The translations under genes were made by a program, and so were the position numbers. 64,000 nucleotides of DNA from contig QHUU01000063.1 in the NCBI GenBank assembly GCA_003222155.1, forward strand, positions 4,794-68,793. The letters run 5' to 3'. Numbering within the stretch: position 1 is the stretch's first letter; each line of letters begins with the position of its first letter. Source of the stretch: Gemmatimonadota bacterium (lineage in GTDB: Bacteria > Gemmatimonadota > Gemmatimonadetes > Gemmatimonadales > GWC2-71-9). The notes under the pieces were generated by a model. It saw only the letters and a program-made list of their open reading frames with translations, had not been told where the DNA came from and did no database searches. This document shows, one piece after another, positions 1 to 64,000 of the stretch.

Positions 1-1
1 T

Positions 2-982
2 GGCGTGTCGCGTGTCACGACGGGGTGGCGGCTGCGGCGCCGGCTCGAGGAGGTGTTCCGGGCGGGCCGGTACGACATCGTGCACGTGCACGGGGGTCTG
101 GCGCCCACGTTCGGCCTGGCCGCGCCGTTCGCCGCCGGGCGGGCCGGCATCCCGGTGGTCGCCACCTTTCATTCGTGGTTTCCGCGCTCGGTCGCCTGCC
201 GGGTGTTCCGGCGGCCGCTCCAGAGGGTGCTCAACCGGCACGCGGCCACGATCGCGGTGAGCGAGCCGGTCGTGGACGCGAATTCCCGCTACTTCCGGGC
301 CGAGTGGGACGTCATCCCCAACGGCGTGGATACCAGCTTCTTCAAGCCCAACGGGCGCCGGCCCACGGACGCCCTCACCGACCACCCGCGGCTCCTGTTC
401 CTCGGGCGGATCGAGCCACGCAACGGGCTGGGCACGCTGCTCGAGGCCATGCCCCGGATACTGGCGCGCTATCCTGGCGCCGTCCTCACGGTCGCGGGAG
501 ACGGGCCGTGGCGGCGCTACTACGAGCGGCGCGCCTGGGCGGAGGGACTGGGCGCGAGTGTGCGGTTCGCCGGGCAGGTGTTCGAGGATCGTCCCGCCTA
601 CTACGGCTCGGCCGACCTGTACCTGTGCCCCACCACGATCGCGTCGTTCGGCGTGACGCTGCTCGAGGCGATGGCGTGCGGTACCCCGATGGTCGTGTCG
701 GACAACCTCGGCTTCCGGTCGGTAATCGCCGGCGGCGCCGAGGCGGTGGTCATCCCCAAGGACGATCCCGCCGTGTGGGCGGAGACAACCATCGCGCTGC
801 TGGGCGACCCGGAGCGCCGCGCGGCGATGGGGCGCGCGGGCGTGGAGAAGGCGCAGCGGTTCGCGTGGCCGCGGATCGCGCGGCAGGAGCTCGCGGTATA
901 CGAGCGCGTCCTGGGCCGGAGTGCCACGCCGCCGCGGCGTCCGACCCGCAGAGCGTCGGAGCTGGCCTCGGCGAGCTCCTGA
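2..982 (+). CDS. Glycosyltransferase, GT-B fold family 4/GT1 (N-terminus cut by window edge)
   Basis: Frame is open to base 2. C-terminal GT1/GT4 motifs are present (PRLLFLGRIEPRNGL, FGVTLLEAMACGTPMVVSD). Confidence 0.8.
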   Translation, partial: GVSRVTTGWRLRRRLEEVFRAGRYDIVHVHGGLAPTFGLAAPFAAGRAGIPVVATFHSWFPRSVACRVFRRPLQRVLNRHAATIAVSEPVVDANSRYFRAEWDVIPNGVDTSFFKPNGRRPTDALTDHPRLLFLGRIEPRNGLGTLLEAMPRILARYPGAVLTVAGDGPWRRYYERRAWAEGLGASVRFAGQVFEDRPAYYGSADLYLCPTTIASFGVTLLEAMACGTPMVVSDNLGFRSVIAGGAEAVVIPKDDPAVWAETTIALLGDPERRAAMGRAGVEKAQRFAWPRIARQELAVYERVLGRSATPPRRPTRRASELASASS

Positions 983-993
983 GCGGTCTCGCG

Positions 994-2256
994 TCAGGTC
1001 ACCGTGGGGTTCATGACGCGGCCGAGGAATAGAATCGTTCCCGAGAGCCGCTCGCGGATCGCGAAGACAAACGGCCGATCCACCACGAGGGACGACGGCA
1101 GGCTCGTGAGACCGATCCCGACCGAGGTCGCGGCCGCCGCCTCCGTGCCCTCCTCGTTCACGTCCACGAAGGCCTTGTGCTTGACGTTCGTGATACACAG
1201 CGCCCCGGTCGGGTTCATACGCGTGAAGTCGGCGCCTCCCGAGCCGCAGAACGCCGACGGCATTCCGAGCGCCACGAGCACGTCCTTCATGCTCAGGCCA
1301 TACGTGAGCGTGAATTTCGGTAGCAACACCTCGAACGACCCGGAATCAAGGCCGGCGATCCAGGCGTTCCAGCGCTCGCTCGTCAATCCCTGGACCAAAG
1401 AGTCGATCCCGCCGGCGTTCTGTGGCAGCGCGATCGTCATGCTGAACGCCTCGCCCCCGTACGGCAGATTGAGCACGGTCACCCCGTCGACACTCGCAAT
1501 ACCAACTGGGACGGTGCGCCCGTGCTTCATCATCGGTACCATGGCTGCGGCGCCGTTCGCCAGCCTGAACGTCCCAGGCCGGGTCAGGCCCTTGTCGAAC
1601 CGAGCAGTCCAGCGTCCCTTGAAGTAGATCGCGTTGATCAGGTACGCGACGACGTCCGAACCGATCGGATCGGGCACGATGGTCGGGATCTTGCCGCGGG
1701 TCTGATCGCTCACCCAGCGGTTGATCGTGGACGCAGCGGCGGGACTCCTGAAGTCGAGGCTCTCGACTCTGGCGTCGAAGTACGACTTCATCGTTGCGAG
1801 GAAGTCGGGCGTCGGCGCATATCGCGGGTCCGGGTCGTACCACACGGAGTTGGCGAGCGTGAACGCCACTTGCGGGTCGAGCCCCCGCAACAAGGCGATC
1901 AAGCTGCGGTACGATTGGTCGACGTCGTCGAGCGTCATGCCGTCGAGCTGGAGTACCTGTCGCATCTCCGTCTGCGTGGTGCCGCCGGCCCCGTTGTATG
2001 CCATGGCGAGCGCCATCGCGGCGCTGAGCGGCGAGACGAAGAGGTTCGAGTCGGGGCTCGCCTGGCGCGCGATCTCGCCGAAGAGATTGAAGGCGAACCG
2101 GTTGTCCGCGGTGATGAGTCCGGTTTCCGCGGCGCTCAGCGTGCGCGGCAGAGCGGTGATCGGTTGCGGGGCGGTGAGGGAGGGCTCGCCGCATTGCGCG
2201 ACGAGCGTTCCGATAGCGGCCGCCAGCAGGGGACGGACGATAGACCTCATGTACAA
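994..2256 (-). CDS. Secreted serpin-family serine protease inhibitor
   Basis: N-terminal signal sequence and serpin body (SPLSAAMALAMAYNGAGGTT). Inhibitory-type hinge and reactive-centre loop NEEGTEAAAATSVGIGLTS followed by DRPFVFAIRE. Confidence 0.9.
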   Translation of the reverse strand: MYMRSIVRPLLAAAIGTLVAQCGEPSLTAPQPITALPRTLSAAETGLITADNRFAFNLFGEIARQASPDSNLFVSPLSAAMALAMAYNGAGGTTQTEMRQVLQLDGMTLDDVDQSYRSLIALLRGLDPQVAFTLANSVWYDPDPRYAPTPDFLATMKSYFDARVESLDFRSPAAASTINRWVSDQTRGKIPTIVPDPIGSDVVAYLINAIYFKGRWTARFDKGLTRPGTFRLANGAAAMVPMMKHGRTVPVGIASVDGVTVLNLPYGGEAFSMTIALPQNAGGIDSLVQGLTSERWNAWIAGLDSGSFEVLLPKFTLTYGLSMKDVLVALGMPSAFCGSGGADFTRMNPTGALCITNVKHKAFVDVNEEGTEAAAATSVGIGLTSLPSSLVVDRPFVFAIRERLSGTILFLGRVMNPTVT

Positions 2257-2335
2257 CTCCTGCGAGATAGGTACCTAGATTACCTCCGGGACCCCCCTAC
2301 GAGGTCACAATGCGCGTTCACGCCGCGTCGGTCGC

Positions 2336-3730
2336 ATGGTGTTGCCTCGTCGCCACGTTGGCAGTCGGTCCCGCCAGCGCGTGACGCAGCGTTCCTCCGC
2401 ACACCCCTCCCGCCTGCGACTCGGGCCCCTGGTCGCGGTGATGTTCTTCACCGTGTCGGGTGGGCCGTTCGGCTTGGAGGGGCTCGTCGCCTCGGTCGGG
2501 CCGGGCGTCGCGCTGCTGCTGCTCGTGGCCACGCCGCTGCTCTACAGCGTTCCCGAGACGCTGCTCGTGGGCGAGCTGGCGTCGATGCTCCCGGCCGAGG
2601 GCGGCTATTACCAGTGGGTGAAGCGGGCGTTCGGCCGGTTCTGGGGCTTCTGGAACGGCTGGCTGTCGTGGACCTACTCGCTGCTCGACATGGCGATCTA
2701 CCCGGTGCTCCTGATCCAGTATGTGGGCTTCTTCCTGCCCGGGCTCGGCGGGCTGGAACGCTGGCTCGTGGCGCTGGCGATGATCTGGGGGGCGACGTGG
2801 CTGAACCTGCGGGGGACGCGCGTGGTCGGCACGGCGTCGGGGTGGTTCGTGGCGGCGGTGCTGGCGCCGTTCGGCGTGCTCGCGGCCGTCGCGCTCACCC
2901 GCTGGATCGGGCACCCGGCAACACCTTTCCCGGTAAGGCCGTTTCACGCCGCCGGCACGTCGTTCCTGGGCGCTCTGGGGATCGGTGTCTCCCAGAGCAT
3001 CTGGAACTACAGCGGCTGGGACAACGCGTCGACCATCGGCGGTGAGATCGAGCAGGCATCGGCCACCTATCCGCGGGCTCTGGCCCGCGCGCTGCCGCTC
3101 GTGACGCTCGTCTATCTCCTCACGATCGTTCCCGTGTTGGCGCTCACCGAGTGGACGGTATGGACGGACGGCGCCTGGCCGGCGCTCGCGGGCGCCGTCG
3201 TGGGCGGATGGCTCGGCGTCTGGGTCGCGCTGGCGGGAATGCTCTCCGCGTTCGCGCTCTTCAACGCGCTGCTGCTCGTGTACTCGCGGATTCCCCTGGT
3301 GCTGGCGCAGGACGGTCTGTTGCCTGGGGCGCTGGCGCGCACCGATGCACGGGGCACGCCGGCGAACGCGGTGCTCGTCTCGGCCGGGGTGTACTCGATG
3401 TTCTCGCTCTTGCCGTTCGGCGGCCTGCTCGCGGGCGACGTGCTGCTGTACACGGCGGCGCTCGCGCTCGAGTTCGCGGCGCTGATCCGGCTGCGGCGCG
3501 TGGAGCCGACGTTGCGCGGCGCGTTCCGACTGCCGCTCGGCGTGCCGGGGCTGGTGGCGCTGGCCGCGCTGCCGCTGCTGCTGCTCGTCGTGGGCGTGGC
3601 GCTCGAGGTGCGAAGCCGCGCGATCGGGTTGCCTGGCGTGCTGGTGGCGGTGCTGCTCGCAGCGGCCGGGCCGCCCGTGTACGCGGGCCTGCGGGCGCGC
3701 GGGGCGCGGGCTTCCGGCGTCGCGCCCTAG
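2336..3730 (+). CDS. APC-superfamily amino acid/polyamine permease
   Basis: Polytopic hydrophobic protein with N-terminal FFTVSGGPFGLEG motif. The true start may lie downstream of the Arg-rich first ~30 codons. Confidence 0.85.
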   Translation: MVLPRRHVGSRSRQRVTQRSSAHPSRLRLGPLVAVMFFTVSGGPFGLEGLVASVGPGVALLLLVATPLLYSVPETLLVGELASMLPAEGGYYQWVKRAFGRFWGFWNGWLSWTYSLLDMAIYPVLLIQYVGFFLPGLGGLERWLVALAMIWGATWLNLRGTRVVGTASGWFVAAVLAPFGVLAAVALTRWIGHPATPFPVRPFHAAGTSFLGALGIGVSQSIWNYSGWDNASTIGGEIEQASATYPRALARALPLVTLVYLLTIVPVLALTEWTVWTDGAWPALAGAVVGGWLGVWVALAGMLSAFALFNALLLVYSRIPLVLAQDGLLPGALARTDARGTPANAVLVSAGVYSMFSLLPFGGLLAGDVLLYTAALALEFAALIRLRRVEPTLRGAFRLPLGVPGLVALAALPLLLLVVGVALEVRSRAIGLPGVLVAVLLAAAGPPVYAGLRARGARASGVAP

Positions 3731-3836
3731 ACAACCTGCCCCCTCCTTGCGGACCTCGGAAATCGCGCGCAACGTAGCGGGCGTTGAATTTTTCTGCGGC
3801 ACAGCCGCTACCCCTGTGCACCAGTAGGGAGGAACC

Positions 3837-6800
3837 GTGGTACAGCGCATCGTGCTGGTTTCGCTCGCGCTCGCGGCGGCCGTTGGAGCGCCACGCGCGT
3901 GGGCGCAGCAGCGCCAGATCACCGGTCGGGTTACAAACGCGACGAGCGGCGAGGCCGTGGCGAGAGCGAACGTGTCGGTCCAGGGGACGGCGATCAGCGC
4001 CGTGACCAGCGATCAAGGGGAGTTCTCCTTGGCCGGCCCCGAGGGCAATGCGAGGCTGTTGGTGCGACACATCGGGTTCAGACGCCGTGAGATTGCCGTG
4101 CCGTCATCCCAGGGGCGAGTGGAGGTCACGCTCGAGCCCGACGTGTTCAATCTCGAAGCGGTCGTGGTCACCGGTCTTGCGACCGGAGTCGAGCGGCGAA
4201 ACGCGGGGAACGCGGTGGCGACGGTCAGCGCGGCCGAGCTGGGGTTCGTTCCGACACCCAGCCTCGAGCAACAACTCCAGGGGAAGATCGCGGGCGCCGA
4301 TATCCAGCAGAACGGCGGCGCGCCCGGGGGCGGTCTGCAAGTCCGGCTCCGCGGTGTGACGTCGATCAACGCAACAGCCGAGCCGCTGTACGTCGTAGAC
4401 GGCGTCATCGTGAGCGACGTCGCGATTCCGTCCAATCAGAACGCGGTCACGGCCGCGGCCGGGGGATCGAATCCTTCGCTCAACCAGGACGCACAAGTGA
4501 ACCGCATCGCCGATCTCAACCCCAGCGACTTCGAGAGCATCGAGATCCTGCGCGGAGCGTCGGCCGGTGCCATTTATGGCCAGAAGGCGTCGAACGGTGT
4601 CGTGATCATCAAGACCAAGCGGGGGCAGGCCGGCGTGTCGCAGGTCGGCTTCACCCAGCGTTTCGGGTTCTCCGAGATTTCGAACACGGTGGGCTCGCGG
4701 GTCTTCCGGGACACGACTGATGCGTTTGGCGCGTTCGCTCCGGTCGTACCCCGGGACACGGCGACGCGTAGGCTCATCAGGGGTCTATGCGCCCTGCCGA
4801 ACGGTGCCTGTCCCTTCTTCGATCTCGAGCGCGAGCTGGCGGGGCTCAGGCCGCTGTCTTTCGAGTCCGGGGCCAGCGTATCGGGTGGCACCGAGAACAC
4901 CCAGTACTTCGCCTCAGGGACGGTGAAAGACGATGGCGGCATCATCCAGAACACGGGATTCAAGCGGCAAGCGCTGCGGCTGAACCTCGACCAGCGACTC
5001 GGGTCGAGAGTGCGGGCCAGTCTCAACACCAGCTACATGCACACCCTCGCGCAGCGCGGTCTTTCGAACAACGACAACACCGGGACCAGCTTCTACGTCG
5101 TGCTGTCCGCCACGCCGAGCTTCGTGAACCTCGGCATACAGCCCGGCGACACGTTCGCGCGTAACCCGTTCGTGCCGAGCAATCCCGTGCAGACCGCCGC
5201 GCTGATGAAGAACAACGAGGACGTGTATCGATTCATCGGGGGAGCGAATCTGCAGTGGGACGCCGTGCAGTCAGCTGGGCACTATCTCCGCTTCATTACG
5301 CTCGGTGGCGCGGACTACTTCAATCAGGATAACGCGCTGTTTTTCCCGCCCGAGTTGCAGTTCGAGCCCAACGACGGCTTGCCGGGCACCTCACTCCTGA
5401 CCAACAGCGGCAGCCTGAACCTGAATCTGAACACCAGCGCCGTCCATACCTATACGCCGAGCAGCAACGCCTTCTCCGCCACGACGTCCCTGGGCGTCCA
5501 GTATGGCTGGCGCCGGCTCGACATCTCGCGCATCACCAGCCGGAACCTCACGGCCGGGCAGGAGAACGTGGATGCCGGGACCAATATCGTGATCGGCCCC
5601 GAGCGGCGGGAGAGAATCAAGGACCTCGGTTTCTTTGCGCAGGAAGAGTTCCTGGCCAGCGATCAGCGCCTTCTCCTCACAGCCGGCATTCGAGCGGATC
5701 AGAGCAGCCTCAACGCAGACCCGAATAAGCTGCACTACTTTCCCAAGGCGTCCGCATCCTACCGGTTCCTCAAGCCGAAGAGCTTCGTGGATGAACTGAA
5801 GATTCGGGGGGCGTACGGCGAGTCCGGTAACGAACCGGCTTATGGGCAGAGGTTCACATCGCTGCGCGCCACCAGCAAGGTCGGCGGTCTGCCCGGCACC
5901 GTGGCTGGCGACACCACGGGAGCCCCCGACCTGGGGCCGGAGCGGGAACGGGAAATCGAGGCTGGTTTCGACGCCACTCTGTGGAGTGGGCGCGGGAACC
6001 TCGAGGTGACCGGCTACCAGAAGAACGTCAGTGACCTCCTCCTCCCGCGGCAGCTCGCGCCCGTCCAGGGTGTGAACACCCTGATCGCGAACGGCGGGAA
6101 GCTGCGGACGCGAGGCCTCGAGGTGACCCTAGGCCTCATCCCCGTGCAGCAGAGCGACCTGAGCTGGATCTTCCGGACGACCTTCTCGCTCAACCGGAGC
6201 GTCATCACCGATCTGGCCGGGCTGCCGTTGTTCCGCGCCGGTGGGTTTGGGGCCTCGCTCGGTCAGTTCCGCGTGGAGAAAGGCGCGTCGGCGACGCAGA
6301 TCGTCGGCAACGACACGCTTACAGCCGCCGACGTCGCCAGCACCACGTACGACTACCTGGGAGCCGCCGACACAACGGGCACCGTCGTGGTTCGTAAGAT
6401 CGGCGACGCCAACCCCGACTTCCGGATGGCCTTCACCAACGACTTCAGGTGGAAGCATTTTGACCTGCACGTCCTCCTCGACTGGCAGCACGGGGGCAGC
6501 ATCCTCAATCTCACCAGACTGCTGTACGACTTCGGGCAGGTGACGGCCGACTACGCCGTACCCCTGCGCGACACGGTCGTGGTTCCCACCAGTGACACCA
6601 CCGCGGACACTCTGCGGACGGTGGGCCAGAAGCGGATCTATGGCTTCGGCAAGGTGGCGAAGAATTTCGTCGAGAGCGCGACGTTCTTGAAGCTGCGGGA
6701 GGTCACGCTGACCTATACGTTGCCGCCCTCCGCGATGACCAGCTTCTGGCGCGGGGCGCGTTACGTCCGGCTGAGCGCCAGCGCCCGCAACCTCTTCACG

Positions 6801-6929
6801 ATCGCGCCCTTCACCGGGCTCGATCCGGAAGTGAGCAACTTCGGCAACCAGCCGATTGCGCGGAACATCGACGTCACACCGTTCCCGCCCAGTCGGAGCT
6901 TCTGGTTCTCGATCGACCTGGGGCTTTGA
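3837..6929 (+). CDS. SusC/RagA-type TonB-dependent outer-membrane transporter
   Basis: GTG start after GGGAGG and a signal peptide. Carboxypeptidase-regulatory-like N-domain (ITGRVTNATSGEAVARANVSV), plug (IEILRGASAGAIYGQKASNGVVIIKTKRG) and a long beta-barrel ending FWFSIDLGL. Confidence 0.9.
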   Translation: MVQRIVLVSLALAAAVGAPRAWAQQRQITGRVTNATSGEAVARANVSVQGTAISAVTSDQGEFSLAGPEGNARLLVRHIGFRRREIAVPSSQGRVEVTLEPDVFNLEAVVVTGLATGVERRNAGNAVATVSAAELGFVPTPSLEQQLQGKIAGADIQQNGGAPGGGLQVRLRGVTSINATAEPLYVVDGVIVSDVAIPSNQNAVTAAAGGSNPSLNQDAQVNRIADLNPSDFESIEILRGASAGAIYGQKASNGVVIIKTKRGQAGVSQVGFTQRFGFSEISNTVGSRVFRDTTDAFGAFAPVVPRDTATRRLIRGLCALPNGACPFFDLERELAGLRPLSFESGASVSGGTENTQYFASGTVKDDGGIIQNTGFKRQALRLNLDQRLGSRVRASLNTSYMHTLAQRGLSNNDNTGTSFYVVLSATPSFVNLGIQPGDTFARNPFVPSNPVQTAALMKNNEDVYRFIGGANLQWDAVQSAGHYLRFITLGGADYFNQDNALFFPPELQFEPNDGLPGTSLLTNSGSLNLNLNTSAVHTYTPSSNAFSATTSLGVQYGWRRLDISRITSRNLTAGQENVDAGTNIVIGPERRERIKDLGFFAQEEFLASDQRLLLTAGIRADQSSLNADPNKLHYFPKASASYRFLKPKSFVDELKIRGAYGESGNEPAYGQRFTSLRATSKVGGLPGTVAGDTTGAPDLGPEREREIEAGFDATLWSGRGNLEVTGYQKNVSDLLLPRQLAPVQGVNTLIANGGKLRTRGLEVTLGLIPVQQSDLSWIFRTTFSLNRSVITDLAGLPLFRAGGFGASLGQFRVEKGASATQIVGNDTLTAADVASTTYDYLGAADTTGTVVVRKIGDANPDFRMAFTNDFRWKHFDLHVLLDWQHGGSILNLTRLLYDFGQVTADYAVPLRDTVVVPTSDTTADTLRTVGQKRIYGFGKVAKNFVESATFLKLREVTLTYTLPPSAMTSFWRGARYVRLSASARNLFTIAPFTGLDPEVSNFGNQPIARNIDVTPFPPSRSFWFSIDLGL

Positions 6930-6958
6930 CCATGCGGCCACCTTCGAGGACTCGACCC

Positions 6959-8353
6959 ATGCGAACGAAGAACCTGCTGGCCGCACTGGTTGGGCTGGGG
7001 CTCGCCACCGGTTGCAAGGATCTCAACGTACCGAACCTGAACTCGCCGGCATTGGACGACCTTCTGACCAACCCCACGCGGTCGAAGATTGCCACCGCCG
7101 CCACAGGGTTGCTGATCGGGACACGGGCCGGGATAGCCGCGCAGAACGGGTACGTCTCGCTGCTCGGGATCGTGGGCCGAGAATCCTACAACTTCGACCC
7201 GGCCGATCCTCGCTTCGTGACGGAAATGATGGTCGGACCGCTCGATGGCGGTAGCCCCGCGTTCGGCGGTAACCTATGGGGCTTGCCCTATCGCAACATC
7301 CTGAATGCGAACGTCGTGCTCGCGGCAACCGACCGGGTTCCGGCAGTGACGAACGCGGAGAAGGAAGCCGTGCGAGGCTTCGCCAAAACCATCGAGGCAT
7401 TCGACCTCCTGAAGGTCATCGTCACGCGCGATGCCAACGGCGCGGCGATCGACGTCGGGATCGATCTGACCGCGCCACCGGCGCCCATTGTGACGAAGGC
7501 GGCGGTGTTTGCCCGTATCGTGCAACTGCTCGATGAAGCGCAAACCCACCTGCAGGCGGCGAGCGCGACGTTCCCGTTCCCCCTCCCCGCCGGGTTCGCG
7601 GGGTTCAGCACACCGGGCACATTTCTGCAATTCAACCGCGCCCTCCGCGCCCGGGCTGCGGTGTACACCGACGACTTCGCCGGCGCGTTGACCGCGCTCG
7701 GCGCCTCGTTCATTGACACCACCAAGTCCCTCAACTTGGGCGTGTATTACGACTACAGCACGGTGTCCGGGGACGAGACGAACGCGTTGTTCGACCCGAA
7801 CGCCCGCGCAATCCTGGCGCATCCCTCCTTCAACGCGGACGCGCAGCTGCAGACAAGCGGCCAGAAGGACGACCGATTCCTGCGGAAGATCGACACGCTG
7901 TCGGCGCCGAAGAGCGCCCAGGGGCTCACGTCGGACTTGCAGTTCGTCATCTACAACGCCGTCGATGCTCCGATCCCGATCATCCGCAACGAAGAGCTGA
8001 TCCTGCTGCGTGCCGAGGCGAACGTTGGGCTGAACACGGCCGGAAGCCTGGCTGCGGCGGTTACGGACCTGAATACGGTCCGCGTCAAGTCAGGGAAGTT
8101 GCCGGTGTATGCGGGTGCGGTGACGCAGGCGGCACTCCTGGACGAACTGCTGTACAACAAACGCTATTCCTTGATGTTCGAAGGCGGGCACCGGTGGATT
8201 GATCTGCGGCACTACAGCCGGCTGAACACGCTGCCTCAGGATCCGACCAGCGGCGGCGCGTCCAAGCGGTTCAGCAAGTTCCCGTTCCCGGGATTCGAGT
8301 GCGATGCGCGGAGCCCCGCACCGGCGGGGTGCGCGACCGAGACGGGATTTTAG
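6959..8353 (+). CDS. SusD/RagB-family outer-membrane lipoprotein
   Basis: Lipoprotein signal MRTKNLLAALVGLGLATGC, immediately after the SusC gene. C-terminal EGGHRWIDLRHYSRL region is typical of SusD-like proteins. Alternative in-frame starts at 6926 and 6932. Confidence 0.85.
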   Translation: MRTKNLLAALVGLGLATGCKDLNVPNLNSPALDDLLTNPTRSKIATAATGLLIGTRAGIAAQNGYVSLLGIVGRESYNFDPADPRFVTEMMVGPLDGGSPAFGGNLWGLPYRNILNANVVLAATDRVPAVTNAEKEAVRGFAKTIEAFDLLKVIVTRDANGAAIDVGIDLTAPPAPIVTKAAVFARIVQLLDEAQTHLQAASATFPFPLPAGFAGFSTPGTFLQFNRALRARAAVYTDDFAGALTALGASFIDTTKSLNLGVYYDYSTVSGDETNALFDPNARAILAHPSFNADAQLQTSGQKDDRFLRKIDTLSAPKSAQGLTSDLQFVIYNAVDAPIPIIRNEELILLRAEANVGLNTAGSLAAAVTDLNTVRVKSGKLPVYAGAVTQAALLDELLYNKRYSLMFEGGHRWIDLRHYSRLNTLPQDPTSGGASKRFSKFPFPGFECDARSPAPAGCATETGF

Positions 8354-8375
8354 GCGACTCCGACCCTACCGACAC

Positions 8376-8406
8376 ACCGCCGGGCGCGGCTGGAGCGCCC
8401 GGCGGT
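8376..8406. terminator. GC-rich hairpin between convergent genes (bidirectional terminator candidate)
   Basis: ACCGCCGGGCGC / GCGCCCGGCGGT forms a 12-bp perfect stem with a 7-nt loop, followed by TTTA. It lies between the SusD stop (8353) and the peptidase stop (8437). Confidence 0.5.
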
Positions 8407-8436
8407 TTACCTTGCCCATCTCTAGCCTCAGCAGCC

Positions 8437-9948
8437 TCAGCCGCGTGCCACCTCGTACAGATACTCCACGTACGAGCGCGCCGCCCCGTCGATCCCCCGC
8501 ACGTTGGCGTTCTGCGACTCGATCACGTAGTACTCGTCGGGCGCGTGCGCACCGCTGCCGTGCCCCAGCCCGAAATGGCCGGCCGGGAGCCGCAGCGGAT
8601 CGCCCGTGAACACGTAGCCCGGCCACGAGCCCGCGATGCGCGGCAGGATCACGGGATCGATGCCGGAGCGGCGATACACGGCGACCTGCGCTTTGATGAG
8701 CGCCGCGTCGCCCGCCGTGGTGGTGGGATCGTAGCCACCCGTCATGTTCACTTCGATGTCGCCGAACCCGCGCTTCGCGAGGTGCGCCTTGAGCAGGGCG
8801 AGCGACTCGGCCGCCGTCATATCTGGCACGAGCCGCAGGTCGAGCTTCGCCACCGCGCGGTGCGGCAGGATGGTCTTGCCGCCCGGGCCGGTGTAGCCGC
8901 CGACCAGACCTTCGATGTTGACCGTGGGGCGCGACACGAGGCGCTCCAGCGCCTCGACCCAGCTCACGTCGTGCACCCAGTGGTCCACGCCCATCTCTCG
9001 CTTCGCGACCGCCTCGTCGAGGCGGCGCGCCGCCGCCGCCACCATCGCCTTGTCACCTGCCGACAGGGGGCGGGCCTTGTCGGCGTAGCCGTCGATGGCC
9101 GGCTCGTTGCCGTCGGGCGAGACCAGCGTCGCCAGCGCCTCGACCAGATGCCACGCCGGGCTGTCCACGCGGGCCTTGTTGCTCGAGTGAATGTCTTTCT
9201 TGGGCCCGCGCCCCCACCGCTCCCCGCTCGAGACGAGCTCGCACTCGATCACGCCTTTGGCGCCGAGCGTGATGGTCACCTGGCCGTCGGACGCCTGGGC
9301 CGCCGAGGGCATGAAGATCCCCGCGACGCGTCGCAGGGCGGCCTGGACCTCCGGCCGGCGCACGATCTGCGGGAAATGGGGCGAGCCGATCTCCTCCTCG
9401 CCCTCGGCCACGAGCACGAAGTTGAGCGGCGGCTTCTTGCCGGCGGCGCGAATGGCGTGCAGCGCGGCGAGGAAGGTCGCCTCCGGGCCCTTTTGGTTCA
9501 CGGCGCCGCGGCCGATCAGCACCTTGCCGAACCCGGGACGGTCGACGATGGCCGCCGCCCAGGGCGGCGACGACCACTCGGCCGGGTCGACCTGCTTGAC
9601 GTCGTACATGAAGTACAGGCCGAGCGTGCGCGGGGCGCCGGCGTCGAGCGTCGCGAAGATGCCGGGCTGGCCGTCGGTCGGGATTTTCGTCACCTGGTCG
9701 AAGCCCGCGTCTTTGAGCATGCGCATGGTGAGCTCGCAGCCCTCGTTCACGCCGCGGTTCTCGGCGGCGATGGACGGTTGTCGGATCCACTCCTGCAGGC
9801 GTGCCACGGCTTCGTCGTGGCGCTTTTCGATCTCCGTGAAGATCGGGGCGAGGTCGTCGGCGCGCGGCGACGGCGGCACGCTGGGCCAGGCGAGGGCGGC
9901 GGTGGCGGCGGCGGTGCGCTCGAGGAAGGTGCGGCGGTCCACGCTCAT
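8437..9948 (-). CDS. Tat-exported M20-family metallopeptidase/dipeptidase
   Basis: Twin-arginine signal MSVDRRTFLERTAAATAALA. M20 body (GRGAVNQKGP, VAEGEEEIGSP, C-terminal GHGSGAHAPDEY). Confidence 0.9.
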   Translation of the reverse strand: MSVDRRTFLERTAAATAALAWPSVPPSPRADDLAPIFTEIEKRHDEAVARLQEWIRQPSIAAENRGVNEGCELTMRMLKDAGFDQVTKIPTDGQPGIFATLDAGAPRTLGLYFMYDVKQVDPAEWSSPPWAAAIVDRPGFGKVLIGRGAVNQKGPEATFLAALHAIRAAGKKPPLNFVLVAEGEEEIGSPHFPQIVRRPEVQAALRRVAGIFMPSAAQASDGQVTITLGAKGVIECELVSSGERWGRGPKKDIHSSNKARVDSPAWHLVEALATLVSPDGNEPAIDGYADKARPLSAGDKAMVAAAARRLDEAVAKREMGVDHWVHDVSWVEALERLVSRPTVNIEGLVGGYTGPGGKTILPHRAVAKLDLRLVPDMTAAESLALLKAHLAKRGFGDIEVNMTGGYDPTTTAGDAALIKAQVAVYRRSGIDPVILPRIAGSWPGYVFTGDPLRLPAGHFGLGHGSGAHAPDEYYVIESQNANVRGIDGAARSYVEYLYEVARG

Positions 9949-9959
9949 GAACGGCCTCC

Positions 9960-9991
9960 GGGGTGTCGGGGTCGGGGCAGGGGGCGGGGGG
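9960..9991 (+). other. G-quadruplex-forming motif in a divergent intergenic region
   Basis: Five G-runs of at least 4 with 1-4 nt loops: GGGG TGTC GGGG TC GGGG CA GGGGG C GGGGGG. Confidence 0.5.
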
Positions 9992-10090
9992 CGCGTTTCA
10001 ACTTAGCCTCGCGGCCCCTTCTTGCGGAGGTGCCGAACGGACCGCAGCATATGGGGGGTTTTCGTGCGGCTCACCGCTCGAGGAGGCTTC

Positions 10091-13000
10091 GTGGCACAGC
10101 GTACTTCCTGCTTCGCCCTAGCGCTGGTGGCGCTGGGCGCCGCCGGCGCATCCGGCCAGGAGCGCCAGATCACCGGCCGCGTGACCTCGGCCACCAATGG
10201 CGAGGCGATCGCGGGCGTGAACGTGTCCGTGACGGGCGCAGCGTTCGCCGCCGTCACCAACGCCGACGGTCGTTACACGATCTCGGCGCCGTCCGGCGCC
10301 GTGACGCTGGTGTTCCGCCGCATCGCGTTCAAGCGGCGCGAGGTGTCGGTCCCGGCGGGTCAGAACGCCGCGGACGCGGCGCTCGAGGCGGACGTGTTCA
10401 ACCTCGAGGCGGTGGTCGTGACGGGTCAGGCGACGGGCGTGGAGCGCCGCAACGCCGCGATCGCCACGACCAACGTGACGGGCGAAGAAGCGTCGCGCGT
10501 GCCCGCGCCCTCGCTCGACCGCGCCCTCGCGGGGCGCGTGCCCGGGGCGATCATCAACCAGAACTCGGGCGCGCCTGGCGGCGGGACCCAGATCCAGATC
10601 CGTGGCAACAACACCGTCATCGGCAACCCCGACCCGTTGTTCGTCGTGGATGGCGTGCTTTACAGCGATGCGTCTCTGCCGACCGGGCTGTTCACGGTGA
10701 CCGGCAGCTCGGCGAATCGCGGCAACGGCGAGCTGCAGGACGATCCGGTGAACCGCCTGGCGGATCTCAATTCGAGCGATATCGAGTCGGTCGAGGTGCT
10801 GCGCGGTGCGGCGGCCGCGTCGATCTACGGCTCCAAGGCGGCGAATGGCGTGATCATCGTCAAGACGAATCGTGGCAAGGCCGGGAAGGCGCGGGCGACG
10901 GTGACCCAACGACTGGGGTTCTTCGAGCTGCAGCGCGGGCCCGCGACCCGCACTTTCGATACGACGAGCGCGTTCGATCTGTATGCGACGCCCAAAGACA
11001 CTGCCGAGGCAAGGCAGGATTCGGCGCTGATCCGGTCGTACCTCGTGAACGGGCGTCTGCCCACGTACGACCATCTTAAGGAGATCGCGGGGAACAAGCC
11101 GCTCGCGTACGAGACGAGCATCGATGTGAGCGGCGGCTCGGAGAACACGCGCTACTTTCTCTCCGGGAGCACGAAACGGGATGGTGGCATCGTCGACAAC
11201 ACGTTCAACGATCGTCAGAACCTCCGGGCCAATGTGGACCAGTCGCTCAGCGACAAGCTGCAGCTGAGCCTCAGCACGGCGTTCACCCGGAATCAGACGG
11301 ACAAGGGGTTCACCAACAACGACAACGATGGCGCGAGCGCGACGTACGCGATCGCCTACATCCCCGGGTTCATTCCAATCGAGCCGACGAGCGCCGGGTA
11401 TGTGCAACCGGCGATCACCTACAAGTCGTCGAACCCGCTCCAGACGATCGCCCTCGGCAAGAACGACGAAGTCGTGACGCGCTTCACAGGTGGCGGAACG
11501 CTTACGTTCCAGGCCGTTCAAACCGATCGCCACAATCTTCGCTTCGTCGGCTCGGGCGGTGTGGATCTGCTGAGTCAGACTACGGAAGTGGTCGCGCCGC
11601 CGGCGCTCTTCTTCCAGGCGACGTCGTCCACGCCGGGCACGTCCGCCCTCGGGAACGCGAACAGTCGGTTGTGGAACTGGAACGTGAACGCGATTCACGC
11701 CTACGCGCCGGCCAGCGGGTCGTTCAAGGCCACGACCTCCGCGGGTGTCCAAGTCGAAGATCGCGAGCTCGAGCGTTGGCGCGTCGTGGCTCAGGGGCTC
11801 CTCCCCGGCCAGTCCAACATCGACCAGGCATCGGCCCTCGGGCAACAATTCGAGCTGAAGACCAAGGACCGCACCCTGGCGTTCTACGGCCAGGAGGAGT
11901 TCCTGACCCTCCGGGAGCGGCTGCTCCTGTCGGCGGGGCTGCGCGCGGAGCGCTCGAGCGCCAATGGCGATATCAACAAGTACTTCCTCTATCCCAAAGC
12001 GTCCGCCTCGTATCGCTTCCCGCAGCTGCTCGGCGAGGGGACCGAGGTAAAGCTGCGCGGCGCCTACGGCGAGACGGGGAACCAAGCGCTGTTCGGGCAG
12101 AAGTTCACGACCCTGGCCAACACGGTCATCGGGGGGCAGATCGGGACCATCGTGTCGGGCATCGCGGGCGCGCCGAACATCAAGCCCGAACGGATCAAAG
12201 AGTTCGAGGTCGGGGTGGACGGCCAGTTGTGGAACGGGCGGGCCACGGTCGAGGTCACCGCTTACACGCGGCACACTTACGACCTCCTGCTGCAGAGCAC
12301 GCCGGCGCCTTCCACGGGGTTCACCACCGTCATCCTCAACGGCGGCGTCTTGTGGAACGAGGGCCTCGAAATCGCGGCCGGCGTCACGCCGATTCAACGG
12401 AAGGATCTGAACTGGGTGTTCCGGACGACGTTCACCTCGCTGAAGAATCGGGTCCAGGAGCTTCCGGTGCCCGAGGTGTGCAAACCGAATGCGACAATCT
12501 GCGGGTTCCGGCCGGCGAACGCGGGGTTTGGGCTCGCCTATGGTGAGTTCTTCGTCCAAAAGGACAAGCCGATCACGCAGATCATCGGGACCGACACGGT
12601 GCCGGGCACGTGCACGCCCACGCCCGACGATTGCGCGTATGTCAACCGCTACTTCGGGCAGGCGAATCCGCGGTTCCGAATGGGGTTTACGAACGACGTG
12701 ACGTTCCGAAGCCTGTCGTTCTCCATGCTGTGGGACTGGCAGGCGGGTGGTGTGGCGCAGAACCAGACGCTGTCGCTGTACGATTGCAACGGCCTCGCCC
12801 CCGACCAGGCGACCGTCGCGGGGCAGGCGCGGTATAACGCCTGCAACACCTACGGTACCGCGGGTGCGTTCATCCAATCCACCACGTTCCTGAAGCTCCG
12901 GGAAGCGAGTATCGGCCTCGAGCTGCCCGAGCGGATCGCCAACTGGTTCGGCGCGCGCACCGCGCGCGTGAGCGTCACCGGGCGAAACTTGCTGCTGTTC

Positions 13001-13126
13001 ACGAATTACTTCGGGTACGATCCCGAAGTGAGCAACTACGGCCAGCAGGCCATCGTGCGGAACATCGATCTCGGTCCCTATCCGCCCGAGCGCAGCGTCT
13101 TCTTCTCGATCACGGCGGGGTTCTGA
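10091..13126 (+). CDS. SusC/RagA-type TonB-dependent outer-membrane transporter (second copy)
   Basis: GTG at 10091 preceded by AGGAGG (10081-10086), then a signal peptide. Same architecture as 3837-6929 (ITGRVTSATNGEAIAGVNVSV; VEVLRGAAAASIYGSKAANGVIIVKTNRG; ends FFSITAGF). Confidence 0.9.
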   Translation: MAQRTSCFALALVALGAAGASGQERQITGRVTSATNGEAIAGVNVSVTGAAFAAVTNADGRYTISAPSGAVTLVFRRIAFKRREVSVPAGQNAADAALEADVFNLEAVVVTGQATGVERRNAAIATTNVTGEEASRVPAPSLDRALAGRVPGAIINQNSGAPGGGTQIQIRGNNTVIGNPDPLFVVDGVLYSDASLPTGLFTVTGSSANRGNGELQDDPVNRLADLNSSDIESVEVLRGAAAASIYGSKAANGVIIVKTNRGKAGKARATVTQRLGFFELQRGPATRTFDTTSAFDLYATPKDTAEARQDSALIRSYLVNGRLPTYDHLKEIAGNKPLAYETSIDVSGGSENTRYFLSGSTKRDGGIVDNTFNDRQNLRANVDQSLSDKLQLSLSTAFTRNQTDKGFTNNDNDGASATYAIAYIPGFIPIEPTSAGYVQPAITYKSSNPLQTIALGKNDEVVTRFTGGGTLTFQAVQTDRHNLRFVGSGGVDLLSQTTEVVAPPALFFQATSSTPGTSALGNANSRLWNWNVNAIHAYAPASGSFKATTSAGVQVEDRELERWRVVAQGLLPGQSNIDQASALGQQFELKTKDRTLAFYGQEEFLTLRERLLLSAGLRAERSSANGDINKYFLYPKASASYRFPQLLGEGTEVKLRGAYGETGNQALFGQKFTTLANTVIGGQIGTIVSGIAGAPNIKPERIKEFEVGVDGQLWNGRATVEVTAYTRHTYDLLLQSTPAPSTGFTTVILNGGVLWNEGLEIAAGVTPIQRKDLNWVFRTTFTSLKNRVQELPVPEVCKPNATICGFRPANAGFGLAYGEFFVQKDKPITQIIGTDTVPGTCTPTPDDCAYVNRYFGQANPRFRMGFTNDVTFRSLSFSMLWDWQAGGVAQNQTLSLYDCNGLAPDQATVAGQARYNACNTYGTAGAFIQSTTFLKLREASIGLELPERIANWFGARTARVSVTGRNLLLFTNYFGYDPEVSNYGQQAIVRNIDLGPYPPERSVFFSITAGF

Positions 13127-13128
13127 CC

Positions 13129-14589
13129 ATGACCACCATACTGCATCTGCGCAGGCTGGCCACGGTCGGCGCCGTGCTGGGTGCGCTGCTTGCGGGCGCC
13201 GCGTGTTCGGACTTCTTCAACGTCACGAACGCGAACCAGCCGCTGCTCGACTCCCTGCTCGCCAATCCCACGCGGGATCGGCTGTCGGCGGCCGCCATTG
13301 GCGTCTTCGGCAGCGCGCGCACGGGGATCCAGAACTATATCTGGCGTCTCGGCTCCATGGGCCGCGAAGGCATCAACCTCTCGGGGAACAACCAGCCGGA
13401 CTATCAGGAGCCGTTTTACGGACCGCTTCAAGGCGGGGGATTCGGCGGTGCGTTGTGGGCCGACCGGTACCAGAATATCCGCAACATCAACATCTACTTG
13501 ACTGCACTCGCCACCAACACGGATCTGTCCGCGGGGGAGAAGGCCGCTTCCCGGGGCATGGCGAACACGATGAAGGCTCTCGCCTTCCTGTACGTCGTGC
13601 TCACGCGCGACTCCCTGGGCGCTCCTGTCGACGCCGACCGAGCCGTGAATGCGACCACCGCACCATTTGTCACCAAGGACAGCGTGTACGGTTACGTCAT
13701 CGGCCTGCTGGACGGCGCGCGCGCCGATCTACGCGCCGCTGATGCGGACACCGTGGCGTTTCCGTTCCCGACACCGCCTGGATTCGCGGGTTTCGAGACG
13801 CCGGGTGCGTTCAAGCGATTCAATCGCGCGCTCGCAGCCAAAGCGGCAATTCTGCGGGCAACGGCAGGGACATGCGGGACCCCTTGCTACACACGGGCCG
13901 TCGCCGACCTGGACAGCTCGTTCCTCGACCGCACTGCGACGACCGCCGCGGGATTCGCAGCCGGCGCGTACTTCGACTTCTCGAACGGGGCGGGAGACAT
14001 TTCCAACGGGCTCTCGGAGCCGTTGAACGGCGACACGTACTTCGCGCTCGACTCGAATGTCGCCAACGCGGACACCCAACCCGTGCCCGGTAAGGTCCGG
14101 GACCAGCGCGTCCTGGACAAGATCGATCCAGCGGTCGTCGTGCAGCGACTGGGGGGAATTCCGATCGCCGGCACCCTGAAGTTCAAAGTGTATTTCACTG
14201 CGGGCAAGGCCGATCCTGGACACCAGATTCCGATCATCAGGAACGAGGAGCTGGTGTTGCTCGATGCCGAGGCGCAGTGGTTCGCAGGAAGCAAGGCCGT
14301 AGCGGTCAATGATCTGAACCAGGTCCGGACCAATGCAGGAAAGCTCGCGCCCACTACGGTCACGATCGCGAGCCCGGACACGGCCTTCGTCACCCAGCTA
14401 CTCTACAACCGCCGATATTCGCTCCTGTGGGAGCAAGGCACCCGGTGGATCGACGCGCGACGCTTCGGCCGGTTGAGTGCCATCCCGCCACAGGTCAGTG
14501 GCGGCAGCGTCCCCGTGGCCATGCCCGTTCCCGACGCCGAGTGCAACGCGCGCGGTTTCGCGAGCAACTGCACGCCACTCAATCCCTGA
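13129..14589 (+). CDS. SusD/RagB-family outer-membrane lipoprotein (second copy)
   Basis: Lipobox LLAGAAC, starting 2 nt after the SusC stop. C-terminal WEQGTRWIDARRFGRL matches the SusD-like motif. Confidence 0.85.
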   Translation: MTTILHLRRLATVGAVLGALLAGAACSDFFNVTNANQPLLDSLLANPTRDRLSAAAIGVFGSARTGIQNYIWRLGSMGREGINLSGNNQPDYQEPFYGPLQGGGFGGALWADRYQNIRNINIYLTALATNTDLSAGEKAASRGMANTMKALAFLYVVLTRDSLGAPVDADRAVNATTAPFVTKDSVYGYVIGLLDGARADLRAADADTVAFPFPTPPGFAGFETPGAFKRFNRALAAKAAILRATAGTCGTPCYTRAVADLDSSFLDRTATTAAGFAAGAYFDFSNGAGDISNGLSEPLNGDTYFALDSNVANADTQPVPGKVRDQRVLDKIDPAVVVQRLGGIPIAGTLKFKVYFTAGKADPGHQIPIIRNEELVLLDAEAQWFAGSKAVAVNDLNQVRTNAGKLAPTTVTIASPDTAFVTQLLYNRRYSLLWEQGTRWIDARRFGRLSAIPPQVSGGSVPVAMPVPDAECNARGFASNCTPLNP

Positions 14590-14609
14590 GCAGGCAAGGT
14601 TGGAATGCA

Positions 14610-14641
14610 ACGGAGGGGCGCAGCACGCTGCGCCCCTCCGT
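14610..14641. repeat. Palindromic REP-like element, family B copy 1
   Basis: ACGGAGGGGCGCAGCACGCTGCGCCCCTCCGT, a near-perfect palindrome between convergent genes. The core GGGGCGCAGCACGCTGCGCCCC recurs at 16238 and 22094. Confidence 0.7.
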
Positions 14642-14654
14642 GCTCTTGGTGCCT

Positions 14655-15077
14655 CTACATCTCCTTATACACGTACGCCCCCACCGTGGTCGCGACCGCA
14701 TACTCGATCAGCGTCACGATAGTGGGGATCGTGTAGAGCTTCTGCGGGAACAGCCCCATCGGCGCCTCGCCGACGGCATGCAGCAGGCTCACGAGGAACC
14801 ACGTCGCGACGCCCGCGATCACGGCCGTCTTGGCTCCCGCGCCGAAGCGCGGGCGGATGGCCGCGTACACCCACACCAACCCGATGCCGTACACGAAGTC
14901 GAGCGCCACGAACAACGGGATGAGATTGTCCATTGCCCCCGGCTTGCCGAGCGCCTGCAGGGCCGCGGCGAAGTCGCCAGCCAGCCACTTCCCGTACATG
15001 GCGAAGTCGACGACGTTCAACACCACCCCCGCGAGCAGCCCGCCCGGCACGACCCGACCCCAGTTGATCTTGCCCAT
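14655..15077 (-). CDS. Hypothetical integral membrane protein (about 4 TM)
   Basis: Starts MGKINWGRVVPGG with four hydrophobic segments and GC3-rich codons. No family recognised. Confidence 0.6.
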   Translation of the reverse strand: MGKINWGRVVPGGLLAGVVLNVVDFAMYGKWLAGDFAAALQALGKPGAMDNLIPLFVALDFVYGIGLVWVYAAIRPRFGAGAKTAVIAGVATWFLVSLLHAVGEAPMGLFPQKLYTIPTIVTLIEYAVATTVGAYVYKEM

Positions 15078-15105
15078 AGCGCACCTCGGAGAGGGACCCC
15101 CTACG

Positions 15106-16185
15106 CTACGGCACGATGAGCACCGCCACCATACCACCCAATCCGTCGGGAACGGTCGCCACGCCGTTGGGCACTACCCAATCCGACCCGTCGACCAGCA
15201 GGTTGAAGTGATAGAGGCCGCGCCGCAGGCGGAGCACCCCTTCCCACACCTCGTCGCCCAGCGGACGCAACGGCACCTGCTCCCACGAGTTCCAATCCCC
15301 CGCCATCGCCACGGAGCGGGCCCCCGCCATCCGGAACCGCACCACGGCGCTGTCGCCCCGCACACCCGGCACCAGTGGTGCGAACCGCACGTGCGGTGCG
15401 CGCGCCGAGCGGTGGAGCCGCACACCGACGCTGACGAACCCCACCTGGGGGAAGCCCTGATACGGGTCCGGGAGGTAACTCCCGCCGCTCAGCTCGAGCG
15501 AGACCCTGGGCGTGGCGAAGAATTGCGCGGACGCGCCCCCAGCGCCTTCCGCGGGGAAGGCCGGCGACATCCGCCCCGCGACCCAGACGGACACGATCGC
15601 TCGCCCCCGCTCGACCGTGCCCGTGAGGCTCGCGTCCGTGAACCAACCGTCCGGAAACCGGGTGGGCTCGACGCTCAATTGGAGCTCCGGCGCCCCGGGG
15701 CCGCCCTCGGGACGCCACCACATGCGCGCGCGGGTGTGCAACGCCGTGACGGGGAGGTCGCCCGCGATCACGCCCGTGGATGGGCCGGCGCCGATGCCCA
15801 GCCCCCACGTGGGGAACGACCGGGAGAGCTCCGCGACGGCATGCGCCGCCGCGGTCGAGCCGCTGTCGCTGCGCGTCGTGCCGCCGACCGCGAGCTCGGC
15901 GCCGAAGCGCAGCGTGTGGATTGGTGGCGTGATCACGGAAAGTCCGGTGAGCCCCTGACCGGCCCACACCCCACGCGGAAGCGAGGCGACCGCGCCCGCG
16001 ACATCCGCCGCCAGCGTCGCCGACGCGTAGCGCACGGTGGGAGAGAGCACGGCCGTGCCGAAGCCCGCGCCGGCGGTATAGCGCACTGTGCCGACGCCCA
16101 GGCCGACGGACATCTCGGTCTGCGCCGCCGCCAGCGCGGGAAGTGTGATCACCGCCACCAGCAGCGCACCAATCCCCTGCTTCAC
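15106..16185 (-). CDS. Secreted beta-rich protein with C-terminal CBM48/AMPK-beta-like (glycogen-binding-type) domain
   Basis: Signal peptide MKQGIGALLVAVITLPALAAAQ. C-terminal VVRFRMAGARSVAMAGDWNSWEQVPL...GLYHFNLLVDGSDWVVP follows the E-set/CBM48 pattern. Confidence 0.7.
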   Translation of the reverse strand: MKQGIGALLVAVITLPALAAAQTEMSVGLGVGTVRYTAGAGFGTAVLSPTVRYASATLAADVAGAVASLPRGVWAGQGLTGLSVITPPIHTLRFGAELAVGGTTRSDSGSTAAAHAVAELSRSFPTWGLGIGAGPSTGVIAGDLPVTALHTRARMWWRPEGGPGAPELQLSVEPTRFPDGWFTDASLTGTVERGRAIVSVWVAGRMSPAFPAEGAGGASAQFFATPRVSLELSGGSYLPDPYQGFPQVGFVSVGVRLHRSARAPHVRFAPLVPGVRGDSAVVRFRMAGARSVAMAGDWNSWEQVPLRPLGDEVWEGVLRLRRGLYHFNLLVDGSDWVVPNGVATVPDGLGGMVAVLIVP

Positions 16186-16237
16186 GGCACCAAAGCTATG
16201 CGGCCCGCGGAGCCAGGGATACAGTCGCCAAGAAACG

Positions 16238-16267
16238 CGTAGGGGCGCAGCACGCTGCGCCCCTACG
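16238..16267. repeat. Palindromic REP-like element, family B copy 2
   Basis: CGTAGGGGCGCAGCACGCTGCGCCCCTACG lies between tandem minus-strand genes, a terminator-like position. Confidence 0.7.
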
Positions 16268-16290
16268 TTCCGGTCTGAATGCTGTTGTCG

Positions 16291-16632
16291 TTACGGCCGA
16301 TGCGGGTTGGTCGCCTGGCCCTGTTTGTGTGCCGGGGTCGCGGGCGTGGCCCGGTGAGCCGGCAGGGTGGGCACGTCGCCATGCCCCGGCACGGCGGGCG
16401 TCGCCCGCGTCGCCGGGGTGGCGGCGTTGGGGTTACGCGTCACGTCGACCTGTATCACGTCCCCGCGCCGGTGCTTCGCGCGGTGGACGGCACCCTGGGA
16501 GTGCAGCGCGACCATGGCCTTGCCCTGGTCGGATGCATGCTCGTTGGGGATCTGCGGCGTCTGGGCCGCCACCAGCGTGGGTACGGCGCATACCGCCGCG
16601 AGCCCGAAAAGCGTGCGAACCATGCGAACCAT
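16291..16632 (-). CDS. Small secreted hypothetical protein (Pro/Thr/Ala-rich C-terminus)
   Basis: Signal peptide MVRTLFGLAAVCAVPTLVAAQ. No recognisable family. Confidence 0.45.
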   Translation of the reverse strand: MVRMVRTLFGLAAVCAVPTLVAAQTPQIPNEHASDQGKAMVALHSQGAVHRAKHRRGDVIQVDVTRNPNAATPATRATPAVPGHGDVPTLPAHRATPATPAHKQGQATNPHRP

Positions 16633-16642
16633 TCAGCCCTCC

Positions 16643-17008
16643 TTACGACGTCATGAAGTCGGCCGCCCGCTCGAGCGGGGACCACCCGCCGGCCCACTCC
16701 CGCGACAGCAACACCGCACGGGCGCGGCTGCGGGTGATCTCACCGAGCCAGGTTGCAACCGACGTGTTGGCGGTCTCGACGAAGCGGGCGGCGCTGAGCC
16801 AGACGTATGCGAACGTCTCGGCGACTACCGCGTCCGCTTCTCCGGGGTCGATCACGATGCCATAGGCGAGCGCGTACACGCTGGTGCCGTGACGTTGCTC
16901 GAGCTCGCGGAGTGCTGCGGCGTCGCCGCCCGCCACCCACTCGAGCAGGGTGCGATCTGGCAGCGCGCGATTGTGCTGGGGCATCCCTCGACCCTCCGTT
17001 CTCGCCAT
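16643..17008 (-). CDS. Sigma-70 region-2-only protein (truncated ECF-like sigma, no region 4)
   Basis: DRTLLEWVAGGDAAALRELEQRHGTSVYALAYGIV...AEDVVAETFAYVW-type region 2 pattern (actual residues: GEADAVVAETFAYVWLSAARF). The protein ends after about 120 aa with no helix-turn-helix region 4. Confidence 0.55.
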   Translation of the reverse strand: MARTEGRGMPQHNRALPDRTLLEWVAGGDAAALRELEQRHGTSVYALAYGIVIDPGEADAVVAETFAYVWLSAARFVETANTSVATWLGEITRSRARAVLLSREWAGGWSPLERAADFMTS

Positions 17009-17174
17009 AAAAGAGTGCCGGTCCCCGGCGGAGGTAACGCGTTGTGCCGCAAATCACAGCAGAGTCGGGCGTTACCAACCCTGTGCCCGGCGACTCTTTA
17101 GGGGCGGACGGGTTGCCCGCGTGGGCCGCGGCCCCTAGCATCACCTGCACAACTTCGGGCAGCGAGGGCGACAG

Positions 17175-17726
17175 TTGGGTCTCGCGGGCGACGCCACGGA
17201 CAGCGAAGTCGTGCGTGCGGTGCTGGGAGGCGAGGTGGAGCGGTATGCGGTGTTGGTGCGCCGCTACCGCGACCGCTACGCGCGCTACGCGGCGCGCATG
17301 CTGGGCTCCCTCGACGCGGGTGAAGACGCGGTGCAGGACGCCCTGGTGCGGGCGTTCGATCGCCTGGCGGATTGCCGCGAGCCGGACAAGTTTGCCGGGT
17401 GGCTGTTCCTGATCCTGCGCAATCGCTGTTATGCGGAGCGACGGCGCCGGCAGCGGGAAGGCCGCCCGCTCGACGAGAGAGACGACGGTGTGGCGGCACC
17501 CGACCGACCCGATGGGACGCTCGAGCAGGTGGAGCGGATGCGGGCACTCGAGCGGTCGCTGACGCACCTCACGCCGGAGCAGCGCGAAGTGTTCGTGCTG
17601 AAGCATGTCGAAGGCCTGGCGTACGACGAAATCGCGGGGCGGACCGGAGCGACAGTGGCATCGCTCAAGATGCGCATGCATCGCGCGTATGACAGGTTGC
17701 GGGACCTGATGAAGGAGCACTTATGA
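17175..17726 (+). CDS. ECF-family RNA polymerase sigma factor
   Basis: Region 2 (YAARMLGSLDAGEDAVQDALVRAF) and region 4 (LTPEQREVFVLKHVEGLAYDEIAGRTGATVASLKMRMHRA). TTG start. Confidence 0.9.
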   Translation: MGLAGDATDSEVVRAVLGGEVERYAVLVRRYRDRYARYAARMLGSLDAGEDAVQDALVRAFDRLADCREPDKFAGWLFLILRNRCYAERRRRQREGRPLDERDDGVAAPDRPDGTLEQVERMRALERSLTHLTPEQREVFVLKHVEGLAYDEIAGRTGATVASLKMRMHRAYDRLRDLMKEHL

Positions 17727-18382
17727 CCCTCGGCTATCACCCTCTCGTGAAGCGACTGCTGGACGGCGAGCTGTCGCTTGCCGAGCTCCCGTCCGAGCTG
17801 CGTGCCGAGGGAGCGGAGGCGCTGCGCCTGGTTGGCGCGGTGGATCGCACGCCGCTCGTCCTGTCGCCGGCGCTCGACGACCGCGTGATGGCCGTGGTGC
17901 GCCGTCACGCCGCCTCCCGCGGGCGGCGCGCGTGGCACTGGCTCACCGCGGCACGCGACGTGGAGCTGCGGCTGCGGGTGCGTCCCGTCGTGTGGGCCGG
18001 CGCTCTCGCCGTCGCGGCGGGCGTCGCTCTCCTGCTGCTGGCGCGGGCCCCGGGCAGCACGCCCACTGTCGCACCGGTGGCGCTCGGCGGGGCACGCGAC
18101 TCAGTGCTCGTGCGATTCGTGCTGTACGCTCCCGGCGCCCGGCACGTGGCGGTGGCGGGCACGTTCAATCAGTGGGATAGGAATGCCGCGCCCCTGGTGC
18201 GCGCGGGCACGGCCGGCGTGTGGACGACCACCCTGGCCCTCCCCGTCGGCCAGCACCAATACGCGTTCCTCGTGGACGGCGAGCGCTGGGTGTCGGACCC
18301 GGCGGCGCCCGCGATCAACGACGGGTTCGGCCGCCGCAACAGCATGGTGGCCGTGACCGCGCGGGGAGCGCACACGCTGTGA
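17723..18382 (+). CDS. Single-pass anti-sigma factor with extracytoplasmic CBM48/AMPK-beta-like domain
   Basis: 4-nt overlap with the sigma gene and one TM segment (VVWAGALAVAAGVALLLLA). C-terminal VLVRFVLYAPGARHVAVAGTFNQWDRNAAPL...HQYAFLVDGERWVSDP. Confidence 0.7.
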   Translation: MTLGYHPLVKRLLDGELSLAELPSELRAEGAEALRLVGAVDRTPLVLSPALDDRVMAVVRRHAASRGRRAWHWLTAARDVELRLRVRPVVWAGALAVAAGVALLLLARAPGSTPTVAPVALGGARDSVLVRFVLYAPGARHVAVAGTFNQWDRNAAPLVRAGTAGVWTTTLALPVGQHQYAFLVDGERWVSDPAAPAINDGFGRRNSMVAVTARGAHTL

Positions 18383-19056
18383 GATCCTTCTTGGCGCTCG
18401 CGTTCGCGCTCTGCACGGCGCTACGGCTCGTGGCGCAGGATGTCGGCGCGCGCCTCGACGGGCGCGTCCCGCCGGACGTACAGCGCGCCGTGCAGGACAT
18501 CGCCGCGGACGCTGCGGCGCGCGGCCTGCCGACCGAGCCGCTCGTCCAGAAAGCCATCGAGGGCGGCGCGAAACGGGTTCCAGCCGACCGACTGATCGCG
18601 GCCGTGCGCGCTCTCGCCGCACGCCTCGCCGGGGCGACGGAGGCAGTGCGCGCGGGCGGCCTGGAGAGCCCCAAGGCCGATGTCGTGGAGGGCGGGGCCG
18701 ACGGGCTGAGCGCCGGGCTCAGCGCGGGCCAAGTGAGCGATCTGGTACGCGCCACCCGGGCCGCATACGATCCGGCGCTCGTGTTGCGGGTCGCCGCCAC
18801 CCTGGCGGCGCTTGGCGTCCCAGCCAAGCAGACTGTCCAGCTCGTCGAAGGCATGATCAGCGACGGTCGGACCCCGGGAGACCTCTTGGGCCTGCCGGGC
18901 GAGGTGCAGGCGCAGGTTGCCCGCGGGGCTACGCCGGCGCAGGCGGCTGCCGGCCTCTCCCACGGCGGGGGGAACTCCCCGCCCGGACGGCCGCCCGATT
19001 GGGTGCCACCGGGCCAGGCGAAACCCCACAGGCCGCCAAACCCCCACAAGCCCTAA
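18379..19056 (+). CDS. Secreted hypothetical protein, third gene of the ECF locus
   Basis: GTGA overlap with the anti-sigma stop. Signal-like VRSFLALAFALCTALRLVAQ, Ala-rich helical body, Pro-rich tail. Confidence 0.55.
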   Translation: MRSFLALAFALCTALRLVAQDVGARLDGRVPPDVQRAVQDIAADAAARGLPTEPLVQKAIEGGAKRVPADRLIAAVRALAARLAGATEAVRAGGLESPKADVVEGGADGLSAGLSAGQVSDLVRATRAAYDPALVLRVAATLAALGVPAKQTVQLVEGMISDGRTPGDLLGLPGEVQAQVARGATPAQAAAGLSHGGGNSPPGRPPDWVPPGQAKPHRPPNPHKP

Positions 19057-19124
19057 AGTCCGTCGCCGGCCGGCGCGGCGGCGCGTTACGCTCCGGCCCC
19101 GGGTGTAGGTAGATTCCACTCCCT

Positions 19125-21461
19125 ATGCCCCTTTCCCACAATCTTGGTTTCCCGCACCTCGGAGCCGGCCGCGAGTTGAAGCGCGCCACCGAGGGTTATT
19201 GGAGCGGCAAGGTCTCCCAGGCGGACCTGCTCAAGACCGGTGCCGAGCTGCGCGAGCGGCACTGGCGCCTGCAGCAGGACGCCGGTATCGACCTCGTCCC
19301 ATCGAACGACTTCTCCTACTACGACCGCGTGCTCGACACTTGCGCGCTGGTGGGCGCCGTGCCCAAGCGATACGGGTGGACGGGCGGCCCCGTGGACCTG
19401 GACACCTACTTCGCGATGGCGCGCGGTGTCCAGGCGGGGGGGCGCGATGTCACGGCGATGGAAATGACGAAGTGGTTCGATACCAACTACCACTACATCG
19501 TCCCCGAGTTCGAGCCTGGCCAGACGTTCCGGTTGTCGTCCTCGAAGCCGGTGGACGAGTTCCTCGAGGCGAAGGCGCTGGGCATCCAGACGAAGCCGGT
19601 GCTGATCGGGCCGGTGACGTTCCTGCTGCTCGGCAAGACGAGAACCGCTCGGTTCGATCGCCTGGCGCTGCTCGACGCGCTGCTGCCGGTCTACGCCGAG
19701 GTGTTGTCGCGTCTGGGGGCGTCGGGCGCCACGTGGGTGCAGCTCGACGAGCCGTGCCTCGCGCTGGATCGGACGCCCGCCGAGCGTGAAGCATTCGCGC
19801 GGGCGTATGGTTTCCTCGCCGACCAGGCGCCCAAGGTGAAGCTCCTGGTCGCGACGTACTTCGGCGCGCTGGACGACAACTTGACGAGCGCGCTGGAGCT
19901 GCCGGTGGCCGGCCTGCACGTGGACGCCGTGCGCACCGGGCAGCGGCTGGCGTCGCTCGTCCAGAGCTGGCCGGTGGGCGGCGGCCGCAGCGGGAAGGTG
20001 CTGTCGCTCGGCGTGATCGACGGGCGCAACATCTGGAAGGCCGATCTCGCCGCGTCGCTGCGCCAGCTCGAGGACGCATTGGAGCGCGCCGGCGCCGCGC
20101 AGCTGTGGGTGGCGCCGTCGTGCTCGCTGCTGCACGTCCCGATCGATCTCGACCTCGAGCGACGGCTCGACAGCGAGCTCAAGGGGTGGCTCGCGTTCGC
20201 GAAACAGAAGCTGGTCGAAGTGGCCACGCTGGCGCGGGCGCTGCGCGACGGACGGGAGTCCGTGGCGGCGACGCTCGAGACGAACGAGCGCGTGCTCGCC
20301 GGTCGGCGCATCTCCCGACGCATCCACAACCCCGCCGTGAAGCAGCGGGCGCGGGGCGTGACCGAGCACGACATGCGGCGCGCGGCGCCGTTCGCCGAGC
20401 GTCGTCGCAAGCAGCTGCGGTTGCCGCTCTTCCCCACGACGACCATCGGGTCGTTCCCCCAGACGGCCGAAGTGCGCGCGGCCCGCAAACAGCTGCACGA
20501 CGGCAAGCTGACGGGCTCGGAGTACGATGCCTTTATCGCGGAGCAGATCACCCGCACCTTGAAGCTGCAGGAAGAGCTGGGGCTGGACGTGCTGGTGCAC
20601 GGCGAATTCGAGCGCAACGACATGGTGGAGTATTTCGGCGAGCAGCTCGAGGGATTCGCCTTCACGGAGCACGGCTGGGTGCAGTCGTACGGCACGCGCT
20701 ACGTGAAGCCGCCCATCATCTACGGCGACGTGTCCCGCCCCCGGGCCATGACGGTGCGGTGGAGCACGTTCGCGCAGTCCAAGACGGCGCGCCCGGTGAA
20801 GGGCATGCTGACCGGCCCGGTGACGATCCTGCAGTGGTCGTTCGTGCGCGACGATCAGCCCCGCGCCGAGACTGCGAAGCAGCTGGCGCTGGCGATCCGC
20901 GACGAGGTGAAGGACCTCGAGGCGGCCGGGATTCGCGTGATCCAGATCGACGAGCCGGCGCTGCGCGAAGGCCTGCCGCTGCGGCGCACCGAGTGGCCCG
21001 CGTACCTCGAGTGGGCGGTGAACGCGTTCCGTCTCGCCACCGCCAGCGTGTTGGACGCCACCCAGATCCACACCCACATGTGCTACAGCGAGTTCAACGA
21101 CGTGATCCGGGTGATCGAGAAGATGGACGCGGATGTGATCTCGATCGAAAACGCGCGCTCGGGGTCGGAGCTGCTCGAGGGGTTCAAGGAATACCGCTAT
21201 CCCAACGAGATCGGGCCGGGCGTCTACGACATTCATTCGCCCCGCGTGCCGAGCACGGCGGAGATCGTGCAGGCGCTGAAGCGGATGCAGGAGGTGCTCG
21301 ACGACCGCCAGATCTGGGTCAATCCCGACTGCGGCCTCAAGACGCGCGGCTGGCAGGAGACGCTGGCGGCGCTGCGCAACCTGGTGCATGCGGCGCGTCA
21401 GATGCGGCCGGTGCCGACCCCCGGGCTCGCGCCCGGGGTCAGTGGTGTGCCCCGCGATTAG
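19125..21461 (+). CDS. metE: Cobalamin-independent methionine synthase
   Basis: Full-length MetE pattern ([26 protein letters not shown]...; two Meth_synt halves; zinc-site region HMCYSEFND). The last ~19 codons are repeat-derived (see findings). Confidence 0.95.
21416..21442. repeat. Palindromic REP-like element, family A copy 1 (inside the metE 3' end)
   Basis: GACCCCCGGGC TCGC GCCCGGGGTCAG. The same stem and GGGGTCAG tail occur at 25993, and in reverse orientation at 33244 and 45522. Confidence 0.65.
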
Positions 21462-21476
21462 CGGGGTTATCTTTGT
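21450..21476 (+). terminator. Small hairpin plus T-rich tail overlapping the metE stop (attenuator/terminator candidate)
   Basis: CCCCGC GATTA GCGGGG followed by TTATCTTTGT. The next gene starts only at 21480, so termination may be partial. Confidence 0.3.
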
Positions 21477-21479
21477 AGC

Positions 21480-22094
21480 ATGGCCCCCGCCGATATCCGG
21501 ATCACCGCCGAGCCGATCGACACCGGCCGCTGCAAGTTCGTCGTGAGCGAGCCGGTGCACGGCGGCGGCGTGCGGCGGTTCGCGTCGCCCGACGATGCGA
21601 GCGGCTCCCCACTCGCCGAGGGGATCTTCGCGATCCCGGGCGCGGATGTGGCCGAGGTGATCGTCTCCGGAAACCTGGTGACGGTCGTGAAGCGCGGCCC
21701 GGCGCCGTGGCAGACGGTGGGGAAGGCGGTGGGTCAGGTGATTCGCGCCGCCCTCGCCGGGGCCAGCCCGGCCGTGGCACCCAAGCCGGTCGCTCCCGCG
21801 ACGCTCGGCGCGGACGACGACACGCTGTACGAGCGGGTCGCCGACCTGTTCGAGAGCCAGGTGAATCCCATGGTCGCGCGGCACGGCGGTCGGGTCGAGT
21901 TGATCGACGTTCAGGACGCCGTCGTGATGGTCCGCATGGCGGGCGGGTGCCAGGGATGCGGCATGGCGGACGTGACCCTGCGCCAGGGTATCGAGGCGAT
22001 GCTGCAGCAGCACGTCCCCGATGTGAAGGGCGTCGTGGACATCACCGATCACGCCGCCGGCTCGAACCCGTACTTCGCGGCGGCTAAGAAGTAG
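21480..22094 (+). CDS. Nfu/NifU-type Fe-S cluster carrier (Nfu_N + NifU C-terminal domain)
   Basis: C-terminal NPMVARHGGRVELIDVQDAVVMVRMAGGCQGCGMADVTLRQGIE with the CxxC cluster-binding motif. Confidence 0.85.
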   Translation: MAPADIRITAEPIDTGRCKFVVSEPVHGGGVRRFASPDDASGSPLAEGIFAIPGADVAEVIVSGNLVTVVKRGPAPWQTVGKAVGQVIRAALAGASPAVAPKPVAPATLGADDDTLYERVADLFESQVNPMVARHGGRVELIDVQDAVVMVRMAGGCQGCGMADVTLRQGIEAMLQQHVPDVKGVVDITDHAAGSNPYFAAAKK

Positions 22095-22115
22095 GGGCGC
22101 ATCATGCTGCGCCCC
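22094..22115. repeat. Palindromic REP-like element, family B copy 3 (variant carrying an ATG)
   Basis: GGGGCGCATCATGCTGCGCCCC differs from the core GGGGCGCAGCACGCTGCGCCCC at two positions. The ATG at 22104 is the start of the next gene. Confidence 0.6.
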
Positions 22116-23360
22116 GACACACCTAGGCTCCTCCTCCTCCTCCCCACGGCGACCTACCGCACGGCCGCGTTCGTCGAGGCCGCGCGCCGGCTGGGCGTCG
22201 TGCTCACCGTCGCCTCCGAGCGCCCCAGCACGTTCCAGGACGCGAATCCCGGCGGCCTCGTCACACTCGACCTGTCCGAACCGGACCGTGCCGCCGCGCA
22301 GGCACGGGCGTTCGCGCGCGAGCATCCGCTGCAGGGAGTGGTGGGTGTGGACGACGACACAGCGGTCGTGGCCGCCGCGATCGCCACGGCGCTCGGTCTG
22401 CGGGGCAACGACGTCGCCGCGGCCCGCGCGGCGCGCGACAAGCACGAACAGCGGACGTCGCTCGCCACGGCGGGTGTGCCCGTGCCTCATTTCAGGCTGT
22501 TCCCCGTGGACGAAGATCCACGGCGGCTGGCCGCAGGCGTGCCCTACCCGTGCGTGCTCAAGCCGCTGCGCCTGGCCGCCAGTCGCGGCGTGATCCGCGC
22601 GGACACTCAAGAAGATTTCGTGGCGGCGTTCGAGCGGGTGAAGAGAATTCTCGAGCAGGCGGGATGCGCAACCCGCTCGATTCTCGTCGAAGACTTCGTT
22701 CCTGGTCGCGAGTATGCGCTCGAGGGGCTGCTCCTGGCCGGCGAGCTTCGGGTGCTGGCGCTGTTCGACAAGCCCGACCCGCTCGACGGCCCGTACTTCG
22801 AAGAGACGATCTACGTCACACCGTCGCGCCTCCCGGCGGAGGAGCAGCGGGCGGTCGCCGCGTGCGCGGGGCGGGCGGCGGCGGCGCTCGGGCTCCGGGA
22901 AGGACCGGTGCATGCCGAGCTGCGGGTGAACGGCAGCGGCCCCTGGCTGATCGAGCTCGCGGCTCGGCCGATCGGGGGGCGGTGCAGCGGGGCGCTCCGA
23001 TTCGGGACTGGGGGTTCGGGGTTAGGGACTTGGGCGTCACTGGAGGAGATCATCGTGCGCCACGCCTTGGGGATGCAGATCCCGTCGCTCGAGCGCGAAT
23101 CACAGGCTTCCGGCGTGATGATGATCCCGGTGCCGGGCGCGGGCGTGTTACGGGAAGTGCGGGGAGTCGATGAAGCTCGGCGCCTGCCGCTGGTCGAGGA
23201 GGTCGTCATCACCGCGCATCCGGACCAGGAGCTCGTGCCCTGGCCCGAGGGCGCCCGCTATCCCGGATTCATCTTCGCACGCGGTGACACGCCCGAGGCG
23301 GTCGAGGCCGCGCTGCGCGCAGCGCACCGGCGGCTGCAGTTCGTTATCGCGTCGGATTAG
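22104..23360 (+). CDS. ATP-grasp domain ligase (carboxylate-amine ligase type)
   Basis: Pre-ATP-grasp plus ATP-grasp layout (PCVLKPLRLAASRGVIRAD, ILVEDFVPGREYALEGLL, GPVHAELRVNGSGPWLIELAARPIGG). Confidence 0.8.
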   Translation: MLRPDTPRLLLLLPTATYRTAAFVEAARRLGVVLTVASERPSTFQDANPGGLVTLDLSEPDRAAAQARAFAREHPLQGVVGVDDDTAVVAAAIATALGLRGNDVAAARAARDKHEQRTSLATAGVPVPHFRLFPVDEDPRRLAAGVPYPCVLKPLRLAASRGVIRADTQEDFVAAFERVKRILEQAGCATRSILVEDFVPGREYALEGLLLAGELRVLALFDKPDPLDGPYFEETIYVTPSRLPAEEQRAVAACAGRAAAALGLREGPVHAELRVNGSGPWLIELAARPIGGRCSGALRFGTGGSGLGTWASLEEIIVRHALGMQIPSLERESQASGVMMIPVPGAGVLREVRGVDEARRLPLVEEVVITAHPDQELVPWPEGARYPGFIFARGDTPEAVEAALRAAHRRLQFVIASD

Positions 23361-24178
23361 GCTGCTGTCGCCACGCACTCGAGCCAGTTGCGCGGCACGT
23401 GGTCCATGCCCGTCTCATCGATCGTGCGGCGGAGTCCTTCTTTCAACGCGCTCGAGCCTTCCTCGAGCGGGACTCCCGGAAGCGCGCCCTCGATGAACAA
23501 CGAGAAACGCCCGATGTCTTCGAGCGCCTCGGGGGTCATCTCGATGCGTACGAGGTCGACCGCGGGGCGCGTGAAGCCGCCCTGAACGCACAGCTCGCCG
23601 TATTCCTCGGCCGAGAGGAACTGCCGCGCGACCGCGTGGGCCCTGTGCTGGACCTCGAGCCCGCGCTCCCGCAGCACCTGCACTGCGCGCACCACCCAAC
23701 GCCGCCAGAATCCCGCCGTGCCGTCGACGTACGCACCGTTGAAGAAGGTGGTATTGAACGCGAACACGCCGTCCCGCTTCAGCGCCTTGCGGATCTCGCC
23801 GATCACCTGCGCCTTGTCGGGAACGAGGTGGATGGCGTTCAGGAACACGACCGCGTCCGCCGAAGAGACGAGGCGCGATACCCACTCGGCGCTGCCTTCG
23901 ATGAACTCGACGACCTTGGAGTGGATGGCGGCTCGGGCCTTGGACAGCGCTGACGCGGATGGATCGATGCCGATGACCTTGGCGTTGCGCGCGTCATCCA
24001 GCCGCTCCAAGATCAGCTTCGTGACGGCTCCGGGACCGCAGCCCAGATCGACGATCTTGCGCCGACCGGGGCAGATCACCTGCTCGACGATCCAGCGATT
24101 GACCTCGGTGAAAAACGGGTGCCGGGTGAACGCCTCGAAGGAAAAGCGTTCGTCGCCGCCCTCTTCGTGAGCTGCCAT
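23357..24178 (-). CDS. Class I SAM-dependent methyltransferase
   Basis: Motif I KIVDLGCGPGAV, followed by VIGIDPS and ADAVVFLNAIH. Confidence 0.85.
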   Translation of the reverse strand: MAAHEEGGDERFSFEAFTRHPFFTEVNRWIVEQVICPGRRKIVDLGCGPGAVTKLILERLDDARNAKVIGIDPSASALSKARAAIHSKVVEFIEGSAEWVSRLVSSADAVVFLNAIHLVPDKAQVIGEIRKALKRDGVFAFNTTFFNGAYVDGTAGFWRRWVVRAVQVLRERGLEVQHRAHAVARQFLSAEEYGELCVQGGFTRPAVDLVRIEMTPEALEDIGRFSLFIEGALPGVPLEEGSSALKEGLRRTIDETGMDHVPRNWLECVATAA

Positions 24179-24297
24179 GGGCCCCTCCCCGCTCTCAGAC
24201 TTGTGAATCGCGGCCGCACCGCGCCGATCCCCAAGCTTCCAAGGTACACCCTTGGGCCTGGCTTCGCGCCCACGTGCAATCTACTATGGGCATCTAA

Positions 24298-24900
24298 GTG
24301 ACCCCGCCAAGGCGTCTCAGTCAAGAGCAAGAACACTCTTTGGTGCGCCGCCTCAAGGCGCGGGACGAGCACGCGCTCCAGGAATTATACGACGCGCTCG
24401 CACCCTGGGTCCTCGGCCTCGCCTATCGCATCCTGCACGACGAAGACGCGGCCGAGGAAGTAGTCGGTGACGTCTTCGTGAAAGTGTGGCGTGGCGTCCA
24501 CAAGCACGACCCGGACCGCGGTCCGCTGGTGCCGTGGATCCTATCCATCGCGCGTAACCGGGCGCTCGACGAGCTGCGGCGGCGTCAGCGGTGGTGGCGC
24601 AAGGCAGAAAGGTGGGGGCAGGCGCGGGGGGCGACGGGGGCGGGAGAGGAAGTCGCAAACCCGGGGCCGCACGAAGCCGCCGTTCCCGGGTGGCCGCTGC
24701 ACCGCGAGGTGCACGCCGCGCTCGCGACACTGCCGGACGAGCTGCGGCGCGTAGTGATGCTCGCGTATTTCGAAGGGCTGTCGCACAGCCAGATCGCGCG
24801 CCGCCTGCAGCAGCCTCTGGGGACGGTGAAAACGCGGCTGCGGGCGGCTCATCAGAAGTTGACGGACCAGCTGGCACATCTCAAGGATTGGCTGGAATGA
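24298..24900 (+). CDS. ECF-family RNA polymerase sigma factor
   Basis: Region 2 (YDALAPWVLGLAYRILHDEDAAEEVVGDVFVKVW) and region 4 (LPDELRRVVMLAYFEGLSHSQIARRLQQPLGTVKTRLR). GTG start. Confidence 0.9.
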   Translation: MTPPRRLSQEQEHSLVRRLKARDEHALQELYDALAPWVLGLAYRILHDEDAAEEVVGDVFVKVWRGVHKHDPDRGPLVPWILSIARNRALDELRRRQRWWRKAERWGQARGATGAGEEVANPGPHEAAVPGWPLHREVHAALATLPDELRRVVMLAYFEGLSHSQIARRLQQPLGTVKTRLRAAHQKLTDQLAHLKDWLE

Positions 24901-25481
24901 CGGACTGGTTGGGCATGTCGGTGCCTCCGCGGACGCCGCGCCCCGAGCTCAAGGGCCGGGTGCTGGCGCGCGCCCTGGCGCGCGGGCGGCGCTGGCCGTT
25001 GGCGCTGGCGGCGGCGCTCGTGGTCGTGGCGGGAGGAGGGGGGAGTCTGTGGTGGGCGCACGGCAGGATCGACGCGCTCGGTGCGGAGCGGGATCGGCTC
25101 GCGGCGCGGGTCGCGGCCCTCGAGGACACGGTCTCGAGCTTCATCCACGACCCCGCGACGCGACTCATCCAGGTTCCCGTCTCGACCGGGGGCCGTGTCG
25201 GGTCGGTGACGATCTTTGTCGACAGCACGCGGCACCGCTGGCTGGTGCGCTGCGAGGGCCTGGCCCCGAATGCCCGGGACCAGACCTACCAGTTGTGGTT
25301 CGTCACCGACAAGGGAATGCAGCCCGCGGCCCTGATGCTGATGGATCGGGACCAGCCCATGGTGATGGGGTTGCCGCTACCGCAGGCGGGGGAGCGCGTG
25401 ATGGGAGCGGCGATGAGCATCGAGCCGCGGGCCGGCTCGGCGAGTCCGAGCGGGCCCATCGTCTTCCGCGTGGGGCTTTAG
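24897..25481 (+). CDS. Anti-sigma factor, RskA-like C-terminal domain
   Basis: ATGA overlap with the sigma gene and one TM segment (WPLALAAALVVVAGG). QTYQLWFVTDKGMQPAALM resembles the anti-sigma-K (RskA) extracytoplasmic domain. Confidence 0.75.
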   Translation: MTDWLGMSVPPRTPRPELKGRVLARALARGRRWPLALAAALVVVAGGGGSLWWAHGRIDALGAERDRLAARVAALEDTVSSFIHDPATRLIQVPVSTGGRVGSVTIFVDSTRHRWLVRCEGLAPNARDQTYQLWFVTDKGMQPAALMLMDRDQPMVMGLPLPQAGERVMGAAMSIEPRAGSASPSGPIVFRVGL

Positions 25482-25972
25482 GGTCGCTTCCCCGCCAGAT
25501 CGTGGACGGTCTCGAGCTCCACGACCTTGAGGCGCCGCTGCCCCATCGGAAGGGCGGTGGTCACCGACTGCCCCACCTTGGCGCCCAGCAGGGCCTTGCC
25601 GAGGGGGGAAGCCATCGAAACGGGCGTTTCGTGCCCGTCGTCGTCGCCCTCGATGAACTCGCCCAGTGTGAGCGCGTACGTCTCGCGCTGCTTGGTGTCG
25701 ACGTCCTGCACCGTTACGCGGGAGCCGAACCCCACGCGGTCGCGCGGGATGTCGGACTCCTGGACGCTCGAGAGCTTGGAGAGGCGGAGCCGCAGGTGGC
25801 TCAAGCGCGAGGTGACGAACTGCTGGCGCTCGAGCGCCGCCTTGTATTCGGAATTCTCCCGCAGGTCGCCGTGCGCGCGCGCCCGCTCGATCTCCTTCGG
25901 CAGCACGAAGTTGATCTCGTGATTCAGGCGCTCGACCTCGGCCTGGAGGCGGTTCTTCAACTCGTCGATCAT
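25478..25972 (-). CDS. greA: Transcription elongation factor GreA
   Basis: N-terminal coiled coil with AHGDLRENSEYKAALERQ, and a C-terminal FKBP-like domain (VGFGSRVTVQDVDT). Confidence 0.95.
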   Translation of the reverse strand: MIDELKNRLQAEVERLNHEINFVLPKEIERARAHGDLRENSEYKAALERQQFVTSRLSHLRLRLSKLSSVQESDIPRDRVGFGSRVTVQDVDTKQRETYALTLGEFIEGDDDGHETPVSMASPLGKALLGAKVGQSVTTALPMGQRRLKVVELETVHDLAGKRP

Positions 25973-25992
25973 GGGGGAAAAAATAGCCTACT

Positions 25993-26016
25993 CCCCGGGC
26001 TTGCGCCCGGGGTCAG
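25993..26016. repeat. Palindromic REP-like element, family A copy 2
   Basis: CCCCGGGC TTGC GCCCGGGG TCAG in the greA/mrp divergent intergenic region. Confidence 0.7.
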
Positions 26017-26062
26017 TCCTTGCGACTTGGCGTCGTGGCGTCTGGCAACGCATTTTTCCCTC

Positions 26063-26857
26063 ATGCCCCTCAACATCCGCACCTATCACGAGCTGACCGA
26101 GCCGGATCGGTCCGGGCTTCCGGGCCAGATCGCGGCCCAGCGGCGCCGGGTGGCGGCGCGGCTCGCGGGCGTGGGGCGCGTGGTCGCCGTGATGAGCGGC
26201 AAGGGTGGCGTGGGGAAGAGCTTCGCCACCGCGGGGCTCGCCCGGGCTCTGGCGCGCGCAGGTCGGGCCGCGGGGGTGCTCGACGCCGATTTCAACGGAC
26301 CGACCATCCCCGCACTTCTCAGCCTCCCTGTCGCACGTTGCACGTTGCATGAGGATGGCATCGAGCCGGCCGTGAGCGCGGAAGGCGTGCGGTGTTTCTC
26401 CATGGCGCTGCTCCTCGAAGACGGCCGGCCGCTCGGGTTCCGGGGCCCGGAGGCGGATAGCCACGTGTGGCGCGAGACGCTCGAAGCCGCGGCGCTGCGG
26501 GAGTTCCTGGCCGACGTCGCCTGGGGCCCGCTCGATCGGCTGCTCGTCGACCTGCCGCCCGGGATCCAGCGGTTCCAGGAGCTCGCCGGGCTGTTGCCGG
26601 CGCCGCCGGCCGTGCTGACCGTGACCATTCCCACGGCGGAATCGCGCGATGCGGTGCGCCGCGCGATGCAGTTCGCCCGGGAGCGCCGCGCTGAGCTGCT
26701 CGGCGTGGTGGAGAACATGGTGGACGGTCCGTTCGCCGGCGGCGCGGGCGAAGACCTGGCACGCGAGTTCGGGGTGCCGCTGCTCGCACGCATCCCCTGG
26801 CACCCGACCCCGGACGTCTGGGAAGCGGTGGCGCGAAGATTGGAAGGCGGGTCGTGA
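26063..26857 (+). CDS. Mrp/NBP35/ApbC-family P-loop ATPase (Fe-S cluster carrier type)
   Basis: Deviant Walker A VAVMSGKGGVGKSF. Also DADFNGPTIP, LLVDLPPG and VVENM motifs. Confidence 0.85.
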   Translation: MPLNIRTYHELTEPDRSGLPGQIAAQRRRVAARLAGVGRVVAVMSGKGGVGKSFATAGLARALARAGRAAGVLDADFNGPTIPALLSLPVARCTLHEDGIEPAVSAEGVRCFSMALLLEDGRPLGFRGPEADSHVWRETLEAAALREFLADVAWGPLDRLLVDLPPGIQRFQELAGLLPAPPAVLTVTIPTAESRDAVRRAMQFARERRAELLGVVENMVDGPFAGGAGEDLAREFGVPLLARIPWHPTPDVWEAVARRLEGGS

Positions 26858-26860
26858 GAG

Positions 26861-26959
26861 TTCACACGCTGAAGGGTGTACCCGAAACGGCCCTGCCCTT
26901 AAGGGCAGCGCTTCACCGGGCCCAGGCTTCAGCCTGGGAATCAAGGGGGCGCGTGTGAA
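26861..26959 (+). promoter_or_regulatory. Structured intergenic leader (outer stem enclosing two hairpins) that occludes the downstream start codon
   Basis: Outer stem TTCACACGC (26861-26869) pairs with GCGTGTGAA (26951-26959). Inner hairpins CTGCCC-TTAA-GGGCAG (26893-26908) and CCCAGGC-TTCA-GCCTGGG (26921-26938). The GTG start at 26955 sits in the outer stem. Confidence 0.4.
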
Positions 26960-27404
26960 GTTCCTCTGCGTCGACTGCGACCGGCAGATGCTGTTCGAGG
27001 AGCGGCAGCTCCCCGGGGACGGCACGCTCGCGGCGGCGTTCCGGTGCCCCCAATGCGGTCGCGCCGTCGGGCTGTTGACCAATCCGATGGAGACGCAGCT
27101 CGTGGCGTCGCTGGGCGTAAAGATCGGCGGGACGACGATCGACCCGCAGCCGCTCGAGACGGTGCGGGGGATGGTCACGACGGGGCGAGACGAAGCCTTC
27201 GCGGAGGCGGCGGGGGACGGGGGACGAGGGACGGGTGTCGTCTGGTCGGTCGACGCTCAGGAGCGCCTGGCCCGGGTCCCCAACTTCGTGCGCGGGATGG
27301 TGAAGAAGATCTACGCCGACTATGCCAAGGATCGCTGCATTGCGGAGATCACCCCGGCCGTGATGGACACCGCGCGGAGCGAGCTCGGGCTCGAGGGCAT
27401 GTGA
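26955..27404 (+). CDS. Zinc-ribbon + PCP_red (BchB/ChlB C-terminal-like) domain protein
   Basis: RBS AAGGGGG. CVDC...CPQC zinc ribbon. C-terminal VVWSVDAQERLARVPNFVRGMVKKIYADYAKDRCIAEITPAVMD matches the W-x-x-x-A-x-x-x-L-x-x-[IV]-P-x-F-[VA]-R pattern of PCP_red. Confidence 0.7.
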   Translation: MKFLCVDCDRQMLFEERQLPGDGTLAAAFRCPQCGRAVGLLTNPMETQLVASLGVKIGGTTIDPQPLETVRGMVTTGRDEAFAEAAGDGGRGTGVVWSVDAQERLARVPNFVRGMVKKIYADYAKDRCIAEITPAVMDTARSELGLEGM

Positions 27405-27676
27405 GCCTGGACGAGCGCACAGTCCACGGGCTGCGCATCGTGATCGACCGCGAGCAGTGCGTCGGGTTCGGCGACTGTGCGACGGCAGCCCCCGAGGGTT
27501 TCAAATTGGACGCCGACACCATCGCCACCTTCCTCGAGCCGGAGCGGGTGGAGCGCGAGCGCCTGCTGCGGGCGTGTGACGCCTGTCCGGTAGATGCCAT
27601 AACCGTTTGGGACTCAGAGGGTAGGCAGCTGGTGCCAGGACAGTCCACGGCTAGACGCACAGACGCACCGCGGTGA
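27401..27676 (+). CDS. Small single-cluster ferredoxin
   Basis: GTG overlapping the upstream stop (ATGTGA). CVGFGDC ... CDACPVDAI cysteine pattern. Confidence 0.75.
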   Translation: MSLDERTVHGLRIVIDREQCVGFGDCATAAPEGFKLDADTIATFLEPERVERERLLRACDACPVDAITVWDSEGRQLVPGQSTARRTDAPR

Positions 27677-27746
27677 ATAGGGAGTAGTCGGCAGGAGCAT
27701 CCGCCCACTCGGCCCTGTTCACCACTGTGCGTCCGTTGCGTCTAGC
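27650..27746. repeat. Long-range inverted repeat spanning the ferredoxin stop and intergenic spacer (terminator/insulator candidate)
   Basis: GCTAGACGCACAGACGCAC (27650-27668) versus GTGCGTCCGTTGCGTCTAGC (27727-27746). The arms are complementary apart from one extra base, separated by about 58 nt. Confidence 0.5.
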
Positions 27747-27772
27747 TGTTGCATCTTCTGTTCGCTGCTTAC

Positions 27773-27801
27773 TTGACAGCCTGTCTCGTCGTTCACATAC
27801 T
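27773..27801 (+). promoter_or_regulatory. Sigma-70-like promoter candidate for the USP/radical-SAM/bd-like operon
   Basis: TTGACA (27773-27778), 17-nt spacer, CATACT (27796-27801), about 20 nt upstream of the GTG at 27821. Confidence 0.4.
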
Positions 27802-27820
27802 CGCCGCGCCCAAAGGGGAG

Positions 27821-29794
27821 GTGCCGGTGTACCGCGAGATCTTCGTCCCGGTCGACAACTCGAGTCCTTCGGACTGGGCAGTCGACCGGGCCATCGAGTT
27901 GTGCCGCCAATCCGACGGCCGCATCACCGGAAACCACGTTTATGCCGCCCGCCTCCACGACGTCCGCTTTCGCCAGCTCGAAACCGGGCTCCCGGCCCGG
28001 TTCCAGACTCCCGACGAGATCAAGAAACAGCGCAAGATCCACGACAAGCTGATCGAAAAAGGCCTGCAACTGATCGCGGACAGCTTTCTCGACCAGCTGG
28101 GGAAGCGCTGCGAGGCGGCCGGCGTGCGTCTGACTCGCCAGCTGTTGGAAGGCATCAACTACGAGGAGATCGTCAACGAGGTGAACCGCGGCGCCGGCCG
28201 GCTGCCGGGGCTGATCGGCTTCGACCCCGACCGCGCGGCGGGCTACGACGGGGGCGACAAGACGCGCTCGGACGTGAAGGTGGGTGAGAATGGCCGGCTC
28301 GTGGCCGAAGACGAGGACGCGGCCGCGCGGCTTGCCGGCTCGTCGGGCCGCCAGTACGACCTGCTCGCGATCGGCGCGCACGGTCTGGGCCGTCAGCCCT
28401 ACTCGCAGCTCGGGGGCGTGGTGTCGCGCGTGCTGCGCGGCATCGAGAAGGACGTGCTGCTGGTGCGCGACGAGCGGCCGTTCGCGGGCGGGCGGTTCCT
28501 GGTGTGCGTGGACGGGTCGTCCTACGGCTATCGGGCGATGCGGCTGGCGCTCGAGCTGGCCCAGGCGTTCGGCGGGTCGCTGTTCGTGTGCAGCGCGTTC
28601 GACGTGGAGTACCACCACGTTGTGTTTCACAACATCAAGGATGTTCTCTCCTATCAAGCGTCCAAAGTCTTCAAGTTCGAGGAGCAGGAGGAGCTGCACA
28701 ACAACATCATCGACAAGGGCCTCCTGAAGCTGTGCCAGGCGAACCTGAAGCGCGCCGAGGTGATGGCGCAGGAGTTCCCCGGCGTCTCTCTCACGACGCA
28801 GATCCTGGTGGGCAAGCCGTTCCAGGTGATCATGCAGTGGGCCGAGGAGATCAAGCCGTCGCTGCTGGTGCTGGCGCGGCACGGCGCCCATCGGATCGAA
28901 GGCACCGAGCTCGGTAGCCAGGCGGAGAACCTCGTGCGGCTTGCGCCTTGCAACGTGCTGCTCGCGGGGACGGGCGGGGTGAGGCCCGAGGACATCCCCT
29001 GGATCGAGGAAGACGGGGTGGCGGGGCTGCCCTGGGCGCCGGAGGCCGAGGTGCGGATTCTGCGGGTGCCGCCGTTCGCGCAGGGGATCGCGCGCCGGGC
29101 CGTGGAGGAATACGTGCTGGAGCAGACGCACGGAGAGCCCGCGACGGTCACCAACAAGTGGCTCGACGAGGCGATCCGGAAGCTTCTGCCCACCCACATG
29201 CAGCTCATCATGGGCATCGGGACGGCCGAGGAGATCGCGCTCGCGGAAGTGAAGGCGCAGGAGCAAATGAAGGCGACGAAGGTGCATGGCTGCGACGCCG
29301 ACCCCCAGCCCCTGACCCCTGAAGTTGAAGTGAAATGCCCAGTCACGGGCGCTGTGAGCCGCCGTCCGCGCACCGCGGCCGACCCGATCGTCTGGACCGA
29401 GGAGGCCTGGCAGCGGCTGCAGCTGGTGCCCCTCATCGCCCGGCCGCTGGCGCGCAACACGGTCGAGCGGTTCGCGCGCGGGCACGACATCTGGCGCGTG
29501 AGCACCGGCGTGATGGACGAAAACAAACAGGCGATGATCGCGGCCGACGAGTTCGACGTGGACACGATGATGGTGATGTTCCAGGAGCTGCGCGCCAAGC
29601 AGATCCGCGCCGAGGCCGAAGGGCGCGATGGATTGAGTCCCGAGATGCGGGCGTTCATCGAGGAGGCGAAAGCGCAGGGGATCACGCGTTGCCCCATTCG
29701 GGACATCGAGGAAAAGATGGGGAAGTGCCCGGTCGACTTCGGGGGCCTGACGCCCGAGGAGGCGAAGCAGGCGGTGGAGAAGCTGTTGCAGTGA
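27821..29794 (+). CDS. Tandem universal-stress-protein (USP) domains fused to two PCP_red domains
   Basis: USP motifs (YREIFVPVDNS...; LLAIGAHGLGRQPYSQLGGVVSRVLRGIEKDVLLV; FLVCVDGS...LVLARHGAHRIEGTELGSQAENLVRLAPCNVLL). Then LPWAPEAEVRILRVPPFAQGIARRAVEEY and IVWTEEAWQRLQLVPLIARPLARNTVERFAR. Start at 27821 or 27827 (GTG); the ORF-track start at 27749 is unlikely. Confidence 0.8.
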   Translation: MPVYREIFVPVDNSSPSDWAVDRAIELCRQSDGRITGNHVYAARLHDVRFRQLETGLPARFQTPDEIKKQRKIHDKLIEKGLQLIADSFLDQLGKRCEAAGVRLTRQLLEGINYEEIVNEVNRGAGRLPGLIGFDPDRAAGYDGGDKTRSDVKVGENGRLVAEDEDAAARLAGSSGRQYDLLAIGAHGLGRQPYSQLGGVVSRVLRGIEKDVLLVRDERPFAGGRFLVCVDGSSYGYRAMRLALELAQAFGGSLFVCSAFDVEYHHVVFHNIKDVLSYQASKVFKFEEQEELHNNIIDKGLLKLCQANLKRAEVMAQEFPGVSLTTQILVGKPFQVIMQWAEEIKPSLLVLARHGAHRIEGTELGSQAENLVRLAPCNVLLAGTGGVRPEDIPWIEEDGVAGLPWAPEAEVRILRVPPFAQGIARRAVEEYVLEQTHGEPATVTNKWLDEAIRKLLPTHMQLIMGIGTAEEIALAEVKAQEQMKATKVHGCDADPQPLTPEVEVKCPVTGAVSRRPRTAADPIVWTEEAWQRLQLVPLIARPLARNTVERFARGHDIWRVSTGVMDENKQAMIAADEFDVDTMMVMFQELRAKQIRAEAEGRDGLSPEMRAFIEEAKAQGITRCPIRDIEEKMGKCPVDFGGLTPEEAKQAVEKLLQ

Positions 29795-31065
29795 ACCTCG
29801 TCCCGCACGTGATCGCCTGGAATCTGACCAGGCGCTGCAACCTCGAGTGCGCGCATTGCTACATCTCGGCCGGACCGAGCGAGAGCGCCGCCGCCGAGCT
29901 CGACACGGCGGCGTGCGTCGACATCGTGGACCAGCTGCTCGCGGTGAATCCCGCGCCACTCCTCATCCTGTCGGGAGGTGAGCCGTTGTTGCGGCCGGAC
30001 CTGGGCGAGATCGCCCACTACGCGTGCGCCAACGGCGCGACAGTGGTGGTCGGGACCAACGGCACGCTGCTCACCGAAGAGCGCATCGCGGCGCTCACGG
30101 ACGCCGGCGTGCGGGGCGTCGCGGTCAGCGTCGACTCGCTGCGTCCGTCGTATCACGACAACTTCCGCCACGGCAGAGGCGCTCTCGCCGATGTGCAGGC
30201 GGCGCTCGCGCGGCTGCGCGCGGCACGGCTCGACTTCATCGTGCAGACGACGGTGACCAAGGGCAACCGCGCCGAGCTGGAGCGCTTGGTGGCGTGGTCG
30301 GCAGACGAAGGGGCCGTCTCGTTCAACTGCTACTTTCTGGTGCCGACCGGCCGTGGCGCGGCGCTCTCGGACCTGACGCCGGCGGACTACGAGGCGGTGC
30401 TCGCCGACCTCGCTCGCTGGGAGGGCGCCTATCGGGGCCGCATGCTGGTGCGGGCGAAGTGCGCCCCGCATTTCATGCGCCTCGTGCATCAGACCGACCC
30501 CGAGTCCCCGGTCCTGAACTACGAGACCCGCTGTCCCTGCGGCACGCAGTACTGCCGCATCACCCCGGACGGCAAGGTCACGCCGTGCCCGTACCTGCCC
30601 GAGGTGGCCGGGGATCTGCGGTCGCAGCGCTTCGCCGACGTGTGGCGGTCGTCGCCCCTGTTCCGGCGCCTGCGGGAGGGCCCGCTGCAGGGGAAGTGCG
30701 GGGCGTGCGAGTACCGCGCGGTGTGCGGCGGGTGCCGGGCGCGCGGGTTCGCGCTCGAGGGGGACGTGCTCGCCGCCGATCCGTCGTGCCTTTATCAACC
30801 GACGGGCGACACGGCCGTCATCGAGCCGGCCCGCGCCGTGCGCTACGGCGGCGACTTTCAACCGGCGCTCGCGTGGACGCCCGCGGCGCGCGAGCGCGTG
30901 GCGCGCATCCCCTCGTTCGTGCGGGGGGTCGTGATGGAGCGGGTGGAGGCGTGGGCGCGCCGCCAGGGACGGCGCGAAGTCACACCCGAGCTGCTCGCGG
31001 AAGTGCGCCGCGCGCTGCCGATCGACTTTTCCAAGAAGCGCCCGTTCTTCGTGGCTGACAGCTGA
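29791..31065 (+). CDS. Radical SAM/SPASM enzyme (AhbC/AhbD/NirJ-like) with C-terminal PCP_red domain
   Basis: GTGA overlap with the upstream gene. CNLECAHC radical-SAM cluster motif and LILSGGEPLLRPD. SPASM cysteines CPCGTQYC ... CGACEYRAVCGGCRARG. Tail LAWTPAARERVARIPSFVRGVVMERVEAWARRQG. Confidence 0.9.
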   Translation: MNLVPHVIAWNLTRRCNLECAHCYISAGPSESAAAELDTAACVDIVDQLLAVNPAPLLILSGGEPLLRPDLGEIAHYACANGATVVVGTNGTLLTEERIAALTDAGVRGVAVSVDSLRPSYHDNFRHGRGALADVQAALARLRAARLDFIVQTTVTKGNRAELERLVAWSADEGAVSFNCYFLVPTGRGAALSDLTPADYEAVLADLARWEGAYRGRMLVRAKCAPHFMRLVHQTDPESPVLNYETRCPCGTQYCRITPDGKVTPCPYLPEVAGDLRSQRFADVWRSSPLFRRLREGPLQGKCGACEYRAVCGGCRARGFALEGDVLAADPSCLYQPTGDTAVIEPARAVRYGGDFQPALAWTPAARERVARIPSFVRGVVMERVEAWARRQGRREVTPELLAEVRRALPIDFSKKRPFFVADS

Positions 31066-32780
31066 TGACCGACGGCGCCCTGCTGCTGCAAGCCGCCGCC
31101 GACTCGACTCGCGCCTACGGCGAGTTCCCTGTGATCGGCGCGCGGGCGTTCATATGGATCACGGCCGAAGTGCACCTGATGTTCGCCGCCTTCGTGCTCG
31201 GCGTGCCGATGTTCGCCGTGGTGACGGAGGCGATCGGCATCTTCGGCGGCGACGAGCGCTACGACCGGCTGAGCAAGGAGTTCACGCGCCTCCTGCTCGT
31301 GGCGTACAGCGCCACGGCGATCTGGGGCGCGATGCTGGTGTTCGGCCTGTCGACGCTGTATCCCCGGTTCTGGGCGTACCTGACCGCGATTTTCGCGCCG
31401 TCGATGTGGGCCTACGCGGCACTGTTCCTCGTCGAGTCGTTCACGCTGTACCTCTATTACTACGGCTGGGACCGCTGGAAGAAAGGCCGGGCCAAGCTGG
31501 GCCACTGGACGCTCGGCATCCTGCTCAACCTGTGGGGCACGATCGTGATGTTCATCGCGAACTCGTGGCTCACGTACATGATGTCGCCGCCCCGGGATAT
31601 CACGCCCACCACCGACCCGACCACGATCAAGCTGTGGCACGCGATCGCCAACGCGACGTGGATGCCGATCAACGTGCACCGGGTGATCGCCAACGTCGTC
31701 TTCGGCGGCGCGATCGTGGGGGCGTATGCGAGCTATCGCTTCCTCGCGGCACAGAGCGACGAGGAGCGGGCGCACTACGACTGGATGGGCTACGTCGGGA
31801 ACTTCATCGCGATGTCGGCCCTGATCGTGCTGCCGTTCGCCGGCTACTGGCTGGGGCGCGAGATCTATCAGTACGACCAGTCGATGGGCATCACGATGAT
31901 GGGCGGGTTCATGAGCTGGTTGTGGGTGATCCAGGCGTTCCTGATCGCGGTGCTGTTCCTGACGGGGAACTACTACCTGTGGATCGGGATGGGCCGCATT
32001 CCCGGCGCGGAGCGGTTCCGGCCCTACACCAAGTACCTGCTGATCGTGCTGGTGCTCGGCGCCATCGTGTGGGGCACGCCTCACACGATGATCGCCGACT
32101 CGAAGGAGCTGGCGGCGATGGGCGGATCGCACCACCCGTTCCTGGGCGCCCTGGGCGTGATGAGCGCCAAGAACACTGCCGTGAACCTGATGATCCTGAC
32201 CACGTTCCTCTCGTTCCTGCTGTACCGGCGCGCCAACACCCGTCCGGTGGTCCCGTGGGCGCGCGGCGGGACCATCATCCAGGGGGCGATGTTCGCCCTG
32301 GCGGCCGGCGTCGTGCTGTTTTACGGCATCCGTGGCTATTTCGTCGAGGCCATCGTCCGCATCGGCTTCAGCGTGTATCAGGTGCTCGCCGTCCTGAGCT
32401 GCATCGTGTTCGTGACGGTGATCGACGTGTTGATGGCTCGCGGCGCGCAGTCGCTCGGCACGATCCAGTGGGGCAAGATGCCGCCGCGGTCGCAATACGC
32501 GCTGTTCATCCTCGCGGTGACGTTCACGTGGCTCATGGGGCTGATGGGGTTCGCCCGCTCCGGCATCCGCCAGTACTGGCACGTGTGGCAGGTGATGCAG
32601 GACACGAGCAAGTACGCCGCCACCCCGGCGCTCGGCTACGCGTCCAAGATGATCAGCCTGTGCGTGCTGATCTTTCTCACGCTCGTCGCGTTCGTGTTCT
32701 GGCTCGGCGGGCTGGCGGAGAAGTCCACGTTCGTCGCCTCCGGCGAGCGCCAGGGAGGGGGCCGCCATGTGGGCCACTAA
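31065..32780 (+). CDS. Cytochrome bd subunit-I-like (CydA-like) membrane protein, no Q-loop, no CydB partner
   Basis: 1-nt overlap (TGATG) with the radical SAM gene. CydA-like motifs VHLMFAAFVLGVP, LFLVESFTLYLYYYGWDR, KLGHWTLG, IANSWLTYMMSP, INVHRVIANV. Polytopic throughout. Confidence 0.8.
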   Translation: MTDGALLLQAAADSTRAYGEFPVIGARAFIWITAEVHLMFAAFVLGVPMFAVVTEAIGIFGGDERYDRLSKEFTRLLLVAYSATAIWGAMLVFGLSTLYPRFWAYLTAIFAPSMWAYAALFLVESFTLYLYYYGWDRWKKGRAKLGHWTLGILLNLWGTIVMFIANSWLTYMMSPPRDITPTTDPTTIKLWHAIANATWMPINVHRVIANVVFGGAIVGAYASYRFLAAQSDEERAHYDWMGYVGNFIAMSALIVLPFAGYWLGREIYQYDQSMGITMMGGFMSWLWVIQAFLIAVLFLTGNYYLWIGMGRIPGAERFRPYTKYLLIVLVLGAIVWGTPHTMIADSKELAAMGGSHHPFLGALGVMSAKNTAVNLMILTTFLSFLLYRRANTRPVVPWARGGTIIQGAMFALAAGVVLFYGIRGYFVEAIVRIGFSVYQVLAVLSCIVFVTVIDVLMARGAQSLGTIQWGKMPPRSQYALFILAVTFTWLMGLMGFARSGIRQYWHVWQVMQDTSKYAATPALGYASKMISLCVLIFLTLVAFVFWLGGLAEKSTFVASGERQGGGRHVGH

Positions 32781-33576
32781 CCTGAAGGTCGTCGGGATCG
32801 TGCTGGGGACCCTGGCACTCTATACGCTCATCGCCAACAAGATTCCGCAGGTGCAGTCCGAGGTGCCGCAAACCCTCACCCTGGGGGCGAACGTCACGCC
32901 CGAACAGCTGGTGGCGGCGGGAGAGAAGGTGTTCAACGGCATCGGCGGCTGCCCCACCTGCCACGGGCTCGGCACGCGCGCGCCCAATCTCCTCACGGAC
33001 GAGAAGGGCACCGGACCGATCGGCGCCCGCTGCGGCAAGCGGGAAGCCGGCAAGAGCTGCAAGCAGTATCTGTACGAGTCGCTCGACAATCCGACCGCGT
33101 TCGTCGTGACGGGCTATCAGCCGATCATGCCGGTCATGACCAGGCAGCTCTCGCCAGAGCAGATCTGGTCGGTGATCGCCTTCTTGGAGTCGCAGGGCGG
33201 CACCGTGGACGTAACAGGGGACGACGTAGCCAAAGCGAAGCAACTGACCCCGGGCGCAAGCCCGGCGAATTCGGGAGGTAGTCCTGGTGGTGGGGCCTTT
33301 GCCGCCGGCAGCACGGACCCCAAAGCCATCATCCAGGCGGCGGGGTGCCTCGCGTGCCACAAGCTCGACGGCCAGGGACAGGTGATCGCGCCCGATCTCA
33401 CGCATGTGGGCGCGCGCCGGGACGCGGAATCGATCCGCAAGAAGATCCTGGATCCGGCGTCGTCGATCGCGAAGGGCTACGAGAAGCTCGCCGGGATCAT
33501 GCCCAAGACGTTCGGCACCATGATGAGCGCCGCGCAGCTCGAAGCGCTGGTGCAGTATCTGGCGGGGCACAAGTGA
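32767..33576 (+). CDS. Membrane-anchored dihaem c-type cytochrome
   Basis: N-terminal TM segment and two CxxCH motifs (CPTCH, CLACH), each followed by a Met-containing distal region. 14-nt overlap with the upstream gene. Confidence 0.85.
   Translation: MWATNLKVVGIVLGTLALYTLIANKIPQVQSEVPQTLTLGANVTPEQLVAAGEKVFNGIGGCPTCHGLGTRAPNLLTDEKGTGPIGARCGKREAGKSCKQYLYESLDNPTAFVVTGYQPIMPVMTRQLSPEQIWSVIAFLESQGGTVDVTGDDVAKAKQLTPGASPANSGGSPGGGAFAAGSTDPKAIIQAAGCLACHKLDGQGQVIAPDLTHVGARRDAESIRKKILDPASSIAKGYEKLAGIMPKTFGTMMSAAQLEALVQYLAGHK
33244..33265. repeat. REP-like element family A, partial copy 4, embedded in the cytochrome c inter-domain linker
   Basis: CTGACCCCGGGCGCAAGCCCGG is identical over 22 nt to 45522-45543. 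It is translated as ..LTPGASPAN.. Confidence 0.6.
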
Positions 33577-34391
33577 CCGCACCCGCGCTGCGGCGCTCCG
33601 CCACGCACCCGTTCTGGCAGGCGGTGGGAATTCTCGTTATCGCCTACATCGTAGTCGTGTGGGTGGTGCCGCTGCTCCCGGGCAGCGCCATCGTCCCGAA
33701 GAGCGTGGTGCTCCAATACATGGTCACGGTGCTGGTCGGCGTGCTCATCTACGTGAGCGACAACGAGGAACGTTGGGCCCGCTTCAAAGAGCCGATCGAG
33801 GCCGTGCTGGCCGAGCCGCGGCTCCGGGTGGTGCGGGCCGTGCTGCTCGTCGTGGTGACGGCGCTGGTCGGGCTCGTGGCGTACGGGCAGGTGGCCACCA
33901 CCGTCGCCGCCCCACCCAATCTCCGCTCGATCCACCCCGCCCCGCCCGCGGAAATCACGTTCCGGGGCAGGTCGATCACGCTGACAGGGCTCGAGAACCC
34001 GCTGCGCGCGCACCCGGAGTCGCTCGCCCTCTACCTGGCCGAGGGGAAGGGCGTCTACTACCGCAACTGCCTGCCCTGTCACGGGGACCACCTCGACGGT
34101 CAGGGGCACTTCGCATCGGGGTTCAATCCACTGCCGGCGAACTTCCAGGACAACGGCACCATCGCCCAGCTCACGGAGAGCTTCGTGTTCTGGCGCGTGG
34201 CCAAGGGCGGGCCGGGTCTGCCGCGTGAGGGCACGCCGTGGAACTCGGCGATGCCGAAGTGGGAGGACTTTCTCACGGAGCGCGAGATCTGGTCGGTGAT
34301 CCTGTTCCTGTACGATCAAACCGGGTGGACTCCACGAACCTGGGAGAAAACGGGGACGGGGGACGGGGGACGGGGGACGGGGCATGATTGA
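33573..34391 (+). CDS. Polytopic membrane-anchored monohaem c-type cytochrome
   Basis: GTGA overlap with the upstream gene. Three or four TM segments, then CLPCHGDHLDG and a ...NSAMPKWEDFLTEREIWSVILFLY cytochrome c fold. Confidence 0.8.
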   Translation: MTAPALRRSATHPFWQAVGILVIAYIVVVWVVPLLPGSAIVPKSVVLQYMVTVLVGVLIYVSDNEERWARFKEPIEAVLAEPRLRVVRAVLLVVVTALVGLVAYGQVATTVAAPPNLRSIHPAPPAEITFRGRSITLTGLENPLRAHPESLALYLAEGKGVYYRNCLPCHGDHLDGQGHFASGFNPLPANFQDNGTIAQLTESFVFWRVAKGGPGLPREGTPWNSAMPKWEDFLTEREIWSVILFLYDQTGWTPRTWEKTGTGDGGRGTGHD

Positions 34392-34452
34392 CGGGCTTCT
34401 GGTCCTCGCGCTCCTCGCACCACTCGTCCCCCGTCCCCCTTCCCTCGTCCCG
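34351..34452. repeat. (GGGGACG)x4 heptamer array plus inverted (CGTCCCC-like)x4 array forming a long hairpin over a gene junction
   Basis: Left arm 34352-34379 is four exact GGGGACG units. Right arm 34425-34452 is CGTCCCC CGTCCCC CTTCCCT CGTCCCG. The 42-nt loop holds the ATG at 34384 and the TGA at 34389-34391. Confidence 0.8.
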
Positions 34453-35961
34453 CTGCAGGACACGACGAAAGGGAAGGCAGTTTATGTGAAGTGGTGCGCC
34501 GGTTGCCATGGCGATGGCGGCGCGGGCGACGGCCCCTCCGCCGCGCACATGCTTCCCCGGCCCCGCAACTTCACCGGCGCGATCTATAAGATCCGCAGTA
34601 CGGCCTCGGGTCAGCTGCCGACCGACGCCGACCTGATGCGGGCGATCGACGAAGGGCTGCCCGGGAGCGCGATGCCGGCGTGGAAGGGGCGCCTGTCGGA
34701 CGGCGAGCGGCGCGACGTGGCCGGGTACATCAAGACGTTCTCCGCGTTCTTCGCGGACACGAGCCAGCACGCGGCGGCGCTCAAGTTCTCGGGCGAGCCG
34801 GGCGGTGGCACCGGCGCGGCGGCGCTCAAGACCGGGCGCCAGTTCTACGATTCCATCGGGTGCCGCAAGTGTCACGGCGACCAGGGGCGGGGAGACGGGC
34901 CGTCCGCGCCCACGCTCAAGGACGACGCCGGGTTTCCCATCTTCGCGGCGGACCTGCATCAGAGCTGGCGGTTTCGCGGGGGGGGCAGTGCGGCGGACAT
35001 CTACCACCGGCTGCGCACCGGGCTCGACGGGACACCGATGCCCTCGTTCTCGGACCTGATCGACCAGAAGTTCCTGACCGACGAGCAGCTGTGGCGGCTG
35101 GCCCAGTACGTACGCTCGCTCTCGCCGCCCGACCCGCCCGAGGTGCGCGACGTCATCCATGCGCCGCAGATCGCCGGCCCCGCGCCGGTCTCGCCCGACG
35201 ACTCGGCGTGGGCGCGCGCCGACCGCTACTGGTTCCCGCTCGTCGGGCAGGTGGTGCGCAAGGCGCGCTGGTTCGCGCCCGCGGTGACGGGTGTGTGGGT
35301 GCAGGCGCTGCACGACGGCCACACCCTCGCGCTGCGGTTGAGCTGGGACGATCGCACCCAGAGCCCTGACAGCGCGTGGCTCGGGTTCGAGCAGCGCGTG
35401 CTCGAGACCGTCGCCGGCGACGACTCGGGCCCCCCCAAGGCGGAGCCGTGGCCCGACCAGCTGGCGGTGCAGTTCCCCCGCCGTCTCCCGGAGGGTTCGG
35501 GGGGCATGGAGCGCCCCTACTTCTTGATGGGAAGCGAGACCGACCCGGTGTACCAGTGGCGCTGGACCAGCCGGCCGCGCAAGAGCGTCGCGGGCCTGGC
35601 CCGGGGCATCGAGCGGTTCGACACGCTCCCCGGGGCGTTGGCGGGGCAGGCGAGCTTCGATCACGGCGAGTGGCGGCTGGTGTTCACGCGCGCCCTTGCC
35701 ACGCCGGATACCGCCAACGAAGTTCAGCTTGAGGCCGGCCGGGCGATTCCGGTGGCCTTCTTCGGCTGGGACGGCTCCAGCGGGGAACACGGCTCGCGCA
35801 TGGCGGTGAGCACCTGGTACTTCCTGGCGCTCGATCGGCCCACGCCGCCGGGCGTGTTCATTTCTCCGGTGCTGGCCATGCTCGTGACGCTGGGACTGGG
35901 GCTCGTGGTCGTCCGGCGGGCCCGGCGGCGCGGTACGGCGCGTGCAGGGAGACAGCGATAG
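34384..35961 (+). CDS. Dihaem cytochrome c fused to an EB_dh/DOMON-like (ethylbenzene-dehydrogenase gamma-type) haem-binding domain, C-terminal TM anchor
   Basis: CAGCH and CRKCH motifs. Then WVQALHDGHTLALRLSWDD...DQLAVQFP...YFLMG...YQWRW...GEWRLVFTRAL...VAFFGWDGSSGEHGSRMAVSTW, as in EB_dh-family domains. Terminal TM segment ISPVLAMLVTLGLGLVVV. Confidence 0.8.
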   Translation: MIDGLLVLALLAPLVPRPPSLVPLQDTTKGKAVYVKWCAGCHGDGGAGDGPSAAHMLPRPRNFTGAIYKIRSTASGQLPTDADLMRAIDEGLPGSAMPAWKGRLSDGERRDVAGYIKTFSAFFADTSQHAAALKFSGEPGGGTGAAALKTGRQFYDSIGCRKCHGDQGRGDGPSAPTLKDDAGFPIFAADLHQSWRFRGGGSAADIYHRLRTGLDGTPMPSFSDLIDQKFLTDEQLWRLAQYVRSLSPPDPPEVRDVIHAPQIAGPAPVSPDDSAWARADRYWFPLVGQVVRKARWFAPAVTGVWVQALHDGHTLALRLSWDDRTQSPDSAWLGFEQRVLETVAGDDSGPPKAEPWPDQLAVQFPRRLPEGSGGMERPYFLMGSETDPVYQWRWTSRPRKSVAGLARGIERFDTLPGALAGQASFDHGEWRLVFTRALATPDTANEVQLEAGRAIPVAFFGWDGSSGEHGSRMAVSTWYFLALDRPTPPGVFISPVLAMLVTLGLGLVVVRRARRRGTARAGRQR

Positions 35962-35989
35962 CATGCGGGCCTTTCATCGAGGAGGCAGG

Positions 35990-36727
35990 ATGGGGAAGCT
36001 CGGAGCTGTGGCGGCGACGGGAGTGGCGGTGCTGGTGCTGGCGCTCGGGGGGTGGATGCGCGCGCCCCTCCCCGCCGCACAGGGGGGCGGGACCATCAGC
36101 GGCAAGGTGAAGTTCACCGGCGCGAAGCCCGCCATGCCGAAGATCGACATGAGCGAGGAGCCGAAGTGCAAGGCGAAGTACACGGCCGCGCCGCCCACAG
36201 ACGAGGCCGTGGTGGTGAACGCGAACGGCACCCTCGCCAACGTGTTCGTCTACGTGAAGTCGGGCCTCCCGGCGAGCTACAAGGCGCCCGCGCCCGCCGG
36301 GCCGGTGACGCTCGACCAGGACGGCTGCCGCTACCATCCGCACGTGTTCGGCATCCTGGTCGGCCAGAACCTCGCCATCAAGAACTCCGACGGCATCCTG
36401 CACAACATCAAGGCGAAGGGGACGAAGAATCGTCCGTTCAACATCAGCCAACCGACGACCATGACGTCGGAGCGGACCTTCACGGCTCCCGAGGTGATGG
36501 TGCCGCTCGAGTGCAACGTGCACGGCTGGATGCACGCGTGGCTGGGCGTGTTGCCGCACCCGTTCTTCGCGGTCTCGGGCACGGACGGCAGCTTCACGAT
36601 CAAGGGGCTCCCGCCCGGGACCTATACGATCGAGGCCTGGCAGGAGAAGTACGGCGCGCAGACCGCGACCGTGACGGTGGCGGGGAGTGAGACGAAGACG
36701 GCGGATTTCGGTTTCGCCGCCAAGTGA
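35990..36727 (+). CDS. Cupredoxin (type-1 copper site) with carboxypeptidase-regulatory-like C-terminal domain
   Basis: GGAGG RBS and a signal anchor. Copper ligand pattern ILHNIKA ... CNVHGWMHAW (H...C-x2-H-x2-M). Then FTIKGLPPGTYTIEAW. Confidence 0.75.
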   Translation: MGKLGAVAATGVAVLVLALGGWMRAPLPAAQGGGTISGKVKFTGAKPAMPKIDMSEEPKCKAKYTAAPPTDEAVVVNANGTLANVFVYVKSGLPASYKAPAPAGPVTLDQDGCRYHPHVFGILVGQNLAIKNSDGILHNIKAKGTKNRPFNISQPTTMTSERTFTAPEVMVPLECNVHGWMHAWLGVLPHPFFAVSGTDGSFTIKGLPPGTYTIEAWQEKYGAQTATVTVAGSETKTADFGFAAK

Positions 36728-36746
36728 ACTAACCGAGGAGCGCCCG

Positions 36747-37418
36747 ATGCATTGGTGGCTGCCGCTCAAGGGTTCGACGTTCGCGGGGGAGGTGGACGGC
36801 CTGTTCCTGGCGATCACGATCATCACCGGGATCGCGTTCGTGCTGGTCGAGGTGGGGCTGATCTGGTTCGTCGTGAAATACCGGCAGCGGCCGGGCCGGA
36901 AGGCCTTCTATACGCACGGGAGCACCCGCGCGGAAGTGATCTGGACCGCGATCCCCGCGGTGACCATGGTGGCGCTGGGCCTCATCAGCAACCACTACTG
37001 GGTCCGGATCAAGGGGCGCAACAGCGTGCCCCCGAACGCCTACCCGATCGCGATCCACGCCAAGCAGTTCGAGTGGCAGGTCACCTATCCGGGGCCGGAC
37101 GGGAAGCTGGGGACGAGCGACGACTTCACCGTCCGCAACCAGCTGCACGTGCCCGTCGGACGGCCCATCGTCGTCCGCCTCACCTCGGAAGACGTGATCC
37201 ACTCGTTCTTCGTTCCCGTGTTCCGGGTGAAGCAGGACGCGGTTCCGGGGATGGACATCAATGCCTGGTTCCAGGCGACGGTGCCGGGCACCTATGAGCT
37301 GGGCTGCGCCGAGCTGTGCGGGTTGGGGCACTACCGCATGCGGGCGCAGGTGTTCGTGCAAAGCCAGGAAGACTACGACGCCTGGACGAAGCAGGCTGCT
37401 CAGGAGGCCTCGTCATGA
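36747..37418 (+). CDS. coxB: Cytochrome c oxidase subunit II (CuA)
   Basis: Two N-terminal TM segments. VIHSFFVP and the CuA site CAELCGLGHYRM. Confidence 0.9.
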   Translation: MHWWLPLKGSTFAGEVDGLFLAITIITGIAFVLVEVGLIWFVVKYRQRPGRKAFYTHGSTRAEVIWTAIPAVTMVALGLISNHYWVRIKGRNSVPPNAYPIAIHAKQFEWQVTYPGPDGKLGTSDDFTVRNQLHVPVGRPIVVRLTSEDVIHSFFVPVFRVKQDAVPGMDINAWFQATVPGTYELGCAELCGLGHYRMRAQVFVQSQEDYDAWTKQAAQEASS

Positions 37419-39181
37419 CCACCGTGGCCGCGACCGCACATCCCGCCCCCGCGCATCACGACGACCGGAGCTTCATCCGGAAGTACGTGTTTTCGACCGA
37501 TCACAAGATCATCGGCATCCAGTTCCTGTTCGTGAGCCTGTTCTTCCTGCTCGTGGGCGGGCTGTTGGCGATGCAGATGCGCTGGCAGCTCGGCTTCCCG
37601 GGCAAGCCGATGCCGGGCGGCGGCGTCCTCCCCGAGACCATGGCGCCGGGCGGCGTGATCCTGCCGGAGTATTACATCCAGCTGGTGACGATGCACGGCA
37701 CGTTCATGGTGTTCTTCGCCATCATGCCGCTGCTCGTGGGCGTGTACGCGAACTTCCTGATCCCGCTGAAGATCGGGACGCACGACATGGCGTTCCCGCG
37801 CATCAACATGTGGTCGTTCTGGTCGTTCTTCGCGGCGGGCCTGGTGATGCTGGCGAGCCTGTTCGTGCCGGACGGCGCCGCGCGCGCCGGGTGGACGATG
37901 TACGCGCCACTGTCGGCGCGGCACGACCTCTCCGGCGCGTCCTTCGGGCAGGAGATGTGGTCGGTCTCGATCATTCTGGTCGGACTGTCGTCCATTCTGG
38001 GCTCCCTGAACTACATCACCACGATCATCAACAACCGCGCACCCGGCATGACGTGGTTCCGCCTGCCGCTGTCGGTGTGGTCGCTGTTCATCACCGCTAT
38101 CCTCGGCCTGCTCGCCCTGCCCGTGCTTTCCGGCGCGGCGATCATGCTCCTGTTCGACCAGATCATCGGGACGCATTTCTTCGATCCCGCAGCGGGCGGT
38201 CAGGCGCTCCTGTGGCAGCACCTGTTCTGGTTCTTCGGCCACCCCGAGGTCTACATCCTGATCCTGCCCGCGATGGGCATGGTGTCGGACATCATCGCGA
38301 ACGGCAGCCGCAAGCCGATCTTCGGCTATCACTCGATGGTGTTCGCGATCGTCGCGATCGCGTTCCTGGGGTGGATCGTGTGGGGCCACCACATGTTCAT
38401 GAGCGGGATGAACCCGACGCTCGGGTCGTCCTTCATGGTGTCGACGCTCGTGATCGCCGTTCCCTCGGCCGTGAAGACGTTCAACTGGATGGGGACGATG
38501 TGGCGCGGCAACCTGCGGTTCACCGTGCCGATGCTCAACGCGGTCGCGTTCGTCGCAATGTTCGTGATCGGAGGGCTGTCCGGCATCTTCATGGCGGCGA
38601 CGCCGGTGGACATGTTCATCCACGACACGTACTTCATCGTGGCCCACCTGCACTACGTCTTGTTCGGCGGCAGCCTGTTCGCGCTGTTCGCCGCGATCCC
38701 GTACTGGTATCCCAAGATGTTCGGCCGGCTGATGCACGAGGGCTGGGGCAAGGTGCACTTCTGGCTCACGTTCATTTTCTACAACTTGGTCTTCTTCCCG
38801 ATGCACATCCTCGGCATGGCGGGGCACATGCGGCGGATCTACGATCCGACGCAGTATGCGTTCCTCCAGCCCTACCAGCCGATGAACGAGTTCATTTCGA
38901 TCAGCGCGTTCCTGCTGTTCGCGACGCAGATCATTTTCTTCGTGAATTTCTGGTGGAGCCTGAAGCGGGGCAAGCCGTCCGGGCTCAATCCCTGGCAGGA
39001 CAACGGCCTGGAGTGGACGCTGCCGAGTCCCGCGCCGCACGGCAACTGGGAGCGGGTGCCGACGGTGTACCGCGGCCCGTACGAGTTCAGCTCACCGCAG
39101 GTGCCCGAGGACTACCTGCCGCAGACCCGCAGGCTGCCGAGCGACCGTGAGCCGGCCGCAGCGTCGGCCGCACGCCACTGA
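37415..39181 (+). CDS. coxA: Cytochrome c oxidase subunit I (A-family haem-copper oxidase)
   Basis: ATGA overlap with coxB. TDHKIIGIQFLF, WFFGHPEVYILILPAMG and HHMF motifs. Confidence 0.95.
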   Translation: MTTVAATAHPAPAHHDDRSFIRKYVFSTDHKIIGIQFLFVSLFFLLVGGLLAMQMRWQLGFPGKPMPGGGVLPETMAPGGVILPEYYIQLVTMHGTFMVFFAIMPLLVGVYANFLIPLKIGTHDMAFPRINMWSFWSFFAAGLVMLASLFVPDGAARAGWTMYAPLSARHDLSGASFGQEMWSVSIILVGLSSILGSLNYITTIINNRAPGMTWFRLPLSVWSLFITAILGLLALPVLSGAAIMLLFDQIIGTHFFDPAAGGQALLWQHLFWFFGHPEVYILILPAMGMVSDIIANGSRKPIFGYHSMVFAIVAIAFLGWIVWGHHMFMSGMNPTLGSSFMVSTLVIAVPSAVKTFNWMGTMWRGNLRFTVPMLNAVAFVAMFVIGGLSGIFMAATPVDMFIHDTYFIVAHLHYVLFGGSLFALFAAIPYWYPKMFGRLMHEGWGKVHFWLTFIFYNLVFFPMHILGMAGHMRRIYDPTQYAFLQPYQPMNEFISISAFLLFATQIIFFVNFWWSLKRGKPSGLNPWQDNGLEWTLPSPAPHGNWERVPTVYRGPYEFSSPQVPEDYLPQTRRLPSDREPAAASAARH

Positions 39182-39198
39182 CCGAGGGGAGAGGGACG

Positions 39199-39876
39199 AT
39201 GACGCACGCAGCCGCCACCGTCGACCAGATGCGGCCCCCGTACCCGGCCGAGCGGGGGCTCGACGTCTACAACACGAAGCTCGGGATGTGGGTGTTCCTC
39301 GCGTCGGAGGTGATGTTCTTCGCCGCGTTGATCGGGACCTACATCATCCTGCGGTTCGGCGCCCCGGGCGAATGGGCCAAGCCGGGGATCGTCTTGAACA
39401 TCAAGATCACCGCCTTCAACACGTTTCTGCTGATCTGCTCGAGCGTGTCGATGGTCAAGGCGTACGCGGCCATCCAGGACGGCGACCCGAAGAAAATGCG
39501 CTTCTGGCTGTTGCTGACGATCCTGGGCGGCGCGACCTTCGTGGGGATTCAGGTCTACGAGTACATTCACCTGATCGAGCACGGCTTCGTGCCGAGCGGC
39601 GTGCGCGAGGGCAGCGAGCTGGCGGAGCTGGTCGCGAAGGGACAGTTGCCCGCCGCGACGATGGGCCTGTACGGGTCCACGTTCTTCACCATGACCGGGT
39701 TCCACGGCTTTCACGTCACGTGCGGCGTGATTTCGATGACCTACCTGTACCTGACGAAAGCGCTGCCCGGCAAGTACACGAAGCAGAGCTACGGGGGGAT
39801 CGAGACGGTCGGCCTGTACTGGCACTTCGTCGACCTGGTATGGATCATCCTGTTCACGATCGTCTACCTCATTTGA
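39199..39876 (+). CDS. coxC: Cytochrome c oxidase subunit III
   Basis: KLGMWVFLASEVMFFAALI, FFTMTGFHGFHVTCG and WHFVDLVWI motifs. Confidence 0.9.
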   Translation: MTHAAATVDQMRPPYPAERGLDVYNTKLGMWVFLASEVMFFAALIGTYIILRFGAPGEWAKPGIVLNIKITAFNTFLLICSSVSMVKAYAAIQDGDPKKMRFWLLLTILGGATFVGIQVYEYIHLIEHGFVPSGVREGSELAELVAKGQLPAATMGLYGSTFFTMTGFHGFHVTCGVISMTYLYLTKALPGKYTKQSYGGIETVGLYWHFVDLVWIILFTIVYLI

Positions 39877-39889
39877 GGGCGGGGGGGCC

Positions 39890-40165
39890 ATGGAGACCGC
39901 GCACAAGCGTCCCAACTACATCCTGATCTGGGTGTACCTGGCGGTCCTCACGGCCGCCGAGCTGGCGCTCGCGTTCAAGCTGCCGATCTCACCCAACATC
40001 AAGCTCTTGCTGTTGTTGTTCCTGGCGATCTGGAAGGCGGCGCTGGTCGGGCTGTTCTTCATGCATCTGAAATTCGAGCGCTGGAACCTGCGGATCATGG
40101 CGATCATCCCCTTGCCGCTGGCCGTGATCTTCATCCTGGCCGGCATGTCGGAGCACATCTGGTAG
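39890..40165 (+). CDS. Cytochrome c oxidase subunit IV (bacterial COX4_pro type)
   Basis: 91 aa with three TM segments. LAIWKAALVGLFFMHLKFE motif. Confidence 0.8.
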   Translation: METAHKRPNYILIWVYLAVLTAAELALAFKLPISPNIKLLLLLFLAIWKAALVGLFFMHLKFERWNLRIMAIIPLPLAVIFILAGMSEHIW

Positions 40166-40203
40166 CGTTTCTCGAGCTGACGAAGCCGCGCATCACGCAG
40201 CTG

Positions 40204-41010
40204 GTGGTGCTCACGGCCGCGGCGGGGTTCTACCTCGGCTCGAGCGCGGGGGTCGACGTGCGGCTGCTGGCGCACACCCTGGTCGGCGTGGCCCTCGTGG
40301 CCGCGGGGACCAACGCGTTCAATCAGTGGCGCGAGCGCGACGTCGACGCGCGCATGCGGCGCACGCAGGGCCGGCCGCTGCCGTCGGGGCGCGTGACCCC
40401 GCGCGCCGCCGCCGCGTTCGCCGCGGGCATCTCGGTGGCGGGCGTGGGCTATCTCGCCCTCAGCGTGAACCTCCTCACCGCCGGGCTCGCGGCACTCACG
40501 CTCGCGAGCTACGTGCTGCTCTACACCCCGCTCAAGCGCACCACGACTCTCAATACGCTAATTGGCGCGGTGCCGGGCGCCCTGCCGATCGTGGGCGGAT
40601 GGACCGCGGCGGGCGGGGCCCTGGGGCCGGCCGTGGCGGCGCTGTTCTGGATCCTGTTCCTGTGGCAGCTCCCCCATTTCCTCGCGCTCGCCTGGATCTA
40701 CCGGGAGGACTACCGGCGCGGTGGCCTCGCGATGCTGTCGGTCTCGGACGTCGACGGTCGGCACACCGGTCGCATGGTCCTGCTGTACGCGACGGCGCTC
40801 GTCCCCGTGAGCCTCTTGCCCACGCTGCTCGGCGTCACCGGCGGGTTGTATTTCTTCGGGGCGCTGGCGCTGGGGCTCGCGTATGCGGGGGCGTCGGTCG
40901 CGATGACGCGAGCGGCGACCACGGCGCGCGCGTGGCGGCTGTTTGTCGTGTCGATCGCCTACCTCCCGGCGCTGCTCACGCTCATGGTGGTGGACAAGGT
41001 CGCCGCCTAG
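40204..41010 (+). CDS. ctaB: Protohaem IX farnesyltransferase (haem O synthase); annotated start probably too short
   Basis: UbiA-family motifs NQWRERDVDARMRRTQGRPLPSGR and YREDYRRGG. The conserved N-terminal LELTKPRITQL is encoded in frame upstream (40171-40203) with no ATG/GTG/TTG before it. Confidence 0.85.
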   Translation: MVLTAAAGFYLGSSAGVDVRLLAHTLVGVALVAAGTNAFNQWRERDVDARMRRTQGRPLPSGRVTPRAAAAFAAGISVAGVGYLALSVNLLTAGLAALTLASYVLLYTPLKRTTTLNTLIGAVPGALPIVGGWTAAGGALGPAVAALFWILFLWQLPHFLALAWIYREDYRRGGLAMLSVSDVDGRHTGRMVLLYATALVPVSLLPTLLGVTGGLYFFGALALGLAYAGASVAMTRAATTARAWRLFVVSIAYLPALLTLMVVDKVAA

Positions 41011-41018
41011 GCACGGCC

Positions 41019-41207
41019 ATGATTCCCTTCCATCGCCTGCTCATCTCCACCGCGGTCGTGTTCTGCGCGGGCTTCGCGCTGTGGGCGGGCTGGAGCTATC
41101 GCGAATCGGGCGACGGCGTGACGCTCGTGATGGCCATCGCGTCCGCCGCCGCGGCCGCGGCGCTCAGCTACTACCTGCGCCACCTGAAACGCTTCCTCGG
41201 CCGATGA
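41019..41207 (+). CDS. Small two-TM membrane protein (hypothetical)
   Basis: 62 aa, MIPFHRLLISTAVVFCAGFALWAGW...AIASAAAAAALSYYL. Located 8 nt after ctaB. Confidence 0.45.
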   Translation: MIPFHRLLISTAVVFCAGFALWAGWSYRESGDGVTLVMAIASAAAAAALSYYLRHLKRFLGR

Positions 41208-41404
41208 CGCTCGCCGCAGTGCTCCTGCTGCTGCACGGGGGGGACGACCCGCACATGGAGCTGCTCTACTTCTGGGCGGCCGTGATCCTGGCCCTCACGC
41301 CGGTGCTGATATTCGGTGGGCTCGGCGTGTGGATCGTGCGGAAGATGTGGCAGGAGCAACGCGGAGCGCGGAACGCGGAACGCGGAACAGAGGGACAGGC
41401 CTGA
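41204..41404 (+). CDS. Small one-TM membrane protein (hypothetical) with repeat-encoded tail
   Basis: ATGA overlap with the upstream gene. MELLYFWAAVILALTPVLIFGGLGVWIV. The tail QRGARNAERGTEGQA is encoded by the GCGGAAC array. Confidence 0.4.
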   Translation: MTLAAVLLLLHGGDDPHMELLYFWAAVILALTPVLIFGGLGVWIVRKMWQEQRGARNAERGTEGQA

Positions 41405-41415
41405 GGTTCCGCGTT
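41361..41415 (+). repeat. (GCGGAGC)(GCGGAAC)x3 heptamer array plus inverted GTTCCGCGTT (terminator-like hairpin)
   Basis: Four tandem heptamers at 41361-41388. The inverted unit at 41406-41415 is complementary to AACGCGGAAC. The TGA stop at 41402-41404 lies in the loop, and TTAGATTCGTT follows. Confidence 0.7.
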
Positions 41416-41426
41416 AGATTCGTTGC

Positions 41427-42524
41427 ATGAGCACGAAGCTCCCCGAGAAACGCCAAGTCGTCCGCTTCGCCTTCTACAAGCTCGACAGCGCGTGGCGCCG
41501 GCTCTCGGCCGAGCGGCAGGCGAGCGCCAAGCTCGAGTTCGGCGAGACGATCGAGAGCTTCGCCGGCCGGCTGCTGCTCCGCCCGTACGGGCTCGTCGGC
41601 ATCCGGGGGGACTGCGACTTCCTGTTGTGGCAGGTGGCGGAAGACCTGGATTCCCTGGTCGCGCTGCAGACCGCGCTCAACCGCACGGACCTGGGAGGCT
41701 ATCTCGCGGTCCCGTACAGCTACCTCGCGATGACGCGGCGGTCGATCTACGAGTTTCCCGAAGCGCCGGGAGGAGGTCAGCCGTCACGACTCGTGATCCG
41801 ACCGAGCGACGCGCGCTATCTGTTCGTGTACCCGTTCATCAAGACGCGGGGCTGGTACATGCTGCCCAAGGCCGAGCGGCAGGGCATGATGGACGAGCAC
41901 GTGCGCATCGGGCGCCAGTACCCGTCGATCCGGCTCAACACGACGTATTCGTATGGGCTCGACGACCAGGAGTTCATCGTCGCCTTCGAGGGCGACAACC
42001 CCGCCGACTTTCTCGACCTGGTGATGGAGCTGCGCGAGAGCAAGGCGTCGTCTTACACGCTGCGCGACACGCCGACGTTCACCTGCGTCCAGATGTCGCT
42101 GTGGGACATGCTGGACACCCTGGGGGGAGCGGGGTCGGCGCAAGCGGTGTCGCGCCGGCCCACCCGGGCGGACGGCTATACGCCGGTGGCGACGCTCGCC
42201 GATCTGCCGGCCGGCACGAGCCGGCGGGTGTACGTGGGCGGGGATGCGGTCGCGCTGTTCAACGTGAACGGCACCGTGCACGCCATCGCCAACCGCTGCA
42301 CCCATGCGCGCGCCAGCCTCTCCGAAGGCGTCGTCGACCCGGCACGCTGCGCGGTGACGTGCCCGTGGCACGAGGGCGTCTTTTCACTCGAGACGGGGCA
42401 GGTGCTGGGCGGGCCGCCGTCGCTGCCGGTCGCCACCTATCGGGTGAAGGTCGAGGGCGACACGGTCCTCATCGCTCCCCCCGGTCTGATCGACGCGCGC
42501 GAGCCGATTGCCCCTCGCTCCTGA
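41427..42524 (+). CDS. hemQ: Coproheme decarboxylase (HemQ/ChdC, chlorite-dismutase family) fused to a C-terminal Rieske [2Fe-2S] domain
   Basis: N-terminal ~250 aa have the Cld-family pattern (FAFYKLD..., LFVYPFIKTRGWYMLPKAERQGMMDEHVRIG, FIVAFEGDNPADFLDLVMELR). C-terminal ~110 aa carry the Rieske ligands CTHARASLSEG ... CPWHEGVFSL. Confidence 0.85.
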   Translation: MSTKLPEKRQVVRFAFYKLDSAWRRLSAERQASAKLEFGETIESFAGRLLLRPYGLVGIRGDCDFLLWQVAEDLDSLVALQTALNRTDLGGYLAVPYSYLAMTRRSIYEFPEAPGGGQPSRLVIRPSDARYLFVYPFIKTRGWYMLPKAERQGMMDEHVRIGRQYPSIRLNTTYSYGLDDQEFIVAFEGDNPADFLDLVMELRESKASSYTLRDTPTFTCVQMSLWDMLDTLGGAGSAQAVSRRPTRADGYTPVATLADLPAGTSRRVYVGGDAVALFNVNGTVHAIANRCTHARASLSEGVVDPARCAVTCPWHEGVFSLETGQVLGGPPSLPVATYRVKVEGDTVLIAPPGLIDAREPIAPRS

Positions 42525-43539
42525 CGACAGCCGCTTCCTCAAGGCGTGCCGCTCGGAGCCCACCGATGTGACGCCGGTGTGGTTCATGCGGCAGGCCGGC
42601 CGCTACCTGCCGGAATACCGCGCGTTGCGGCAGAAGCACTCGCTGCTCGAGCTGTGCCACAAGCCGGAGTTAGCGGCCCAGGTCACCTTGCAGCCGATCG
42701 AGCGCCTGGGTGTGGACGCGGCGATTCTGTTCGCCGACATCCTGCTGCCGTTCGAGCCGCTGGGGCTGGGCCTCACGTTCTCCGCGGGCGAGGGCCCGCA
42801 GATCACCCGCCCCGTGCGCGAGGCGGGCCAGGTGCTGGAGCTGGCGCCGGTGGACCCCGTCACCGACCTCGCCTACGTACTGGAGGCGGCGCGGCTCGCG
42901 GCGCGGGCACTGCCCCCCCATGTCCCGCTCATCGGCTTCGCCGGCGCGCCGTTCACGCTGGCGAGCTACGCGATCGAGGGCGGTGCCACGCGCAGCTTCG
43001 CCCTCACCAAGCGGTTCATGTACTCGGAGCCGCGCGCGTGGCACCAGCTGCTCGAGCGGCTCGCGGAGCTGGTCGGTGCCTATCTGGCCGCCCAGGCCGA
43101 CGCCGGGGCGCGCGCGCTGCAGCTGTTCGACAGCTGGGTGGGATGTCTCTCCCCGGCCGATTACGCGAACTATGTGTTCCCTCACAGCCAGCGGGCGCTC
43201 GAGCTGGCGGGCGCGTCGGGCGTGCCGGTGATCCATTTCGGGACCGATACCGCGGGATTGCTCGCGGACTTCGCCCGGGCGGGGGGCGACGTGATCGGCG
43301 TCGATTGGCGCGTCCCCCTGGACGTGGCGTGGGAGCGGATCGCCCCGGCCTCCATTCAGGGGAACCTCGATCCCGTGGCGCTGCTCGCCCCCCGCGTGGA
43401 GCTCGAGCGCCAGACGCGGGAGGTCCTCGCCCGCGCGGGCTCGAGGCCCGGACACATCTTCAACCTGGGCCACGGCGTGCTTCCCGAGACGCCGGTCGAG
43501 GCGCTCCAGGCGGTGGTGGAGTGGGTGCATGGCGGCTGA
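42508..43539 (+). CDS. hemE: Uroporphyrinogen decarboxylase
   Basis: PVWFMRQAGRYLPEYRALR N-terminal signature and ...IFNLGHGVLPETP near the C-terminus. Confidence 0.95.
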   Translation: MPLAPDDSRFLKACRSEPTDVTPVWFMRQAGRYLPEYRALRQKHSLLELCHKPELAAQVTLQPIERLGVDAAILFADILLPFEPLGLGLTFSAGEGPQITRPVREAGQVLELAPVDPVTDLAYVLEAARLAARALPPHVPLIGFAGAPFTLASYAIEGGATRSFALTKRFMYSEPRAWHQLLERLAELVGAYLAAQADAGARALQLFDSWVGCLSPADYANYVFPHSQRALELAGASGVPVIHFGTDTAGLLADFARAGGDVIGVDWRVPLDVAWERIAPASIQGNLDPVALLAPRVELERQTREVLARAGSRPGHIFNLGHGVLPETPVEALQAVVEWVHGG

Positions 43540-44449
43540 GGCGGAGGCCATCGCCGTCCTCCTCATGGCGTACGGCGGACCGGACAGCCTGGACGACGTC
43601 GAGCCCTATCTGCTCGACGTGCGCGGCGGCCGGCCGGTGAGCCCGGAGTTCACGGCGGAGATCAAGGCGCGCTATGCCCGGATCGGCGGTCGCTCGCCGA
43701 TTCGCGAGCTCACGGAGGCGCAGGCGGCGGGTGTCCAGCGGCTGCTGGGCGACCGCTTCGCTGTGCGCGTCGGCATGCGTCACTGGCATCCCTACATCGC
43801 CGACGCCGTCGAGCGGATGGTCGCGGCGGGCCAGCGCCGCCTGGTGGGCATCGCGCTGGCGCCGCACTACTCGTCGATGTCGGTCGGCGCCTATCAGAAA
43901 AAGCTGCTCGCCGCCACCGCCGGGCGGCTCGATGTCGCGCTGGTACGGAGCTGGGGCGAGCACACGAAGTTCCTCACCGCTGTAGCCGGTCGGTTGACGC
44001 AGGCGTTGGCGCGGTTCCCGTCTCCCGCCGCGGTGCAGGTGCTCTTCACCGCGCACAGCCTGCCCCAGCGGATTCTGGCAGCCGGTGATCCCTATCCCTC
44101 CGAGTTGCGGGCCAGCGCCGCGGCGGTGGCGCAGCGGGCCGGACTCACGGCGTGGCACTTCGCCTACCAGAGCGCCGGCGCCACCGCGGAGCCATGGCTC
44201 GGGCCGGAGGCGGGCGCCCTGATGACGGATCTCGCCGGCAAGGGCCATCAGGCGTTTCTGATCGTTCCCATCGGGTTCGTGTGCGATCACGTCGAGGTGC
44301 TGTACGACGTGGACGTCGTGTACCGGGAGCTCGCCGGGCGCCTGGGCGTGCGTCTCGAGCGCACGGCCTCCCTCAACGACGACCCGCTGCTCGTGGGCGC
44401 GATCGCGGAGATCGCCCGCGATGCGGCCGCCGGCCGGGGATGGCTGTGA
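43529..44449 (+). CDS. hemH: Ferrochelatase (coproporphyrin ferrochelatase type by context)
   Basis: AVLLMAYGGPDSLDDVEPYL, FTAHSLPQRI and PIGFVCDHVEVLYDVD motifs. Confidence 0.9.
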   Translation: MAAEAEAIAVLLMAYGGPDSLDDVEPYLLDVRGGRPVSPEFTAEIKARYARIGGRSPIRELTEAQAAGVQRLLGDRFAVRVGMRHWHPYIADAVERMVAAGQRRLVGIALAPHYSSMSVGAYQKKLLAATAGRLDVALVRSWGEHTKFLTAVAGRLTQALARFPSPAAVQVLFTAHSLPQRILAAGDPYPSELRASAAAVAQRAGLTAWHFAYQSAGATAEPWLGPEAGALMTDLAGKGHQAFLIVPIGFVCDHVEVLYDVDVVYRELAGRLGVRLERTASLNDDPLLVGAIAEIARDAAAGRGWL

Positions 44450-45513
44450 GCGCCACGGTGGCGGTCGCGGGCGCGGGCCTGGCGGGCCTCTCGGCGGCAT
44501 GGGAGCTGTCGGGGGCGGGAGCGACCGTCGTGGTGCTCGACGCGGGGCGACGCTCGGGCGGAGTAGTCGTGACGGAGCTGCGCGACGGCTTCGTGGTCGA
44601 AGCCGGGCCCGATGGATTCCTCGCGGCCGAGCCGGACATCCAGGAGCTGGCGCGCGAGGCCGGCATCGGCGGGCGACTGGTCGATCAACTCACCAGCGGG
44701 TCGTCGTTATGGACCGGGCGGCGGATGGAGCCCCTGGCCGAGGGACAGGCGGCCGCGCTGCTCGGCATCCAGGGGGTGACGCAGTCCGCGATGGACTGCG
44801 GGTTCCGGAGCTTCGCCACCGGCATGGCGGACCTCGTGGAGGCACTGGTCGCCCGGGTGGGTCCGGCGATCCGACCGGCCCAGGGCGTGACCGGCCTCGC
44901 GCCCGCGACGCGAGGTTGGCGACTCTCGCTGGGCGGCGGCTCCACGCTCGAAGCGGAGGCCGTCATCCTCGCGCTGCCGGCGTGGGTAGCGGCGCGACTC
45001 GTGGCGGCGGCCGGCGTCCCGGCCGCGCGGCGACTCGATGACGTGATTTATTATCCGACCACGACGGTGTCGCTCGCGTACCGGGGCGATCAACTCGCGA
45101 CGCCGCTCGCCGGGACGGGATTCGTGTCGGCCGGAGAGTGGGCGGGCGTCGTGCGCGCCTGCTCGTACTCATGGCTCAAGTATCCCGGTCGCGCGCCGCC
45201 CGGCCACGCCCTGCTGCGCGCGTTCGTCGGCCCCCTGGACGACGGTCCCGCCGCGGCCGCTCATGCGGAACTCGCCAGCATCTTGGGAATCAAGGGGCTC
45301 CCGCTGTGGAGTCGCGCGTTCACGTGGCCGCGGGGTCTGCCGCGCTATAAGCCGGGCCACGCCGGGCACGTGGCCGCGGTGCGCGAACGTCTGGCCCGGC
45401 TGCCACCGCTGGCGATCGCAGGCGCGGGGTTCGATGGGGCGGGAGTGTCGGCGTGCGTCAAGTCGGGAAGAGCGGCTGCGCGGCAGGTGATGGAGCGGCT
45501 GGGGCGTGCGTAG
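44440..45513 (+). CDS. hemY: Copro-/protoporphyrinogen oxidase, HemY type (FAD)
   Basis: Dinucleotide fold VAVAGAGLAGLSAAWEL, and a C-terminal AGAGFDGAGVSACVKSG. Overlaps the hemH stop. Confidence 0.85.
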   Translation: MAVSATVAVAGAGLAGLSAAWELSGAGATVVVLDAGRRSGGVVVTELRDGFVVEAGPDGFLAAEPDIQELAREAGIGGRLVDQLTSGSSLWTGRRMEPLAEGQAAALLGIQGVTQSAMDCGFRSFATGMADLVEALVARVGPAIRPAQGVTGLAPATRGWRLSLGGGSTLEAEAVILALPAWVAARLVAAAGVPAARRLDDVIYYPTTTVSLAYRGDQLATPLAGTGFVSAGEWAGVVRACSYSWLKYPGRAPPGHALLRAFVGPLDDGPAAAAHAELASILGIKGLPLWSRAFTWPRGLPRYKPGHAGHVAAVRERLARLPPLAIAGAGFDGAGVSACVKSGRAAARQVMERLGRA

Positions 45514-45521
45514 GGGCACGA

Positions 45522-45545
45522 CTGACCCCGGGCGCAAGCCCGGGG
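45522..45545. repeat. Palindromic REP-like element, family A copy 3 (reverse orientation)
   Basis: CTGACCCCGGGC GCAA GCCCGGGG between the convergent hemY and tkt genes. It is the reverse complement of the 25993 copy. Confidence 0.7.
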
Positions 45546-45546
45546 A

Positions 45547-47577
45547 TCACGTCAAGAGGGCCTTCGCTGTGCGCACCACATTCTCCACCGTCAACCCGAA
45601 CTCCTGATAGATCCGCTGATACGGGGCCGACGCCCCGAAGCGCTCGATACCCATCACCACGCCGCGCTCGCTCACCCAGCGGTACCACGGCTGCGGGCTC
45701 GCGGCCTCGACGGCTACGCGCGCCCCGACGCCCGGCGGGATCACCGCGTCGCGGTACTCCTGCGGCTGCCGCGCGAACAGCTCCATGCACGGCATGCTCA
45801 CCGCGCGCGCCGCGACTCCATCGGCCGTGAGACGCTCCCAGGCGCCCAACACCAACTCCACCTCCGAGCCAGTGCCGATGAGCACCAGGGCGGGCTTGCC
45901 GGCCGGTGCGTCCGCCAACACGTACGCGCCCAGTCTCAGCCCGTTGGCGGGGGCGTAGCGGGTGCGGTCGATCACCCCGAGCTTCTGACGCGTGAGCACG
46001 AGCGCCACCGGGCCGCTCTGGTGGCGGATGGCGGCGCGCCACGCCTCGACGGTCTCCGTCGCATCCGCCGGCCTGATCACGATGAGATCGGGGACAGCAC
46101 GCAACGATGCGATCTGCTCGATCGGCTGGTGCGTCGGGCCGTCCTCGCCGAGCCCGATCGAATCGTGGCTGAAGACGTAGATCACCGGGAGTCGGCACAG
46201 CGCCGCGAGTCGGATCGGCGGTCGCATGTAATCGGAGAAGATCAGGAAGGTCGATCCCACGGGCCGCACGCCGCCGTGCAGGGCCAGCCCGTTCATGATG
46301 GCGCCCATGGCGTGCTCGCGGACGCCGAAGTGCACGTTGCGCGCCCCCCAGCTCCCCGCCCCCACGTCGCCGCCGTTCTTGACCACGACGTTCGTAGAAC
46401 CGGCGAGATCGGCCGACCCGCCCATCAGCTCCGGGAGCTTCGCCGCGAGGGCGTTCAGCAACTTCCCCGACGCGGCGCGCGTGGCCTGCGCGTCCTTGGG
46501 CGTGAACTCGGGCAGGCCGTCGTCCCAACCGACCGGGAGCCGGCCCGCGAGGCGCCGCTCGAGCTCGGCGGCGAGGTCGGGGTGGGCCTTACGGTAGGCG
46601 TCGTACTTCCCCTGCCACTCGGCTTCGAGCCGCGCTCCCCGCTCACCGGCGCGGCGCCACTGCGCCAGCGCTTCCTCGGGGACATGGAATGGCTCGAGGC
46701 TGGGCCAGCCCAAGTTTTGCTTCGTGAGCCGGACCTCTTCCGCGCCGAGCGGAGCGCCGTGGGCCTCCGCGGTGTCCTGCTTGTGCGGGCTGCCGTAGGC
46801 GATGTGGGTGCGCACGATCACGAGCGACGGCCGGTCGGTGACGCGGCGCGCCGCGGCGAGCGCCGCGTCGAGCGCGCCGAGATCGTTGCCGTCCGCCACG
46901 CGCTCCACGTGCCAGCCGTAGCTCTCGAACCGTTTGGCCGTATCGTCCGAGAACGTGAGGTCGGACTTGCCGTCGATGGTGATGCGATTGTCGTCGTACA
47001 TCCCGATCAGACGGCCCAGCTTCAGGTGACCGGCGAGCGAGCAGGCCTCGTGCGAGACGCCCTCCATCAGGTCGCCGTCGGACGCGAGGAAGTAGGTGCA
47101 GTGATCGACGACGGCGTGGCCCGGGCGATTGAACAGCTGCGCGAGGTGGGCCTCCGCGAGCGCCATCCCCACGGCGTTCCCGACGCCCTGACCGAGCGGG
47201 CCGGTGGTGGCCTCGACGCCCGGCGTGAGCCCGTGCTCGGAGTGCCCGGGCGTCCGGCTTCCCCACTGGCGGAACTGCTTGAGGTCGTCGAGCGACAGGT
47301 CGTAGCCGGTGAGGTACAGCACCCCGTAGAGCAAAATGCAGGCGTGACCCGCCGACAAGACGAAGCGATCGCGCCCCAACCAGTCCGGGTGGGCGGGATG
47401 ATACCGCAGGTGGCGTTGCCACAGCACATACGCGAGCGGCGCCAGCGCCATGGCGGTACCCGCGTGGCCGGAGTCCGCCTGTTGCACCGCATCCATGGCG
47501 AGGGTGCGGACGGCGTTGATGCAAAGCTGGTCGAGGGAACTGCTGCGCGCGGTCGGGGGAGGGGGGAGCGAGGTCAC
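45547..47577 (-). CDS. tkt: Transketolase
   Basis: [18 protein letters not shown], thiamine diphosphate-binding [13 protein letters not shown], and ...[11 protein letters not shown]. The GTG at 47577 overlaps the upstream stop (GTGA); the ORF-track start at 47604 is also possible. Confidence 0.95.
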
Positions 47578-47894
47578 AACAGGCCCGATTTCGAGGCCTG
47601 CCACAGGTGCATGAGTCGATCGAAGCCGTTCACGAGCAGGTCCACCTGCTGCGGACTGGGGCTCGCCTTGGCGGCGGTCTTGAGCTCCGCGCAGATACGC
47701 GGCATCTCCTTACGGCCCTGCTTGGTCCCCTCGGCGGCGATCTGGTCGAGGATGACGACGATCCGCTCCCGCGCCGCTTCGTCCTTGGGAACCTGCCAGA
47801 GGTAGTCCGCGAGCTGCTTGCCCTCGCTGCACAGCTTGCCGAGGGCGTCGAGCAGGGGCGGCTGCGCGCGGCGCGGGGCGTTGGAATCGCTCAT
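47574..47894 (-). CDS. Hypothetical helical protein, translationally coupled to tkt
   Basis: 106 aa with no recognisable motif. GC3-rich codons. Confidence 0.45.
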
Positions 47895-47971
47895 GGGAGT
47901 CCAATTATACCAAGAAACCGGCGAAACGTGCGGTTGCCCGAACTCCGAGCGGCCTCTAGCTTGCGGTCTCG

Positions 47972-48694
47972 ATGAACCAGTTGCGCGAGCTGTGGCGGGC
48001 CTTCCATCGGTGGGCCAAGGGGTGGGACACGTCCGTCGTGGTGGCGGTGCTCATCTGGATCGTGCTGCGCTCCTACCTGATCGAGGCGTTCCGCATTCCC
48101 TCGGCGAGCATGGAGAACACGCTGCTCGTCGGCGACTTCCTGTTCGTCAACAAGGCGATCTACGGCGGCGAGCTGGAGATTCCCGGGACGGGGATCCGGT
48201 TGCTGCGCGTTCCGGGCTACGCCGAGCCCCAGCGTGGTGGCATTGTCGTGTTCCGCTCGGTCGAGGACTCGACGCCCAACCTGAACATCGTGAAACGGGT
48301 GATCGGCGCGGGGGGGGACACCCTGCGGATGATGCACGACACGGTGTACCGCAACGGCACGCGGCTCGACGAGCCTTACGCGCTCCATCTCGCGGGCGGG
48401 AGCGAGGCCGATCCCGGCTTCCGGCTGCAGCAGATGCGCGCGTGGCAGCTGCGGTACTACATCGGTCGCGATTCGGCGCACTACCACCCCACGACGCATG
48501 ACTGGGGTCCAGTGGTGGTGACGGCGGGGCATTTCTTCGTGATGGGCGACAACCGCGACGAGTCCTACGACAGCCGTTTCTGGGGATTCCTGCCGCGGGC
48601 GCACGTCGTGGGGAAGCCGCTCATCATCTATCTCAGCGTAGCGACGGACCCGCTGCGGATCCGCTGGAACCGGATGCTGCGCCGGCCGAGGTGA
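47972..48694 (+). CDS. lepB: Signal peptidase I
   Basis: Catalytic Ser box PSASMENTLLVGDFLFVNK, Lys box KRVIGAGGD, and GDNRDESYDSRFWGFL. Confidence 0.9.
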   Translation: MNQLRELWRAFHRWAKGWDTSVVVAVLIWIVLRSYLIEAFRIPSASMENTLLVGDFLFVNKAIYGGELEIPGTGIRLLRVPGYAEPQRGGIVVFRSVEDSTPNLNIVKRVIGAGGDTLRMMHDTVYRNGTRLDEPYALHLAGGSEADPGFRLQQMRAWQLRYYIGRDSAHYHPTTHDWGPVVVTAGHFFVMGDNRDESYDSRFWGFLPRAHVVGKPLIIYLSVATDPLRIRWNRMLRRPR

Positions 48695-48698
48695 GGGC

Positions 48699-50828
48699 AT
48701 GACCGGGCCGGTGAGTCTCGAGCGAGCCGTGGCGCTCGCCGCGCTCTGCAGCGCATGGTCCGTTGCGGGCGCGGCCCAGCAGCGCGACACGACCGCGCGT
48801 CCGGCCGACAGCCTCAAGGTGTACACGCTGCCGCCCGCGGTCGTGTCCGTCACGCGCGCCAACCCCCCGATCAACAAAGTTCCCCAGGCCGTGCAGCTGG
48901 TCGAAAAGACCGAGATCAGCCGCGCTCGACCTACGTGGGGTCTCGACGAGGCCCTCGTCTCGGTGCCGGGCGTGTACGCCGCGAACCGCTACAACTTTTC
49001 GCTCGATCAGCGCATCTCGATCCGCGGGTTCGGGGCACGCTCGGCGTTCGCCGTCCGCGGGATCAAGGTGCTCGTCGACGGGATTCCACAGACCCTGCCC
49101 GACGGCCAGGGCCAGCTCACCAATCTGGAGCTCGGCGCCGCCGACCGGATCGAGATCCTGCGTGGGTCCGCGTCGGCCCTGTTCGGGAACGCCGCAGGCG
49201 GGGTGATCAGCATCTGGAGCGATCCGACCGCGCCCCAGAGCGTCCGCCAGGATGTGCGCGTGCTGTTCGGCACGTTCGACCGCCACCTGGATCGCAACTG
49301 GAGCAAGTGGCAGGCGACCACGGCGTTCCCGATCGGCGTGGGGAGCGGGCTGGTGACCGTGTCGCGGCTGGACTACACGGGTCAGCGGCAGCACTCCGGC
49401 GCCGACTTCCGCAATCTCAACTCGCGCTGGCACTTTCCGCTGGCGCACGGCTGGTCGTTCGCCGCCACGGCCGACGTGGGGTGGGACCCGCGTGCCGACA
49501 ACCCGGGCGCGCTCACGGCCGCCGAGCTGGCCAGGAACCCCGATTCCGCGGCGGCCATCAACATCACCCGTGTGGCCGGAAAAGACGTGACGCAGGGGCA
49601 GGGGGGCGTGACCGTGCGACGAGAGTTCCCCGGAGGAGGCGACGCCTCGTTGACGGTCTTCGGCGTCGCGCGCAGCCTCAAGAACCCGACCACCTTCGCA
49701 TACATCGACCTCGACCGGCTCGACTATGGCGCTCGGTTCGCGGTCAGCCGGCCGCTCCCGCTCGGCTCCCTCGAGCAGCGGCTCACGGCCGGCATCGACT
49801 TCCAGCGCCAGCGCGACGACCGCAAGAACTTCCGTAATAATGCCGGCCAGGTCGACACGACGGTACGCACCCTCGACCAGCTCGAGCACGTGACCGAGAT
49901 CGGCCCGTTCGTACAGAGCGCGCTGGAGGTCGCCGGCCACGTCTCGGTCACGGGCGGGCTGCGCTACGACTGGGTGACCTTTCGAGCGGACGATCGCCTG
50001 ATCACGGCCACCAATCCCGACGACTCGGGCCGCCGCCTGATGAATGCGCTGTCGGGCTCGGTCGGGGTCGCGATCACGCCCTCCGACGCGACGACCGTGT
50101 ACGGCAACATCGGAACCTCGTTCGAGACGCCCACCACGACCGAGCTCACCAACCGGCCGAGCGGCGCCGGCGGCTTCAACCCGTCGCTCGGGCCGCAGCA
50201 GGCGACGAACTACGAGATCGGCGTGCGCGGCGACGTCCGGGGACGCTTGAACTACTCCGTGGCCTTGTTCGACGCCGAGGTGCGGGGCGAGCTCATTCCG
50301 TTCCCGGTGCCCGCCGACACGAATGGCCGCGTCTACTTCCAGAACGCCGGCACGTCCCGCCATCGCGGTGTCGAGCTGAGCAGCGCGCTGGAGCTCGCGG
50401 CGGGGTTGCGTCTCACGACGGCGTGGACGTATTCGGACTTCCGCTACACCCGCTACTCGATCGGCGCGCGGACGGTGGACGGCCGACCGCTGCCCGGGAT
50501 CCCGCAGCACTGGCTGCACTTCGTGCTGGCGGCGCATCCAGCGTTCGCGCCCGGTGGTTGGGCCGAGGTGGAGGAGACGCACTCATCGGGTTATTTCGTC
50601 AACGATACCCTCAACACGGCCACCGGCGCGTGGTGGACCACCAACGTACGACTGGGCTGGAGCGGGACGGCGGGGAGCGTGCGGCTCACCCCGTTCGTGG
50701 GCTTCAACAACGTGTTCAACCGGGCCTATGTCGGGTCGGTGGTTATCAACGCGGCCGCGGGGCGCTATTATGAGCCCGCTCCCGGCCGCAACATGTACGT
50801 CGGATTTTCGCTCGGAGCAGGGGAGTAG
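48699..50828 (+). CDS. TonB-dependent outer-membrane receptor
   Basis: Signal peptide and plug domain (ISIRGFGARSAFAVRGIKVLVDGIPQTLPDGQGQ..IEILRGSASALFGNAAGGVI), followed by a 22-strand-type barrel. Confidence 0.9.
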   Translation: MTGPVSLERAVALAALCSAWSVAGAAQQRDTTARPADSLKVYTLPPAVVSVTRANPPINKVPQAVQLVEKTEISRARPTWGLDEALVSVPGVYAANRYNFSLDQRISIRGFGARSAFAVRGIKVLVDGIPQTLPDGQGQLTNLELGAADRIEILRGSASALFGNAAGGVISIWSDPTAPQSVRQDVRVLFGTFDRHLDRNWSKWQATTAFPIGVGSGLVTVSRLDYTGQRQHSGADFRNLNSRWHFPLAHGWSFAATADVGWDPRADNPGALTAAELARNPDSAAAINITRVAGKDVTQGQGGVTVRREFPGGGDASLTVFGVARSLKNPTTFAYIDLDRLDYGARFAVSRPLPLGSLEQRLTAGIDFQRQRDDRKNFRNNAGQVDTTVRTLDQLEHVTEIGPFVQSALEVAGHVSVTGGLRYDWVTFRADDRLITATNPDDSGRRLMNALSGSVGVAITPSDATTVYGNIGTSFETPTTTELTNRPSGAGGFNPSLGPQQATNYEIGVRGDVRGRLNYSVALFDAEVRGELIPFPVPADTNGRVYFQNAGTSRHRGVELSSALELAAGLRLTTAWTYSDFRYTRYSIGARTVDGRPLPGIPQHWLHFVLAAHPAFAPGGWAEVEETHSSGYFVNDTLNTATGAWWTTNVRLGWSGTAGSVRLTPFVGFNNVFNRAYVGSVVINAAAGRYYEPAPGRNMYVGFSLGAGE

Positions 50829-50853
50829 ACGTCGTCCTTCAACGGAGGTGGGT

Positions 50854-52599
50854 ATGAGGTATTGGGCTCAATGGTCCGCGACGACACTGGTCGCGGCGCT
50901 CGTCGCGGCACCGCTGTGCGGGCAGGGGTCGGGAGGAGTCTCGAATCCGGGCATCCCCCCCTCGGCCCCCGCGGTGGTGACGAACGCGATGCTGGCGAAC
51001 GCCGCGGCGAGCGGCGACTGGCTGATGTACGGGCACAACTACTGGAACAACCGGTTCTCCCCCCTCAAGACGATCAACGCCACCAACGTGAGGCGTCTGG
51101 TCGCGCGGGCGGTGTACACCCACGGCTCGACCCAGCTGGGCAGCTTCGAGACCACGCCGATCGTCGTGAGCGGGACGATGTACATCACGTCGCCCGCGAC
51201 ACCGAACAACATCGTGCGCGCCTTCGACCTGCGCACGCAGAAAATGCTGTGGGAGTACACGCACAAGAACGCGCCGGTCGCGACCGCGTGCTGCGGTCCC
51301 AACAACCGCGGCGTGGCGGTCTCCGGCGGGTCCGTGTTCGTGGGCACGCTCGATGACGAGCTGGTGGCACTCGACGCCGCCACCGGGAAGGAGAAGTGGG
51401 CGGTCAAGGTGGGCGACGGGCCCGAGGCAGGCTACACCGAGACGATGGCGCCCCTCGTGATCGGCGACAACGTGATCATCGGGACTTCCGGCGCCGAATA
51501 CGGCATCCGCGGCTACGTGAAGGCCTTCAACGCGGCGAGCGGTGCGCCGGTCTGGACGTGGTACACGCTGCCCTCGCCGGAAGACGGGGGCTGGTGGGGC
51601 CCCTTCTCCAAGACCACGCCCGAGGGCGACGACCTGAAGCGCGACGTCGCGAAGGAGCGTGCCGACTCCGCCAAGTACGCCGATGCCTGGAAGACCGGCG
51701 GCGGCTCGGTGTGGATGACACCCGCCTACGACGACGTGAGCAAGACGTTATTCGTCGCGATCGGCAACCCGTCGCCCGACCTGGACGGCTCGATCCGCCC
51801 CGGCGACAACCGCTGGACCGAATCGGTCGTCGCGATCGACGCGACCAACGGCAAGTTCAAGTGGGGATACCAGGAGGTGCCGCACGACGTGTGGGACCTG
51901 GACGCGGTGAGTCCTCCGGTGATCGCGATGGTGGGGGGGAAGAAGGCCGTGGTGGAGGCGGGCAAGACCGGTTTCGTGTACGTGCTGGACGCGGCCACCG
52001 GCAAGCTGATCCGGCGCTCCGCGGCGTTCGTGCCCCAGCAGAACATGTACAGCCAGCCGACCGCCGACGGCGTGTTCATGCTCCCGGGTGCGAACGGCGG
52101 CCAGGAGTGGTCGCCCATCGCGGTGCATCCGGATCTGGGCTACGCCTATACGGTGGGCCTGCACCAGCCGATGCATTACAAGGTGCATTACGCGCCGTGG
52201 GAGAAGGGCCGGTTGTGGCTCGGCAGCGCCTTCGTGCGCATCCCGGACGCGAAGGGCGGCTACTCGGGTGAGTACGGCAATGTGAACGCGATCGACTTGA
52301 ACACCGGCAAGATCGCGTGGAGCGTGAAGACCGAGCTGCCGATGATGGGCGGCGCGACCGCCACCGCGGGCGGCCTGGTGTTCGCGGGCGAGGGCAACGG
52401 CTGGTTCAAGGCGTACGACGCCAAGACCGGCGCGGTGCTGTGGCAGTTCAACTGCGGCGCCGGCGCCAACGCGGCGCCTTCGGTGTTCGAGCTCGACGGT
52501 GAGGAGTTTGTGGCGGTGGCGGCGGGAGGCAACTTCCAGATCAGCTATCCGCTGGGGAATTCGGTCTTCGTCTTCGGACTGCCGAAGGCCGGGATGTAG
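50854..52599 (+). CDS. Soluble PQQ-dependent dehydrogenase (methanol/ethanol family), lanthanide-type D-x-D motif
   Basis: Signal peptide. Eight-bladed propeller motifs (WLMYGHNYWNNRFSPL), a vicinal disulfide ATACCGPNNRG, and PHDVWDLDAV. Confidence 0.9.
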   Translation: MRYWAQWSATTLVAALVAAPLCGQGSGGVSNPGIPPSAPAVVTNAMLANAAASGDWLMYGHNYWNNRFSPLKTINATNVRRLVARAVYTHGSTQLGSFETTPIVVSGTMYITSPATPNNIVRAFDLRTQKMLWEYTHKNAPVATACCGPNNRGVAVSGGSVFVGTLDDELVALDAATGKEKWAVKVGDGPEAGYTETMAPLVIGDNVIIGTSGAEYGIRGYVKAFNAASGAPVWTWYTLPSPEDGGWWGPFSKTTPEGDDLKRDVAKERADSAKYADAWKTGGGSVWMTPAYDDVSKTLFVAIGNPSPDLDGSIRPGDNRWTESVVAIDATNGKFKWGYQEVPHDVWDLDAVSPPVIAMVGGKKAVVEAGKTGFVYVLDAATGKLIRRSAAFVPQQNMYSQPTADGVFMLPGANGGQEWSPIAVHPDLGYAYTVGLHQPMHYKVHYAPWEKGRLWLGSAFVRIPDAKGGYSGEYGNVNAIDLNTGKIAWSVKTELPMMGGATATAGGLVFAGEGNGWFKAYDAKTGAVLWQFNCGAGANAAPSVFELDGEEFVAVAAGGNFQISYPLGNSVFVFGLPKAGM

Positions 52600-52608
52600 G
52601 CTCGTTTC

Positions 52609-52677
52609 CAGGCCCCGGCGGGGTCTCCCTGCGCGACAAAAAGACGCGGTCGCTCCGGGAGACCCCGCCGGGGCCTG
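52609..52677 (+). terminator. Perfect 21-bp inverted repeat hairpin 10 nt after the PQQ-dehydrogenase stop
   Basis: CAGGCCCCGGCGGGGTCTCCC (52609-52629) pairs perfectly with GGGAGACCCCGCCGGGGCCTG (52657-52677), with an inner 5-bp helix GCGAC/GTCGC. No U-tract follows. Confidence 0.5.
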
Positions 52678-52772
52678 ATCCCCCATCCCCTTCCCACAGG
52701 GCGAGTTGCGGCCGGTGGCGCGTGCGCCCCTACGGCTGCGAGGGGCCGAAAACCCGCCCGCTATTGCATTTA

Positions 52773-52780
52773 GGGGGGGG
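52773..52780 (+). repeat. G8 homopolymer tract in the long porin upstream region
   Basis: TAGGGGGGGGTCAT. The tract lies between TTGCAT (52765-52770) and AATATT (52789-52794). Confidence 0.9.
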
Positions 52781-53039
52781 TCATACCCAATATTTTGCGG
52801 GATTCTGGGCCAGGGGCGGCCGGAAGGTGGGTTTGCCCTTGGTCCCCCGGGATCACCTCGGACGCCGTCCCTGGCGGCCACTCCTGCGAGCAAGTATAAG
52901 GTCTGCGGGAGCGGGGAGTCGCACTCGAAGAGGAGGTGGGCTCCGCAACTTTCCTTATCAGGTCGGTCATACACAGGCGTAGTGAGAAGCCAGACGAGCA
53001 GGCTACCTAGCAGGCCAACTCCCAAGGAGGGGTTCTCGT

Positions 53040-54209
53040 ATGAAGCGTCTCACGTTGCTGTTGTTGGGTCTCGCGCTCGGCGTCACGGCGACGGCCAAGG
53101 CGCAAGGCCTGACGATGCAGATGTCGAATGGCTGGTCGTTCGCGTTCTCCGGGAACGTGAACGCGTTCTGGGTGTTCTCGTCAGACTCTACCAAGGCATC
53201 CAAGAACTCGAGCGTACGCACAGGGTTGCTCCCAGCGTTCGCCACGTTCGAGGCCAGGGGCAAGGAATCCGGAATGAACCTTGGCATCCACTTCGGCTTT
53301 GCGCCACAGATCCAGAACGCAGGTAACGCACATGACCAGTTCGGCGCGAATATCGACATGCGTCAAGTTTACCTGACGATCGGCGGGCAGTGGGGCCAGA
53401 TCCTTGCGGGCCGCGAGCTTGCGCTGTTTCAGAGACAGAACATCCTCAGCGACATGACCTTGTTCGGAGTTGGTGCGGTCGGCGACCCTCAGGGCGGGGG
53501 CACGACGCTGGGTCGCATCGGTTACGGTTACATTTACCCAAACTTCAACGCCCAGGTTACCTACAGTTCGAACCCGAAGAACCCGGCGCAGCTGTCAATC
53601 GGCTTGTTCCAGCCTTCGGTCTTCGGCGGGTTCGGAGTCACGAAGATCCCGCGCCTCGAAGCTGAAGGGACCTGGCATCAGACGCAGGGCAAGACCAAGT
53701 ATATGGTCTGGGTCGGTGGGGAATGGCAGACCACTTCGAACGCGGCAGACAGTTCGGTCAGTTCGGTGGGTGGAACGGCTGGCGTGAAGGTGGACCTCCA
53801 GGACCTGTCTGTGGTCGTCAATGGTTACGTCGGCAGCGGGATCGGCACAACGTTCGGCTTCTCCCCAGACGCCGTTGCCAATGGTACCAACAAGCGCAAG
53901 TCGGACGGCGGGATTGTCCAAGTCAGCTACACAGCTAACAAGAAAACGACGGTAGGGGCAAGCTGGGGCTTCAGCCGATTGAAGGGGGCGGGAACGACCA
54001 GCACGGACGGCACCGACGCCCCACTTGGGCAGGTCTCATTGTATACCGTTGGCGTCTACCATCAGTGGACCAAGTCTCTGAAGCTTGTCTTCGAGGGCAG
54101 CCGCGAGATCAACGCGCATATCGGCACGTCTGCGATCCTGCGCGGAGCGGTTGGCGTGCCGCCACTCAACCGTACGCTATTGTCCGGCGGGTTCATGCTC
54201 TTCTTCTAG
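53040..54209 (+). CDS. Outer-membrane porin (beta-barrel)
   Basis: AAGGAGG RBS and signal peptide MKRLTLLLLGLALGVTATAKAQ. Alternating beta pattern and a C-terminal aromatic residue ...GGFMLFF. Confidence 0.75.
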   Translation: MKRLTLLLLGLALGVTATAKAQGLTMQMSNGWSFAFSGNVNAFWVFSSDSTKASKNSSVRTGLLPAFATFEARGKESGMNLGIHFGFAPQIQNAGNAHDQFGANIDMRQVYLTIGGQWGQILAGRELALFQRQNILSDMTLFGVGAVGDPQGGGTTLGRIGYGYIYPNFNAQVTYSSNPKNPAQLSIGLFQPSVFGGFGVTKIPRLEAEGTWHQTQGKTKYMVWVGGEWQTTSNAADSSVSSVGGTAGVKVDLQDLSVVVNGYVGSGIGTTFGFSPDAVANGTNKRKSDGGIVQVSYTANKKTTVGASWGFSRLKGAGTTSTDGTDAPLGQVSLYTVGVYHQWTKSLKLVFEGSREINAHIGTSAILRGAVGVPPLNRTLLSGGFMLFF

Positions 54210-54234
54210 AGCAGAACGAGCACGGTAGAACGGA

Positions 54235-54262
54235 AAGAGGCCGGGAGCGATCCCGGCCTCTT
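54235..54262 (+). terminator. Rho-independent terminator after the porin gene
   Basis: AAGAGGCCGGGA GCGA TCCCGGCCTCTT forms a 12-bp stem with a GNRA-type loop, followed by ACGTTTGTG...GTTTTCG. Confidence 0.7.
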
Positions 54263-54318
54263 ACGTTTGTGCGTGACGTTTTCGTGCTACGCCTCTGTGC
54301 TACGTCTTTGGGTGACGT

Positions 54319-54534
54319 CTATTTGTAGCGGTACGTAATCCGGCCTCTCGTAAGGTCGTAAGGCGACAAATCCACCGCCACTCTATCTCCCTGCAGGATC
54401 CGGATGTAGTTCTTGCGCATCTTCCCGCTGACGTAGGCCAGCACCTCGTGCCCGTTCTCGAGCTTCACGCGGAAGGTCGTGTTGGGAAGCACCTCGGTGA
54501 TCGTGCCCATCATCTGTATCGCGTCGCCCGCCAC
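54319..54534 (-). CDS. infA: Translation initiation factor IF-1
   Basis: GTG start. [62 protein letters not shown]. The longer ORF-track version (to 54732) is an upstream extension. Confidence 0.9.
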
Positions 54535-54554
54535 GTCCCGGTCGCCTCCTCGTC

Positions 54555-54824
54555 CTACGCGCGCGCCGCGTGCGGATCCATCGTCTCGTCCCGCGGGGGC
54601 TCCCGGCCCCGCTCGATATACGACGCATGCCGCCCGCAACTCTGGCAGGTGAGCGTCACGCGCTCGGGCGCGAGCGGCCCGAGCTTGGTCCCCCGTCGCC
54701 GGGGCGCGCGCACGATCGACCGCGTCCCGCACGAGGGGCAGACCAGGGGCACATGCTCGCGGTCCGCTGCGATCAGCGCCAGCGCTTCCGGCGCCCGGTA
54801 TTCCTTTATTCCGCGTCGTCCCAC
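54555..54824 (-). CDS. Small zinc-ribbon protein (hypothetical)
   Basis: CPSCG...CQSCG pair, 89 aa, ending 20 nt upstream of infA. GC3-rich codons. Confidence 0.45.
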
Positions 54825-54900
54825 GGCTCTAGGTCACGCCTCCAACGTGGGAATCTAGCCACCCCAGGAAGGGCCTCCAGCGGAGCGATTGCGGGCCTGC

Positions 54901-54928
54901 TTGACAGCCTTGCCGCGGGGCGTATCTC
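54901..54928 (+). promoter_or_regulatory. Sigma-70-like promoter candidate
   Basis: TTGACA (54901-54906), 16-nt spacer, TATCTC (54923-54928). GGAGG at 54940 and ATG at 54954. Confidence 0.3.
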
Positions 54929-54953
54929 TCATCCAGCCCGGAGGTTCCGCCAG

Positions 54954-55217
54954 ATGGACCGCCCCAAATACGTGCCCGTCGCCGAGATCGAGGTGGATGC
55001 GGCTCGACCCGACCATCAGGGCTTCACGCTCACCGGCCAGGGCGCCGATCACGCCGAATACCAGCTCGACCTGCACTTCGGCATGCCGCTCGACGCCAAG
55101 ACCCGCAGCGTGCTCGGCGAGCTGTTGTCGCACTCCGATTTGACGATCTCACGCCGGGCGCCGGGCGGGCTGGTCCAGGCGCTGCGCCAGCGTCGTAACC
55201 GCGCATCACAGTCGTAG
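54954..55217 (+). CDS. Hypothetical protein (87 aa)
   Basis: ATG preceded by GGAGG. No family recognised. Confidence 0.45.
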   Translation: MDRPKYVPVAEIEVDAARPDHQGFTLTGQGADHAEYQLDLHFGMPLDAKTRSVLGELLSHSDLTISRRAPGGLVQALRQRRNRASQS

Positions 55218-55294
55218 TTCCGACGAAAATCCTTGACGCTCCCGAGGGGTCGATGTAGCTTGGCGCGACCTTCAGCGCCGGAGCAGCGTGTTCG

Positions 55295-55618
55295 ATGCCC
55301 CCCCCAGCTGAGCTCGGCGGGTCGCAGATTTCTTCGCTGCTCGAAGCCCTCCCCGGCATCGCGAGTGTACTGCGCAGCCCCGTGGCGGACGCCCTGGTCA
55401 AAGCGATCCGCGGCGCCGCGGGATTGGGCGAGTTCACCGTCGACGACGCCGAGGAGTTGGTCCGTTACGCGGTGCGCCGCGGCCTGATCGGTCCGGAGGA
55501 AGGCGACCGCGTCCTCGCCGACGTACAGGGCGCGCTCAAGCGCAAGCCTCCCAAGAGCGCCGTCAAGCCCAAACCGGCCCCGAAGAAGAAGCCCGCCAAG
55601 AAGAAGTCGCGCCGGTGA
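55295..55618 (+). CDS. Hypothetical protein with Lys/Pro/Ala-rich histone-H1-like tail
   Basis: C-terminal KRKPPKSAVKPKPAPKKKPAKKKSRR. Confidence 0.45.
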   Translation: MPPPAELGGSQISSLLEALPGIASVLRSPVADALVKAIRGAAGLGEFTVDDAEELVRYAVRRGLIGPEEGDRVLADVQGALKRKPPKSAVKPKPAPKKKPAKKKSRR

Positions 55619-55628
55619 AGCAGCGCGT

Positions 55629-57329
55629 CTAGACGCGGAATCCCCGCACCAATTCGTGGAGCTTGTCGGCCGCCTGCAGCAGACTACCTGCGGCGGCCGC
55701 CATCTCCTGGGTCGAGGCGCCCTGCTGCTCCGCGGCGGCCGTCGCCTGCTCCGCCCCGCTCGCATGCGCCGTCGCCCGTCCCGACACCTGTTGGGCCTGT
55801 TCCTGCAGGCGCAACGTCGTCGCGCGGTTCGACTGCGCCGCCATCCGGACCCGCGCCGCCGCCTGCTCCACCAGCTCCACCGCCGTGGCGATCTCGGCGA
55901 GACCGTGGGCCGCCCCTTCCGCGACGGACTCGATCCCCCGCACTTTGGCCTGACCGGCCGCCATCGTGGCGGTGACGTCCTCCATCTGCTCGCGGATCAG
56001 GCCCGTGGTACGCGTCACCTCCTCGGCCGCGCGCGCCGATTCGTCGGCGAGCTGGCGGACTTCTTCGGCCACGACCGCGAACCCGCGGCCGTGCTCGCCG
56101 GCGCGCGCCGCCTCGATCGCGGCGTTCAAAGCGAGCAGGTTCGTCTGCGACGAAATGCGCTTGATGAGATCGACGAAGTCGTCGATCGAGGTGGAGAGCT
56201 CCGTGAGCTGCGCGATCTGCTTGGAGCTGGTCTGGACCACTTCGCGCACATCCAGCAGCACGCCGCCGGCGGCGGCCACGTCGCCGCGGTGTCGCTCGGC
56301 CACGGTGCGGATCTCCTCGCCCAGCTTCGCCGCCCGCTCCGCCGCGTCCGCCATGTCCCCCGTCGCCTTGCCCAGCTCGTCCAGTCCCGTACCCATGAAG
56401 CCGAGGGCGGCGCGCTGCTGATCCGCGCCGCTGGAAATCTCCACCATCGCCGTCGACACCTCGCTCGAGGAGGCGGCGAGCTGCTCGCTCACCGCGGACA
56501 GATCCCCCGCCGACCCGGCGATCCGGTCCGCCTCGGTGATCACCTCGCCGACGATCCGGCGCAGCCGGTCCCCCATGTGCTGCATCGCGTCGGCGAGCAC
56601 ACGGAACTCGCGCGGCATGTCGCCCGTCGTGACCGGCCGCAGGTCGCCCGCCCCGAACCGCTCCGCGGCTGTCACGAGCCGCGCGAGCGGGCCCTGCACC
56701 GACTGGAGCGTATAGCGCGACAGGAACACGCCCGCGATCACGAGCGCGACCACGAACGCCCAGAGCTTGCGCTCCCGCTCGGCGGCGTCCGTGGTGAGCC
56801 GTTCGGCCGCCTTCGCCGCCTTCTGGGCCTGGCGCCGCGACAGATCGCGCACCAGACGCGTCAACTCGGTCGACTGGGACCGCACCGCAGCAGCTCGGGC
56901 CACGGCTTCCTGATCGCGCCCCAGGTCTTTCAACGCGTGGGCGATCGAGTATTCGGTCTGGATCGTGGCGTGCAGCTGCTTGAGGCGGTTGACGGTGACG
57001 CGGTCTTCGGCGGTGAGGCCGCCCAGGGCGTCCAGCCGCCGCTCGTACTGGAACGCGTCGTCGGCGGTCGTCTGAAACTGCCGCCGCGCATCGGCGCCAG
57101 GGGACGCGAGATACTGCTCGGCCGCGCGGATCTCCTCGAGTACGCTCGTGACGAGACCACTCCCGACCTCGGTCGACGCCCGCAGGCCGGCCAGCTCCTC
57201 CGCCACGGCCTTGCGCATGCGGCGGAGCGTGGCCGCGCCGGCGATCGCCGTGACCACCAGGCCGACCATGAGCAGCACCAGCCCCACCAGAATGCGGTTC
57301 CGGATGGTGGCGAGCGGACTCCGCATCAC
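55629..57329 (-). CDS. Methyl-accepting chemotaxis protein
   Basis: Two TM segments flank a helical sensor domain, then HAMP. Highly conserved signalling hairpin [37 protein letters not shown]. Confidence 0.9.
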
Positions 57330-58498
57330 CGCTCCGCCTGGGTCACCAGCGCGCCGTCGTGCACCACGCCGATCACGACGGTCTTCCCCCGCACGTCGCC
57401 GTTGGCGTCGAACGCGATCGCGCCCGTGACGCCCTCGAACTGCCCCCGGCCCGGGCCGACGTGCGCGAGAAAGTCGCGGACCGCGCCCCGCGCGGCACCC
57501 GCGCGCTCAATCGCCCGCGCCAGCAGCAGCACGGCGTCGTAGGCCCCGGCCCCGCGGTGGTCGGGGCGCAGCCCCGGGAAGGCGCGGGCGTAATCCGCCA
57601 CGAACGCCGCGTTGCGCTCGTCGCGCCGGTCGGGAAGATAGGCCGAGGAGATCCGCACCCCTTCTGCGAGCGCCCCGTCGGCCTCGATGCCCGTGAGCGC
57701 GTCGCCCCCGAGCACCGGCCAGCGCACGCCCAGCGCAGCCATCTCCCGGAGCGCGAGCTCCGCTCCCGGTCGCTCGCCGGCGACGAGCAGCACGTCGACC
57801 CCCGCCCGCCGCATACGGGACAGGTACGGCTCGAGCGACGGCGTCGCCGCGACGTAGGGATCCGCTTCCTCCACGGCTCCACCCAGCCGCGTGAACTCCG
57901 CCGCGAACGTGCCGCGCACCCCGCGTCCATAGTCATTGTTGATGTAGATGATGCCCGCCCGCCGCGCGCCCAGCGCCTGCCAGGCGTAGCGCGCCAGCTC
58001 GGGCCCGTGCTGCAGGTCGCTCGGGCACACACGGAACACCCACGGGCTGAACCCCGACAGATCGGGACTCGACGCCGAGGGCGAGATCATCGCGACGGGA
58101 GTGGGCCCGGCGGCGTACACCCGTGCGGCGGCGATCGTCGTGCCGGACGAGAGGTGCCCCACCACCGCCACGACCGTGGGATCCGCGTACAGCTGCTCCG
58201 CCACCCGCACCGCCGTGTCTTCGCTTCCCGAGTCATCGGCGACCCGCAGCTCCAGCGGCCGGCCGCGCACCCCGCGCCTGGCATTGATCTGGTTCACCGC
58301 CAGTTGGGCGGCCCGCAGCATCGACGCGCCGCGCGGCTGGGAGAAGGGGCCCGCCAGCCCGATCGCGACCGGGCGGCCGGGGCGGGCGGAGCACGCCGCG
58401 AGCCCGACGGCAAGGCCGACGACGAGTGACGTTCGCAGAAGCCTTCTCCCTACCAGGTGCGGGGCAAGGTTAAGCTCGGCCAAGGGTAAGCGCAACAT
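57326..58498 (-). CDS. Periplasmic binding protein, type-1 (Leu/Ile/Val-binding family) lipoprotein
   Basis: Lipobox [22 protein letters not shown]...[27 protein letters not shown]. Its stop overlaps the MCP start by 4 nt. Confidence 0.85.
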
Positions 58499-58585
58499 TC
58501 CCGCAGGGTTTCCACCCGGTTTTCCAGATGGATGTGGACAAACGCCCGGTTTGCCGGTGCGCGGCGGGGCGGTAGCTTGGTGCAG

Positions 58586-59428
58586 ATGGAACCGTCGCGC
58601 GCGCTGTATCGGTTTGCCGGTGCTCTCGAACCTCTCCTGGTCGCTCCGGATGCCGCCGCCTTCGAGCGGGCGTGGGATGCGGCGCATCTCGACCGCCTCG
58701 CGTGGGAGGCGCTCGCGCTCGCCCGACGGGCGAACAGTGCGGCGCTCGAGCCCGCCCTGCACGCGGTGGACCGCCGGCTCCTCGCCGTGCTGGAGCGCTG
58801 CCGCTCGTTCCTCGATCCGCATCTCGTGACCTTCCGCGTTCCCGAGCTGGAGCGCTGTCAGCACGCGGCCGCCGCGGCGCTCGCCGGGGCGCGCTGGGGC
58901 GTGGCCGGGTTACGAACCGTCATCGCCGATACGGCGGCCCCGCTCGGTCGCCGCTATTTCGCGTTCCTCGCGCTCGCGGAGCGCCATCCGGAAGGGGCCT
59001 GGCCGCTGTTCGAGCGCTATCTCGTGACTCCGGGAGCGCACCACGCGTTCGTCGCCGCGGCGGTGGAAGCGGCGCGGTTCTACGTGGGCCACGCCGCAGT
59101 GCTGGAGCGCCTGTTTCAGCGCATCCGCGGCGACCACCTGCTGCGCCGCTTCCTCGGTCCCAAGATTCTCGAGTCGCTGTACGTCCTCGCCGAGGAGCGT
59201 ACCCTCCCGCTGTTCGAGGAGCTGCTCGTCTCGGGCCACACCGACCCAGACGTGGAGCGCTGCGAGGTGACCCGGGCCCTCGTGGCCGTGCGCCGGCTCA
59301 CGGGACGCGTGGCGCGGAGCTCGAAGTTCGCCGACGGCGACGATCCGGCCGTGCTGCGCACGCTCGACGACGCGGAGCGACAATTCGAGCAGCAGCGGGA
59401 TCGGATCGTGCCGGTGGTGGTCATTTGA
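58586..59428 (+). CDS. Hypothetical all-helical protein
   Basis: Long ORF with consistent codon bias. Alternative start at 58532. No family recognised. Confidence 0.45.
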   Translation: MEPSRALYRFAGALEPLLVAPDAAAFERAWDAAHLDRLAWEALALARRANSAALEPALHAVDRRLLAVLERCRSFLDPHLVTFRVPELERCQHAAAAALAGARWGVAGLRTVIADTAAPLGRRYFAFLALAERHPEGAWPLFERYLVTPGAHHAFVAAAVEAARFYVGHAAVLERLFQRIRGDHLLRRFLGPKILESLYVLAEERTLPLFEELLVSGHTDPDVERCEVTRALVAVRRLTGRVARSSKFADGDDPAVLRTLDDAERQFEQQRDRIVPVVVI

Positions 59429-60299
59429 CGAACTCCCACAGCTTGTCCCGGTAGGCCCGCCCACCGCGGTCGTAGGTCTCGTTGTGCCCCGCGCCGTGGA
59501 TCAGGACCAGCTGGACCGGTCCCGACGCCGCCGCAGCCACCGCTCTCCCCATCGCCGTCGGCACGAGGCGGTCGGCATCTCCGTGGAACACGAGCACCGG
59601 GGAGCGGATCTGCTGCATGCGACCGACGTTGTCGAGTGAGAGGCGGACGATAAAGCGCGGCAACAGGGCATACAGCTGACGCGCCATCGCAGCCGCGCTG
59701 GTGAACGGGGATTCGAGGATCAAGCCGGCGACGGGATGGCGCGCCGCCACCCAGGTCGCGGCTGCGGTGCCGAGCGAGCGGCCGTAGACGTAGATGCGGC
59801 CCGGGTCGACCCCGGGTCGTGCCACCAACGCCGCGTAGGCGGCGTCCGCCGCGCCATACAGCGCCGTCTCGGTCGCCCGGCCCGCGCTCCCGCCGTAGCC
59901 CGGATAGTCGACCACCAGGACGGCCGTTCCGGGCGGCTGAAACTCGCGCACGATGGGCCAGATGGCCGCGATGTTTTCGCCGTTGCCGTAGAGCCAGAGG
60001 AGGCCAGGGGAGGTTGCGGAGGCTGGAGGAGGTTGCGGGAGGTTGATGCGGTGCGGAACGACCTCCCCTAACCTCCCCCGTCCTCCCCCAACCTCGGGTT
60101 TCAAGTACCACCCGACCAGTCTGGTTCCGTCCTCCATCGTCACCTCGACCTTCTCCCCGTTCGCGACGCCGACGCGTTTCGGATCCGGGACCGGGGCGCG
60201 GGGCGCCGGAAAGGCGAGACGCTCCTGGAACCGCCACGCGAGCAGCACGAGCAGCGCGTACGCCAGCGCGAGCCCGAGCGCGATCCGGAGGGCGAGCAT
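59421..60299 (-). CDS. Alpha/beta-fold hydrolase (membrane-anchored) carrying a repeat-derived insertion
   Basis: N-terminal TM segment. Nucleophile elbow GRSLGT, then GDADRLV and GAGHNE (Ser-Asp-His triad). Confidence 0.85.
   Translation of the reverse strand: MLALRIALGLALAYALLVLLAWRFQERLAFPAPRAPVPDPKRVGVANGEKVEVTMEDGTRLVGWYLKPEVGGGRGRLGEVVPHRINLPQPPPASATSPGLLWLYGNGENIAAIWPIVREFQPPGTAVLVVDYPGYGGSAGRATETALYGAADAAYAALVARPGVDPGRIYVYGRSLGTAAATWVAARHPVAGLILESPFTSAAAMARQLYALLPRFIVRLSLDNVGRMQQIRSPVLVFHGDADRLVPTAMGRAVAAAASGPVQLVLIHGAGHNETYDRGGRAYRDKLWEFVK
60007..60097. repeat. Imperfect purine-rich/pyrimidine-rich palindrome (GGAGGTTGC-type units) inside the hydrolase CDS
   Basis: GGGGAGGTTGCGGAGGCTGGAGGAGGTTGCGGGAGGTTGA ... 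ACCTCCCCTAACCTCCCCCGTCCTCCCCCAACCTC. The inner GGGAGGT/ACCTCCC pair is exact. Confidence 0.6.
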
Positions 60300-60313
60300 C
60301 GGGGGAAGTTAAC

Positions 60314-62023
60314 TTGCAGCCTGCGCCTGGAACACAAATCTTTGGAGCCGTGACCACTCAGCCGACCTGTCCCGCGTGCCGCGCGGAAATCCCGTCGGGC
60401 TCGGCGTTCTGCCCCGCCTGCGGCACGCCGTCGCCCACCGTGATCACGAATGAGCGCGCCACGGCGACGGCGGTGCCGGCGGCGGGGCTCGCCGGTGTGC
60501 CCACAGCGCAGCGCATGGCACGCGCGCTCGGGTCCAAGTACGAGGTGCGACGCCTGGTGGGCCGGGGCGGGTTCGCCGAGGTGTACGAGCTGTGGGACAA
60601 GGATCTCGACCGGCGCCTGGCCTGCAAGGTGCTCCACCCCGAGATCGCGTGGACGCCGGGCATGCTGGCGCGCTTCCGCCAGGAAGCGAAGGCGCTGGCC
60701 CGGCTCCAGCACGCGTCGATCCTCCCCATTCACTTCACGGGAGATGGGGAAGGGCTCGTCTACTACGTCATGCCGTTCGTGGAAGGAGAGTCGCTGGCCG
60801 ACACGCTGCGGCGCCGCGGCACCTACGGCACCGAGGCCGCGCTCGCGGTGGCCGAGCCCGTGCTGCAGGCGCTGGCCCATGCCCATGCCCAGGGTCTGGT
60901 GCATCGCGACATCAAACCGGACAACGTGATGCTGGAAGCGAAAACCGGCCGAGCCCTGCTCGTGGACTTCGGGATCGCAAAGCTGCTGGACCCCGGCTCG
61001 GGCGAGGGCAGCGCCAAGACGGCGACGGGCTTCACCGTCGGGACGGTGCAATACATGAGCCCCGAGCAGGCCCTCGGCCAGCCGACCATCGACGGGCGCA
61101 GCGATCTGTACGCGTTCGGCGCCATGCTGTACCAGATGGTGACGGGCACGCCCCCCTACGACGGCGCTTCGAGCGCCGAGATCGTCGGCAAGCACCTCGC
61201 CGATCCCGTGCCGGTGGCGAGCGAAGTCAACGCCAAGATCCCGCGCTGGCTGTCGAGCGTGATCGTCAAGTGCCTCGCGAAGCAACCGGAGGACCGCTAT
61301 CAGAGCGCCGACGAGGTGCTGGCGGCGCTCGAGGCCGGCCGGGCGTCCGGATCGACCGGGCTGGTCGGAGCGCGCACGCTCGAGCGGCAGGTGCGGCGCT
61401 CGGGGGAAATGCGCTCCCGTACGGCGCGGCTCGGCTGGTGGGCCGCCGGGGCGCTGGCCGTGCTCGTCGGGGGCGGCATGGCGCGCCGCGCCGGCTACCT
61501 CGGGTCCGGGGTCGCCTTCGTCCACAACGGGCTCGTCGAGCCGGTCGAGATCCTGCGCGACGGCGTCCCGTTGGACACGGTGGGACCCGACGGGACCCAG
61601 CGCCTCTGGCTCTCGCGTGGGCGCGACACGGGGTTCGGCTGGCGACTGCTCCGGCCCGGCAACCCTCCGCTGGGCGAGCCGATGGAGGGGCCGCTGGGTC
61701 CCTTCACGCGGATCCGGGGACGACGCGTCGCGCAGGTCGCGGCAGAGGTGGGACGCCAGACCTACTTCGCGCCCCTCATCACCAACACCAGCGCGTCGGA
61801 CATCACCGTCGAGGTGAACCCGGGGACCGCCGCCGCGGCGCGCTGTGGCTGCCTCGTTCCCCGCGGCGCCGTGCGTACGCACATCGGCTACTATCGGCTG
61901 TATCGCAACTCCGCCGTCGCCGCGTACAACAGCGCCCACCCCTACACCGGGCCGCACGTGGACCGGGAGGGCTTCGCGGCGCGCGTGACCCCGCCGAACG
62001 GGGCCGTGGTGCTCGAATTCTAG
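60314..62023 (+). CDS. Ser/Thr protein kinase with N-terminal zinc ribbon, one TM segment and an unknown extracytoplasmic domain
   Basis: CPACRAEIPSGSAFCPACG. Kinase motifs GRGGFAEVY, LACKVL, HRDIKPDNVML, DFGIAK, GTVQYMSPEQ. TM segment WWAAGALAVLVGGGMA. Confidence 0.9.
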   Translation: MQPAPGTQIFGAVTTQPTCPACRAEIPSGSAFCPACGTPSPTVITNERATATAVPAAGLAGVPTAQRMARALGSKYEVRRLVGRGGFAEVYELWDKDLDRRLACKVLHPEIAWTPGMLARFRQEAKALARLQHASILPIHFTGDGEGLVYYVMPFVEGESLADTLRRRGTYGTEAALAVAEPVLQALAHAHAQGLVHRDIKPDNVMLEAKTGRALLVDFGIAKLLDPGSGEGSAKTATGFTVGTVQYMSPEQALGQPTIDGRSDLYAFGAMLYQMVTGTPPYDGASSAEIVGKHLADPVPVASEVNAKIPRWLSSVIVKCLAKQPEDRYQSADEVLAALEAGRASGSTGLVGARTLERQVRRSGEMRSRTARLGWWAAGALAVLVGGGMARRAGYLGSGVAFVHNGLVEPVEILRDGVPLDTVGPDGTQRLWLSRGRDTGFGWRLLRPGNPPLGEPMEGPLGPFTRIRGRRVAQVAAEVGRQTYFAPLITNTSASDITVEVNPGTAAAARCGCLVPRGAVRTHIGYYRLYRNSAVAAYNSAHPYTGPHVDREGFAARVTPPNGAVVLEF

Positions 62024-62070
62024 CGCACGCCCCCGACGCCCAGCTCCTCACCAGGGCGCGCGGCGCCCTG

Positions 62071-62967
62071 TTGGGGTTGGTGGTCGGCAATCAGCTCGGG
62101 GTGCCCACGGAGCGGCTCGGCACCGCCAAGGCCATTCGGGAAGCGTTCCCCCAGGGCGTACGCGATCTCCAGCCGCCCCCCAAGGGGTCGCCCTTCGACG
62201 ACGACGCGGCCATGACGCTGCTCCTGGCCGAATCGCTGGCCGAGCGAGGCGACCTCGACGCCACCGACGTGGCGGGGCGGTGGGTGAAGTGGATGCGGGT
62301 CGACGGGCGCGGCGTGGGCCTGACCACGCAGCGGGCGCTGCGTCTGATCGAGCGCGGCGTCGAGCCGTTCGAGGCGGGTCGCCAGGCGCGCACCGCGGGG
62401 GCCACGGCGTCGAATGGGGCGGTGATGCGGTGCATCCCGGTCGCGCTCCGCTACCACGACAACGTCGACAAACTCATCCGCGTCTCGACACAGCAGGCGG
62501 CCATCACCCACGCCGACGAGCGCTGCACCTGGGGAGCGGCGGCCGTGAACCTCGCGGCGCGCGAGCTGCTCCACGGCAACCAGTATTTCATCGAGGAAGT
62601 GCTGCACCGGCTGCAGGGCGCGGCGCCGCGCGTGCTGATCGAGGCCATCCGGCGCGTCCCCTGGGAGCCAGAGAGCGACCTCCCCGTGGCCGTGCCAAAC
62701 GAGTTCGGCTACGCGGTGCACTGTGTCGAGATCGCGTTCTGGTGCGCGGTACACCGCCCCTCGCTCGAGGAGGCCCTCATCTTTCTCGTCGAAGCGGGCG
62801 GCGACACGGATACCAACGCTGCGGTGGCGGGGGCGCTGCTGGGGGCGCGGCACGGGGAGACGGGCATCCCGCCGCGCTGGCTCGATCAGCTGGGGAGGGC
62901 GAGCACGCGTGGCGTGTCGGAGCTGGCGGAGAGATTGATCAGGGGGACCAGCCCTGAGCAGCCGTAA
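62071..62967 (+). CDS. ADP-ribosylglycohydrolase family protein (start codon uncertain)
   Basis: GALLGLVVGNQLGVP, DDDAAMTL and EAGGDTDTNAAVAGALLGARHG motifs. Family-conserved residues (RARGALLG) extend upstream of the first canonical start (TTG 62071), back to about 62017. Confidence 0.8.
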   Translation: MGLVVGNQLGVPTERLGTAKAIREAFPQGVRDLQPPPKGSPFDDDAAMTLLLAESLAERGDLDATDVAGRWVKWMRVDGRGVGLTTQRALRLIERGVEPFEAGRQARTAGATASNGAVMRCIPVALRYHDNVDKLIRVSTQQAAITHADERCTWGAAAVNLAARELLHGNQYFIEEVLHRLQGAAPRVLIEAIRRVPWEPESDLPVAVPNEFGYAVHCVEIAFWCAVHRPSLEEALIFLVEAGGDTDTNAAVAGALLGARHGETGIPPRWLDQLGRASTRGVSELAERLIRGTSPEQP

Positions 62968-63001
62968 GCCTTGAGACCTGCGGCTGCTCAGGGCTTACGG
63001 C
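62952..63001. terminator. Two mutually exclusive hairpins between convergent genes (bidirectional terminator candidate)
   Basis: CCCTGAGCAGCCG (62952-62964) pairs with CGGCTGCTCAGGG (62981-62993) over 13 bp. Alternatively GCCGTAAGCC (62961-62970) pairs with GGCTTACGGC (62992-63001) over 10 bp. Both stop codons lie inside. Confidence 0.45.
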
Positions 63002-63533
63002 TTGCGGCTCTCCTTACGTATCGACTGATCCGGTCCATCACGACGCCGTCGGTGAGGGTGATGGACACCCAGCGGGCGGTCCCGCGCCCTCGCCAGCTGA
63101 GCCGCACCACGCGGCGGCCGTAGCGCCATTGCCAGGCGCCAGCCCCGAGCACGTGGGGCCTGCCGAATACGCGCGTGAGATCGCGCTTCGTTCGCTCCAG
63201 CAGCGCCACGCCACGCGCGTTGCCGAACCCCGCCGAATCATACAGCGCGACCATGTCGGCGTCGCTCTCGATGAAGTGGGCGCTCAGATAGAACCGCGCC
63301 CCGTCGCGGGGATCGCGGATCAGGACGGCACACTCCATGATCTGCGCCGTGCGCGGCGACGTCTGGCAGCGCAGCACGTCGTTGTCCGCGAGCGCCCGCG
63401 CCTGCTGCACGAACGCCCGATAGCCGATACCGGGCGTGAAGCCGCGGTAGGCCGGAGGAGCCGGCGCGGCGGCTTGGCAGAGGAGCTGTGCGGGGAGGAG
63501 CAGGGCCAGCGCGGTGCCCCGAACCGGAATCAT
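62988..63533 (-). CDS. Secreted hypothetical protein
   Basis: Signal peptide MIPVRGTALALLLPAQLLCQAAAP. No family recognised. Confidence 0.5.
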   Translation of the reverse strand: MIPVRGTALALLLPAQLLCQAAAPAPPAYRGFTPGIGYRAFVQQARALADNDVLRCQTSPRTAQIMECAVLIRDPRDGARFYLSAHFIESDADMVALYDSAGFGNARGVALLERTKRDLTRVFGRPHVLGAGAWQWRYGRRVVRLSWRGRGTARWVSITLTDGVVMDRISRYVRRAASRKP

Positions 63534-63563
63534 GGGCCCAATATAAAGCGCCACAACGCAAAC

Positions 63564-63588
63564 GGGCCCGGAGCGTCGCTCCGGACCC
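63564..63588 (-). terminator. Hairpin terminator downstream of cspA
   Basis: GGGCCCGGAGC GTC GCTCCGGACCC (one G-U/mismatch). On the minus strand it is followed by TTTGCGTTGTGG. Confidence 0.55.
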
Positions 63589-63611
63589 GTGGCAACTGCG
63601 ATCCGCCTCGG

Positions 63612-63812
63612 TCAGACCTTGCGGACGTTCTGCGCTTGCAAGCCTTTCGGACCCTGGGCGACCTCGAATTCGACCGTATCGCCCTCTGCGAGGCTGCGGA
63701 AGCCCTCGGCCTGGATCGCCGTGAAGTGGACGAACACGTCCGGACCCGACTCCTGCGCGATAAAGCCAAAGCCCTTCGCGTCGTTGAACCACTTCACCTT
63801 ACCCTTTGCCAT
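63612..63812 (-). CDS. cspA: Cold-shock protein (CspA family)
   Basis: [18 protein letters not shown] (RNP1) and VFVHF (RNP2). 66 aa. Confidence 0.95.
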
Positions 63813-63970
63813 ACCGTTTGAACCTCAGCACTGAGGGGCACTGCCCCGGACATGTTCGACGCTGGTCACCGCGACCAGAGACGGGCTCAAACAAAAACCG
63901 CGAGACAAGTGGTCCTCGCGGAGCGCAGACAAACCGGTGACGGTGCCACGTATTGCTTGAACCGGGGCAA

Positions 63971-63999
63971 AAGGTAGGGTGCGACGGGAACCCTGTCAA
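63971..63999 (-). promoter_or_regulatory. Sigma-70-like promoter candidate for cspA with a ~150-nt leader
   Basis: Minus strand: TTGACA (63999-63994), 17-nt spacer, TACCTT (63976-63971). A long 5' UTR is typical of cspA-family genes. Confidence 0.35.
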
Positions 64000-64000
64000 T

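Follow-up and report, generated by a model that had tools for sequence, protein, structure and literature searches.

Why should a radical-SAM enzyme with haem-enzyme kinship and a set of unstudied helper proteins be coupled directly to the genes of a bd-like complex and of an ordinary cytochrome oxidase? In the window (the whole 64-kb stretch of DNA analysed here, from a soil Gemmatimonadota genome), a same-strand (+) unit spans 26063 to ~45513 and forms a respiration and haem supercluster of ~19 kb. Its cytoplasmic part consists of five genes, encoding an Mrp-like ATPase, a Zn-ribbon–PCP_red protein, a ferredoxin, a 2×USP–2×PCP_red protein and a radical-SAM/SPASM–PCP_red enzyme; hydrophobic-segment prediction found no TM segments in any of the five products. 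The membrane part encodes a CydA-like subunit, three c-type cytochromes (one with EB_dh) and a cupredoxin-like protein, and the 3′ part an aa3 oxidase, a haem O synthase and the coproporphyrin-dependent (CPD) haem pathway. The features are as follows.

26063..26857, +, Mrp/NUBPL-family P-loop ATPase (Pfam ParA/NUBPL, E 6e-44)
26955..27404, +, 149-aa Zn-ribbon protein with C-terminal PCP_red (PF08369, E 2e-11)
27401..27676, +, 91-aa single-cluster ferredoxin, CxxFxxC...CP pattern (Pfam Fer4_13, E 4e-11; Fer4_15)
27773..27801, +, promoter-like site TTGACA-17-CATACT, just 5′ of the USP–PCP_red gene
27821..29794, +, 657-aa cytoplasmic 2×USP–2×PCP_red protein (Pfam Usp, E 3e-33; PCP_red, E 9e-15)
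29791..31065, +, radical-SAM/SPASM–PCP_red enzyme (Pfam Radical_SAM, SPASM, PCP_red)
31065..32780, +, CydA-like polytopic subunit, OR-N2 type (PF01654, Cyt_bd_oxida_I, E 8.5e-20)
32767..33576, +, dihaem cytochrome c with N-terminal anchor (CPTCH, CLACH; Pfam)
33573..34391, +, three-TM monohaem cytochrome c (CLPCH; Pfam; three hydrophobic segments)
34384..35961, +, dihaem cytochrome c with EB_dh (EbdC-like) and C-terminal TM (CAGCH, CRKCH; EB_dh, E 1.9e-16)
35963..36727, +, anchored periplasmic cupredoxin-like protein, fifth gene of the bd-like module (conserved ligand-like residues)
36747..40165, +, A-family haem-copper (aa3) oxidase coxBACD (Pfam COX2, COX1 at 494 bits, COX3, COX4_pro)
~36747-37418, +, coxB (COX2; CuA motif C-x3-C-x3-H-x2-M, without haem c domain)
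~37316-39181, +, coxA (COX1)
39199-39876, +, coxC (COX3)
39890-40165, +, coxD (COX4_pro)
40204..41010, +, haem O synthase, UbiA family, CtaB-like (PF01040, E 4e-55)
41427..45513, +, CPD haem pathway genes (Pfam)
41427-42524, +, ChdC/HemQ–Rieske fusion (Pfam Chlor_dismutase and Rieske)
42508-43539, +, UroD (Pfam URO-D)
43529-44449, +, ferrochelatase (Pfam Ferrochelatase)
~44446-45513, +, CgoX/HemY-like oxidase (Pfam Amino_oxidase)

Pfam recovered every domain that the sequence-only reading had predicted, including the four PCP_red, Cyt_bd_oxida_I and EB_dh, and all five CxxCH motifs were as it had listed them. The junctions it gave also stand: GTGA at 29791, TGATG at 31063-31067 (radical-SAM stop and bd-like start, a 1-nt coupling), a 14-nt overlap at 32767, GTGA at 33573 and ATGATTGA at 34384. 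These stop/start overlaps tie together six genes (27821-35961), including the step into the bd-like gene. The reported ATGTGA overlap (27399-27404) exists, but its ATG is the final codon of the PCP_red gene, and the ferredoxin starts at GTG 27401, making another GTGA overlap; the Zn-ribbon/PCP_red gene itself starts at GTG 26955, with AAGGGGG upstream. The unit had been taken to end at 35961. Instead, it continues through the cupredoxin-like gene, coxBACD and ctaB, with gaps of at most 38 nt in our gene calls, and the CPD pathway follows.

Such a layout could reflect co-regulation only, the USP, Mrp, ferredoxin and haem-enzyme genes being housekeeping or stress genes that have no functional connection with the respiratory genes and merely lie under the same promoter region. 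The 145-nt gap ahead of 27821, which holds the promoter-like site, fits this explanation, as does the 97-nt spacer 3′ of the Mrp gene, which was not conserved in the relatives compared. TTGACA-17-CATACT is the sole match in 25400-41000 (chance expectation 1.2), and a CATACTCGCC element also occurs in several close relatives at variable positions; the site is weak evidence of a promoter. On the other hand, the overlaps bind the six genes across the junction into the bd-like gene, and an HMM search of the six-frame translation of the whole window found exactly four copies of PCP_red, all within three of the upstream genes.

Gene order in other genomes argues further against co-regulation alone. 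Among Gemmatimonadota loci with enough upstream sequence (n=45), the Mrp, Zn-ribbon/PCP_red, USP/PCP_red and radical-SAM genes lay 5′ of the bd-like gene in 45/45; the cytochromes, cupredoxin-like gene and cox lay 3′ of it in 43/44. Counted over Gemmatimonadota loci, the radical-SAM gene adjoined the bd-like gene in 63/64. The module is also present in NC10/Methylomirabilis (Methylomirabilota) in a different gene order, beside the bd-like gene and with no cox detected in the fetched flanks, and a metagenomic contig collinear with Rokubacteria loci carries it 3′ of cox, not beside the bd-like gene. The four helper/enzyme protein types are found near the bd-like cluster in three gene orders, in two phyla and the Rokubacteria-collinear contig. 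The linkage of the radical-SAM and helper genes to bd-like genes is not due to chance; the pairing seen in the window is conserved across phyla and through gene-order changes, and we regard co-regulation alone as highly improbable. Myxococcota bd-like clusters had no helper/radical-SAM module within 10 kb, and the published accounts of bd-like clusters that we consulted (Nitrospina, Nitrospira and Kuenenia relatives) mention no such module.

The OR-N2 type of bd-like enzymes was set out by phylogenomics (Murali et al., 2021), and the literature on Nitrospina, Nitrospira and Kuenenia has dealt with relatives of the bd-like plus multi-cytochrome c complex. Alignment to solved CydA structures put H37, E124 and H205 of the CydA-like subunit at H19, E107 and H186, and H37, Y117, E124, H147, H205, H357 and H506 were invariant or nearly so in 81 sequences. 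Both the active-site His and the b-haem His are retained in the subunit, as is one proton-channel Glu, but the canonical quinol loop is missing. Its residue pattern is that of the OR-N2 row in supplementary table 6 of Murali et al., and the cluster contains no CydB. The CxxCH motifs and M121/M245 of the 32767-33576 cytochrome, which has one N-terminal hydrophobic segment, are conserved, and the 34384-35961 protein has a TM anchor at 491-509 and scored 84 bits with DMSO_red_II_gam, under the cut-off. The 35963-36727 protein carries a putative type-1 copper site (H147, C184-x2-H187-x2-M190; at least 90% conserved in 57 sequences); its only Pfam match is a C-terminal CarboxypepD_reg Ig-like domain, and a PDB sequence search gave no cupredoxin match. 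Its gene accompanies the bd-like genes in Myxococcota, with no cox genes detected in the flanks fetched there. By these sequence comparisons, the bd-like, multi-cytochrome c and EbdC-like complex is of the already-described OR-N2 kind and is not new. The cytoplasmic PCP_red/USP/Mrp helper set, by contrast, has not been described previously.

The translation of the radical-SAM enzyme contains CNLECAHC and CGACEYRAVCGGCRARG, the motifs first noted in it. Its top NCBIfam families were AhbD (291 bits), NirJ2 (290 bits) and TIGR04053 (257 bits), with lower scores for NirJ (185 bits) and AhbC (155 bits). These scores bear out the suggested kinship with iron-tetrapyrrole enzymes and place the protein in the AhbD/NirJ2/TIGR04053 clade. 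As all three curated cut-offs are missed (500, 500 and 395 bits, respectively; true TIGR04053 members reach ~350 bits on the AhbD model), it forms a separate, uncharacterised subfamily. The AF2 model comprises a core (1-321), a linker (322-358, pLDDT <50) and a three-helix PCP_red domain (359-411), which is predicted to be tethered through the disordered linker.

Most SPASM enzymes install post-translational modifications, and this one could install a cross-link or oxidation on a bd-like or cytochrome c subunit or on a small partner. The PDB structures nearest to its SPASM fold are PqqE, SkfB, SuiB and anSME, and in Halogeometricum a gene for a CGCGG family rSAM-modified RiPP protein lies two genes away from a related TIGR04053 gene. 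However, the radical-SAM motif begins at residue 16, with no N-terminal peptide-recognition domain in the translation or the AF2 model; the cluster has no precursor-like small ORF, its two small genes encoding the ferredoxin and the Zn-ribbon/PCP_red protein; and peptide-maturase models scored no higher than ~148 bits, whereas the haem-enzyme models reached ~290. A maturase role therefore seems very unlikely.

Given the aa3 oxidase, haem O synthase and complete CPD pathway downstream, AhbD-type coproheme decarboxylation would be the simplest reaction. In Haloferax, ahbD (HVO_2144) is located in a respiratory cluster, and its deletion stops anaerobic growth, with protohaem rescuing DMSO respiration fully and denitrification partly; the aerobic counterpart there is the ChdC-type PitA. 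From the shared context (nirK, norB, halocyanins), we infer that this related TIGR04053 gene and Haloferax ahbD are orthologues. Reviews describe AhbD as substituting for ChdC or acting alongside it in CPD organisms, and a ChdC-Rieske enzyme is encoded 10 kb 3′ of our radical-SAM gene. The best explanation, to which we assign a probability of about 0.5, is an oxygen-independent coproheme decarboxylase that works with new PCP_red/USP/Mrp helpers and supplies haem to the co-encoded complexes. A role of the module in iron-tetrapyrrole handling for the bd-like and aa3 complexes is probable; a reaction running specifically from coproheme to haem b is more tentative, a little short of an even bet. 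The enzyme would stand in for ChdC-Rieske under anaerobic or micro-oxic conditions. It would cover the high need for haem of the complexes transcribed with it: from motifs and domains, we estimate that the bd-like complex holds ~8 to 9 haems, and aa3 would additionally take up haem a, made via CtaB. Electrons may pass along a periplasm-facing wire, made up of the five His/Met c-haems, the EbdC-like domain and the cupredoxin-like protein, to the haem site of the CydA-like subunit; this complex would be co-expressed with the aa3 oxidase, in which subunit II carries no haem c itself. A general enzyme role also fits the occurrence of the radical-SAM enzyme alone elsewhere, which we count in its favour. 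It is odd, however, that an oxygen-independent haem synthase should be co-transcribed with oxygen reductases. The Myxococcota bd-like clusters without the module, the constraint on the USP–PCP_red protein and the missed AhbD, NirJ2 and TIGR04053 cut-offs likewise sit poorly with haem supply.

By analogy with nir operons, in which NirJ makes haem d1 for a nitrite reductase encoded alongside, the radical-SAM enzyme and PCP_red carriers might turn haem or coproheme into a non-standard haem dedicated to the OR-N2 active site. The 1-nt coupling and the adjacency in 63/64 loci speak for such tailoring, as do the place of the module beside the bd-like gene in NC10 loci with no cox detected in the fetched flanks, the distinctness of the subfamily under every curated cut-off, and the strong constraint on the radical-SAM enzyme and on the USP–PCP_red protein, whose conservation tracks that of the bd-like subunit. 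However, orthologues 66-69% identical to the NC10 module enzyme occur without a bd-like gene within 10 kb, bd-like clusters exist without a nearby module, the Rokubacteria-like contig has the module after cox, and the nearest relatives with genetic data are plain haem b synthases. We consider dedicated tailoring unlikely. The proposal of a tetrapyrrole module for the bd-like/cytochrome c complex is thus upheld in its linkage and enzyme family, whereas the solo enzymes weaken the idea of a dedicated cofactor.

To our knowledge, characterised AhbD systems need no PCP_red, USP or Mrp partners, a further point against the coproheme decarboxylase reading. For haem supply by a coproheme decarboxylase, the ferredoxin may serve as electron donor or acceptor, and the four PCP_red domains (one on the enzyme, three on two partners) may bind the tetrapyrrole or bring the partners together so that it can be handed over; the USP protein with its Cys-Pro motifs could sense nucleotide and/or haem, and the Mrp-like protein could be an assembly ATPase. 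The latter (26063-26857) has a deviant Walker A, GKGGVGKS, and scored 146 bits with MrpORP and 99 bits with ApbC, both far under the cut-offs. The C-x2-C cluster ligands after ENM are absent from the window and from the near-clade loci carrying the Mrp-like gene (within L002-L019), but were detected in NC10 loci and in most of the less closely related Gemmatimonadota loci with a located ENM anchor. Deletion of the motif in this clade casts doubt on the suggested Fe-S supply from Mrp for this genome. The Zn-ribbon/PCP_red protein has an N-terminal CxxC...CxxC ribbon ahead of PCP_red, with C5, C8, C31 and C34 at least 90% conserved (50 sequences), and C20, C26, C59 and C62 of the ferredoxin are conserved. 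In the USP–PCP_red protein, conservation reaches at least 90% at 292/657 residues; its three Cys-Pro motifs (KCPV 506, RCPI 624 and KCPV 636) are conserved in Gemmatimonadota and absent from NC10. Its mean identity among distant Gemmatimonadota is 73.0%, compared with 68.3% for CoxA, a degree of constraint that goes beyond what haem supply alone would account for.

Translation and Pfam searches found every domain named in the sequence-only reading, and the overlapping stop and start codons it described are all in the sequence. The ATGTGA overlap is among them, but the ferredoxin starts at the GTG at 27401, the ATG being the final codon of the gene before it. Overlaps run up to 35961, where the unit had been taken to end; however, a further gene (35963-36727), cox genes and haem genes continue on the same strand. 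By our gene calls, the largest intergenic gap between 27821 and 41010 is 38 nt. The G+C content of the window is about 69%, and several proteins encoded there have identical entries (PYP58546-PYP58552, DMD44_07260-07300) in a Gemmatimonadetes soil MAG, where all are labelled 'hypothetical protein'.

Genes of the unit in order, all on the + strand (the first seven lines by translation and Pfam)
26063-26857, +, Mrp/NUBPL-type ATPase
26955-27404, +, Zn-ribbon and PCP_red protein, 149 aa
27401-27676, +, single-cluster ferredoxin, 91 aa
27821-29794, +, protein with two USP and two PCP_red domains, 657 aa
29791-31065, +, radical-SAM/SPASM/PCP_red protein
31065-32780, +, CydA-like protein
32767-33576, 33573-34391 and 34384-35961, +, three c-type cytochromes with five CxxCH motifs in total
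34384-35961, +, EB_dh domain and C-terminal anchor on the third cytochrome
35963-36727, +, anchored, tentatively cupredoxin-like protein, starting one nucleotide past the stop at 35961
3′ of the 35963-36727 gene, +, coxB (CuA motif, without a haem c domain), coxA, coxC and coxD
3′ of coxD, +, haem O synthase of the UbiA family
from 41427, beyond a 416-nt gap, +, ChdC/HemQ-Rieske fusion, UroD, ferrochelatase and CgoX-like oxidase (coproporphyrin-dependent, CPD, haem pathway)

No hydrophobic segments were found by a hydropathy scan in the five proteins encoded upstream of the CydA-like gene, so these are cytoplasmic; the downstream proteins are polytopic or membrane-anchored. The sole promoter-like site lies at 27773-27801, and one such match is expected by chance in the scanned region. 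An Rfam scan of the whole window gave zero matches. Just upstream lie genes for a sigma factor of the ECF type and an anti-sigma factor of the RskA type (24298-25481 and 25478-25987, - strand), a pair that could regulate the cluster; greA and the Mrp gene are divergently oriented. The spacer between the Mrp and Zn-ribbon-PCP_red genes contains two perfect hairpins at 26885-26945, GCCCTGCCC-TTAA-GGGCAG and CCCAGGCT-TC-AGCCTGGG; since no relative but the closest (L002) has them, we rejected them as a conserved element.

Gene order was compared in a locus scan that took one genome per species and was seeded with a 10-sequence bd-like alignment, a 19-sequence alignment of distant representatives being too diverse. 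The window proteins were mapped by tblastn onto the best 80 loci, which leave out more distant relatives; by the published distribution, these would include Nitrospirota and Planctomycetota. Among these loci, the Mrp, Zn-ribbon/PCP_red, USP/PCP_red and radical-SAM genes lie upstream of the bd-like gene in all 45 Gemmatimonadota loci whose upstream sequence is 5.3 kb or longer, 44 of which also have the ferredoxin. The three cytochromes, the cupredoxin-like gene, coxB and coxA are present in 43 of the 44 Gemmatimonadota loci with at least 8 kb downstream. The pairing of the radical-SAM and bd-like genes proved to be conserved across genomes, the former being immediately 5′ of the latter in 63 of 64 Gemmatimonadota loci, and it recurs in NC10.

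The NC10/Methylomirabilales loci have the order USP-PCP_red, radical SAM-PCP_red, an unknown gene, Mrp, Zn-ribbon-PCP_red, bd-like and cytochromes; alternative complex III (ACIII) is encoded divergently upstream of the cluster in two NC10 contigs, and the cupredoxin-like gene and coxB follow in one. Rokubacteria operons begin at the bd-like gene and run on into cox, ctaA and ctaB. A contig collinear with these loci (CoxB and CoxA 66-82% identical) carries the USP-PCP_red, radical SAM-PCP_red and Mrp genes downstream of coxD; as its bd-like genes lie outside the fetched stretch, the third arrangement that it suggests, with the module after cox, is a tentative one. A Myxococcota locus (L079) has two paralogous, divergent bd-like/cytochrome c/cupredoxin-like clusters side by side (3406-9535, -, and 10001-15498, +), and neither a radical-SAM module nor cox genes were detected in its fetched flanks. 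Solitary radical SAM-PCP_red genes occur in an Entotheonellaceae genome and on several further contigs; in one case a bd-like gene lies 5.7 kb away. Small ORFs upstream of solitary copies, three of them alike with signal-peptide-like hydrophobic N-termini and a fourth different, were considered as partners, and none resembles a cluster protein. The synteny, the bd-like clusters without the module and the solitary enzymes together indicate that the linkage is real and repeatedly kept, but that not every bd-like complex has it and that the enzyme can occur outside it. That the upstream and respiratory genes are merely co-regulated seems unlikely.

The family to which the membrane complex belongs has been described but is biochemically uncharacterised. 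The CydA-like subunit matches PF01654 (E 8.5e-20), and alignment to solved CydA structures equates H37, E124 and H205 with H19, E107 and H186 of E. coli CydA. H37 is present in 79 of 81 sequences, and Y117, E124, H147, H205, H357 and H506 are invariant in all 81. The pattern listed for the OR-N2 family is Tyr at E99, Glu at E107, His at H126 and H186, and 14 helices (Murali, Gennis and Hemp, 2021), and Y117, E124, H147 and H205 fit the spacing of the OR-N2 row in supplementary table 6 of that work; the CydA alignments cover only about residues 19-269, and a strict hydropathy scan gives 10 segments against the 14 helices. As in OR-N2, the subunit may lack the quinol loop. OR-N2 operons typically encode several cytochromes c and an EbdC homologue, and their electron donor is unclear (Murali, Gennis and Hemp, 2021). 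Likewise, our cluster has several cytochromes c and an EbdC homologue and lacks CydB.

A related 14-helix 'bd-like oxidase' without a quinol loop was described in nitrite oxidisers and anammox bacteria by Lücker et al., accompanied by cupredoxin-like and zinc-finger proteins; it might work in the manner of ACIII. Such clusters are found in Nitrospira, Nitrospina, Kuenenia (with a uspA gene in the cluster) and Ca. Manganitrophus (TO_1). Cupredoxin-like partners, a zinc-finger protein and a USP gene, reported from the nitrite-oxidiser and anammox clusters, have putative counterparts in the window cluster, which has no nitrite oxidoreductase. It differs from the OR-N2 descriptions in forming one operon with an aa3 oxidase and in having the radical-SAM/PCP_red module in front, which goes unmentioned in the descriptions of bd-like clusters consulted; the term 'radical SAM' is absent from two of them. 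OR-N2 complexes may be oxygen reductases or may work in an ACIII-like manner. We gave less weight to a simple stand-in for complex III, since a true ACIII lies divergently beside the radical-SAM/bd-like cluster in Methylomirabilis-type contigs. The ACIII-caa3 superclusters similarly place the genes of a multi-haem membrane complex immediately before those of an A-family oxidase in the same orientation, although their proteins are unrelated to those of the window. OR-N2 bd-like complexes are common in soil bacteria and occur in nitrite oxidisers, anammox bacteria and manganese oxidisers; at least 7,841 relatives of the CydA-like subunit were found among 8,000 candidates scored.

In the 35963-36727 protein, Pfam detects only a C-terminal CarboxypepD_reg domain, PDB matches cover only a C-terminal Ig-like domain, and neither database gave a cupredoxin match by sequence. 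Across 57 homologues, conservation is at least 90% at H147, C184, H187 and M190, which form a Cys-x2-His-x2-Met motif with an upstream His, an arrangement typical of type-1 copper sites. The protein may thus be a cupredoxin-like, putative type-1 copper protein, an assignment kept tentative because of the missing sequence match. A homologue travels with the bd-like genes in the Myxococcota locus, where cox genes were undetected. We infer copper in this fifth protein of the membrane module, and likewise the direction of electron flow.

The radical-SAM enzyme scored 291 bits on the NCBIfam model for AhbD, 290 for NirJ2, 257 for TIGR04053, 185 for NirJ and 155 for AhbC, all below the curated cut-offs (500 bits, an equivalog cut-off, for AhbD, TIGR04545, and 395 bits for TIGR04053). 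Its NC10 and solitary relatives gave the same family ranking, with 248-273 bits on TIGR04053. As a calibration, TIGR04053 members of Thermus and Halogeometricum reached about 350 bits on the AhbD model, so that the AhbD score of the window enzyme is not specific. By this calibration, the enzyme is to be placed in a separate subfamily within the AhbD/NirJ2/TIGR04053 clade rather than among AhbD equivalogs. Its conserved cysteines comprise C16/C20/C23 (CxxxCxxC) and the full SPASM set (C224, C248, C250, C266, C303, C306, C312, C315 and C333). In an AlphaFold model from 47 sequences, the SPASM core (1-321) is predicted with confidence, and a disordered linker of 37 residues joins it to a PCP_red domain of three helices. 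The MAG annotation PYP58548 gives 576 aa from a long upstream ORF (29335-31065) that would share about 460 nt with the USP gene; cluster members are mostly 424-425 aa among those listed, which supports the GTG start at 29791.

The predicted fold is nearest to PqqE, SkfB, SuiB and anSME, and no AhbD or NirJ entries were among the PDB matches. A role as a protein maturase is nevertheless unlikely; judged as a RiPP maturase, the enzyme has no N-terminal peptide-recognition domain, its radical-SAM motif starting from residue 16, and no precursor-like ORF nearby. The main rival to supply of ordinary haem is that the enzyme, in the way of NirJ, would tailor a special haem dedicated to the bd-like active site. 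Both the tight gene coupling and the distinct radical-SAM subfamily would suit such a role, but the solitary orthologues of the enzyme and the bd-like clusters without the module argue against it. NirJ is a related radical-SAM/SPASM enzyme inside the operon of an enzyme that uses a tailored haem (haem d1, nir operons); the NirJ model gives only 185 bits, and the window has no NirD/L/G/H/F/N-type genes. In its fullest form, the module would be a dedicated maturation machine making a hitherto undescribed modified haem and placing it in the OR-N2 active site, with PCP_red as a new haem-carrier class and the USP-PCP_red protein as a cytoplasmic assembly or regulatory subunit; we consider this rather improbable.

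Reviews describe AhbD in CPD-pathway organisms as an oxygen-independent alternative to ChdC. Deletion of ahbD (HVO_2144) in Haloferax volcanii abolishes anaerobic growth, and protohaem rescues DMSO respiration fully and denitrification only partly; the ChdC-type PitA serves aerobically. TIGR04053 genes lie within respiratory clusters, with nirS/norB on a Thermus plasmid (L088, 6974-8101) and with nirK, norB and halocyanin on a Halogeometricum plasmid (L089, coordinates 6968-8080 and 9066-9392). The Halogeometricum gene and HVO_2144 have the same neighbours, and this shared context suggests that they are orthologues. A gene for a 'CGCGG family rSAM-modified RiPP protein' stands two genes from the Halogeometricum gene. 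The window resembles Haloferax in having an enzyme of the same clade in a respiratory cluster with blue-copper proteins (putative in the window), together with a ChdC-type aerobic enzyme. However, the host cluster in the window is aerobic (bd-like and aa3) and not one for denitrification. Unlike AhbD, the window enzyme falls below the cut-offs and bears a C-terminal PCP_red domain on a linker predicted to be flexible, and in respiratory clusters enzymes of its type always have USP-PCP_red, Zn-ribbon-PCP_red and Mrp partners. The sequence-only reading knew of no characterised system with this composition. This holds for the helper set, but the membrane half matches OR-N2 and an AhbD-type enzyme within a respiratory cluster beside ChdC has a precedent; what is new is the PCP_red-tethered subfamily, its conserved USP/Zn-ribbon/Mrp partners and the fusion with an OR-N2 and aa3 operon.

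The PCP_red domains (PF08369) all exceed the Pfam gathering cut-off of 32.5 bits, with scores of 44.1, 54.9 (two copies) and 39.6, and an HMM built from the cluster domains found exactly four copies in the six-frame translation of the 64-kb window, all in three cluster genes. The HMM search gave no support to the idea that the C-terminal tail of the USP-PCP_red protein is a third, degenerate copy. The family is that of the C-terminal domain of BchB/ChlB, and the domain of the radical-SAM enzyme aligns to ChlB 454-508 of PDB 2xdq. In contrast to dark protochlorophyllide reductase, there is no BchN, BchB core or BchL, and PCP_red is detached, being carried by proteins with USP, Zn-ribbon and radical-SAM domains in a setting that is not phototrophic. 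Literature searches on PCP_red/PF08369 outside BchB/ChlB, on bd-like with radical SAM and on AhbD with Gemmatimonadota found nothing relevant.

In the USP-PCP_red protein, conservation reaches 90% or more at 292 of the 657 positions, and its mean identity among distant Gemmatimonadota (73.0%) exceeds that of CoxA (68.3%) and comes close to that of the bd-like subunit (75.5%). Its USP match reaches 115.8 bits (PF00582); where the ATP-binding motif of the family is G-x2-G-x9-G-(S/T), the first USP domain has a conserved G185-x2-G188-x9-G198-G199, and the second domain is degenerate. A single-sequence AlphaFold model was unusable (mean pLDDT 36). Three Cys-Pro motifs (K/x-C-P-V/Y, R-C-P-I and x-C-P-V), which we take to resemble haem-regulatory motifs, are conserved across Gemmatimonadota; the NC10 version has a third PCP_red domain and a rubredoxin-like ribbon instead. 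The Mrp homologue has the deviant Walker A motif GKGGVGKS (PF10609, E 6e-44). Its C-x2-C cluster ligands are absent in the window and the close clade (L002-L019) and were detected in the NC10 loci and in most of those more distant relatives that showed the ENM anchor. Because the window Mrp lacks these ligands, the Fe-S supply from Mrp that had been proposed is doubtful, as is any Fe-S carriage by this protein, although the gene is kept at 63-91% identity despite the loss.

The best-supported reading is that of an AhbD-type iron-tetrapyrrole module feeding the OR-N2 complex and the aa3 oxidase. In this cytoplasmic module, the enzyme would most simply run the AhbD reaction, converting coproheme to haem b without oxygen, and the PCP_red domains would be binding or hand-off modules; the module would be wired to the haem-rich OR-N2 complex and the aa3 oxidase, and the strand that encodes them also carries the genes for the aerobic ChdC and the other CPD enzymes. 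We infer this substrate and reaction, as well as the roles of PCP_red, USP, the Cys-Pro motifs, ferredoxin and Mrp. If the plain reading is true, the pairing of anaerobic AhbD with aerobic ChdC extends to Gemmatimonadota and Methylomirabilota, and haem supply is wired directly to the expression of respiratory complexes. The PCP_red fusions to USP, Zn-ribbon and radical-SAM proteins, annotated as hypothetical in the source MAG, may be a system for haem hand-off or sensing, and the cytoplasmic haem module offers an experimental way in to the question of ordinary versus tailored haem in OR-N2 complexes.

Beyond the haem genes and a transketolase lie genes for a TonB-dependent receptor and a PQQ-dependent dehydrogenase (48642-52599), with no evident link to the cluster. 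Within the haem genes, the ChdC/HemQ protein (Chlor_dismutase, 41427-42524), directly followed by UroD, ferrochelatase and the CgoX-like oxidase, has a C-terminal Rieske [2Fe-2S] domain. To our knowledge, no Rieske fusion to ChdC has been described; the domain might supply electrons or oxidant.

Follow-up and report, generated by a model that had tools for sequence, protein, structure and literature searches.

Four PCP_red domains in a gene module coupled to a cytochrome bd-like oxidase operon of a Gemmatimonadota bacterium

The window analysed here, a stretch of 64,000 nucleotides from the genome of a soil member of the Gemmatimonadota, carries four paralogous PCP_red domains (PF08369) on three proteins of one operon, one of them a radical SAM/SPASM enzyme, and this module is translationally coupled to the operon of an OR-N2 cytochrome bd-like oxidase. 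PCP_red is a small three-helix domain, known otherwise from the chlorophyll enzyme subunit BchB. With about equal chances of being right or wrong, the module could encode a complex for haem finishing and delivery, with PCP_red domains on flexible tethers serving as tags for assembly or hand-over; its tetrapyrrole substrate, the oxidase as its target and the role of PCP_red are parts of this reading that we infer. The features are as follows:

26063..26857 (+): Mrp/NBP35-type P-loop ATPase of the Fe-S cluster carrier family, 264 aa (PF10609 ParA/NUBPL, 146.6 bits)
26955..27404 (+): Zn-ribbon-PCP_red protein, 149 aa (PF08369; weak Zn_ribbon_4 and DUF7836 matches)
27237..27392 (+): PCP_red copy 1 (47.4 bits, E 1.9e-12, full profile 1-45)
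27401..27676 (+): single-cluster 4Fe-4S ferredoxin, 91 aa (PF13370 Fer4_13, 41.8 bits)
27773..27801 (+): promoter-like site TTGACA-17-CATACT, 20 nt 5' of the USP gene (consensus match only)
27821..29794 (+): tandem-USP protein with two PCP_red domains, 657 aa (PF00582, 115.8 bits; PF08369, 54.7 bits in two stretches for the whole protein with copies 2 and 3)
29027..29191 (+): PCP_red copy 2 (30.5 bits, E 3.8e-7, profile 1-33)
29387..29542 (+): PCP_red copy 3 (40.5 bits, E 2.9e-10)
29791..31065 (+): AhbD/NirJ2-like radical SAM/SPASM enzyme with C-terminal PCP_red, 424 aa (PF04055, 91.6 bits; PF13186, 38.8 bits; PF08369, 39 bits)
30868..31023 (+): PCP_red copy 4 (44.3 bits, E 1.8e-11; 39 bits in the whole-protein scan)
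31065..32780 (+): cytochrome bd subunit-I-like membrane protein, OR-N2 type, 571 aa (PF01654, 71.1 bits)
32767..33576 (+): dihaem cytochrome c (PF00034 and PF13442, two stretches each)
33573..34391 (+): membrane-anchored cytochrome c (PF13442, PF00034)
34384..35961 (+): dihaem cytochrome c fused to an EbdC-like (EB_dh) haem b domain, with C-terminal anchor (PF13442, 80.5 bits; PF09459, 61.3 bits; TIGR03477, 84 bits)
35942..45513 (+): rest of the supercluster, with a CarboxypepD_reg-like gene, COX2, COX1, COX3, a UbiA-family gene, a ChdC-Rieske fusion, HemE, ferrochelatase and a HemY-like oxidase (Pfam; NCBIfam for ChdC and HemY)

Four PCP_red domains and the genes that carry them

Scanned alone, each of the four segments matched PF08369 on the + strand (conserved W at 27243, 29033, 29393 and 30874), which confirms the original prediction of four paralogous segments at these positions. 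Copy 2 by itself falls slightly below the Pfam gathering score of 32.5, since a 3-residue insertion limits its match to profile positions 1-33. Pairwise local identity among the copies amounts to 26-41%, with alignment scores 6-18 sd above those of 2000 composition-preserving shuffles, of which 0/2000 reached the observed score, so that low complexity is excluded. Identity to ChlB is 26-42%, the nearest being copy 4 (42%; net charge +5). Because they are as near to ChlB as to one another, the copies are ancient paralogues and not a local expansion. The likeness to the BchB/ChlB C-terminus was rightly recognised: a four-copy profile matches ChlB residues 459-509 (2xdq, E 4.8e-9), and also 2l09 and 2kru, NMR structures of PCP_red on its own. 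A six-frame scan of the window gave no fifth copy (next best E about 3). The sequence pattern proposed for the segments is, in its strict form, too narrow for copy 4 (W-T-P-A-A); position 4 must also allow A. For copy 1, AF2 gave three helices (residues 99-143 of the Zn-ribbon-PCP_red protein, pLDDT 67-83); the AF2 models are poor (pLDDT 57) and uninformative on domain packing.

The three PCP_red proteins do share one operon, as had been proposed, but are not strictly adjacent, with the 91-aa ferredoxin gene lying between the first and the second. The Mrp-like gene is the first of the module and divergent from greA; its product scores 142.8 bits on the NCBIfam model MrpORP and 95.5 bits on ApbC, both below cut-offs. 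The Zn-ribbon-PCP_red gene has a GTG start with AAGGGGG just upstream and encodes a CxxC...CPxC element (Cys 5, 8, 31, 34; invariant in 22 homologues), a variable linker and PCP_red. In public records the protein goes by "PCP reductase family protein" or is called hypothetical. Its stop is overlapped by the start of the ferredoxin gene (ATGTGA), which, among the compared loci, belongs to the module in Gemmatimonadota alone. The promoter-like site is the sole sigma-70-like match in 25400-37000 (0.6 expected). In the USP protein, one Cys pair lies in the linker between the PCP_red domains (C491, C506) and another in a tail specific to the lineage (C624, C636). Soil Gemmatimonadota have many homologues about 90% identical to it, and in most other phyla the orthologue combines three PCP_red domains with a rubredoxin-like domain (CxxC..CxxC).

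The radical SAM enzyme and its respiratory neighbourhood

The start of the radical SAM gene overlaps the USP stop (GTGA), and its stop overlaps the start of the cydA-like gene by 1 nt. Best NCBIfam models are TIGR04545 (AhbD, 290 bits) and TIGR04055 (NirJ2, 289 bits), both with equivalog cut-offs of 500 bits; the enzyme lies below these, and therefore its reaction may differ. On the AhbD model, fusion enzymes reach 290-330 bits, AhbD-like genes within hemE/hemH operons 441 bits and true AhbD 554-560 bits. Besides the radical SAM cysteines (16/20/23), the auxiliary motif C303-x2-C306-x5-C312-x2-C315-x17-C333 is identical to CX2CX5CX2CX17C as described for AhbD, which bears out the expected proximity to tetrapyrrole side-chain enzymes. 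Close homologues are labelled "AdoMet-dependent heme synthase" by JGI. PCP_red follows the core in about 55 of the best 150 representatives at 50% identity, after a SPASM-to-PCP_red linker whose length varies across the family. The fusion is monophyletic: every PCP-bearing core falls within one neighbour-joining clade, which is separate from true AhbD.

The cydA-like protein aligns to solved CydA over its N-terminal four-helix region, is 45-77% identical across phyla and has invariant H37, E124, Y131, Y133, H147 and H205; its operon type fits the published OR-N2 description. In the window, the module lies within a 19-kb cluster for respiration and haem biosynthesis, with ChdC, HemE, HemH and HemY encoded on the same strand 10 kb downstream, and the UbiA-family gene can be read from its position as haem O synthase-like. 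The neighbours are haem proteins and haem-biosynthesis genes, in line with the tetrapyrrole setting that was originally suggested. Moreover, in 50/50 oxidase-anchored loci (72-97% oxidase identity) a radical SAM-PCP gene lies directly 5' of the oxidase, and 11/11 fusion phyla fall within the 27 phyla with OR-N oxidases.

Conservation of the module across phyla

The concentration of PCP_red in one operon holds and recurs across phyla. We compared 80 genome loci, 60 with fusions and 20 with plain AhbD-like genes. The fusion is spread over at least 11 phyla, with groups that include Gemmatimonadota, Acidobacteriota, Chloroflexota, Poribacteria, Planctomycetota including anammox, Methylomirabilota, Nitrospinota, Nitrospirota, Proteobacteria, Bacteroidota/Rhodothermales and Binatia. 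Among 31 fusion loci flanked by 8 kb or more on either side, USP-PCP (23/31), Mrp (22/31) and Zn-ribbon-PCP (21/31) genes are frequent neighbours, as are cydA-like (13/31) and COX genes (16/31); 18/20 plain AhbD-like loci have none of these. In most related loci, the Mrp gene lies directly 5' of the Zn-ribbon-PCP_red gene.

PCP_red migrated between partner proteins and enzyme: where the partners do not occur as proteins of their own (Planctomycetota, anammox, Zetaproteobacteria), the enzyme itself often bears two to four PCP_red domains in tandem. In the alphaproteobacterial, planctomycete, anammox and zetaproteobacterial versions there are still 3-7 PCP_red domains, and neither an Mrp nor a Zn-ribbon gene was found within 10 kb. 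The oxidase link is not universal, the exceptions being Nitrospinota, where the fusion gene is solitary, Poribacteria, where the module is present and no cydA-like gene was detected within 10 kb, and anammox versions, which adjoin a two-component system. Alphaproteobacterial cassettes have a HemY-family gene 3' of the enzyme (TIGR00562, 254 bits, cut-off 98), in a further locus (L028) a HemY-like gene lies upstream and a UbiA-family (CtaB-like) gene downstream, and two Nitrospirota loci (L072, L078) have plain AhbD-like genes inside hemE/hemH/hemY operons.

The alphaproteobacterial HemY-family neighbour and the Nitrospirota operons, together with the AhbD top match, the AhbD auxiliary motif and the coproporphyrin-pathway genes hemE, hemH, hemY and chdC in the same cluster, would also suit an alternative that we consider unlikely, namely an oxygen-independent coproheme decarboxylase isofunctional with AhbD, providing general haem b in the coproporphyrin-dependent pathway, with USP and PCP_red parts only regulating and the oxidase adjacency reflecting a general supercluster. 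The solitary Nitrospinota genes indicate that the enzyme is able to stand alone. However, the fusion forms a separate clade, short of AhbD in score and equidistant from NirJ2, its gene is coupled to that of the oxidase in an arrangement that recurs throughout the oxidase-anchored loci, and one would not expect a housekeeping enzyme to require a USP protein, an Mrp of its own and 3-7 additional PCP_red domains.

Possible roles of the PCP_red domains

What PCP_red binds we infer from several observations. Across 201 PCP_red domains, no conserved His, Cys, Met or Tyr was found as a potential axial ligand, and in DPOR the BchB helix reported to cover or contact protochlorophyllide (398-420) lies upstream of PCP_red (474-520); neither result supports the idea that the domain itself binds or passes a tetrapyrrole. 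Enzyme-borne PCP_red is basic (+3.1, n=61), partner-borne PCP_red slightly acidic (-1.2 and -1.4), and the linkers differ in length. Given a haem-related module, a protein-protein docking tag has about even chances, a direct tetrapyrrole carrier is possible but doubtful, and some other role is rather improbable.

The lack of conserved ligand residues would also suit the quite unlikely case that PCP_red docks an Fe-S redox or ATPase partner (Mrp-like dimer, ferredoxin, Cys4 modules), as BchB works with the NifH-like BchL, with neither tetrapyrrole holding nor PCP-PCP assembly. Mrp and NifH/BchL share SIMIBI-class ancestry, in both DPOR and the module a tetrapyrrole-type enzyme is accompanied by a P-loop Fe-S ATPase, Mrp mostly directly precedes the Zn-ribbon-PCP_red gene, and PCP_red is paired twice with Cys4 modules (Zn-ribbon-PCP; rubredoxin-like-PCP in the USP protein). 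Yet the four versions named above keep their PCP_red domains with neither gene nearby, and in accessible literature we found no description of BchB PCP_red as part of the BchL docking surface.

Modification of a protein, e.g., a cross-link or side chain of the CydA-like subunit or a cytochrome, with PCP_red as a recognition element like those of RiPPs, has a slim chance. Many radical SAM/SPASM families among the NCBIfam matches are peptide maturases, PqqE and SkfB are the nearest solved structures, and the gene is coupled to that of a membrane protein; however, peptide-maturase models reach at most 147 bits against 290 for AhbD/NirJ2, overlaps with both neighbours leave no space for a precursor-peptide gene, and in other phyla the HemY-family and UbiA-family (CtaB-like) genes nearby suggest haem. 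Chance or Arg/Ala-rich composition, conceivable in a 69% G+C genome with copy 2 under the Pfam cut-off, is refuted by E values of 1e-7 to 1e-12, z of 6-18 and orthologues of each copy across phyla with group-specific signatures.

In the preferred haem-finishing and delivery complex, the enzyme would perform AhbD-type radical chemistry on propionate side chains of an iron tetrapyrrole, from coproheme to haem b or a variant, and its product would feed the neighbouring haem-rich respiratory complex. Mrp may load the three [4Fe-4S] clusters of the enzyme, ferredoxin and Cys4 (Zn-ribbon or rubredoxin-like) modules may pass electrons in or out, the USP pair may sense a nucleotide, and PCP_red on flexible linkers may keep partners, possibly also the tetrapyrrole, round the enzyme as docking or assembly tags; the proposed scaffold is consistent with this anatomy and stays a suggestion. 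Radical SAM enzymes are typically oxygen-sensitive, and it is not self-evident why one should be linked to an oxygen reductase, which counts against this reading. With ChdC encoded in the genome as well, haem b as such does not require the module. No literature on a PCP_red-tagged module was found, and USP-PCP, Mrp, Zn-ribbon-PCP and radical SAM-PCP together make up a conserved set of helper genes that seems not to have been described.

Four PCP_red domains in a five-gene module

The domains are carried by three of five adjacent genes on the + strand, one in the second gene, two in the fourth and one in the fifth.

Genes of the module and the adjoining oxidase gene (positions in the window)
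26063-31065, + strand: five-gene module
26063-26857, + strand: Mrp/NBP35-type ATPase (PF10609, 146.6 bits)
26955-27404, + strand: Zn-ribbon-PCP_red protein, 149 aa
27401-27676, + strand: 4Fe-4S ferredoxin, 91 aa
27821-29794, + strand: tandem-USP protein (PF00582), 657 aa
29791-31065, + strand: radical SAM/SPASM protein, 424 aa
31065-32780, + strand: cytochrome bd subunit-I-like (cydA-like) protein (PF01654, 71 bits)

The original prediction of four PCP_red-like segments was confirmed by PF08369 matches, by scores 6–18 standard deviations over composition-preserving shuffles and by profile matches to ChlB, 2l09 and 2kru. Scanned singly against PF08369 (gathering score 32.5 bits), copies 1–4 reached 47.4, 30.5, 40.5 and 44.3 bits; copy 2 alone (E 3.8e-7) falls just below the gathering score, carries a 3-residue insertion and matches profile positions 1–33 only. 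The three host proteins all exceed this score (43.9, 54.7, and 39 bits), and no fifth copy was found in any frame of the whole window. The strict sequence pattern proposed at the outset fits copies 1–3, while copy 4 departs from it at one position. A profile built from the four copies recovered residues 459–509 of ChlB as well as the stand-alone PCP_red structures 2l09 (Asr4154) and 2kru, which gave sequence matches at E 6e-8 and 1e-7, respectively. All of these, like BchB, share one domain of roughly 45 residues, predicted to consist of three helices in the copies, with W-x3-A-x2-R-l-x2-v-P-x-f-x-R ... E-x2-A-R as the core common to the copies and BchB/ChlB. In AF2 models of the Zn-ribbon-PCP_red and radical SAM-PCP_red proteins, computed from alignments of sequences only 77–94% identical, three helices were predicted for copy 1 (pLDDT 67–83) and copy 4 (pLDDT 60–82). 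Confidence is moderate for these helices only, and domain packing is not readable at the mean pLDDT of 57 of the whole models.

Pairwise identity among the copies is 26–41%, on par with their identity to ChlB/BchB (26–42%), and every copy has orthologues in other phyla bearing a copy-specific conserved signature. Since ChlB/BchB are as near as the sister copies and the signatures are kept across phyla, the copies are ancient paralogues and not a local expansion. When 201 PCP_red domains of related loci are compared, they have in common the core W-t-x2-A-x2-R-l-x-r-v-P-x-f-x-R ... e-x2-A-r-e-x-g ... i-t, and no conserved His, Cys, Met or Tyr was found among them.

The start and stop codons of the Zn-ribbon-PCP_red and ferredoxin genes overlap (ATGTGA), as do those of the USP and radical SAM genes (GTGA), and the radical SAM stop codon shares one base with the start of the cydA-like gene. 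The Mrp-type ATPase scores below both equivalog cut-offs (MrpORP, 142.8 vs. 450; ApbC, 95.5 vs. 348), and the USP gene product matches PF00582 at 115.8 bits, above the gathering score, in three stretches, i.e., as tandem domains. Over 11.6 kb, only one site resembles a sigma-70 promoter (TTGACA-17-CATACT, 27773-27801, + strand); it is located 20 nt 5' of the USP-PCP_red gene, inside a 145-nt gap. Because the promoter-like site sits in this gap, the USP, radical SAM and oxidase genes may be transcribed as a unit of their own; no convincing intrinsic terminator was found between the module genes.

The upstream neighbours (19113-25972) are apparently unrelated to the module and include MetE (+ strand, Pfam match) and, as read from translations, a NifU-like protein, an ATP-grasp protein and a methyltransferase (- strand) as well as an ECF sigma factor, a putative anti-sigma factor and GreA (- strand, divergent from mrp). 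The G+C content of the window is about 69%, and homologue names point to soil Gemmatimonadota/Gemmatimonadales. Listings of protein homologues were filled by soil Gemmatimonadota at 77–94% identity; the diversity of relatives was drawn from a search of 50%-identity representatives and a genome scan.

A PCP_red-bearing subfamily of the AhbD/NirJ2 group

AhbD and NirJ2 are the best-matching families of the radical SAM/SPASM protein, with end-to-end matches (339-position model) of 290 bits (AhbD, TIGR04545) and 289 bits (NirJ2, TIGR04055), under the equivalog cut-off of 500 bits set for both. For calibration, true AhbD proteins of Methanocellaceae and Syntrophus scored 554 and 560 bits on TIGR04545, and other PCP_red-bearing family members 318–329 bits on both models. 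The radical SAM and AhbD-type auxiliary Cys motifs are shared with these families: Cys 16/20/23 form CX3CX2C, and C303-x2-C306-x5-C312-x2-C315-x17-C333 reproduces in exact spacing the auxiliary-cluster motif CX2CX5CX2CX17C reported for AhbD (PMC10114771). A function as peptide maturase is not supported, as the best such model (mycofactocin) reached 147 bits vs. 290 for AhbD and the gene overlaps both of its neighbours, leaving no space for a precursor peptide gene.

Among 1.84 billion 50%-identity representatives, 971 matched at E below 1e-30, and PCP_red follows the core in about 55 of the best 150, in some cases with two, three or four domains in tandem. When 86 cores were placed in a neighbour-joining tree, a single, separate clade held all PCP_red-bearing enzymes; by score, the window enzyme is equidistant from AhbD and NirJ2. 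Given this single clade and the AhbD/NirJ2 scores below cut-off, the enzyme belongs to a subfamily of its own within the AhbD/NirJ2 group, set apart by the PCP_red fusion. Public labels given to this clade by automated pipelines vary from “radical SAM protein” to “AdoMet-dependent heme synthase,” and the latter may be an over-annotation. Neither an AhbD nor an OR-N structure was found in the PDB; the nearest matches are PqqE for the enzyme and canonical CydA, over its N-terminal region only, for the oxidase.

Plain AhbD-like genes without PCP_red were also observed in Thermodesulfovibrionales and Nitrospirota (L072:2041-5861 and L078:10007-16475). They score 441 bits on TIGR04545 (cut-off 500) and lie beside hemE and hemH, with a hemY-like gene too in L078, which looks like a coproporphyrin-dependent pathway with a radical SAM decarboxylase replacing ChdC.

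Association with OR-N2 oxidases and conservation across phyla

Downstream of the cydA-like gene come two genes for cytochromes c and then one in which a dihaem cytochrome c is joined to an EbdC-like EB_dh domain. This fits the description of OR-N2 oxidases, i.e., a CydA-like protein without quinol site whose operon also encodes several cytochromes c and a homologue of EbdC (bioRxiv 10.1101/2021.01.16.426971). The conserved residues H37, E124, Y131/Y133, H147, and H205 correspond to H99, E190, Y197/199, H213, and H269 of the OR-N2 reference, with the same spacing apart from a constant 4-residue shift. The CydA-like subunit, the several cytochromes c, the EbdC homologue and the H/E/YxY/H/H positions of OR-N2 oxidases are thus all present; a crude hydropathy scan gave 13 segments, some overlapping, vs. 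the 14 transmembrane helices described for OR-N2. Further downstream on the same strand lie a CarboxypepD_reg-like gene, COX2, COX1, COX3 and a UbiA-family gene, and then genes for a ChdC-Rieske fusion, HemE, ferrochelatase and a HemY-like oxidase. From these same-strand oxidase, COX and haem genes, the region is a roughly 19-kb respiration and coproporphyrin-pathway haem cluster.

Two proteins of this cluster deserve separate mention. The coproheme decarboxylase-like protein (41427-42524, + strand; Chlor_dismutase 192 bits; HemQ_actino 123 bits, below the cut-off of 235), encoded directly 5' of the HemE, ferrochelatase and HemY-like genes, carries a Rieske [2Fe-2S] domain fused to its C-terminus, and this unusual fusion could bear on oxidant or electron supply. 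The CarboxypepD_reg-like beta-sandwich protein (35942-36727, + strand), encoded 5' of the COX genes, had no NCBIfam match; its gene occupies the same position in loci of Acidobacteriota, Rhodothermales, Bacteroidota, and Methylomirabilota, and it may be an accessory subunit of the neighbouring haem-copper oxidases.

A radical SAM-PCP_red gene lies directly 5' of the oxidase gene in all 50 loci with sufficient upstream sequence. These were drawn from 80 oxidase-anchored metagenome loci of close relatives (72–97% identity), so that the rule that the oxidase implies the module is shown within that lineage only. On a broader scale, all 11 phyla with the fusion appear among the 27 phyla listed with OR-N oxidases. 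Radical SAM, USP and PCP_red genes go unmentioned in the main text of the OR-N-defining paper, and “radical SAM” has no occurrence in its supplements (bioRxiv 10.1101/2021.01.16.426971); relative to that paper (Murali et al.), the accessory module is new.

A genome scan with one genome per GTDB species, in which loci were annotated by the window proteins and the PCP_red profile, gave 80 loci, 60 of them with fusions. The fusions occur in Gemmatimonadota, Acidobacteriota, Chloroflexota, Poribacteria, Methylomirabilota, Nitrospinota, Nitrospirota, Planctomycetota including anammox genera, Alpha-, Gamma-, and Zetaproteobacteria, Rhodothermales/Bacteroidota and Binatia. Where at least 8 kb was available on each side (31 fusion loci), we found USP-PCP_red in 23, Mrp in 22, Zn-ribbon-PCP_red in 21, COX genes in 16 and cydA-like plus cytochrome genes in 13, whereas 18 of the 20 plain AhbD-like loci (archaea, Syntrophus, Dehalococcoidia) lacked any module, cydA-like or COX gene. 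The enzyme gene is found beside an oxidase and not, as AhbD, beside ahbABC, and its phyla are aerobic or microaerobic and also possess ChdC.

Outside Gemmatimonadota, the usual order is cydA-like, cytochrome c, cytochrome c, cytochrome c/EbdC, USP-USP-PCP-rubredoxin-like-PCP-PCP, Mrp, Zn-ribbon-PCP, and radical SAM-PCP. The USP protein of these loci carries three PCP_red domains and a rubredoxin-like CxxC...CxxC domain (PF21349), e.g., in L014:2987-4924, L019, L025, L038, L045, L052, L059, and L061. The Gemmatimonadota version lost the rubredoxin-like domain and the middle PCP_red and gained the ferredoxin; in the USP protein of the window, a Cys pair remains in the linker (C491, C506) and a second is present in a lineage-specific tail (C624, C636). 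In Planctomycetota, anammox bacteria and Zetaproteobacteria, no separate partners were found nearby and the enzyme carries two to four PCP_red domains; the neighbours of the multi-PCP_red enzymes of anammox bacteria and Planctomycetota, a histidine kinase and a response regulator, are uninformative. The fusion gene of Nitrospinota is solitary. A fixed number of four PCP_red domains is ruled out by the range of one to eight per cassette.

Several loci contain additional genes. In alphaproteobacterial cassettes, a HemY-family (protoporphyrinogen/coproporphyrinogen oxidase) gene (TIGR00562 254 bits, cut-off 98) directly follows the enzyme gene (L035:11287-13354, L044, L050, L051, L053, L056, and L057), and in L035, the sole locus checked, the next gene encodes an SCO1/SenC copper chaperone. 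Proteobacteria using the classical pathway are said to lack AhbD/HemQ-type enzymes for the most part (PMC5095920). One “Deltaproteobacteria” locus has a HemY-like and a UbiA-family gene on its flanks. A GNAT-type acetyltransferase-like gene is inserted between USP-PCP_red and Mrp in L059:7535-8407 and L028:6228-7103 (Acidobacteriota, “Deltaproteobacteria”), and in Poribacteria the additional genes are instead a second one for a tandem-USP protein, one with HEAT repeats and a CopD-like one. In a Binatia MAG (L049), the full cassette and the oxidase genes appear twice in mirror image around position 11,350, which is probably an assembly artefact and not a real inverted duplication.

Possible roles of PCP_red

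In DPOR, the enzyme containing BchB/ChlB, as in the module, PCP_red accompanies an enzyme that acts on a tetrapyrrole or resembles such enzymes. The settings differ in other respects. The BchB body is absent here, with TIGR01278 matches of 31.5 and 28.6 bits (cut-off 490) confined to the last 50–67 model positions, and PCP_red resides, unlike in BchB, on USP, Zn-ribbon and radical SAM modules. It is repeated in these gene clusters (up to eight times) but occurs once in the BchB setting, and, in contrast to the latter, no photosynthesis genes were found among the annotated neighbours in loci from other phyla. In the DPOR papers, the only element described as contacting the substrate is helix 398–420 of BchB, acting in trans; PCP_red (residues 474–520 of 525) lies C-terminal of this helix. 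Neither the DPOR literature searched nor other literature found assigns a function to PCP_red.

Every non-ATPase component of the module carries PCP_red, its placement shifts between the partner proteins and the enzyme across lineages, its linkers vary in length, and the enzyme-borne domains are basic (+3.1) while those of the partners are slightly acidic (-1.2 and -1.4). Owing to this presence on the components, the migration, the variable linkers and the charge split, we read PCP_red as a tag for docking and assembly that, on its flexible tethers, would gather the partners around the enzyme.

A second possibility, by analogy with the NifX-type domains of NifB, would be that PCP_red carries the tetrapyrrole directly. 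The NifB-NifX, NifX and NafY proteins, a functional analogy only, likewise combine a radical SAM enzyme with a small C-terminal domain, and NifX-type paralogues, like PCP_red, also occur in free-standing proteins encoded within that gene cluster. In A. vinelandii, NifB/NifX/NafY-type domains pass a cofactor between nitrogenase maturation proteins, as summarized in a review; the carrier function of NifX-type domains is established, but folds and cofactor are unrelated to the PCP_red system. A further functional analogy only is HemW, a radical SAM protein delivering haem b to a membrane respiratory enzyme, which however belongs to the CgdH/HemN-like and not the SPASM/AhbD family and lacks PCP_red. 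The scaffold for handing over a tetrapyrrole that had been suggested together with the four segments is supported in part: its tetrapyrrole-enzyme context and its scaffold-like anatomy are real and kept across phyla, but the presumed binding of a tetrapyrrole to PCP_red has no sequence signature.

A more far-reaching proposal, which we consider rather improbable, would unite these elements: the module would be a dedicated cofactor synthesis and insertion system for OR-N2 bd-like oxidases, its AhbD-like enzyme making a non-canonical haem from an iron tetrapyrrole, and PCP_red a family of tetrapyrrole carriers, in DPOR too. For example, a partly decarboxylated or otherwise side-chain-modified haem would then replace the d/b595-type haem. 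If true, this would for the first time open haem specialisation in the bd superfamily to genetics and assign a function to PCP_red.

A docking and assembly tag remains our preferred reading of PCP_red, and we rate the module as a radical SAM cofactor-maturation cassette of AhbD/NirJ type. No description of it was found in the literature searched (PCP_red/PF08369, “PCP reductase family protein,” bd-like oxidase with radical SAM/NirJ). The AhbD/NirJ2-like fusion clade is now defined as distinct, and the module places PCP_red, a domain with solved structures (2kru, 2l09), for the first time in a functional context other than photosynthesis. OR-N oxidases occur widely, among others in nitrifiers, anammox bacteria, Gemmatimonadota, Acidobacteriota and Poribacteria. 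The conserved, translationally coupled gene set with its haem-synthase-like enzyme is a testable candidate for their haem supply and makes the biogenesis of this uncharacterised oxidase family accessible to experiment.

Follow-up and report, generated by a model that had tools for sequence, protein, structure and literature searches.

What does a cytochrome bd-like subunit do when it has neither the quinol-binding Q-loop nor a CydB partner, and when its gene is followed by genes for cytochromes c? The question is raised by an open reading frame (positions 31065..32780, 571 aa) in a 64,000-nucleotide stretch of DNA from a Gemmatimonadota bacterium (the window; all features discussed here lie on its + strand). 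The frame starts with an ATG that overlaps the stop codon of the upstream gene as TGATG, and it has no room for upstream extension; many homologues carry an additional N-terminal hydrophobic segment. The original prediction, made from the sequence alone, described the product as a CydA-like enzyme coupled to cytochrome c and not to quinol.

The encoded protein is a CydA homologue and a member of the cytochrome bd superfamily. It matches Pfam PF01654 (Cyt_bd_oxida_I; E 8.5e-20, 71 bits, cut-off 26), and a phmmer search of the PDB returned CydA chains exclusively (5doq_A, 5e-10; 9r2g_A, 1e-7; E. coli 6rko_A, 1e-6). Moreover, the ten best Foldseek matches in the PDB for its AF2 model (pLDDT 89.3, pTM 0.87) are all CydA, with E-values down to 4.7e-10. 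E. coli CydA (a query checked against the phmmer alignment) gave no tblastn match in the window, the target included; the two proteins are too divergent for BLAST, hence HMM methods are needed. The printed phmmer alignments reproduce the predicted matches to the His19 and His186 regions of E. coli CydA, VHLMF/YHFLF (His37 = His19) and INVHRV/KFVHTV (His205 = His186), and align FLVES with FFLES.

A helix count had been proposed as a check, and the AF2 model has 13 predicted transmembrane helices. In this model, ~13 residues join the helix at 232-270, the next after the His186 helix, to that at 284-311; the Q-loop is absent, as stated originally. The original prediction also stated that the window has no cydB, and tblastn of the bd-like protein against the 64 kb finds the gene itself alone, with no cydA or cydB paralogue. 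The other polytopic ORFs are an amino-acid permease, the second cytochrome c, CoxA and CoxD/CtaB, none of them a cydB candidate; a cydX of ~35 aa is outside the reach of these methods. A CydB fused into the C-terminal half, the finding that was to overturn the original prediction, was considered and rejected: the final pair of helices can be aligned with TM8-9 of CydA, and the fold resembles CydB chains far less well.

Compared with CydAB(X) (E. coli bd-I, 6rko; Geobacillus, 5doq), the subunit I fold is shared, as are equivalents of His19, Glu107, His126, His186 and Met393 and a GRQPW-like loop, which reads IRQYW in the bd-like protein. However, the periplasmic Q-loop, which forms the quinol site between helices 6 and 7 of canonical bd, and CydB are missing here, Glu99 is replaced by Tyr and Glu445 by Ser, there are four extra helices (13 versus 9), and the partners are cytochromes c. 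NCBI and JGI name the protein "cytochrome ubiquinol oxidase subunit I", which together with the Pfam family match would fit a canonical, quinol-oxidizing bd subunit I whose cydB is encoded elsewhere. We consider this highly improbable in view of the differences just listed, of the ~80 homologous loci at which no cydB adjoins the gene and cytochrome c genes do so instead, and of the existence of cytochrome c fusions.

Several residues expected to bind haem or conduct protons are invariant. His37 (31173..31175), equivalent to the axial ligand of the active-site haem, and His205 (31677..31679), equivalent to the haem b558 ligand His186, are both found in 79/79 orthologues. Any Met or His able to replace the b558 Met ligand had been suggested as a point to check. 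Met366 (32160..32162; 79/79 orthologues) is the probable Met393 equivalent, a mapping based on family offsets rather than structural superposition: Met366 and Asn370 lie at +161 and +165 from the His186 equivalent, as do M430 and N434 of the OR-N2 reference, and Lys369 and Asn370, which follow Met366, are both invariant. In the Glu99/His126 region the predicted FLVES/FFLES match stands, but the assignment of its glutamate to Glu99 does not. Glu124 (31434..31436) corresponds to Glu107 of the proton channel (alignment and Table S6 of Murali et al. 2021), Tyr117 stands where CydA has Glu99, and family offsets make His147 the counterpart of His126; each of the three is present in 79/79 orthologues.

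Ser499, Trp505 and His506 (32559..32582) belong to the stretch ARSGIRQYWH, which phmmer aligns in its domain 3 with the CydA motif AEYGRQPW of 6rko_A. Ser499 stands at the position of the haem b595 ligand Glu445 in 78/79 orthologues, while Trp505 and His506 are kept in 79/79 each. With this ligand of the third haem gone, the canonical di-haem O2 site may not form. A haem-copper-like site is said to have been proposed for the Nitrospira bd-like oxidase by Luecker and colleagues in 2010, and a copper-binding His cluster was among the features that the original prediction suggested looking for. This idea is unsupported here: just two additional periplasmic His, H357 and H506, are invariant, H340 and H356 vary (55/79 and 61/79 orthologues), and a conserved copper site of three or more His appears unlikely.

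The residue pattern leads to the OR-N2 subfamily of Murali, Gennis and Hemp (2021), to which the NIDE0901-like putative cytochrome c oxidase of Nitrospira defluvii also belongs. The OR-N2 signature in their Table S6 consists of H19, E99->Y, E107, H126, H186, M/N at the M393 position, E445->S/A and W, and every position has its counterpart here (H37, Y117, E124, H147, H205, M366/N370, S499 and, at +6, W505). OR-N2 operons encode multiple cytochromes c together with a homologue of EbdC, and often they contain just one cydA-like gene (Murali et al. 2021); likewise, the present locus has multiple cytochromes c, an EbdC-type domain and no second cydA-like gene in the window. As far as sequence comparison goes, the bd-like protein therefore matches OR-N2 residue for residue and by operon content. 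It also shares with OR-N2 the CydA-like first four helices with the His19 ligand, the lack of a Q-loop and the presence of additional helices. The OR-N2 reference has 14 helices and the model 13; the N-terminal anchor is missing here, and the additional N-terminal segment of the homologues would account for the fourteenth. With paralogues serving as proxies for the OR-N reference sequences TKS59798.1 and WP_062484563.1, the identity is 49% to an OR-N2-like and 35% to an OR-N1-like paralogue at the same locus. The latter (L084_bd1) has Gly at the E107 position, where the bd-like protein keeps Glu. OR-N2 has been recorded in Gemmatimonadota and Methylomirabilota (Murali et al. 2021).

OR-C proteins similarly have no quinol site and have been proposed to be fed by cytochrome c, and some homologues of the bd-like protein are fused to a dihaem cytochrome c, as in OR-C. 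However, OR-C proteins have ~8 helices, a CXXCH in the same polypeptide and no His186 equivalent (F183, Table S6). The bd-like polypeptide has 13 helices and zero CXXCH motifs and keeps His205, and membership in OR-C was rejected. Feeding by cytochrome c has already been proposed in the literature for OR-N2, so the link is less novel than the original prediction implied. OR-N enzymes were biochemically uncharacterized in the literature as of 2024-25, and none has been purified.

As originally reported, the next three genes encode c-type cytochromes; they contain 2, 1 and 2 CXXCH motifs (five in total). The first, cytc1 (32767..33576), overlaps the bd-like gene by 14 nt and encodes a membrane-anchored dihaem cytochrome c (CPTCH, CLACH; Pfam Cytochrom_C, Cytochrome_CBB3). 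The second, cytc2 (33573..34391), overlaps the cytc1 stop by 4 nt, and its product is a monohaem cytochrome c (CLPCH) with an N-terminal multi-helix membrane domain. The third, cytc3 (34384..35961), combines a dihaem cytochrome c (CAGCH, CRKCH) with an EbdC/NxrC-type haem b domain (Pfam EB_dh, 1.9e-16; NCBIfam DMSO_red_II_gam, 7e-24) and a C-terminal TM helix. The original prediction mentioned neither this haem b domain nor the cupredoxin gene and full aa3 operon directly downstream.

The cupredoxin gene (35990..36727) encodes an amicyanin-like type-1 copper protein that is anchored in the membrane and ends in a CarboxypepD_reg beta-sandwich. Its copper motif, H154-N155 ... C191-x2-H194-x2-M197, is kept without exception in 16 orthologues (4 phyla), and its AF2 model (pLDDT 83.9) matches amicyanin, CuA and plastocyanin in Foldseek with a probability of 1.00. 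A mere regulatory or carbohydrate-binding role, as the CarboxypepD_reg domain might imply, was rejected on the basis of this motif and fold. The genes coxB, coxA, coxC and coxD of an aa3-type (A-family) cytochrome c oxidase and ctaB for haem O synthase follow (36747..41010; Pfam COX2, UbiA; synteny); the translations show the CuA motif CAELCGLGHYRM and the CoxA motif GHPEVY. The operon structure is deduced from overlapping or closely spaced genes; a promoter and terminator scan gave counts at chance level.

Upstream, the gene translationally coupled to the bd-like gene through the TGATG overlap (29791..31065) encodes a radical SAM/SPASM protein with a C-terminal PCP_red domain (Pfam, NCBIfam). 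It is AhbD/NirJ2-like, scoring 291 bits against AhbD and 290 bits against NirJ2 in NCBIfam, both under the equivalog cut-off of 500. The preceding region (26649..29794; Pfam) holds a PCP_red-domain protein (26649-27404), a small ferredoxin-like ORF and a USP protein with two PCP_red domains (27749-29794). The upstream PCP_red genes are conserved at Gemmatimonadota and NC10 loci. In Rokubacteria and Chloroflexi the operon begins at the bd-like gene, and the genes upstream are unrelated and divergent.

The order bd-like gene, three cytochromes c, amicyanin-like cupredoxin and coxBACD-ctaB recurs in Gemmatimonadota, Methylomirabilota/Rokubacteria and a Chloroflexi MAG; beyond the present soil bacterium, this operon arrangement is seen in four phyla. 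Three cytochrome c genes lie beside the bd-like gene near-universally, that is, at essentially every sufficiently long locus among ~80. Moreover, some homologues (48-56% identity) carry a dihaem cytochrome c homologous to cytc1 in the same polypeptide; for one of them (P0122), the C-terminal extension matches cytc1 with an E-value of 3e-41. Relatives at 36-39% identity are solitary, in uninformative gene contexts. The locus scan used alignment A3, the 50-sequence alignment A2 being too diverse; the genome scan for bd-like loci gave at least 597 matches, and the protein clusters number more than 7,800. The best 120 matches of the Gemmatimonadaceae query are all MAGs, with no cultured isolate among them, and complete genomes carrying the cluster include OZ241869.1 and OY282356.1. 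The conserved coupling to the cupredoxin and aa3 oxidase operon is the strongest contextual fact. It also sets the module apart from other OR-N2 loci: here the OR-N1 partner and Rieske/cytochrome b genes are absent, the module is hard-wired to the cupredoxin and aa3 genes, and an AhbD/NirJ2-like radical SAM gene lies upstream. No mention of cupredoxin, aa3 or radical SAM links of OR-N2 was found in the text or supplement of Murali et al. 2021. What the present analysis adds is the syntenic unit itself, together with the cytochrome c fusions and the upstream radical SAM and PCP_red genes.

From the homology, the residues retained and lost, the fold, the gene fusions and the synteny we propose a cofactor content, a direction of electron flow and a substrate. 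We give roughly even odds (about 0.5) that the bd-like protein and its partners are an O2 reductase fed by cytochrome c and the cupredoxin and co-expressed with aa3. The protein keeps the low-spin haem site formed by His205 and Met366 ("b558"), the His19-type site for the active-site haem at His37 and a cytoplasmic proton path via helices 3-4 (Tyr117, Glu124, His147). It has lost the Q-loop that binds quinol, the ligand Glu445 and its partner CydB. The protein most likely forms a complex with the three membrane-anchored cytochromes, which would provide five haems c and one EbdC-type haem b, and with the amicyanin-like cupredoxin. Electrons would enter from the periplasmic side, travel by way of the c haems and copper as far as the His/Met haem and continue to the His37 haem, where O2 would be reduced with cytoplasmic protons. 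Such an enzyme would count as a cytochrome c (or cupredoxin):O2 oxidoreductase. CuA of the aa3 oxidase, whose genes share the transcription unit, may draw on these carriers too, in which case the operon would give a branched, or supercomplexed, terminal segment.

The invariance of the His19 equivalent and of the Glu107/His126 proton-path residues in 79 orthologues suggests O2 reduction, because such residues would be superfluous at a quinol dehydrogenase site. In most Nitrospirales genomes, furthermore, the family of the bd-like protein provides the only candidate cytochrome c oxidase. Coupling to cytochrome c is suggested by the fused homologues, the start/stop overlaps and the synteny at ~80 loci. 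The predicted cytochrome c-linked enzyme is thus supported in part, by these features and by the absent Q-loop; quinol might still be oxidized at a different site. Several points argue against an O2 reductase. Two co-transcribed terminal oxidases would be unusual, and Glu445 is replaced (S499). Glu124 varies among more distant OR-N2-like sequences (kept in 38/50 of alignment A2). The OR-N2 enzymes of Nitrospirales are thought to pair with OR-N1, and the OR-N2-type gene stands alone here, with no OR-N1 in the window. Moreover, an "X then cox" gene order is what one usually sees with quinol:cytochrome c reductases (ACIII, qcr).

In the main rival proposal the bd-like protein would substitute for complex III. 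It would oxidize menaquinol at a non-Q-loop site and work in series with aa3, not in parallel; electrons leaving its b haems would reach the CuA of the co-encoded oxidase by way of the three cytochromes, with six haems between them, and then the cupredoxin. The conserved gene order from bd-like gene to coxBACD is consistent with such a role, as is the start of the Rokubacteria and Chloroflexi operons at the bd-like gene. In Alternative complex III-caa3 and actinobacterial qcr-cta clusters a multi-haem c membrane module likewise immediately precedes the genes of an A-family oxidase, with which it probably shares a transcript; the comparison is a functional analogy in gene order only, there being no homology. 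NrfD-like ActC/F, Fe-S ActB, a Rieske protein and cytochrome b are absent here, and Pfam and NCBIfam found no ActB (Fe-S), ActC/F (NrfD-like) or ActA (pentahaem) domain in the operon. In the Sulfolobus SoxM complex a blue-copper protein links the quinol-oxidizing part to the oxidase, which by analogy might be a precedent for the cupredoxin. In a survey of 326 Gemmatimonadota genomes, caa3-type oxidase is reported in 74%, petB in 23% and ACIII in < 10%, with cydA in 173 genomes and cydB in 95, and its authors suggest that novel complex III modules may exist. The lack of annotated bc1/ACIII in most Gemmatimonadota leaves room for such a substitute. Nevertheless, we regard it as rather unlikely. 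The Q-loop and its quinol-site residues are absent, and the invariant cytoplasmic proton-path residues and His19-type ligand better fit a proton-consuming reduction site. Relatives at 49% identity adjoin Rieske/cytochrome b genes at loci where the bd-like proteins are the sole oxidases, and the module occurs without nearby cox in one NC10 MAG and one Myxococcota MAG.

The oxidant might also be something other than O2, i.e. NO, H2O2 or another nitrogen or chlorine oxide, reduced with electrons from the cytochrome c pool in detoxification or anaerobic respiration. Canonical bd oxidases react with NO and H2O2, according to the published literature. The altered third haem ligand (S499) and the additional invariant His506 in the active-site loop indicate an active site that differs from canonical bd, and the translationally coupled radical SAM gene upstream is of a class that tailors haem d1 or haem b. 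However, domain searches found no denitrification or peroxide-stress genes in the operon, the link to the aerobic aa3 oxidase and haem O synthase is tight, and no positive evidence favours any particular alternative substrate. Hence, a non-O2 oxidant seems improbable, and the cytochrome c/cupredoxin-fed O2 reductase is the reading that we prefer.

In nitrite oxidizers, e.g. Nitrospira and Nitrospina, the principal terminal oxidases are believed to be OR-N enzymes; such organisms grow slowly and are genetically intractable. The occurrence of an OR-N2-type enzyme as a fixed part of an aerobic respiratory operon in Gemmatimonadota and Rokubacteria, abundant soil phyla, broadens the ecological weight of the OR-N family. 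It also corrects a widespread misannotation: the label "cytochrome ubiquinol oxidase subunit I" makes bd quinol oxidases look more numerous in soil metagenomes than they are. More speculatively, and with the odds well against it, the module of bd-like protein, three cytochromes and cupredoxin could be the "missing complex III" of most Gemmatimonadota and Rokubacteria, a menaquinol:cytochrome c/cupredoxin oxidoreductase on a bd scaffold for which the upstream radical SAM and PCP_red proteins may supply a tailored haem. If true, quinol:cytochrome c electron transfer would have a third solution, unrelated to the two others, bc1/b6f and ACIII. The conserved pairing with aa3, cupredoxin and a radical SAM protein of the haem-tailoring type makes the function testable, setting two clearly distinct hypotheses against each other: a second oxidase and a substitute for complex III.

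The protein encoded at 31065-32780 (+; 571 aa), referred to here as bd-like, carries the Pfam domain Cyt_bd_oxida_I (E 8.5e-20), and CydA proteins are its only matches in a phmmer search against all PDB chains. The phmmer alignments bear out the correspondences first drawn by eye (E. coli CydA numbering): His37 pairs with His19, His205 with His186 and the Glu of FLVES with that of FFLES. The original prediction had labeled the last of these the Glu99/His126 region. The regional match stands, but the Glu99 label does not, as the retained Glu is the equivalent of Glu107; Tyr117 occupies the Glu99 position, given a one-residue-shorter spacing that is typical of non-qOR1 families. Near the C-terminus, ARSGIRQYWH pairs with AEYGRQPW, with Ser499 in place of Glu445. 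The AF2 model (50 homologues; pLDDT 89.3, pTM 0.87) has 13 transmembrane helices, and a topology with the N-terminus outside fits the charge counts (22 K+R in the inside loops vs 14 in the outside loops). In this model, only ~13 residues separate helix 6 from helix 7, in agreement with the predicted absence of the Q-loop. Foldseek gives CydA chains as the top ten PDB matches (E 5e-10 to 8e-7), while CydB chains score far weaker. A CydB fused within the C-terminal half is ruled out by the last two helices, which correspond in the alignment to CydA TM8-9. A separate cydB is also missing from the window, as first noted: tblastn returned no paralogue, and the other polytopic ORFs are only an amino-acid permease, a membrane-domain cytochrome c (cytc2), CoxA and CoxD/CtaB.

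The cytochrome bd superfamily has been divided into qOR, OR-C and OR-N groups, with OR-N recorded in Gemmatimonadota and Methylomirabilota [Murali, Gennis and Hemp, bioRxiv 10.1101/2021.01.16.426971; ISME J 2021]. OR-N2 proteins have ~14 helices, are without a quinol site and are often encoded by the sole cydA-like gene of their operon. Their signature (Table S6) keeps H19, E107, H126 and H186, replaces E99 with Y and E445 with S/A, and includes W569 as well as M430/N434 at the M393 position [10.1101/2021.01.16.426971]. The corresponding residues of the bd-like protein are H37, Y117, E124, H147, H205, M366/N370, S499 and W505; M366/N370 lie at the OR-N2 offsets of +161/+165 from the His186 equivalent, and W505 is six residues after the Ser. 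These positions are invariant or nearly so among 79 orthologues. Two paralogues in one metagenomic locus (L084) served as a proxy for telling OR-N1 from OR-N2. The paralogue beside Rieske/cytochrome b genes shares 35% identity with the bd-like protein and carries Gly in place of E107 and Tyr in place of the Trp, which is the OR-N1 signature, whereas the other is 49% identical and has both Glu and Trp. The gene order of this locus (L084:3953-12899) is Nitrospira-style: an OR-N1-like bd gene, cytochrome c, Rieske, cytochrome b, a hypothetical gene, an OR-N2-like bd gene and two cytochromes c. Because the signature residues match and the paralogue comparison agrees, the sequence places the bd-like protein in OR-N2. 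The feature originally flagged is real, and genome surveys had already defined its kind. In later surveys, OR-N2 is treated as one family with the "bd-like" putative cytochrome c oxidase of Nitrospira (NIDE0901-like), which they describe as still uncharacterized. Public records name these proteins "cytochrome ubiquinol oxidase subunit I". This name is misleading for OR-N2-type proteins, and the annotated function, that of a quinol bd oxidase, is very improbable.

In the window (GC ~69%), the bd-like gene is part of a tight run of + strand genes, in which neighboring starts and stops overlap or lie at most 40 nt apart. The three genes that follow it encode c-type cytochromes, as had been read from the sequence, with two, one and two CXXCH motifs: a dihaem cytochrome c (cytc1; 32767-33576, +), the monohaem cytc2 with its membrane domain (33573-34391, +) and a dihaem cytochrome c with an EB_dh haem b domain (cytc3; 34384-35961, +). 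Next comes a gene (35990-36727, +) for which Pfam reports only CarboxypepD_reg, and then coxB (36747-37418), coxA (37415-39181), coxC (39199-39876), coxD (39890-40165) and ctaB (40204-41010), all on the + strand. A HemQ-Rieske fusion (41427-42524, +), which joins a chlorite-dismutase-family HemQ-like domain to a Rieske [2Fe-2S] ferredoxin domain, is followed by hemE, hemH and a hemY-like oxidase gene (42508-45513). A coproporphyrin-pathway haem cluster is thus appended to the respiratory operon, and related Gemmatimonadales loci keep the fusion over its whole length. The translations also indicate an ECF-type sigma factor ORF overlapping a putative anti-sigma ORF (24298-25481, +), a few kb upstream of the respiratory genes. 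Elsewhere, two tandem pairs of SusC-like (CarboxypepD_reg + Plug TonB-dependent receptor) and SusD-like genes (3837-8353 and 10022-14589, +) form a Bacteroidota-style polysaccharide-uptake architecture, here in a Gemmatimonadales genome.

The CarboxypepD_reg gene product is a blue-copper protein with an N-terminal amicyanin-like type-1 copper domain and a C-terminal beta-sandwich. H154-N155 and C191-x2-H194-x2-M197 are invariant in 16 orthologues from four phyla, and the AF2 model (pLDDT 83.9) matches amicyanin, CuA domains, plastocyanin and pseudoazurin at probability 1.00. Some family members are named "plastocyanin" by JGI. In four phyla, the gene separates the cytochrome c genes from coxB. 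A Myxococcota locus without cox also has it beside the bd-like module, and therefore the cupredoxin belongs to that module.

The family is large. Homologues of the bd-like protein fall into more than 7,800 clusters when grouped at 90% identity; at 50% identity, 1,131 clusters match it (236 with E 1e-30 or better), and a scan of species-representative genomes gave at least 597 matches. Among the matches listed in the genome scan, Gemmatimonadales MAGs are the closest relatives of the window, and one such locus (L001) shares 94% protein identity and an identical gene order. When the window genes were compared by tblastn with 80 loci, the series bd-like, cytc1, cytc2, cytc3-EB_dh, cupredoxin, coxB, coxA, coxC, (coxD), (ctaB) was found in essentially every long-enough locus. 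This order spans Gemmatimonadales, Longimicrobiales and Palauibacter, Methylomirabilota/Rokubacteria and one Chloroflexi MAG. In the Rokubacteria and Chloroflexi loci, the genes upstream of the bd-like gene are divergent and unrelated, and so the unit begins at the bd-like gene there. One NC10 MAG and one Myxococcota MAG have the module without nearby cox. The latter (L076:3406-15498) carries two side-by-side divergent copies that differ in internal gene order, with no cox within 10 kb.

Three homologues (P0122, P0125 and P0134; 48-56% identity) continue into a C-terminal transmembrane helix and a dihaem cytochrome c; this extension and cytc1 are full-length homologues (E 3e-41). At the level of sequence, these fusions are Rosetta-stone evidence for a physical complex. 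In another locus (L086:10001-18197, GCA_900491425.1), an OR-N2-like/cytochrome c fusion precedes two Proton_antipo_M (NuoL/M/Mrp-like) genes and one for a cytochrome c-EB_dh protein with four haems, a hint that proton-pumping subunits of the antiporter type are recruited by some OR-N2 complexes.

We suggest, with a probability of about 0.5, that the bd-like protein reduces O2 with electrons supplied on the periplasmic side by a c-haem/copper chain. Electrons would enter at a low-spin His/Met haem (H205/M366) near the periplasmic face and pass to a His-ligated haem on helix 1 (H37), the proposed site of proton-consuming reduction, while the cytoplasmic proton path through helices 3-4 (Y117, E124, H147) would be intact. 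None of these six residues varies among the orthologues. The retained haem ligands and proton path are most simply read as serving proton-consuming reduction at the His37 haem. This reading also agrees with a family-level argument from Nitrospirales, in which most genomes are without another cytochrome c oxidase. An oxidant other than O2, such as NO or H2O2, is improbable. The third haem site is altered by Ser499, and the invariant His506, in the loop after it, and His357, before Met366, might conceivably supply a ligand. A three-His copper site is unsupported, as H340 and H356 vary among orthologues.

Alternatively, the bd-like/cytochrome c/cupredoxin module could substitute for complex III as a menaquinol:cytochrome c/cupredoxin oxidoreductase in series with aa3. 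It would be unusual for a conserved transcription unit to encode two different terminal oxidases. In ACIII-caa3 (alternative complex III) and qcr-cta clusters, the genes for a multi-haem membrane module precede cox, and this order is their hallmark. A survey of 326 Gemmatimonadota genomes points the same way: caa3-type oxidases occur in 74%, petB in 23% and ACIII in <10%, cydA was found in 173 genomes and cydB in only 95, and its authors consider that novel complex III modules may exist [PMC9426454]. However, the bd-like protein no longer has the quinol site, its cytoplasmic proton path is retained, the 49%-identical relative adjoins a Rieske/cytochrome b complex and copies of the module without cox exist. 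On balance, this alternative is unlikely, and O2 reduction is the reading we prefer.

Upstream, the gene for a radical SAM/SPASM protein whose C-terminus is a PCP_red domain (29791-31065, +) is translationally coupled to the bd-like gene through a TGATG overlap. Full-length alignments of this protein with AhbD (haem b synthase) and NirJ2 score 291 and 290 bits, respectively, and neither reaches the equivalog cut-off. In Pfam, PCP_red is a domain of ~45 residues that forms the C-terminus of BchB, a protochlorophyllide reductase subunit. Two more PCP_red proteins, one of which combines USP with two PCP_red domains (27749-29794, +), precede the radical SAM gene and complete the set (26649-31065, +). 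The set lies upstream in Gemmatimonadota and, less strongly conserved, in NC10, and loci L063 and L069 are examples of its recurrence; in the Myxococcota locus, a PCP_red ORF comes after the module (L076:15534-16445). The set may serve to tailor or deliver haem, or it may be no more than an O2-independent coprohaem decarboxylase.

In the literature searched, we found no mention of three points: that coupling of the module to a cupredoxin and an aa3 operon is conserved in several phyla, that fusions to cytochrome c speak for a complex, and that AhbD/NirJ2-like radical SAM and PCP_red proteins are associated with it. Together, these points lead from a "bd-like" gene without explanation to two concrete models that can be tested. 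Given the public names and the excess of cydA over cydB in the Gemmatimonadota survey, the number of "bd quinol oxidase" genes counted in soil genomes is probably too high, through the inclusion of OR-N2 genes.
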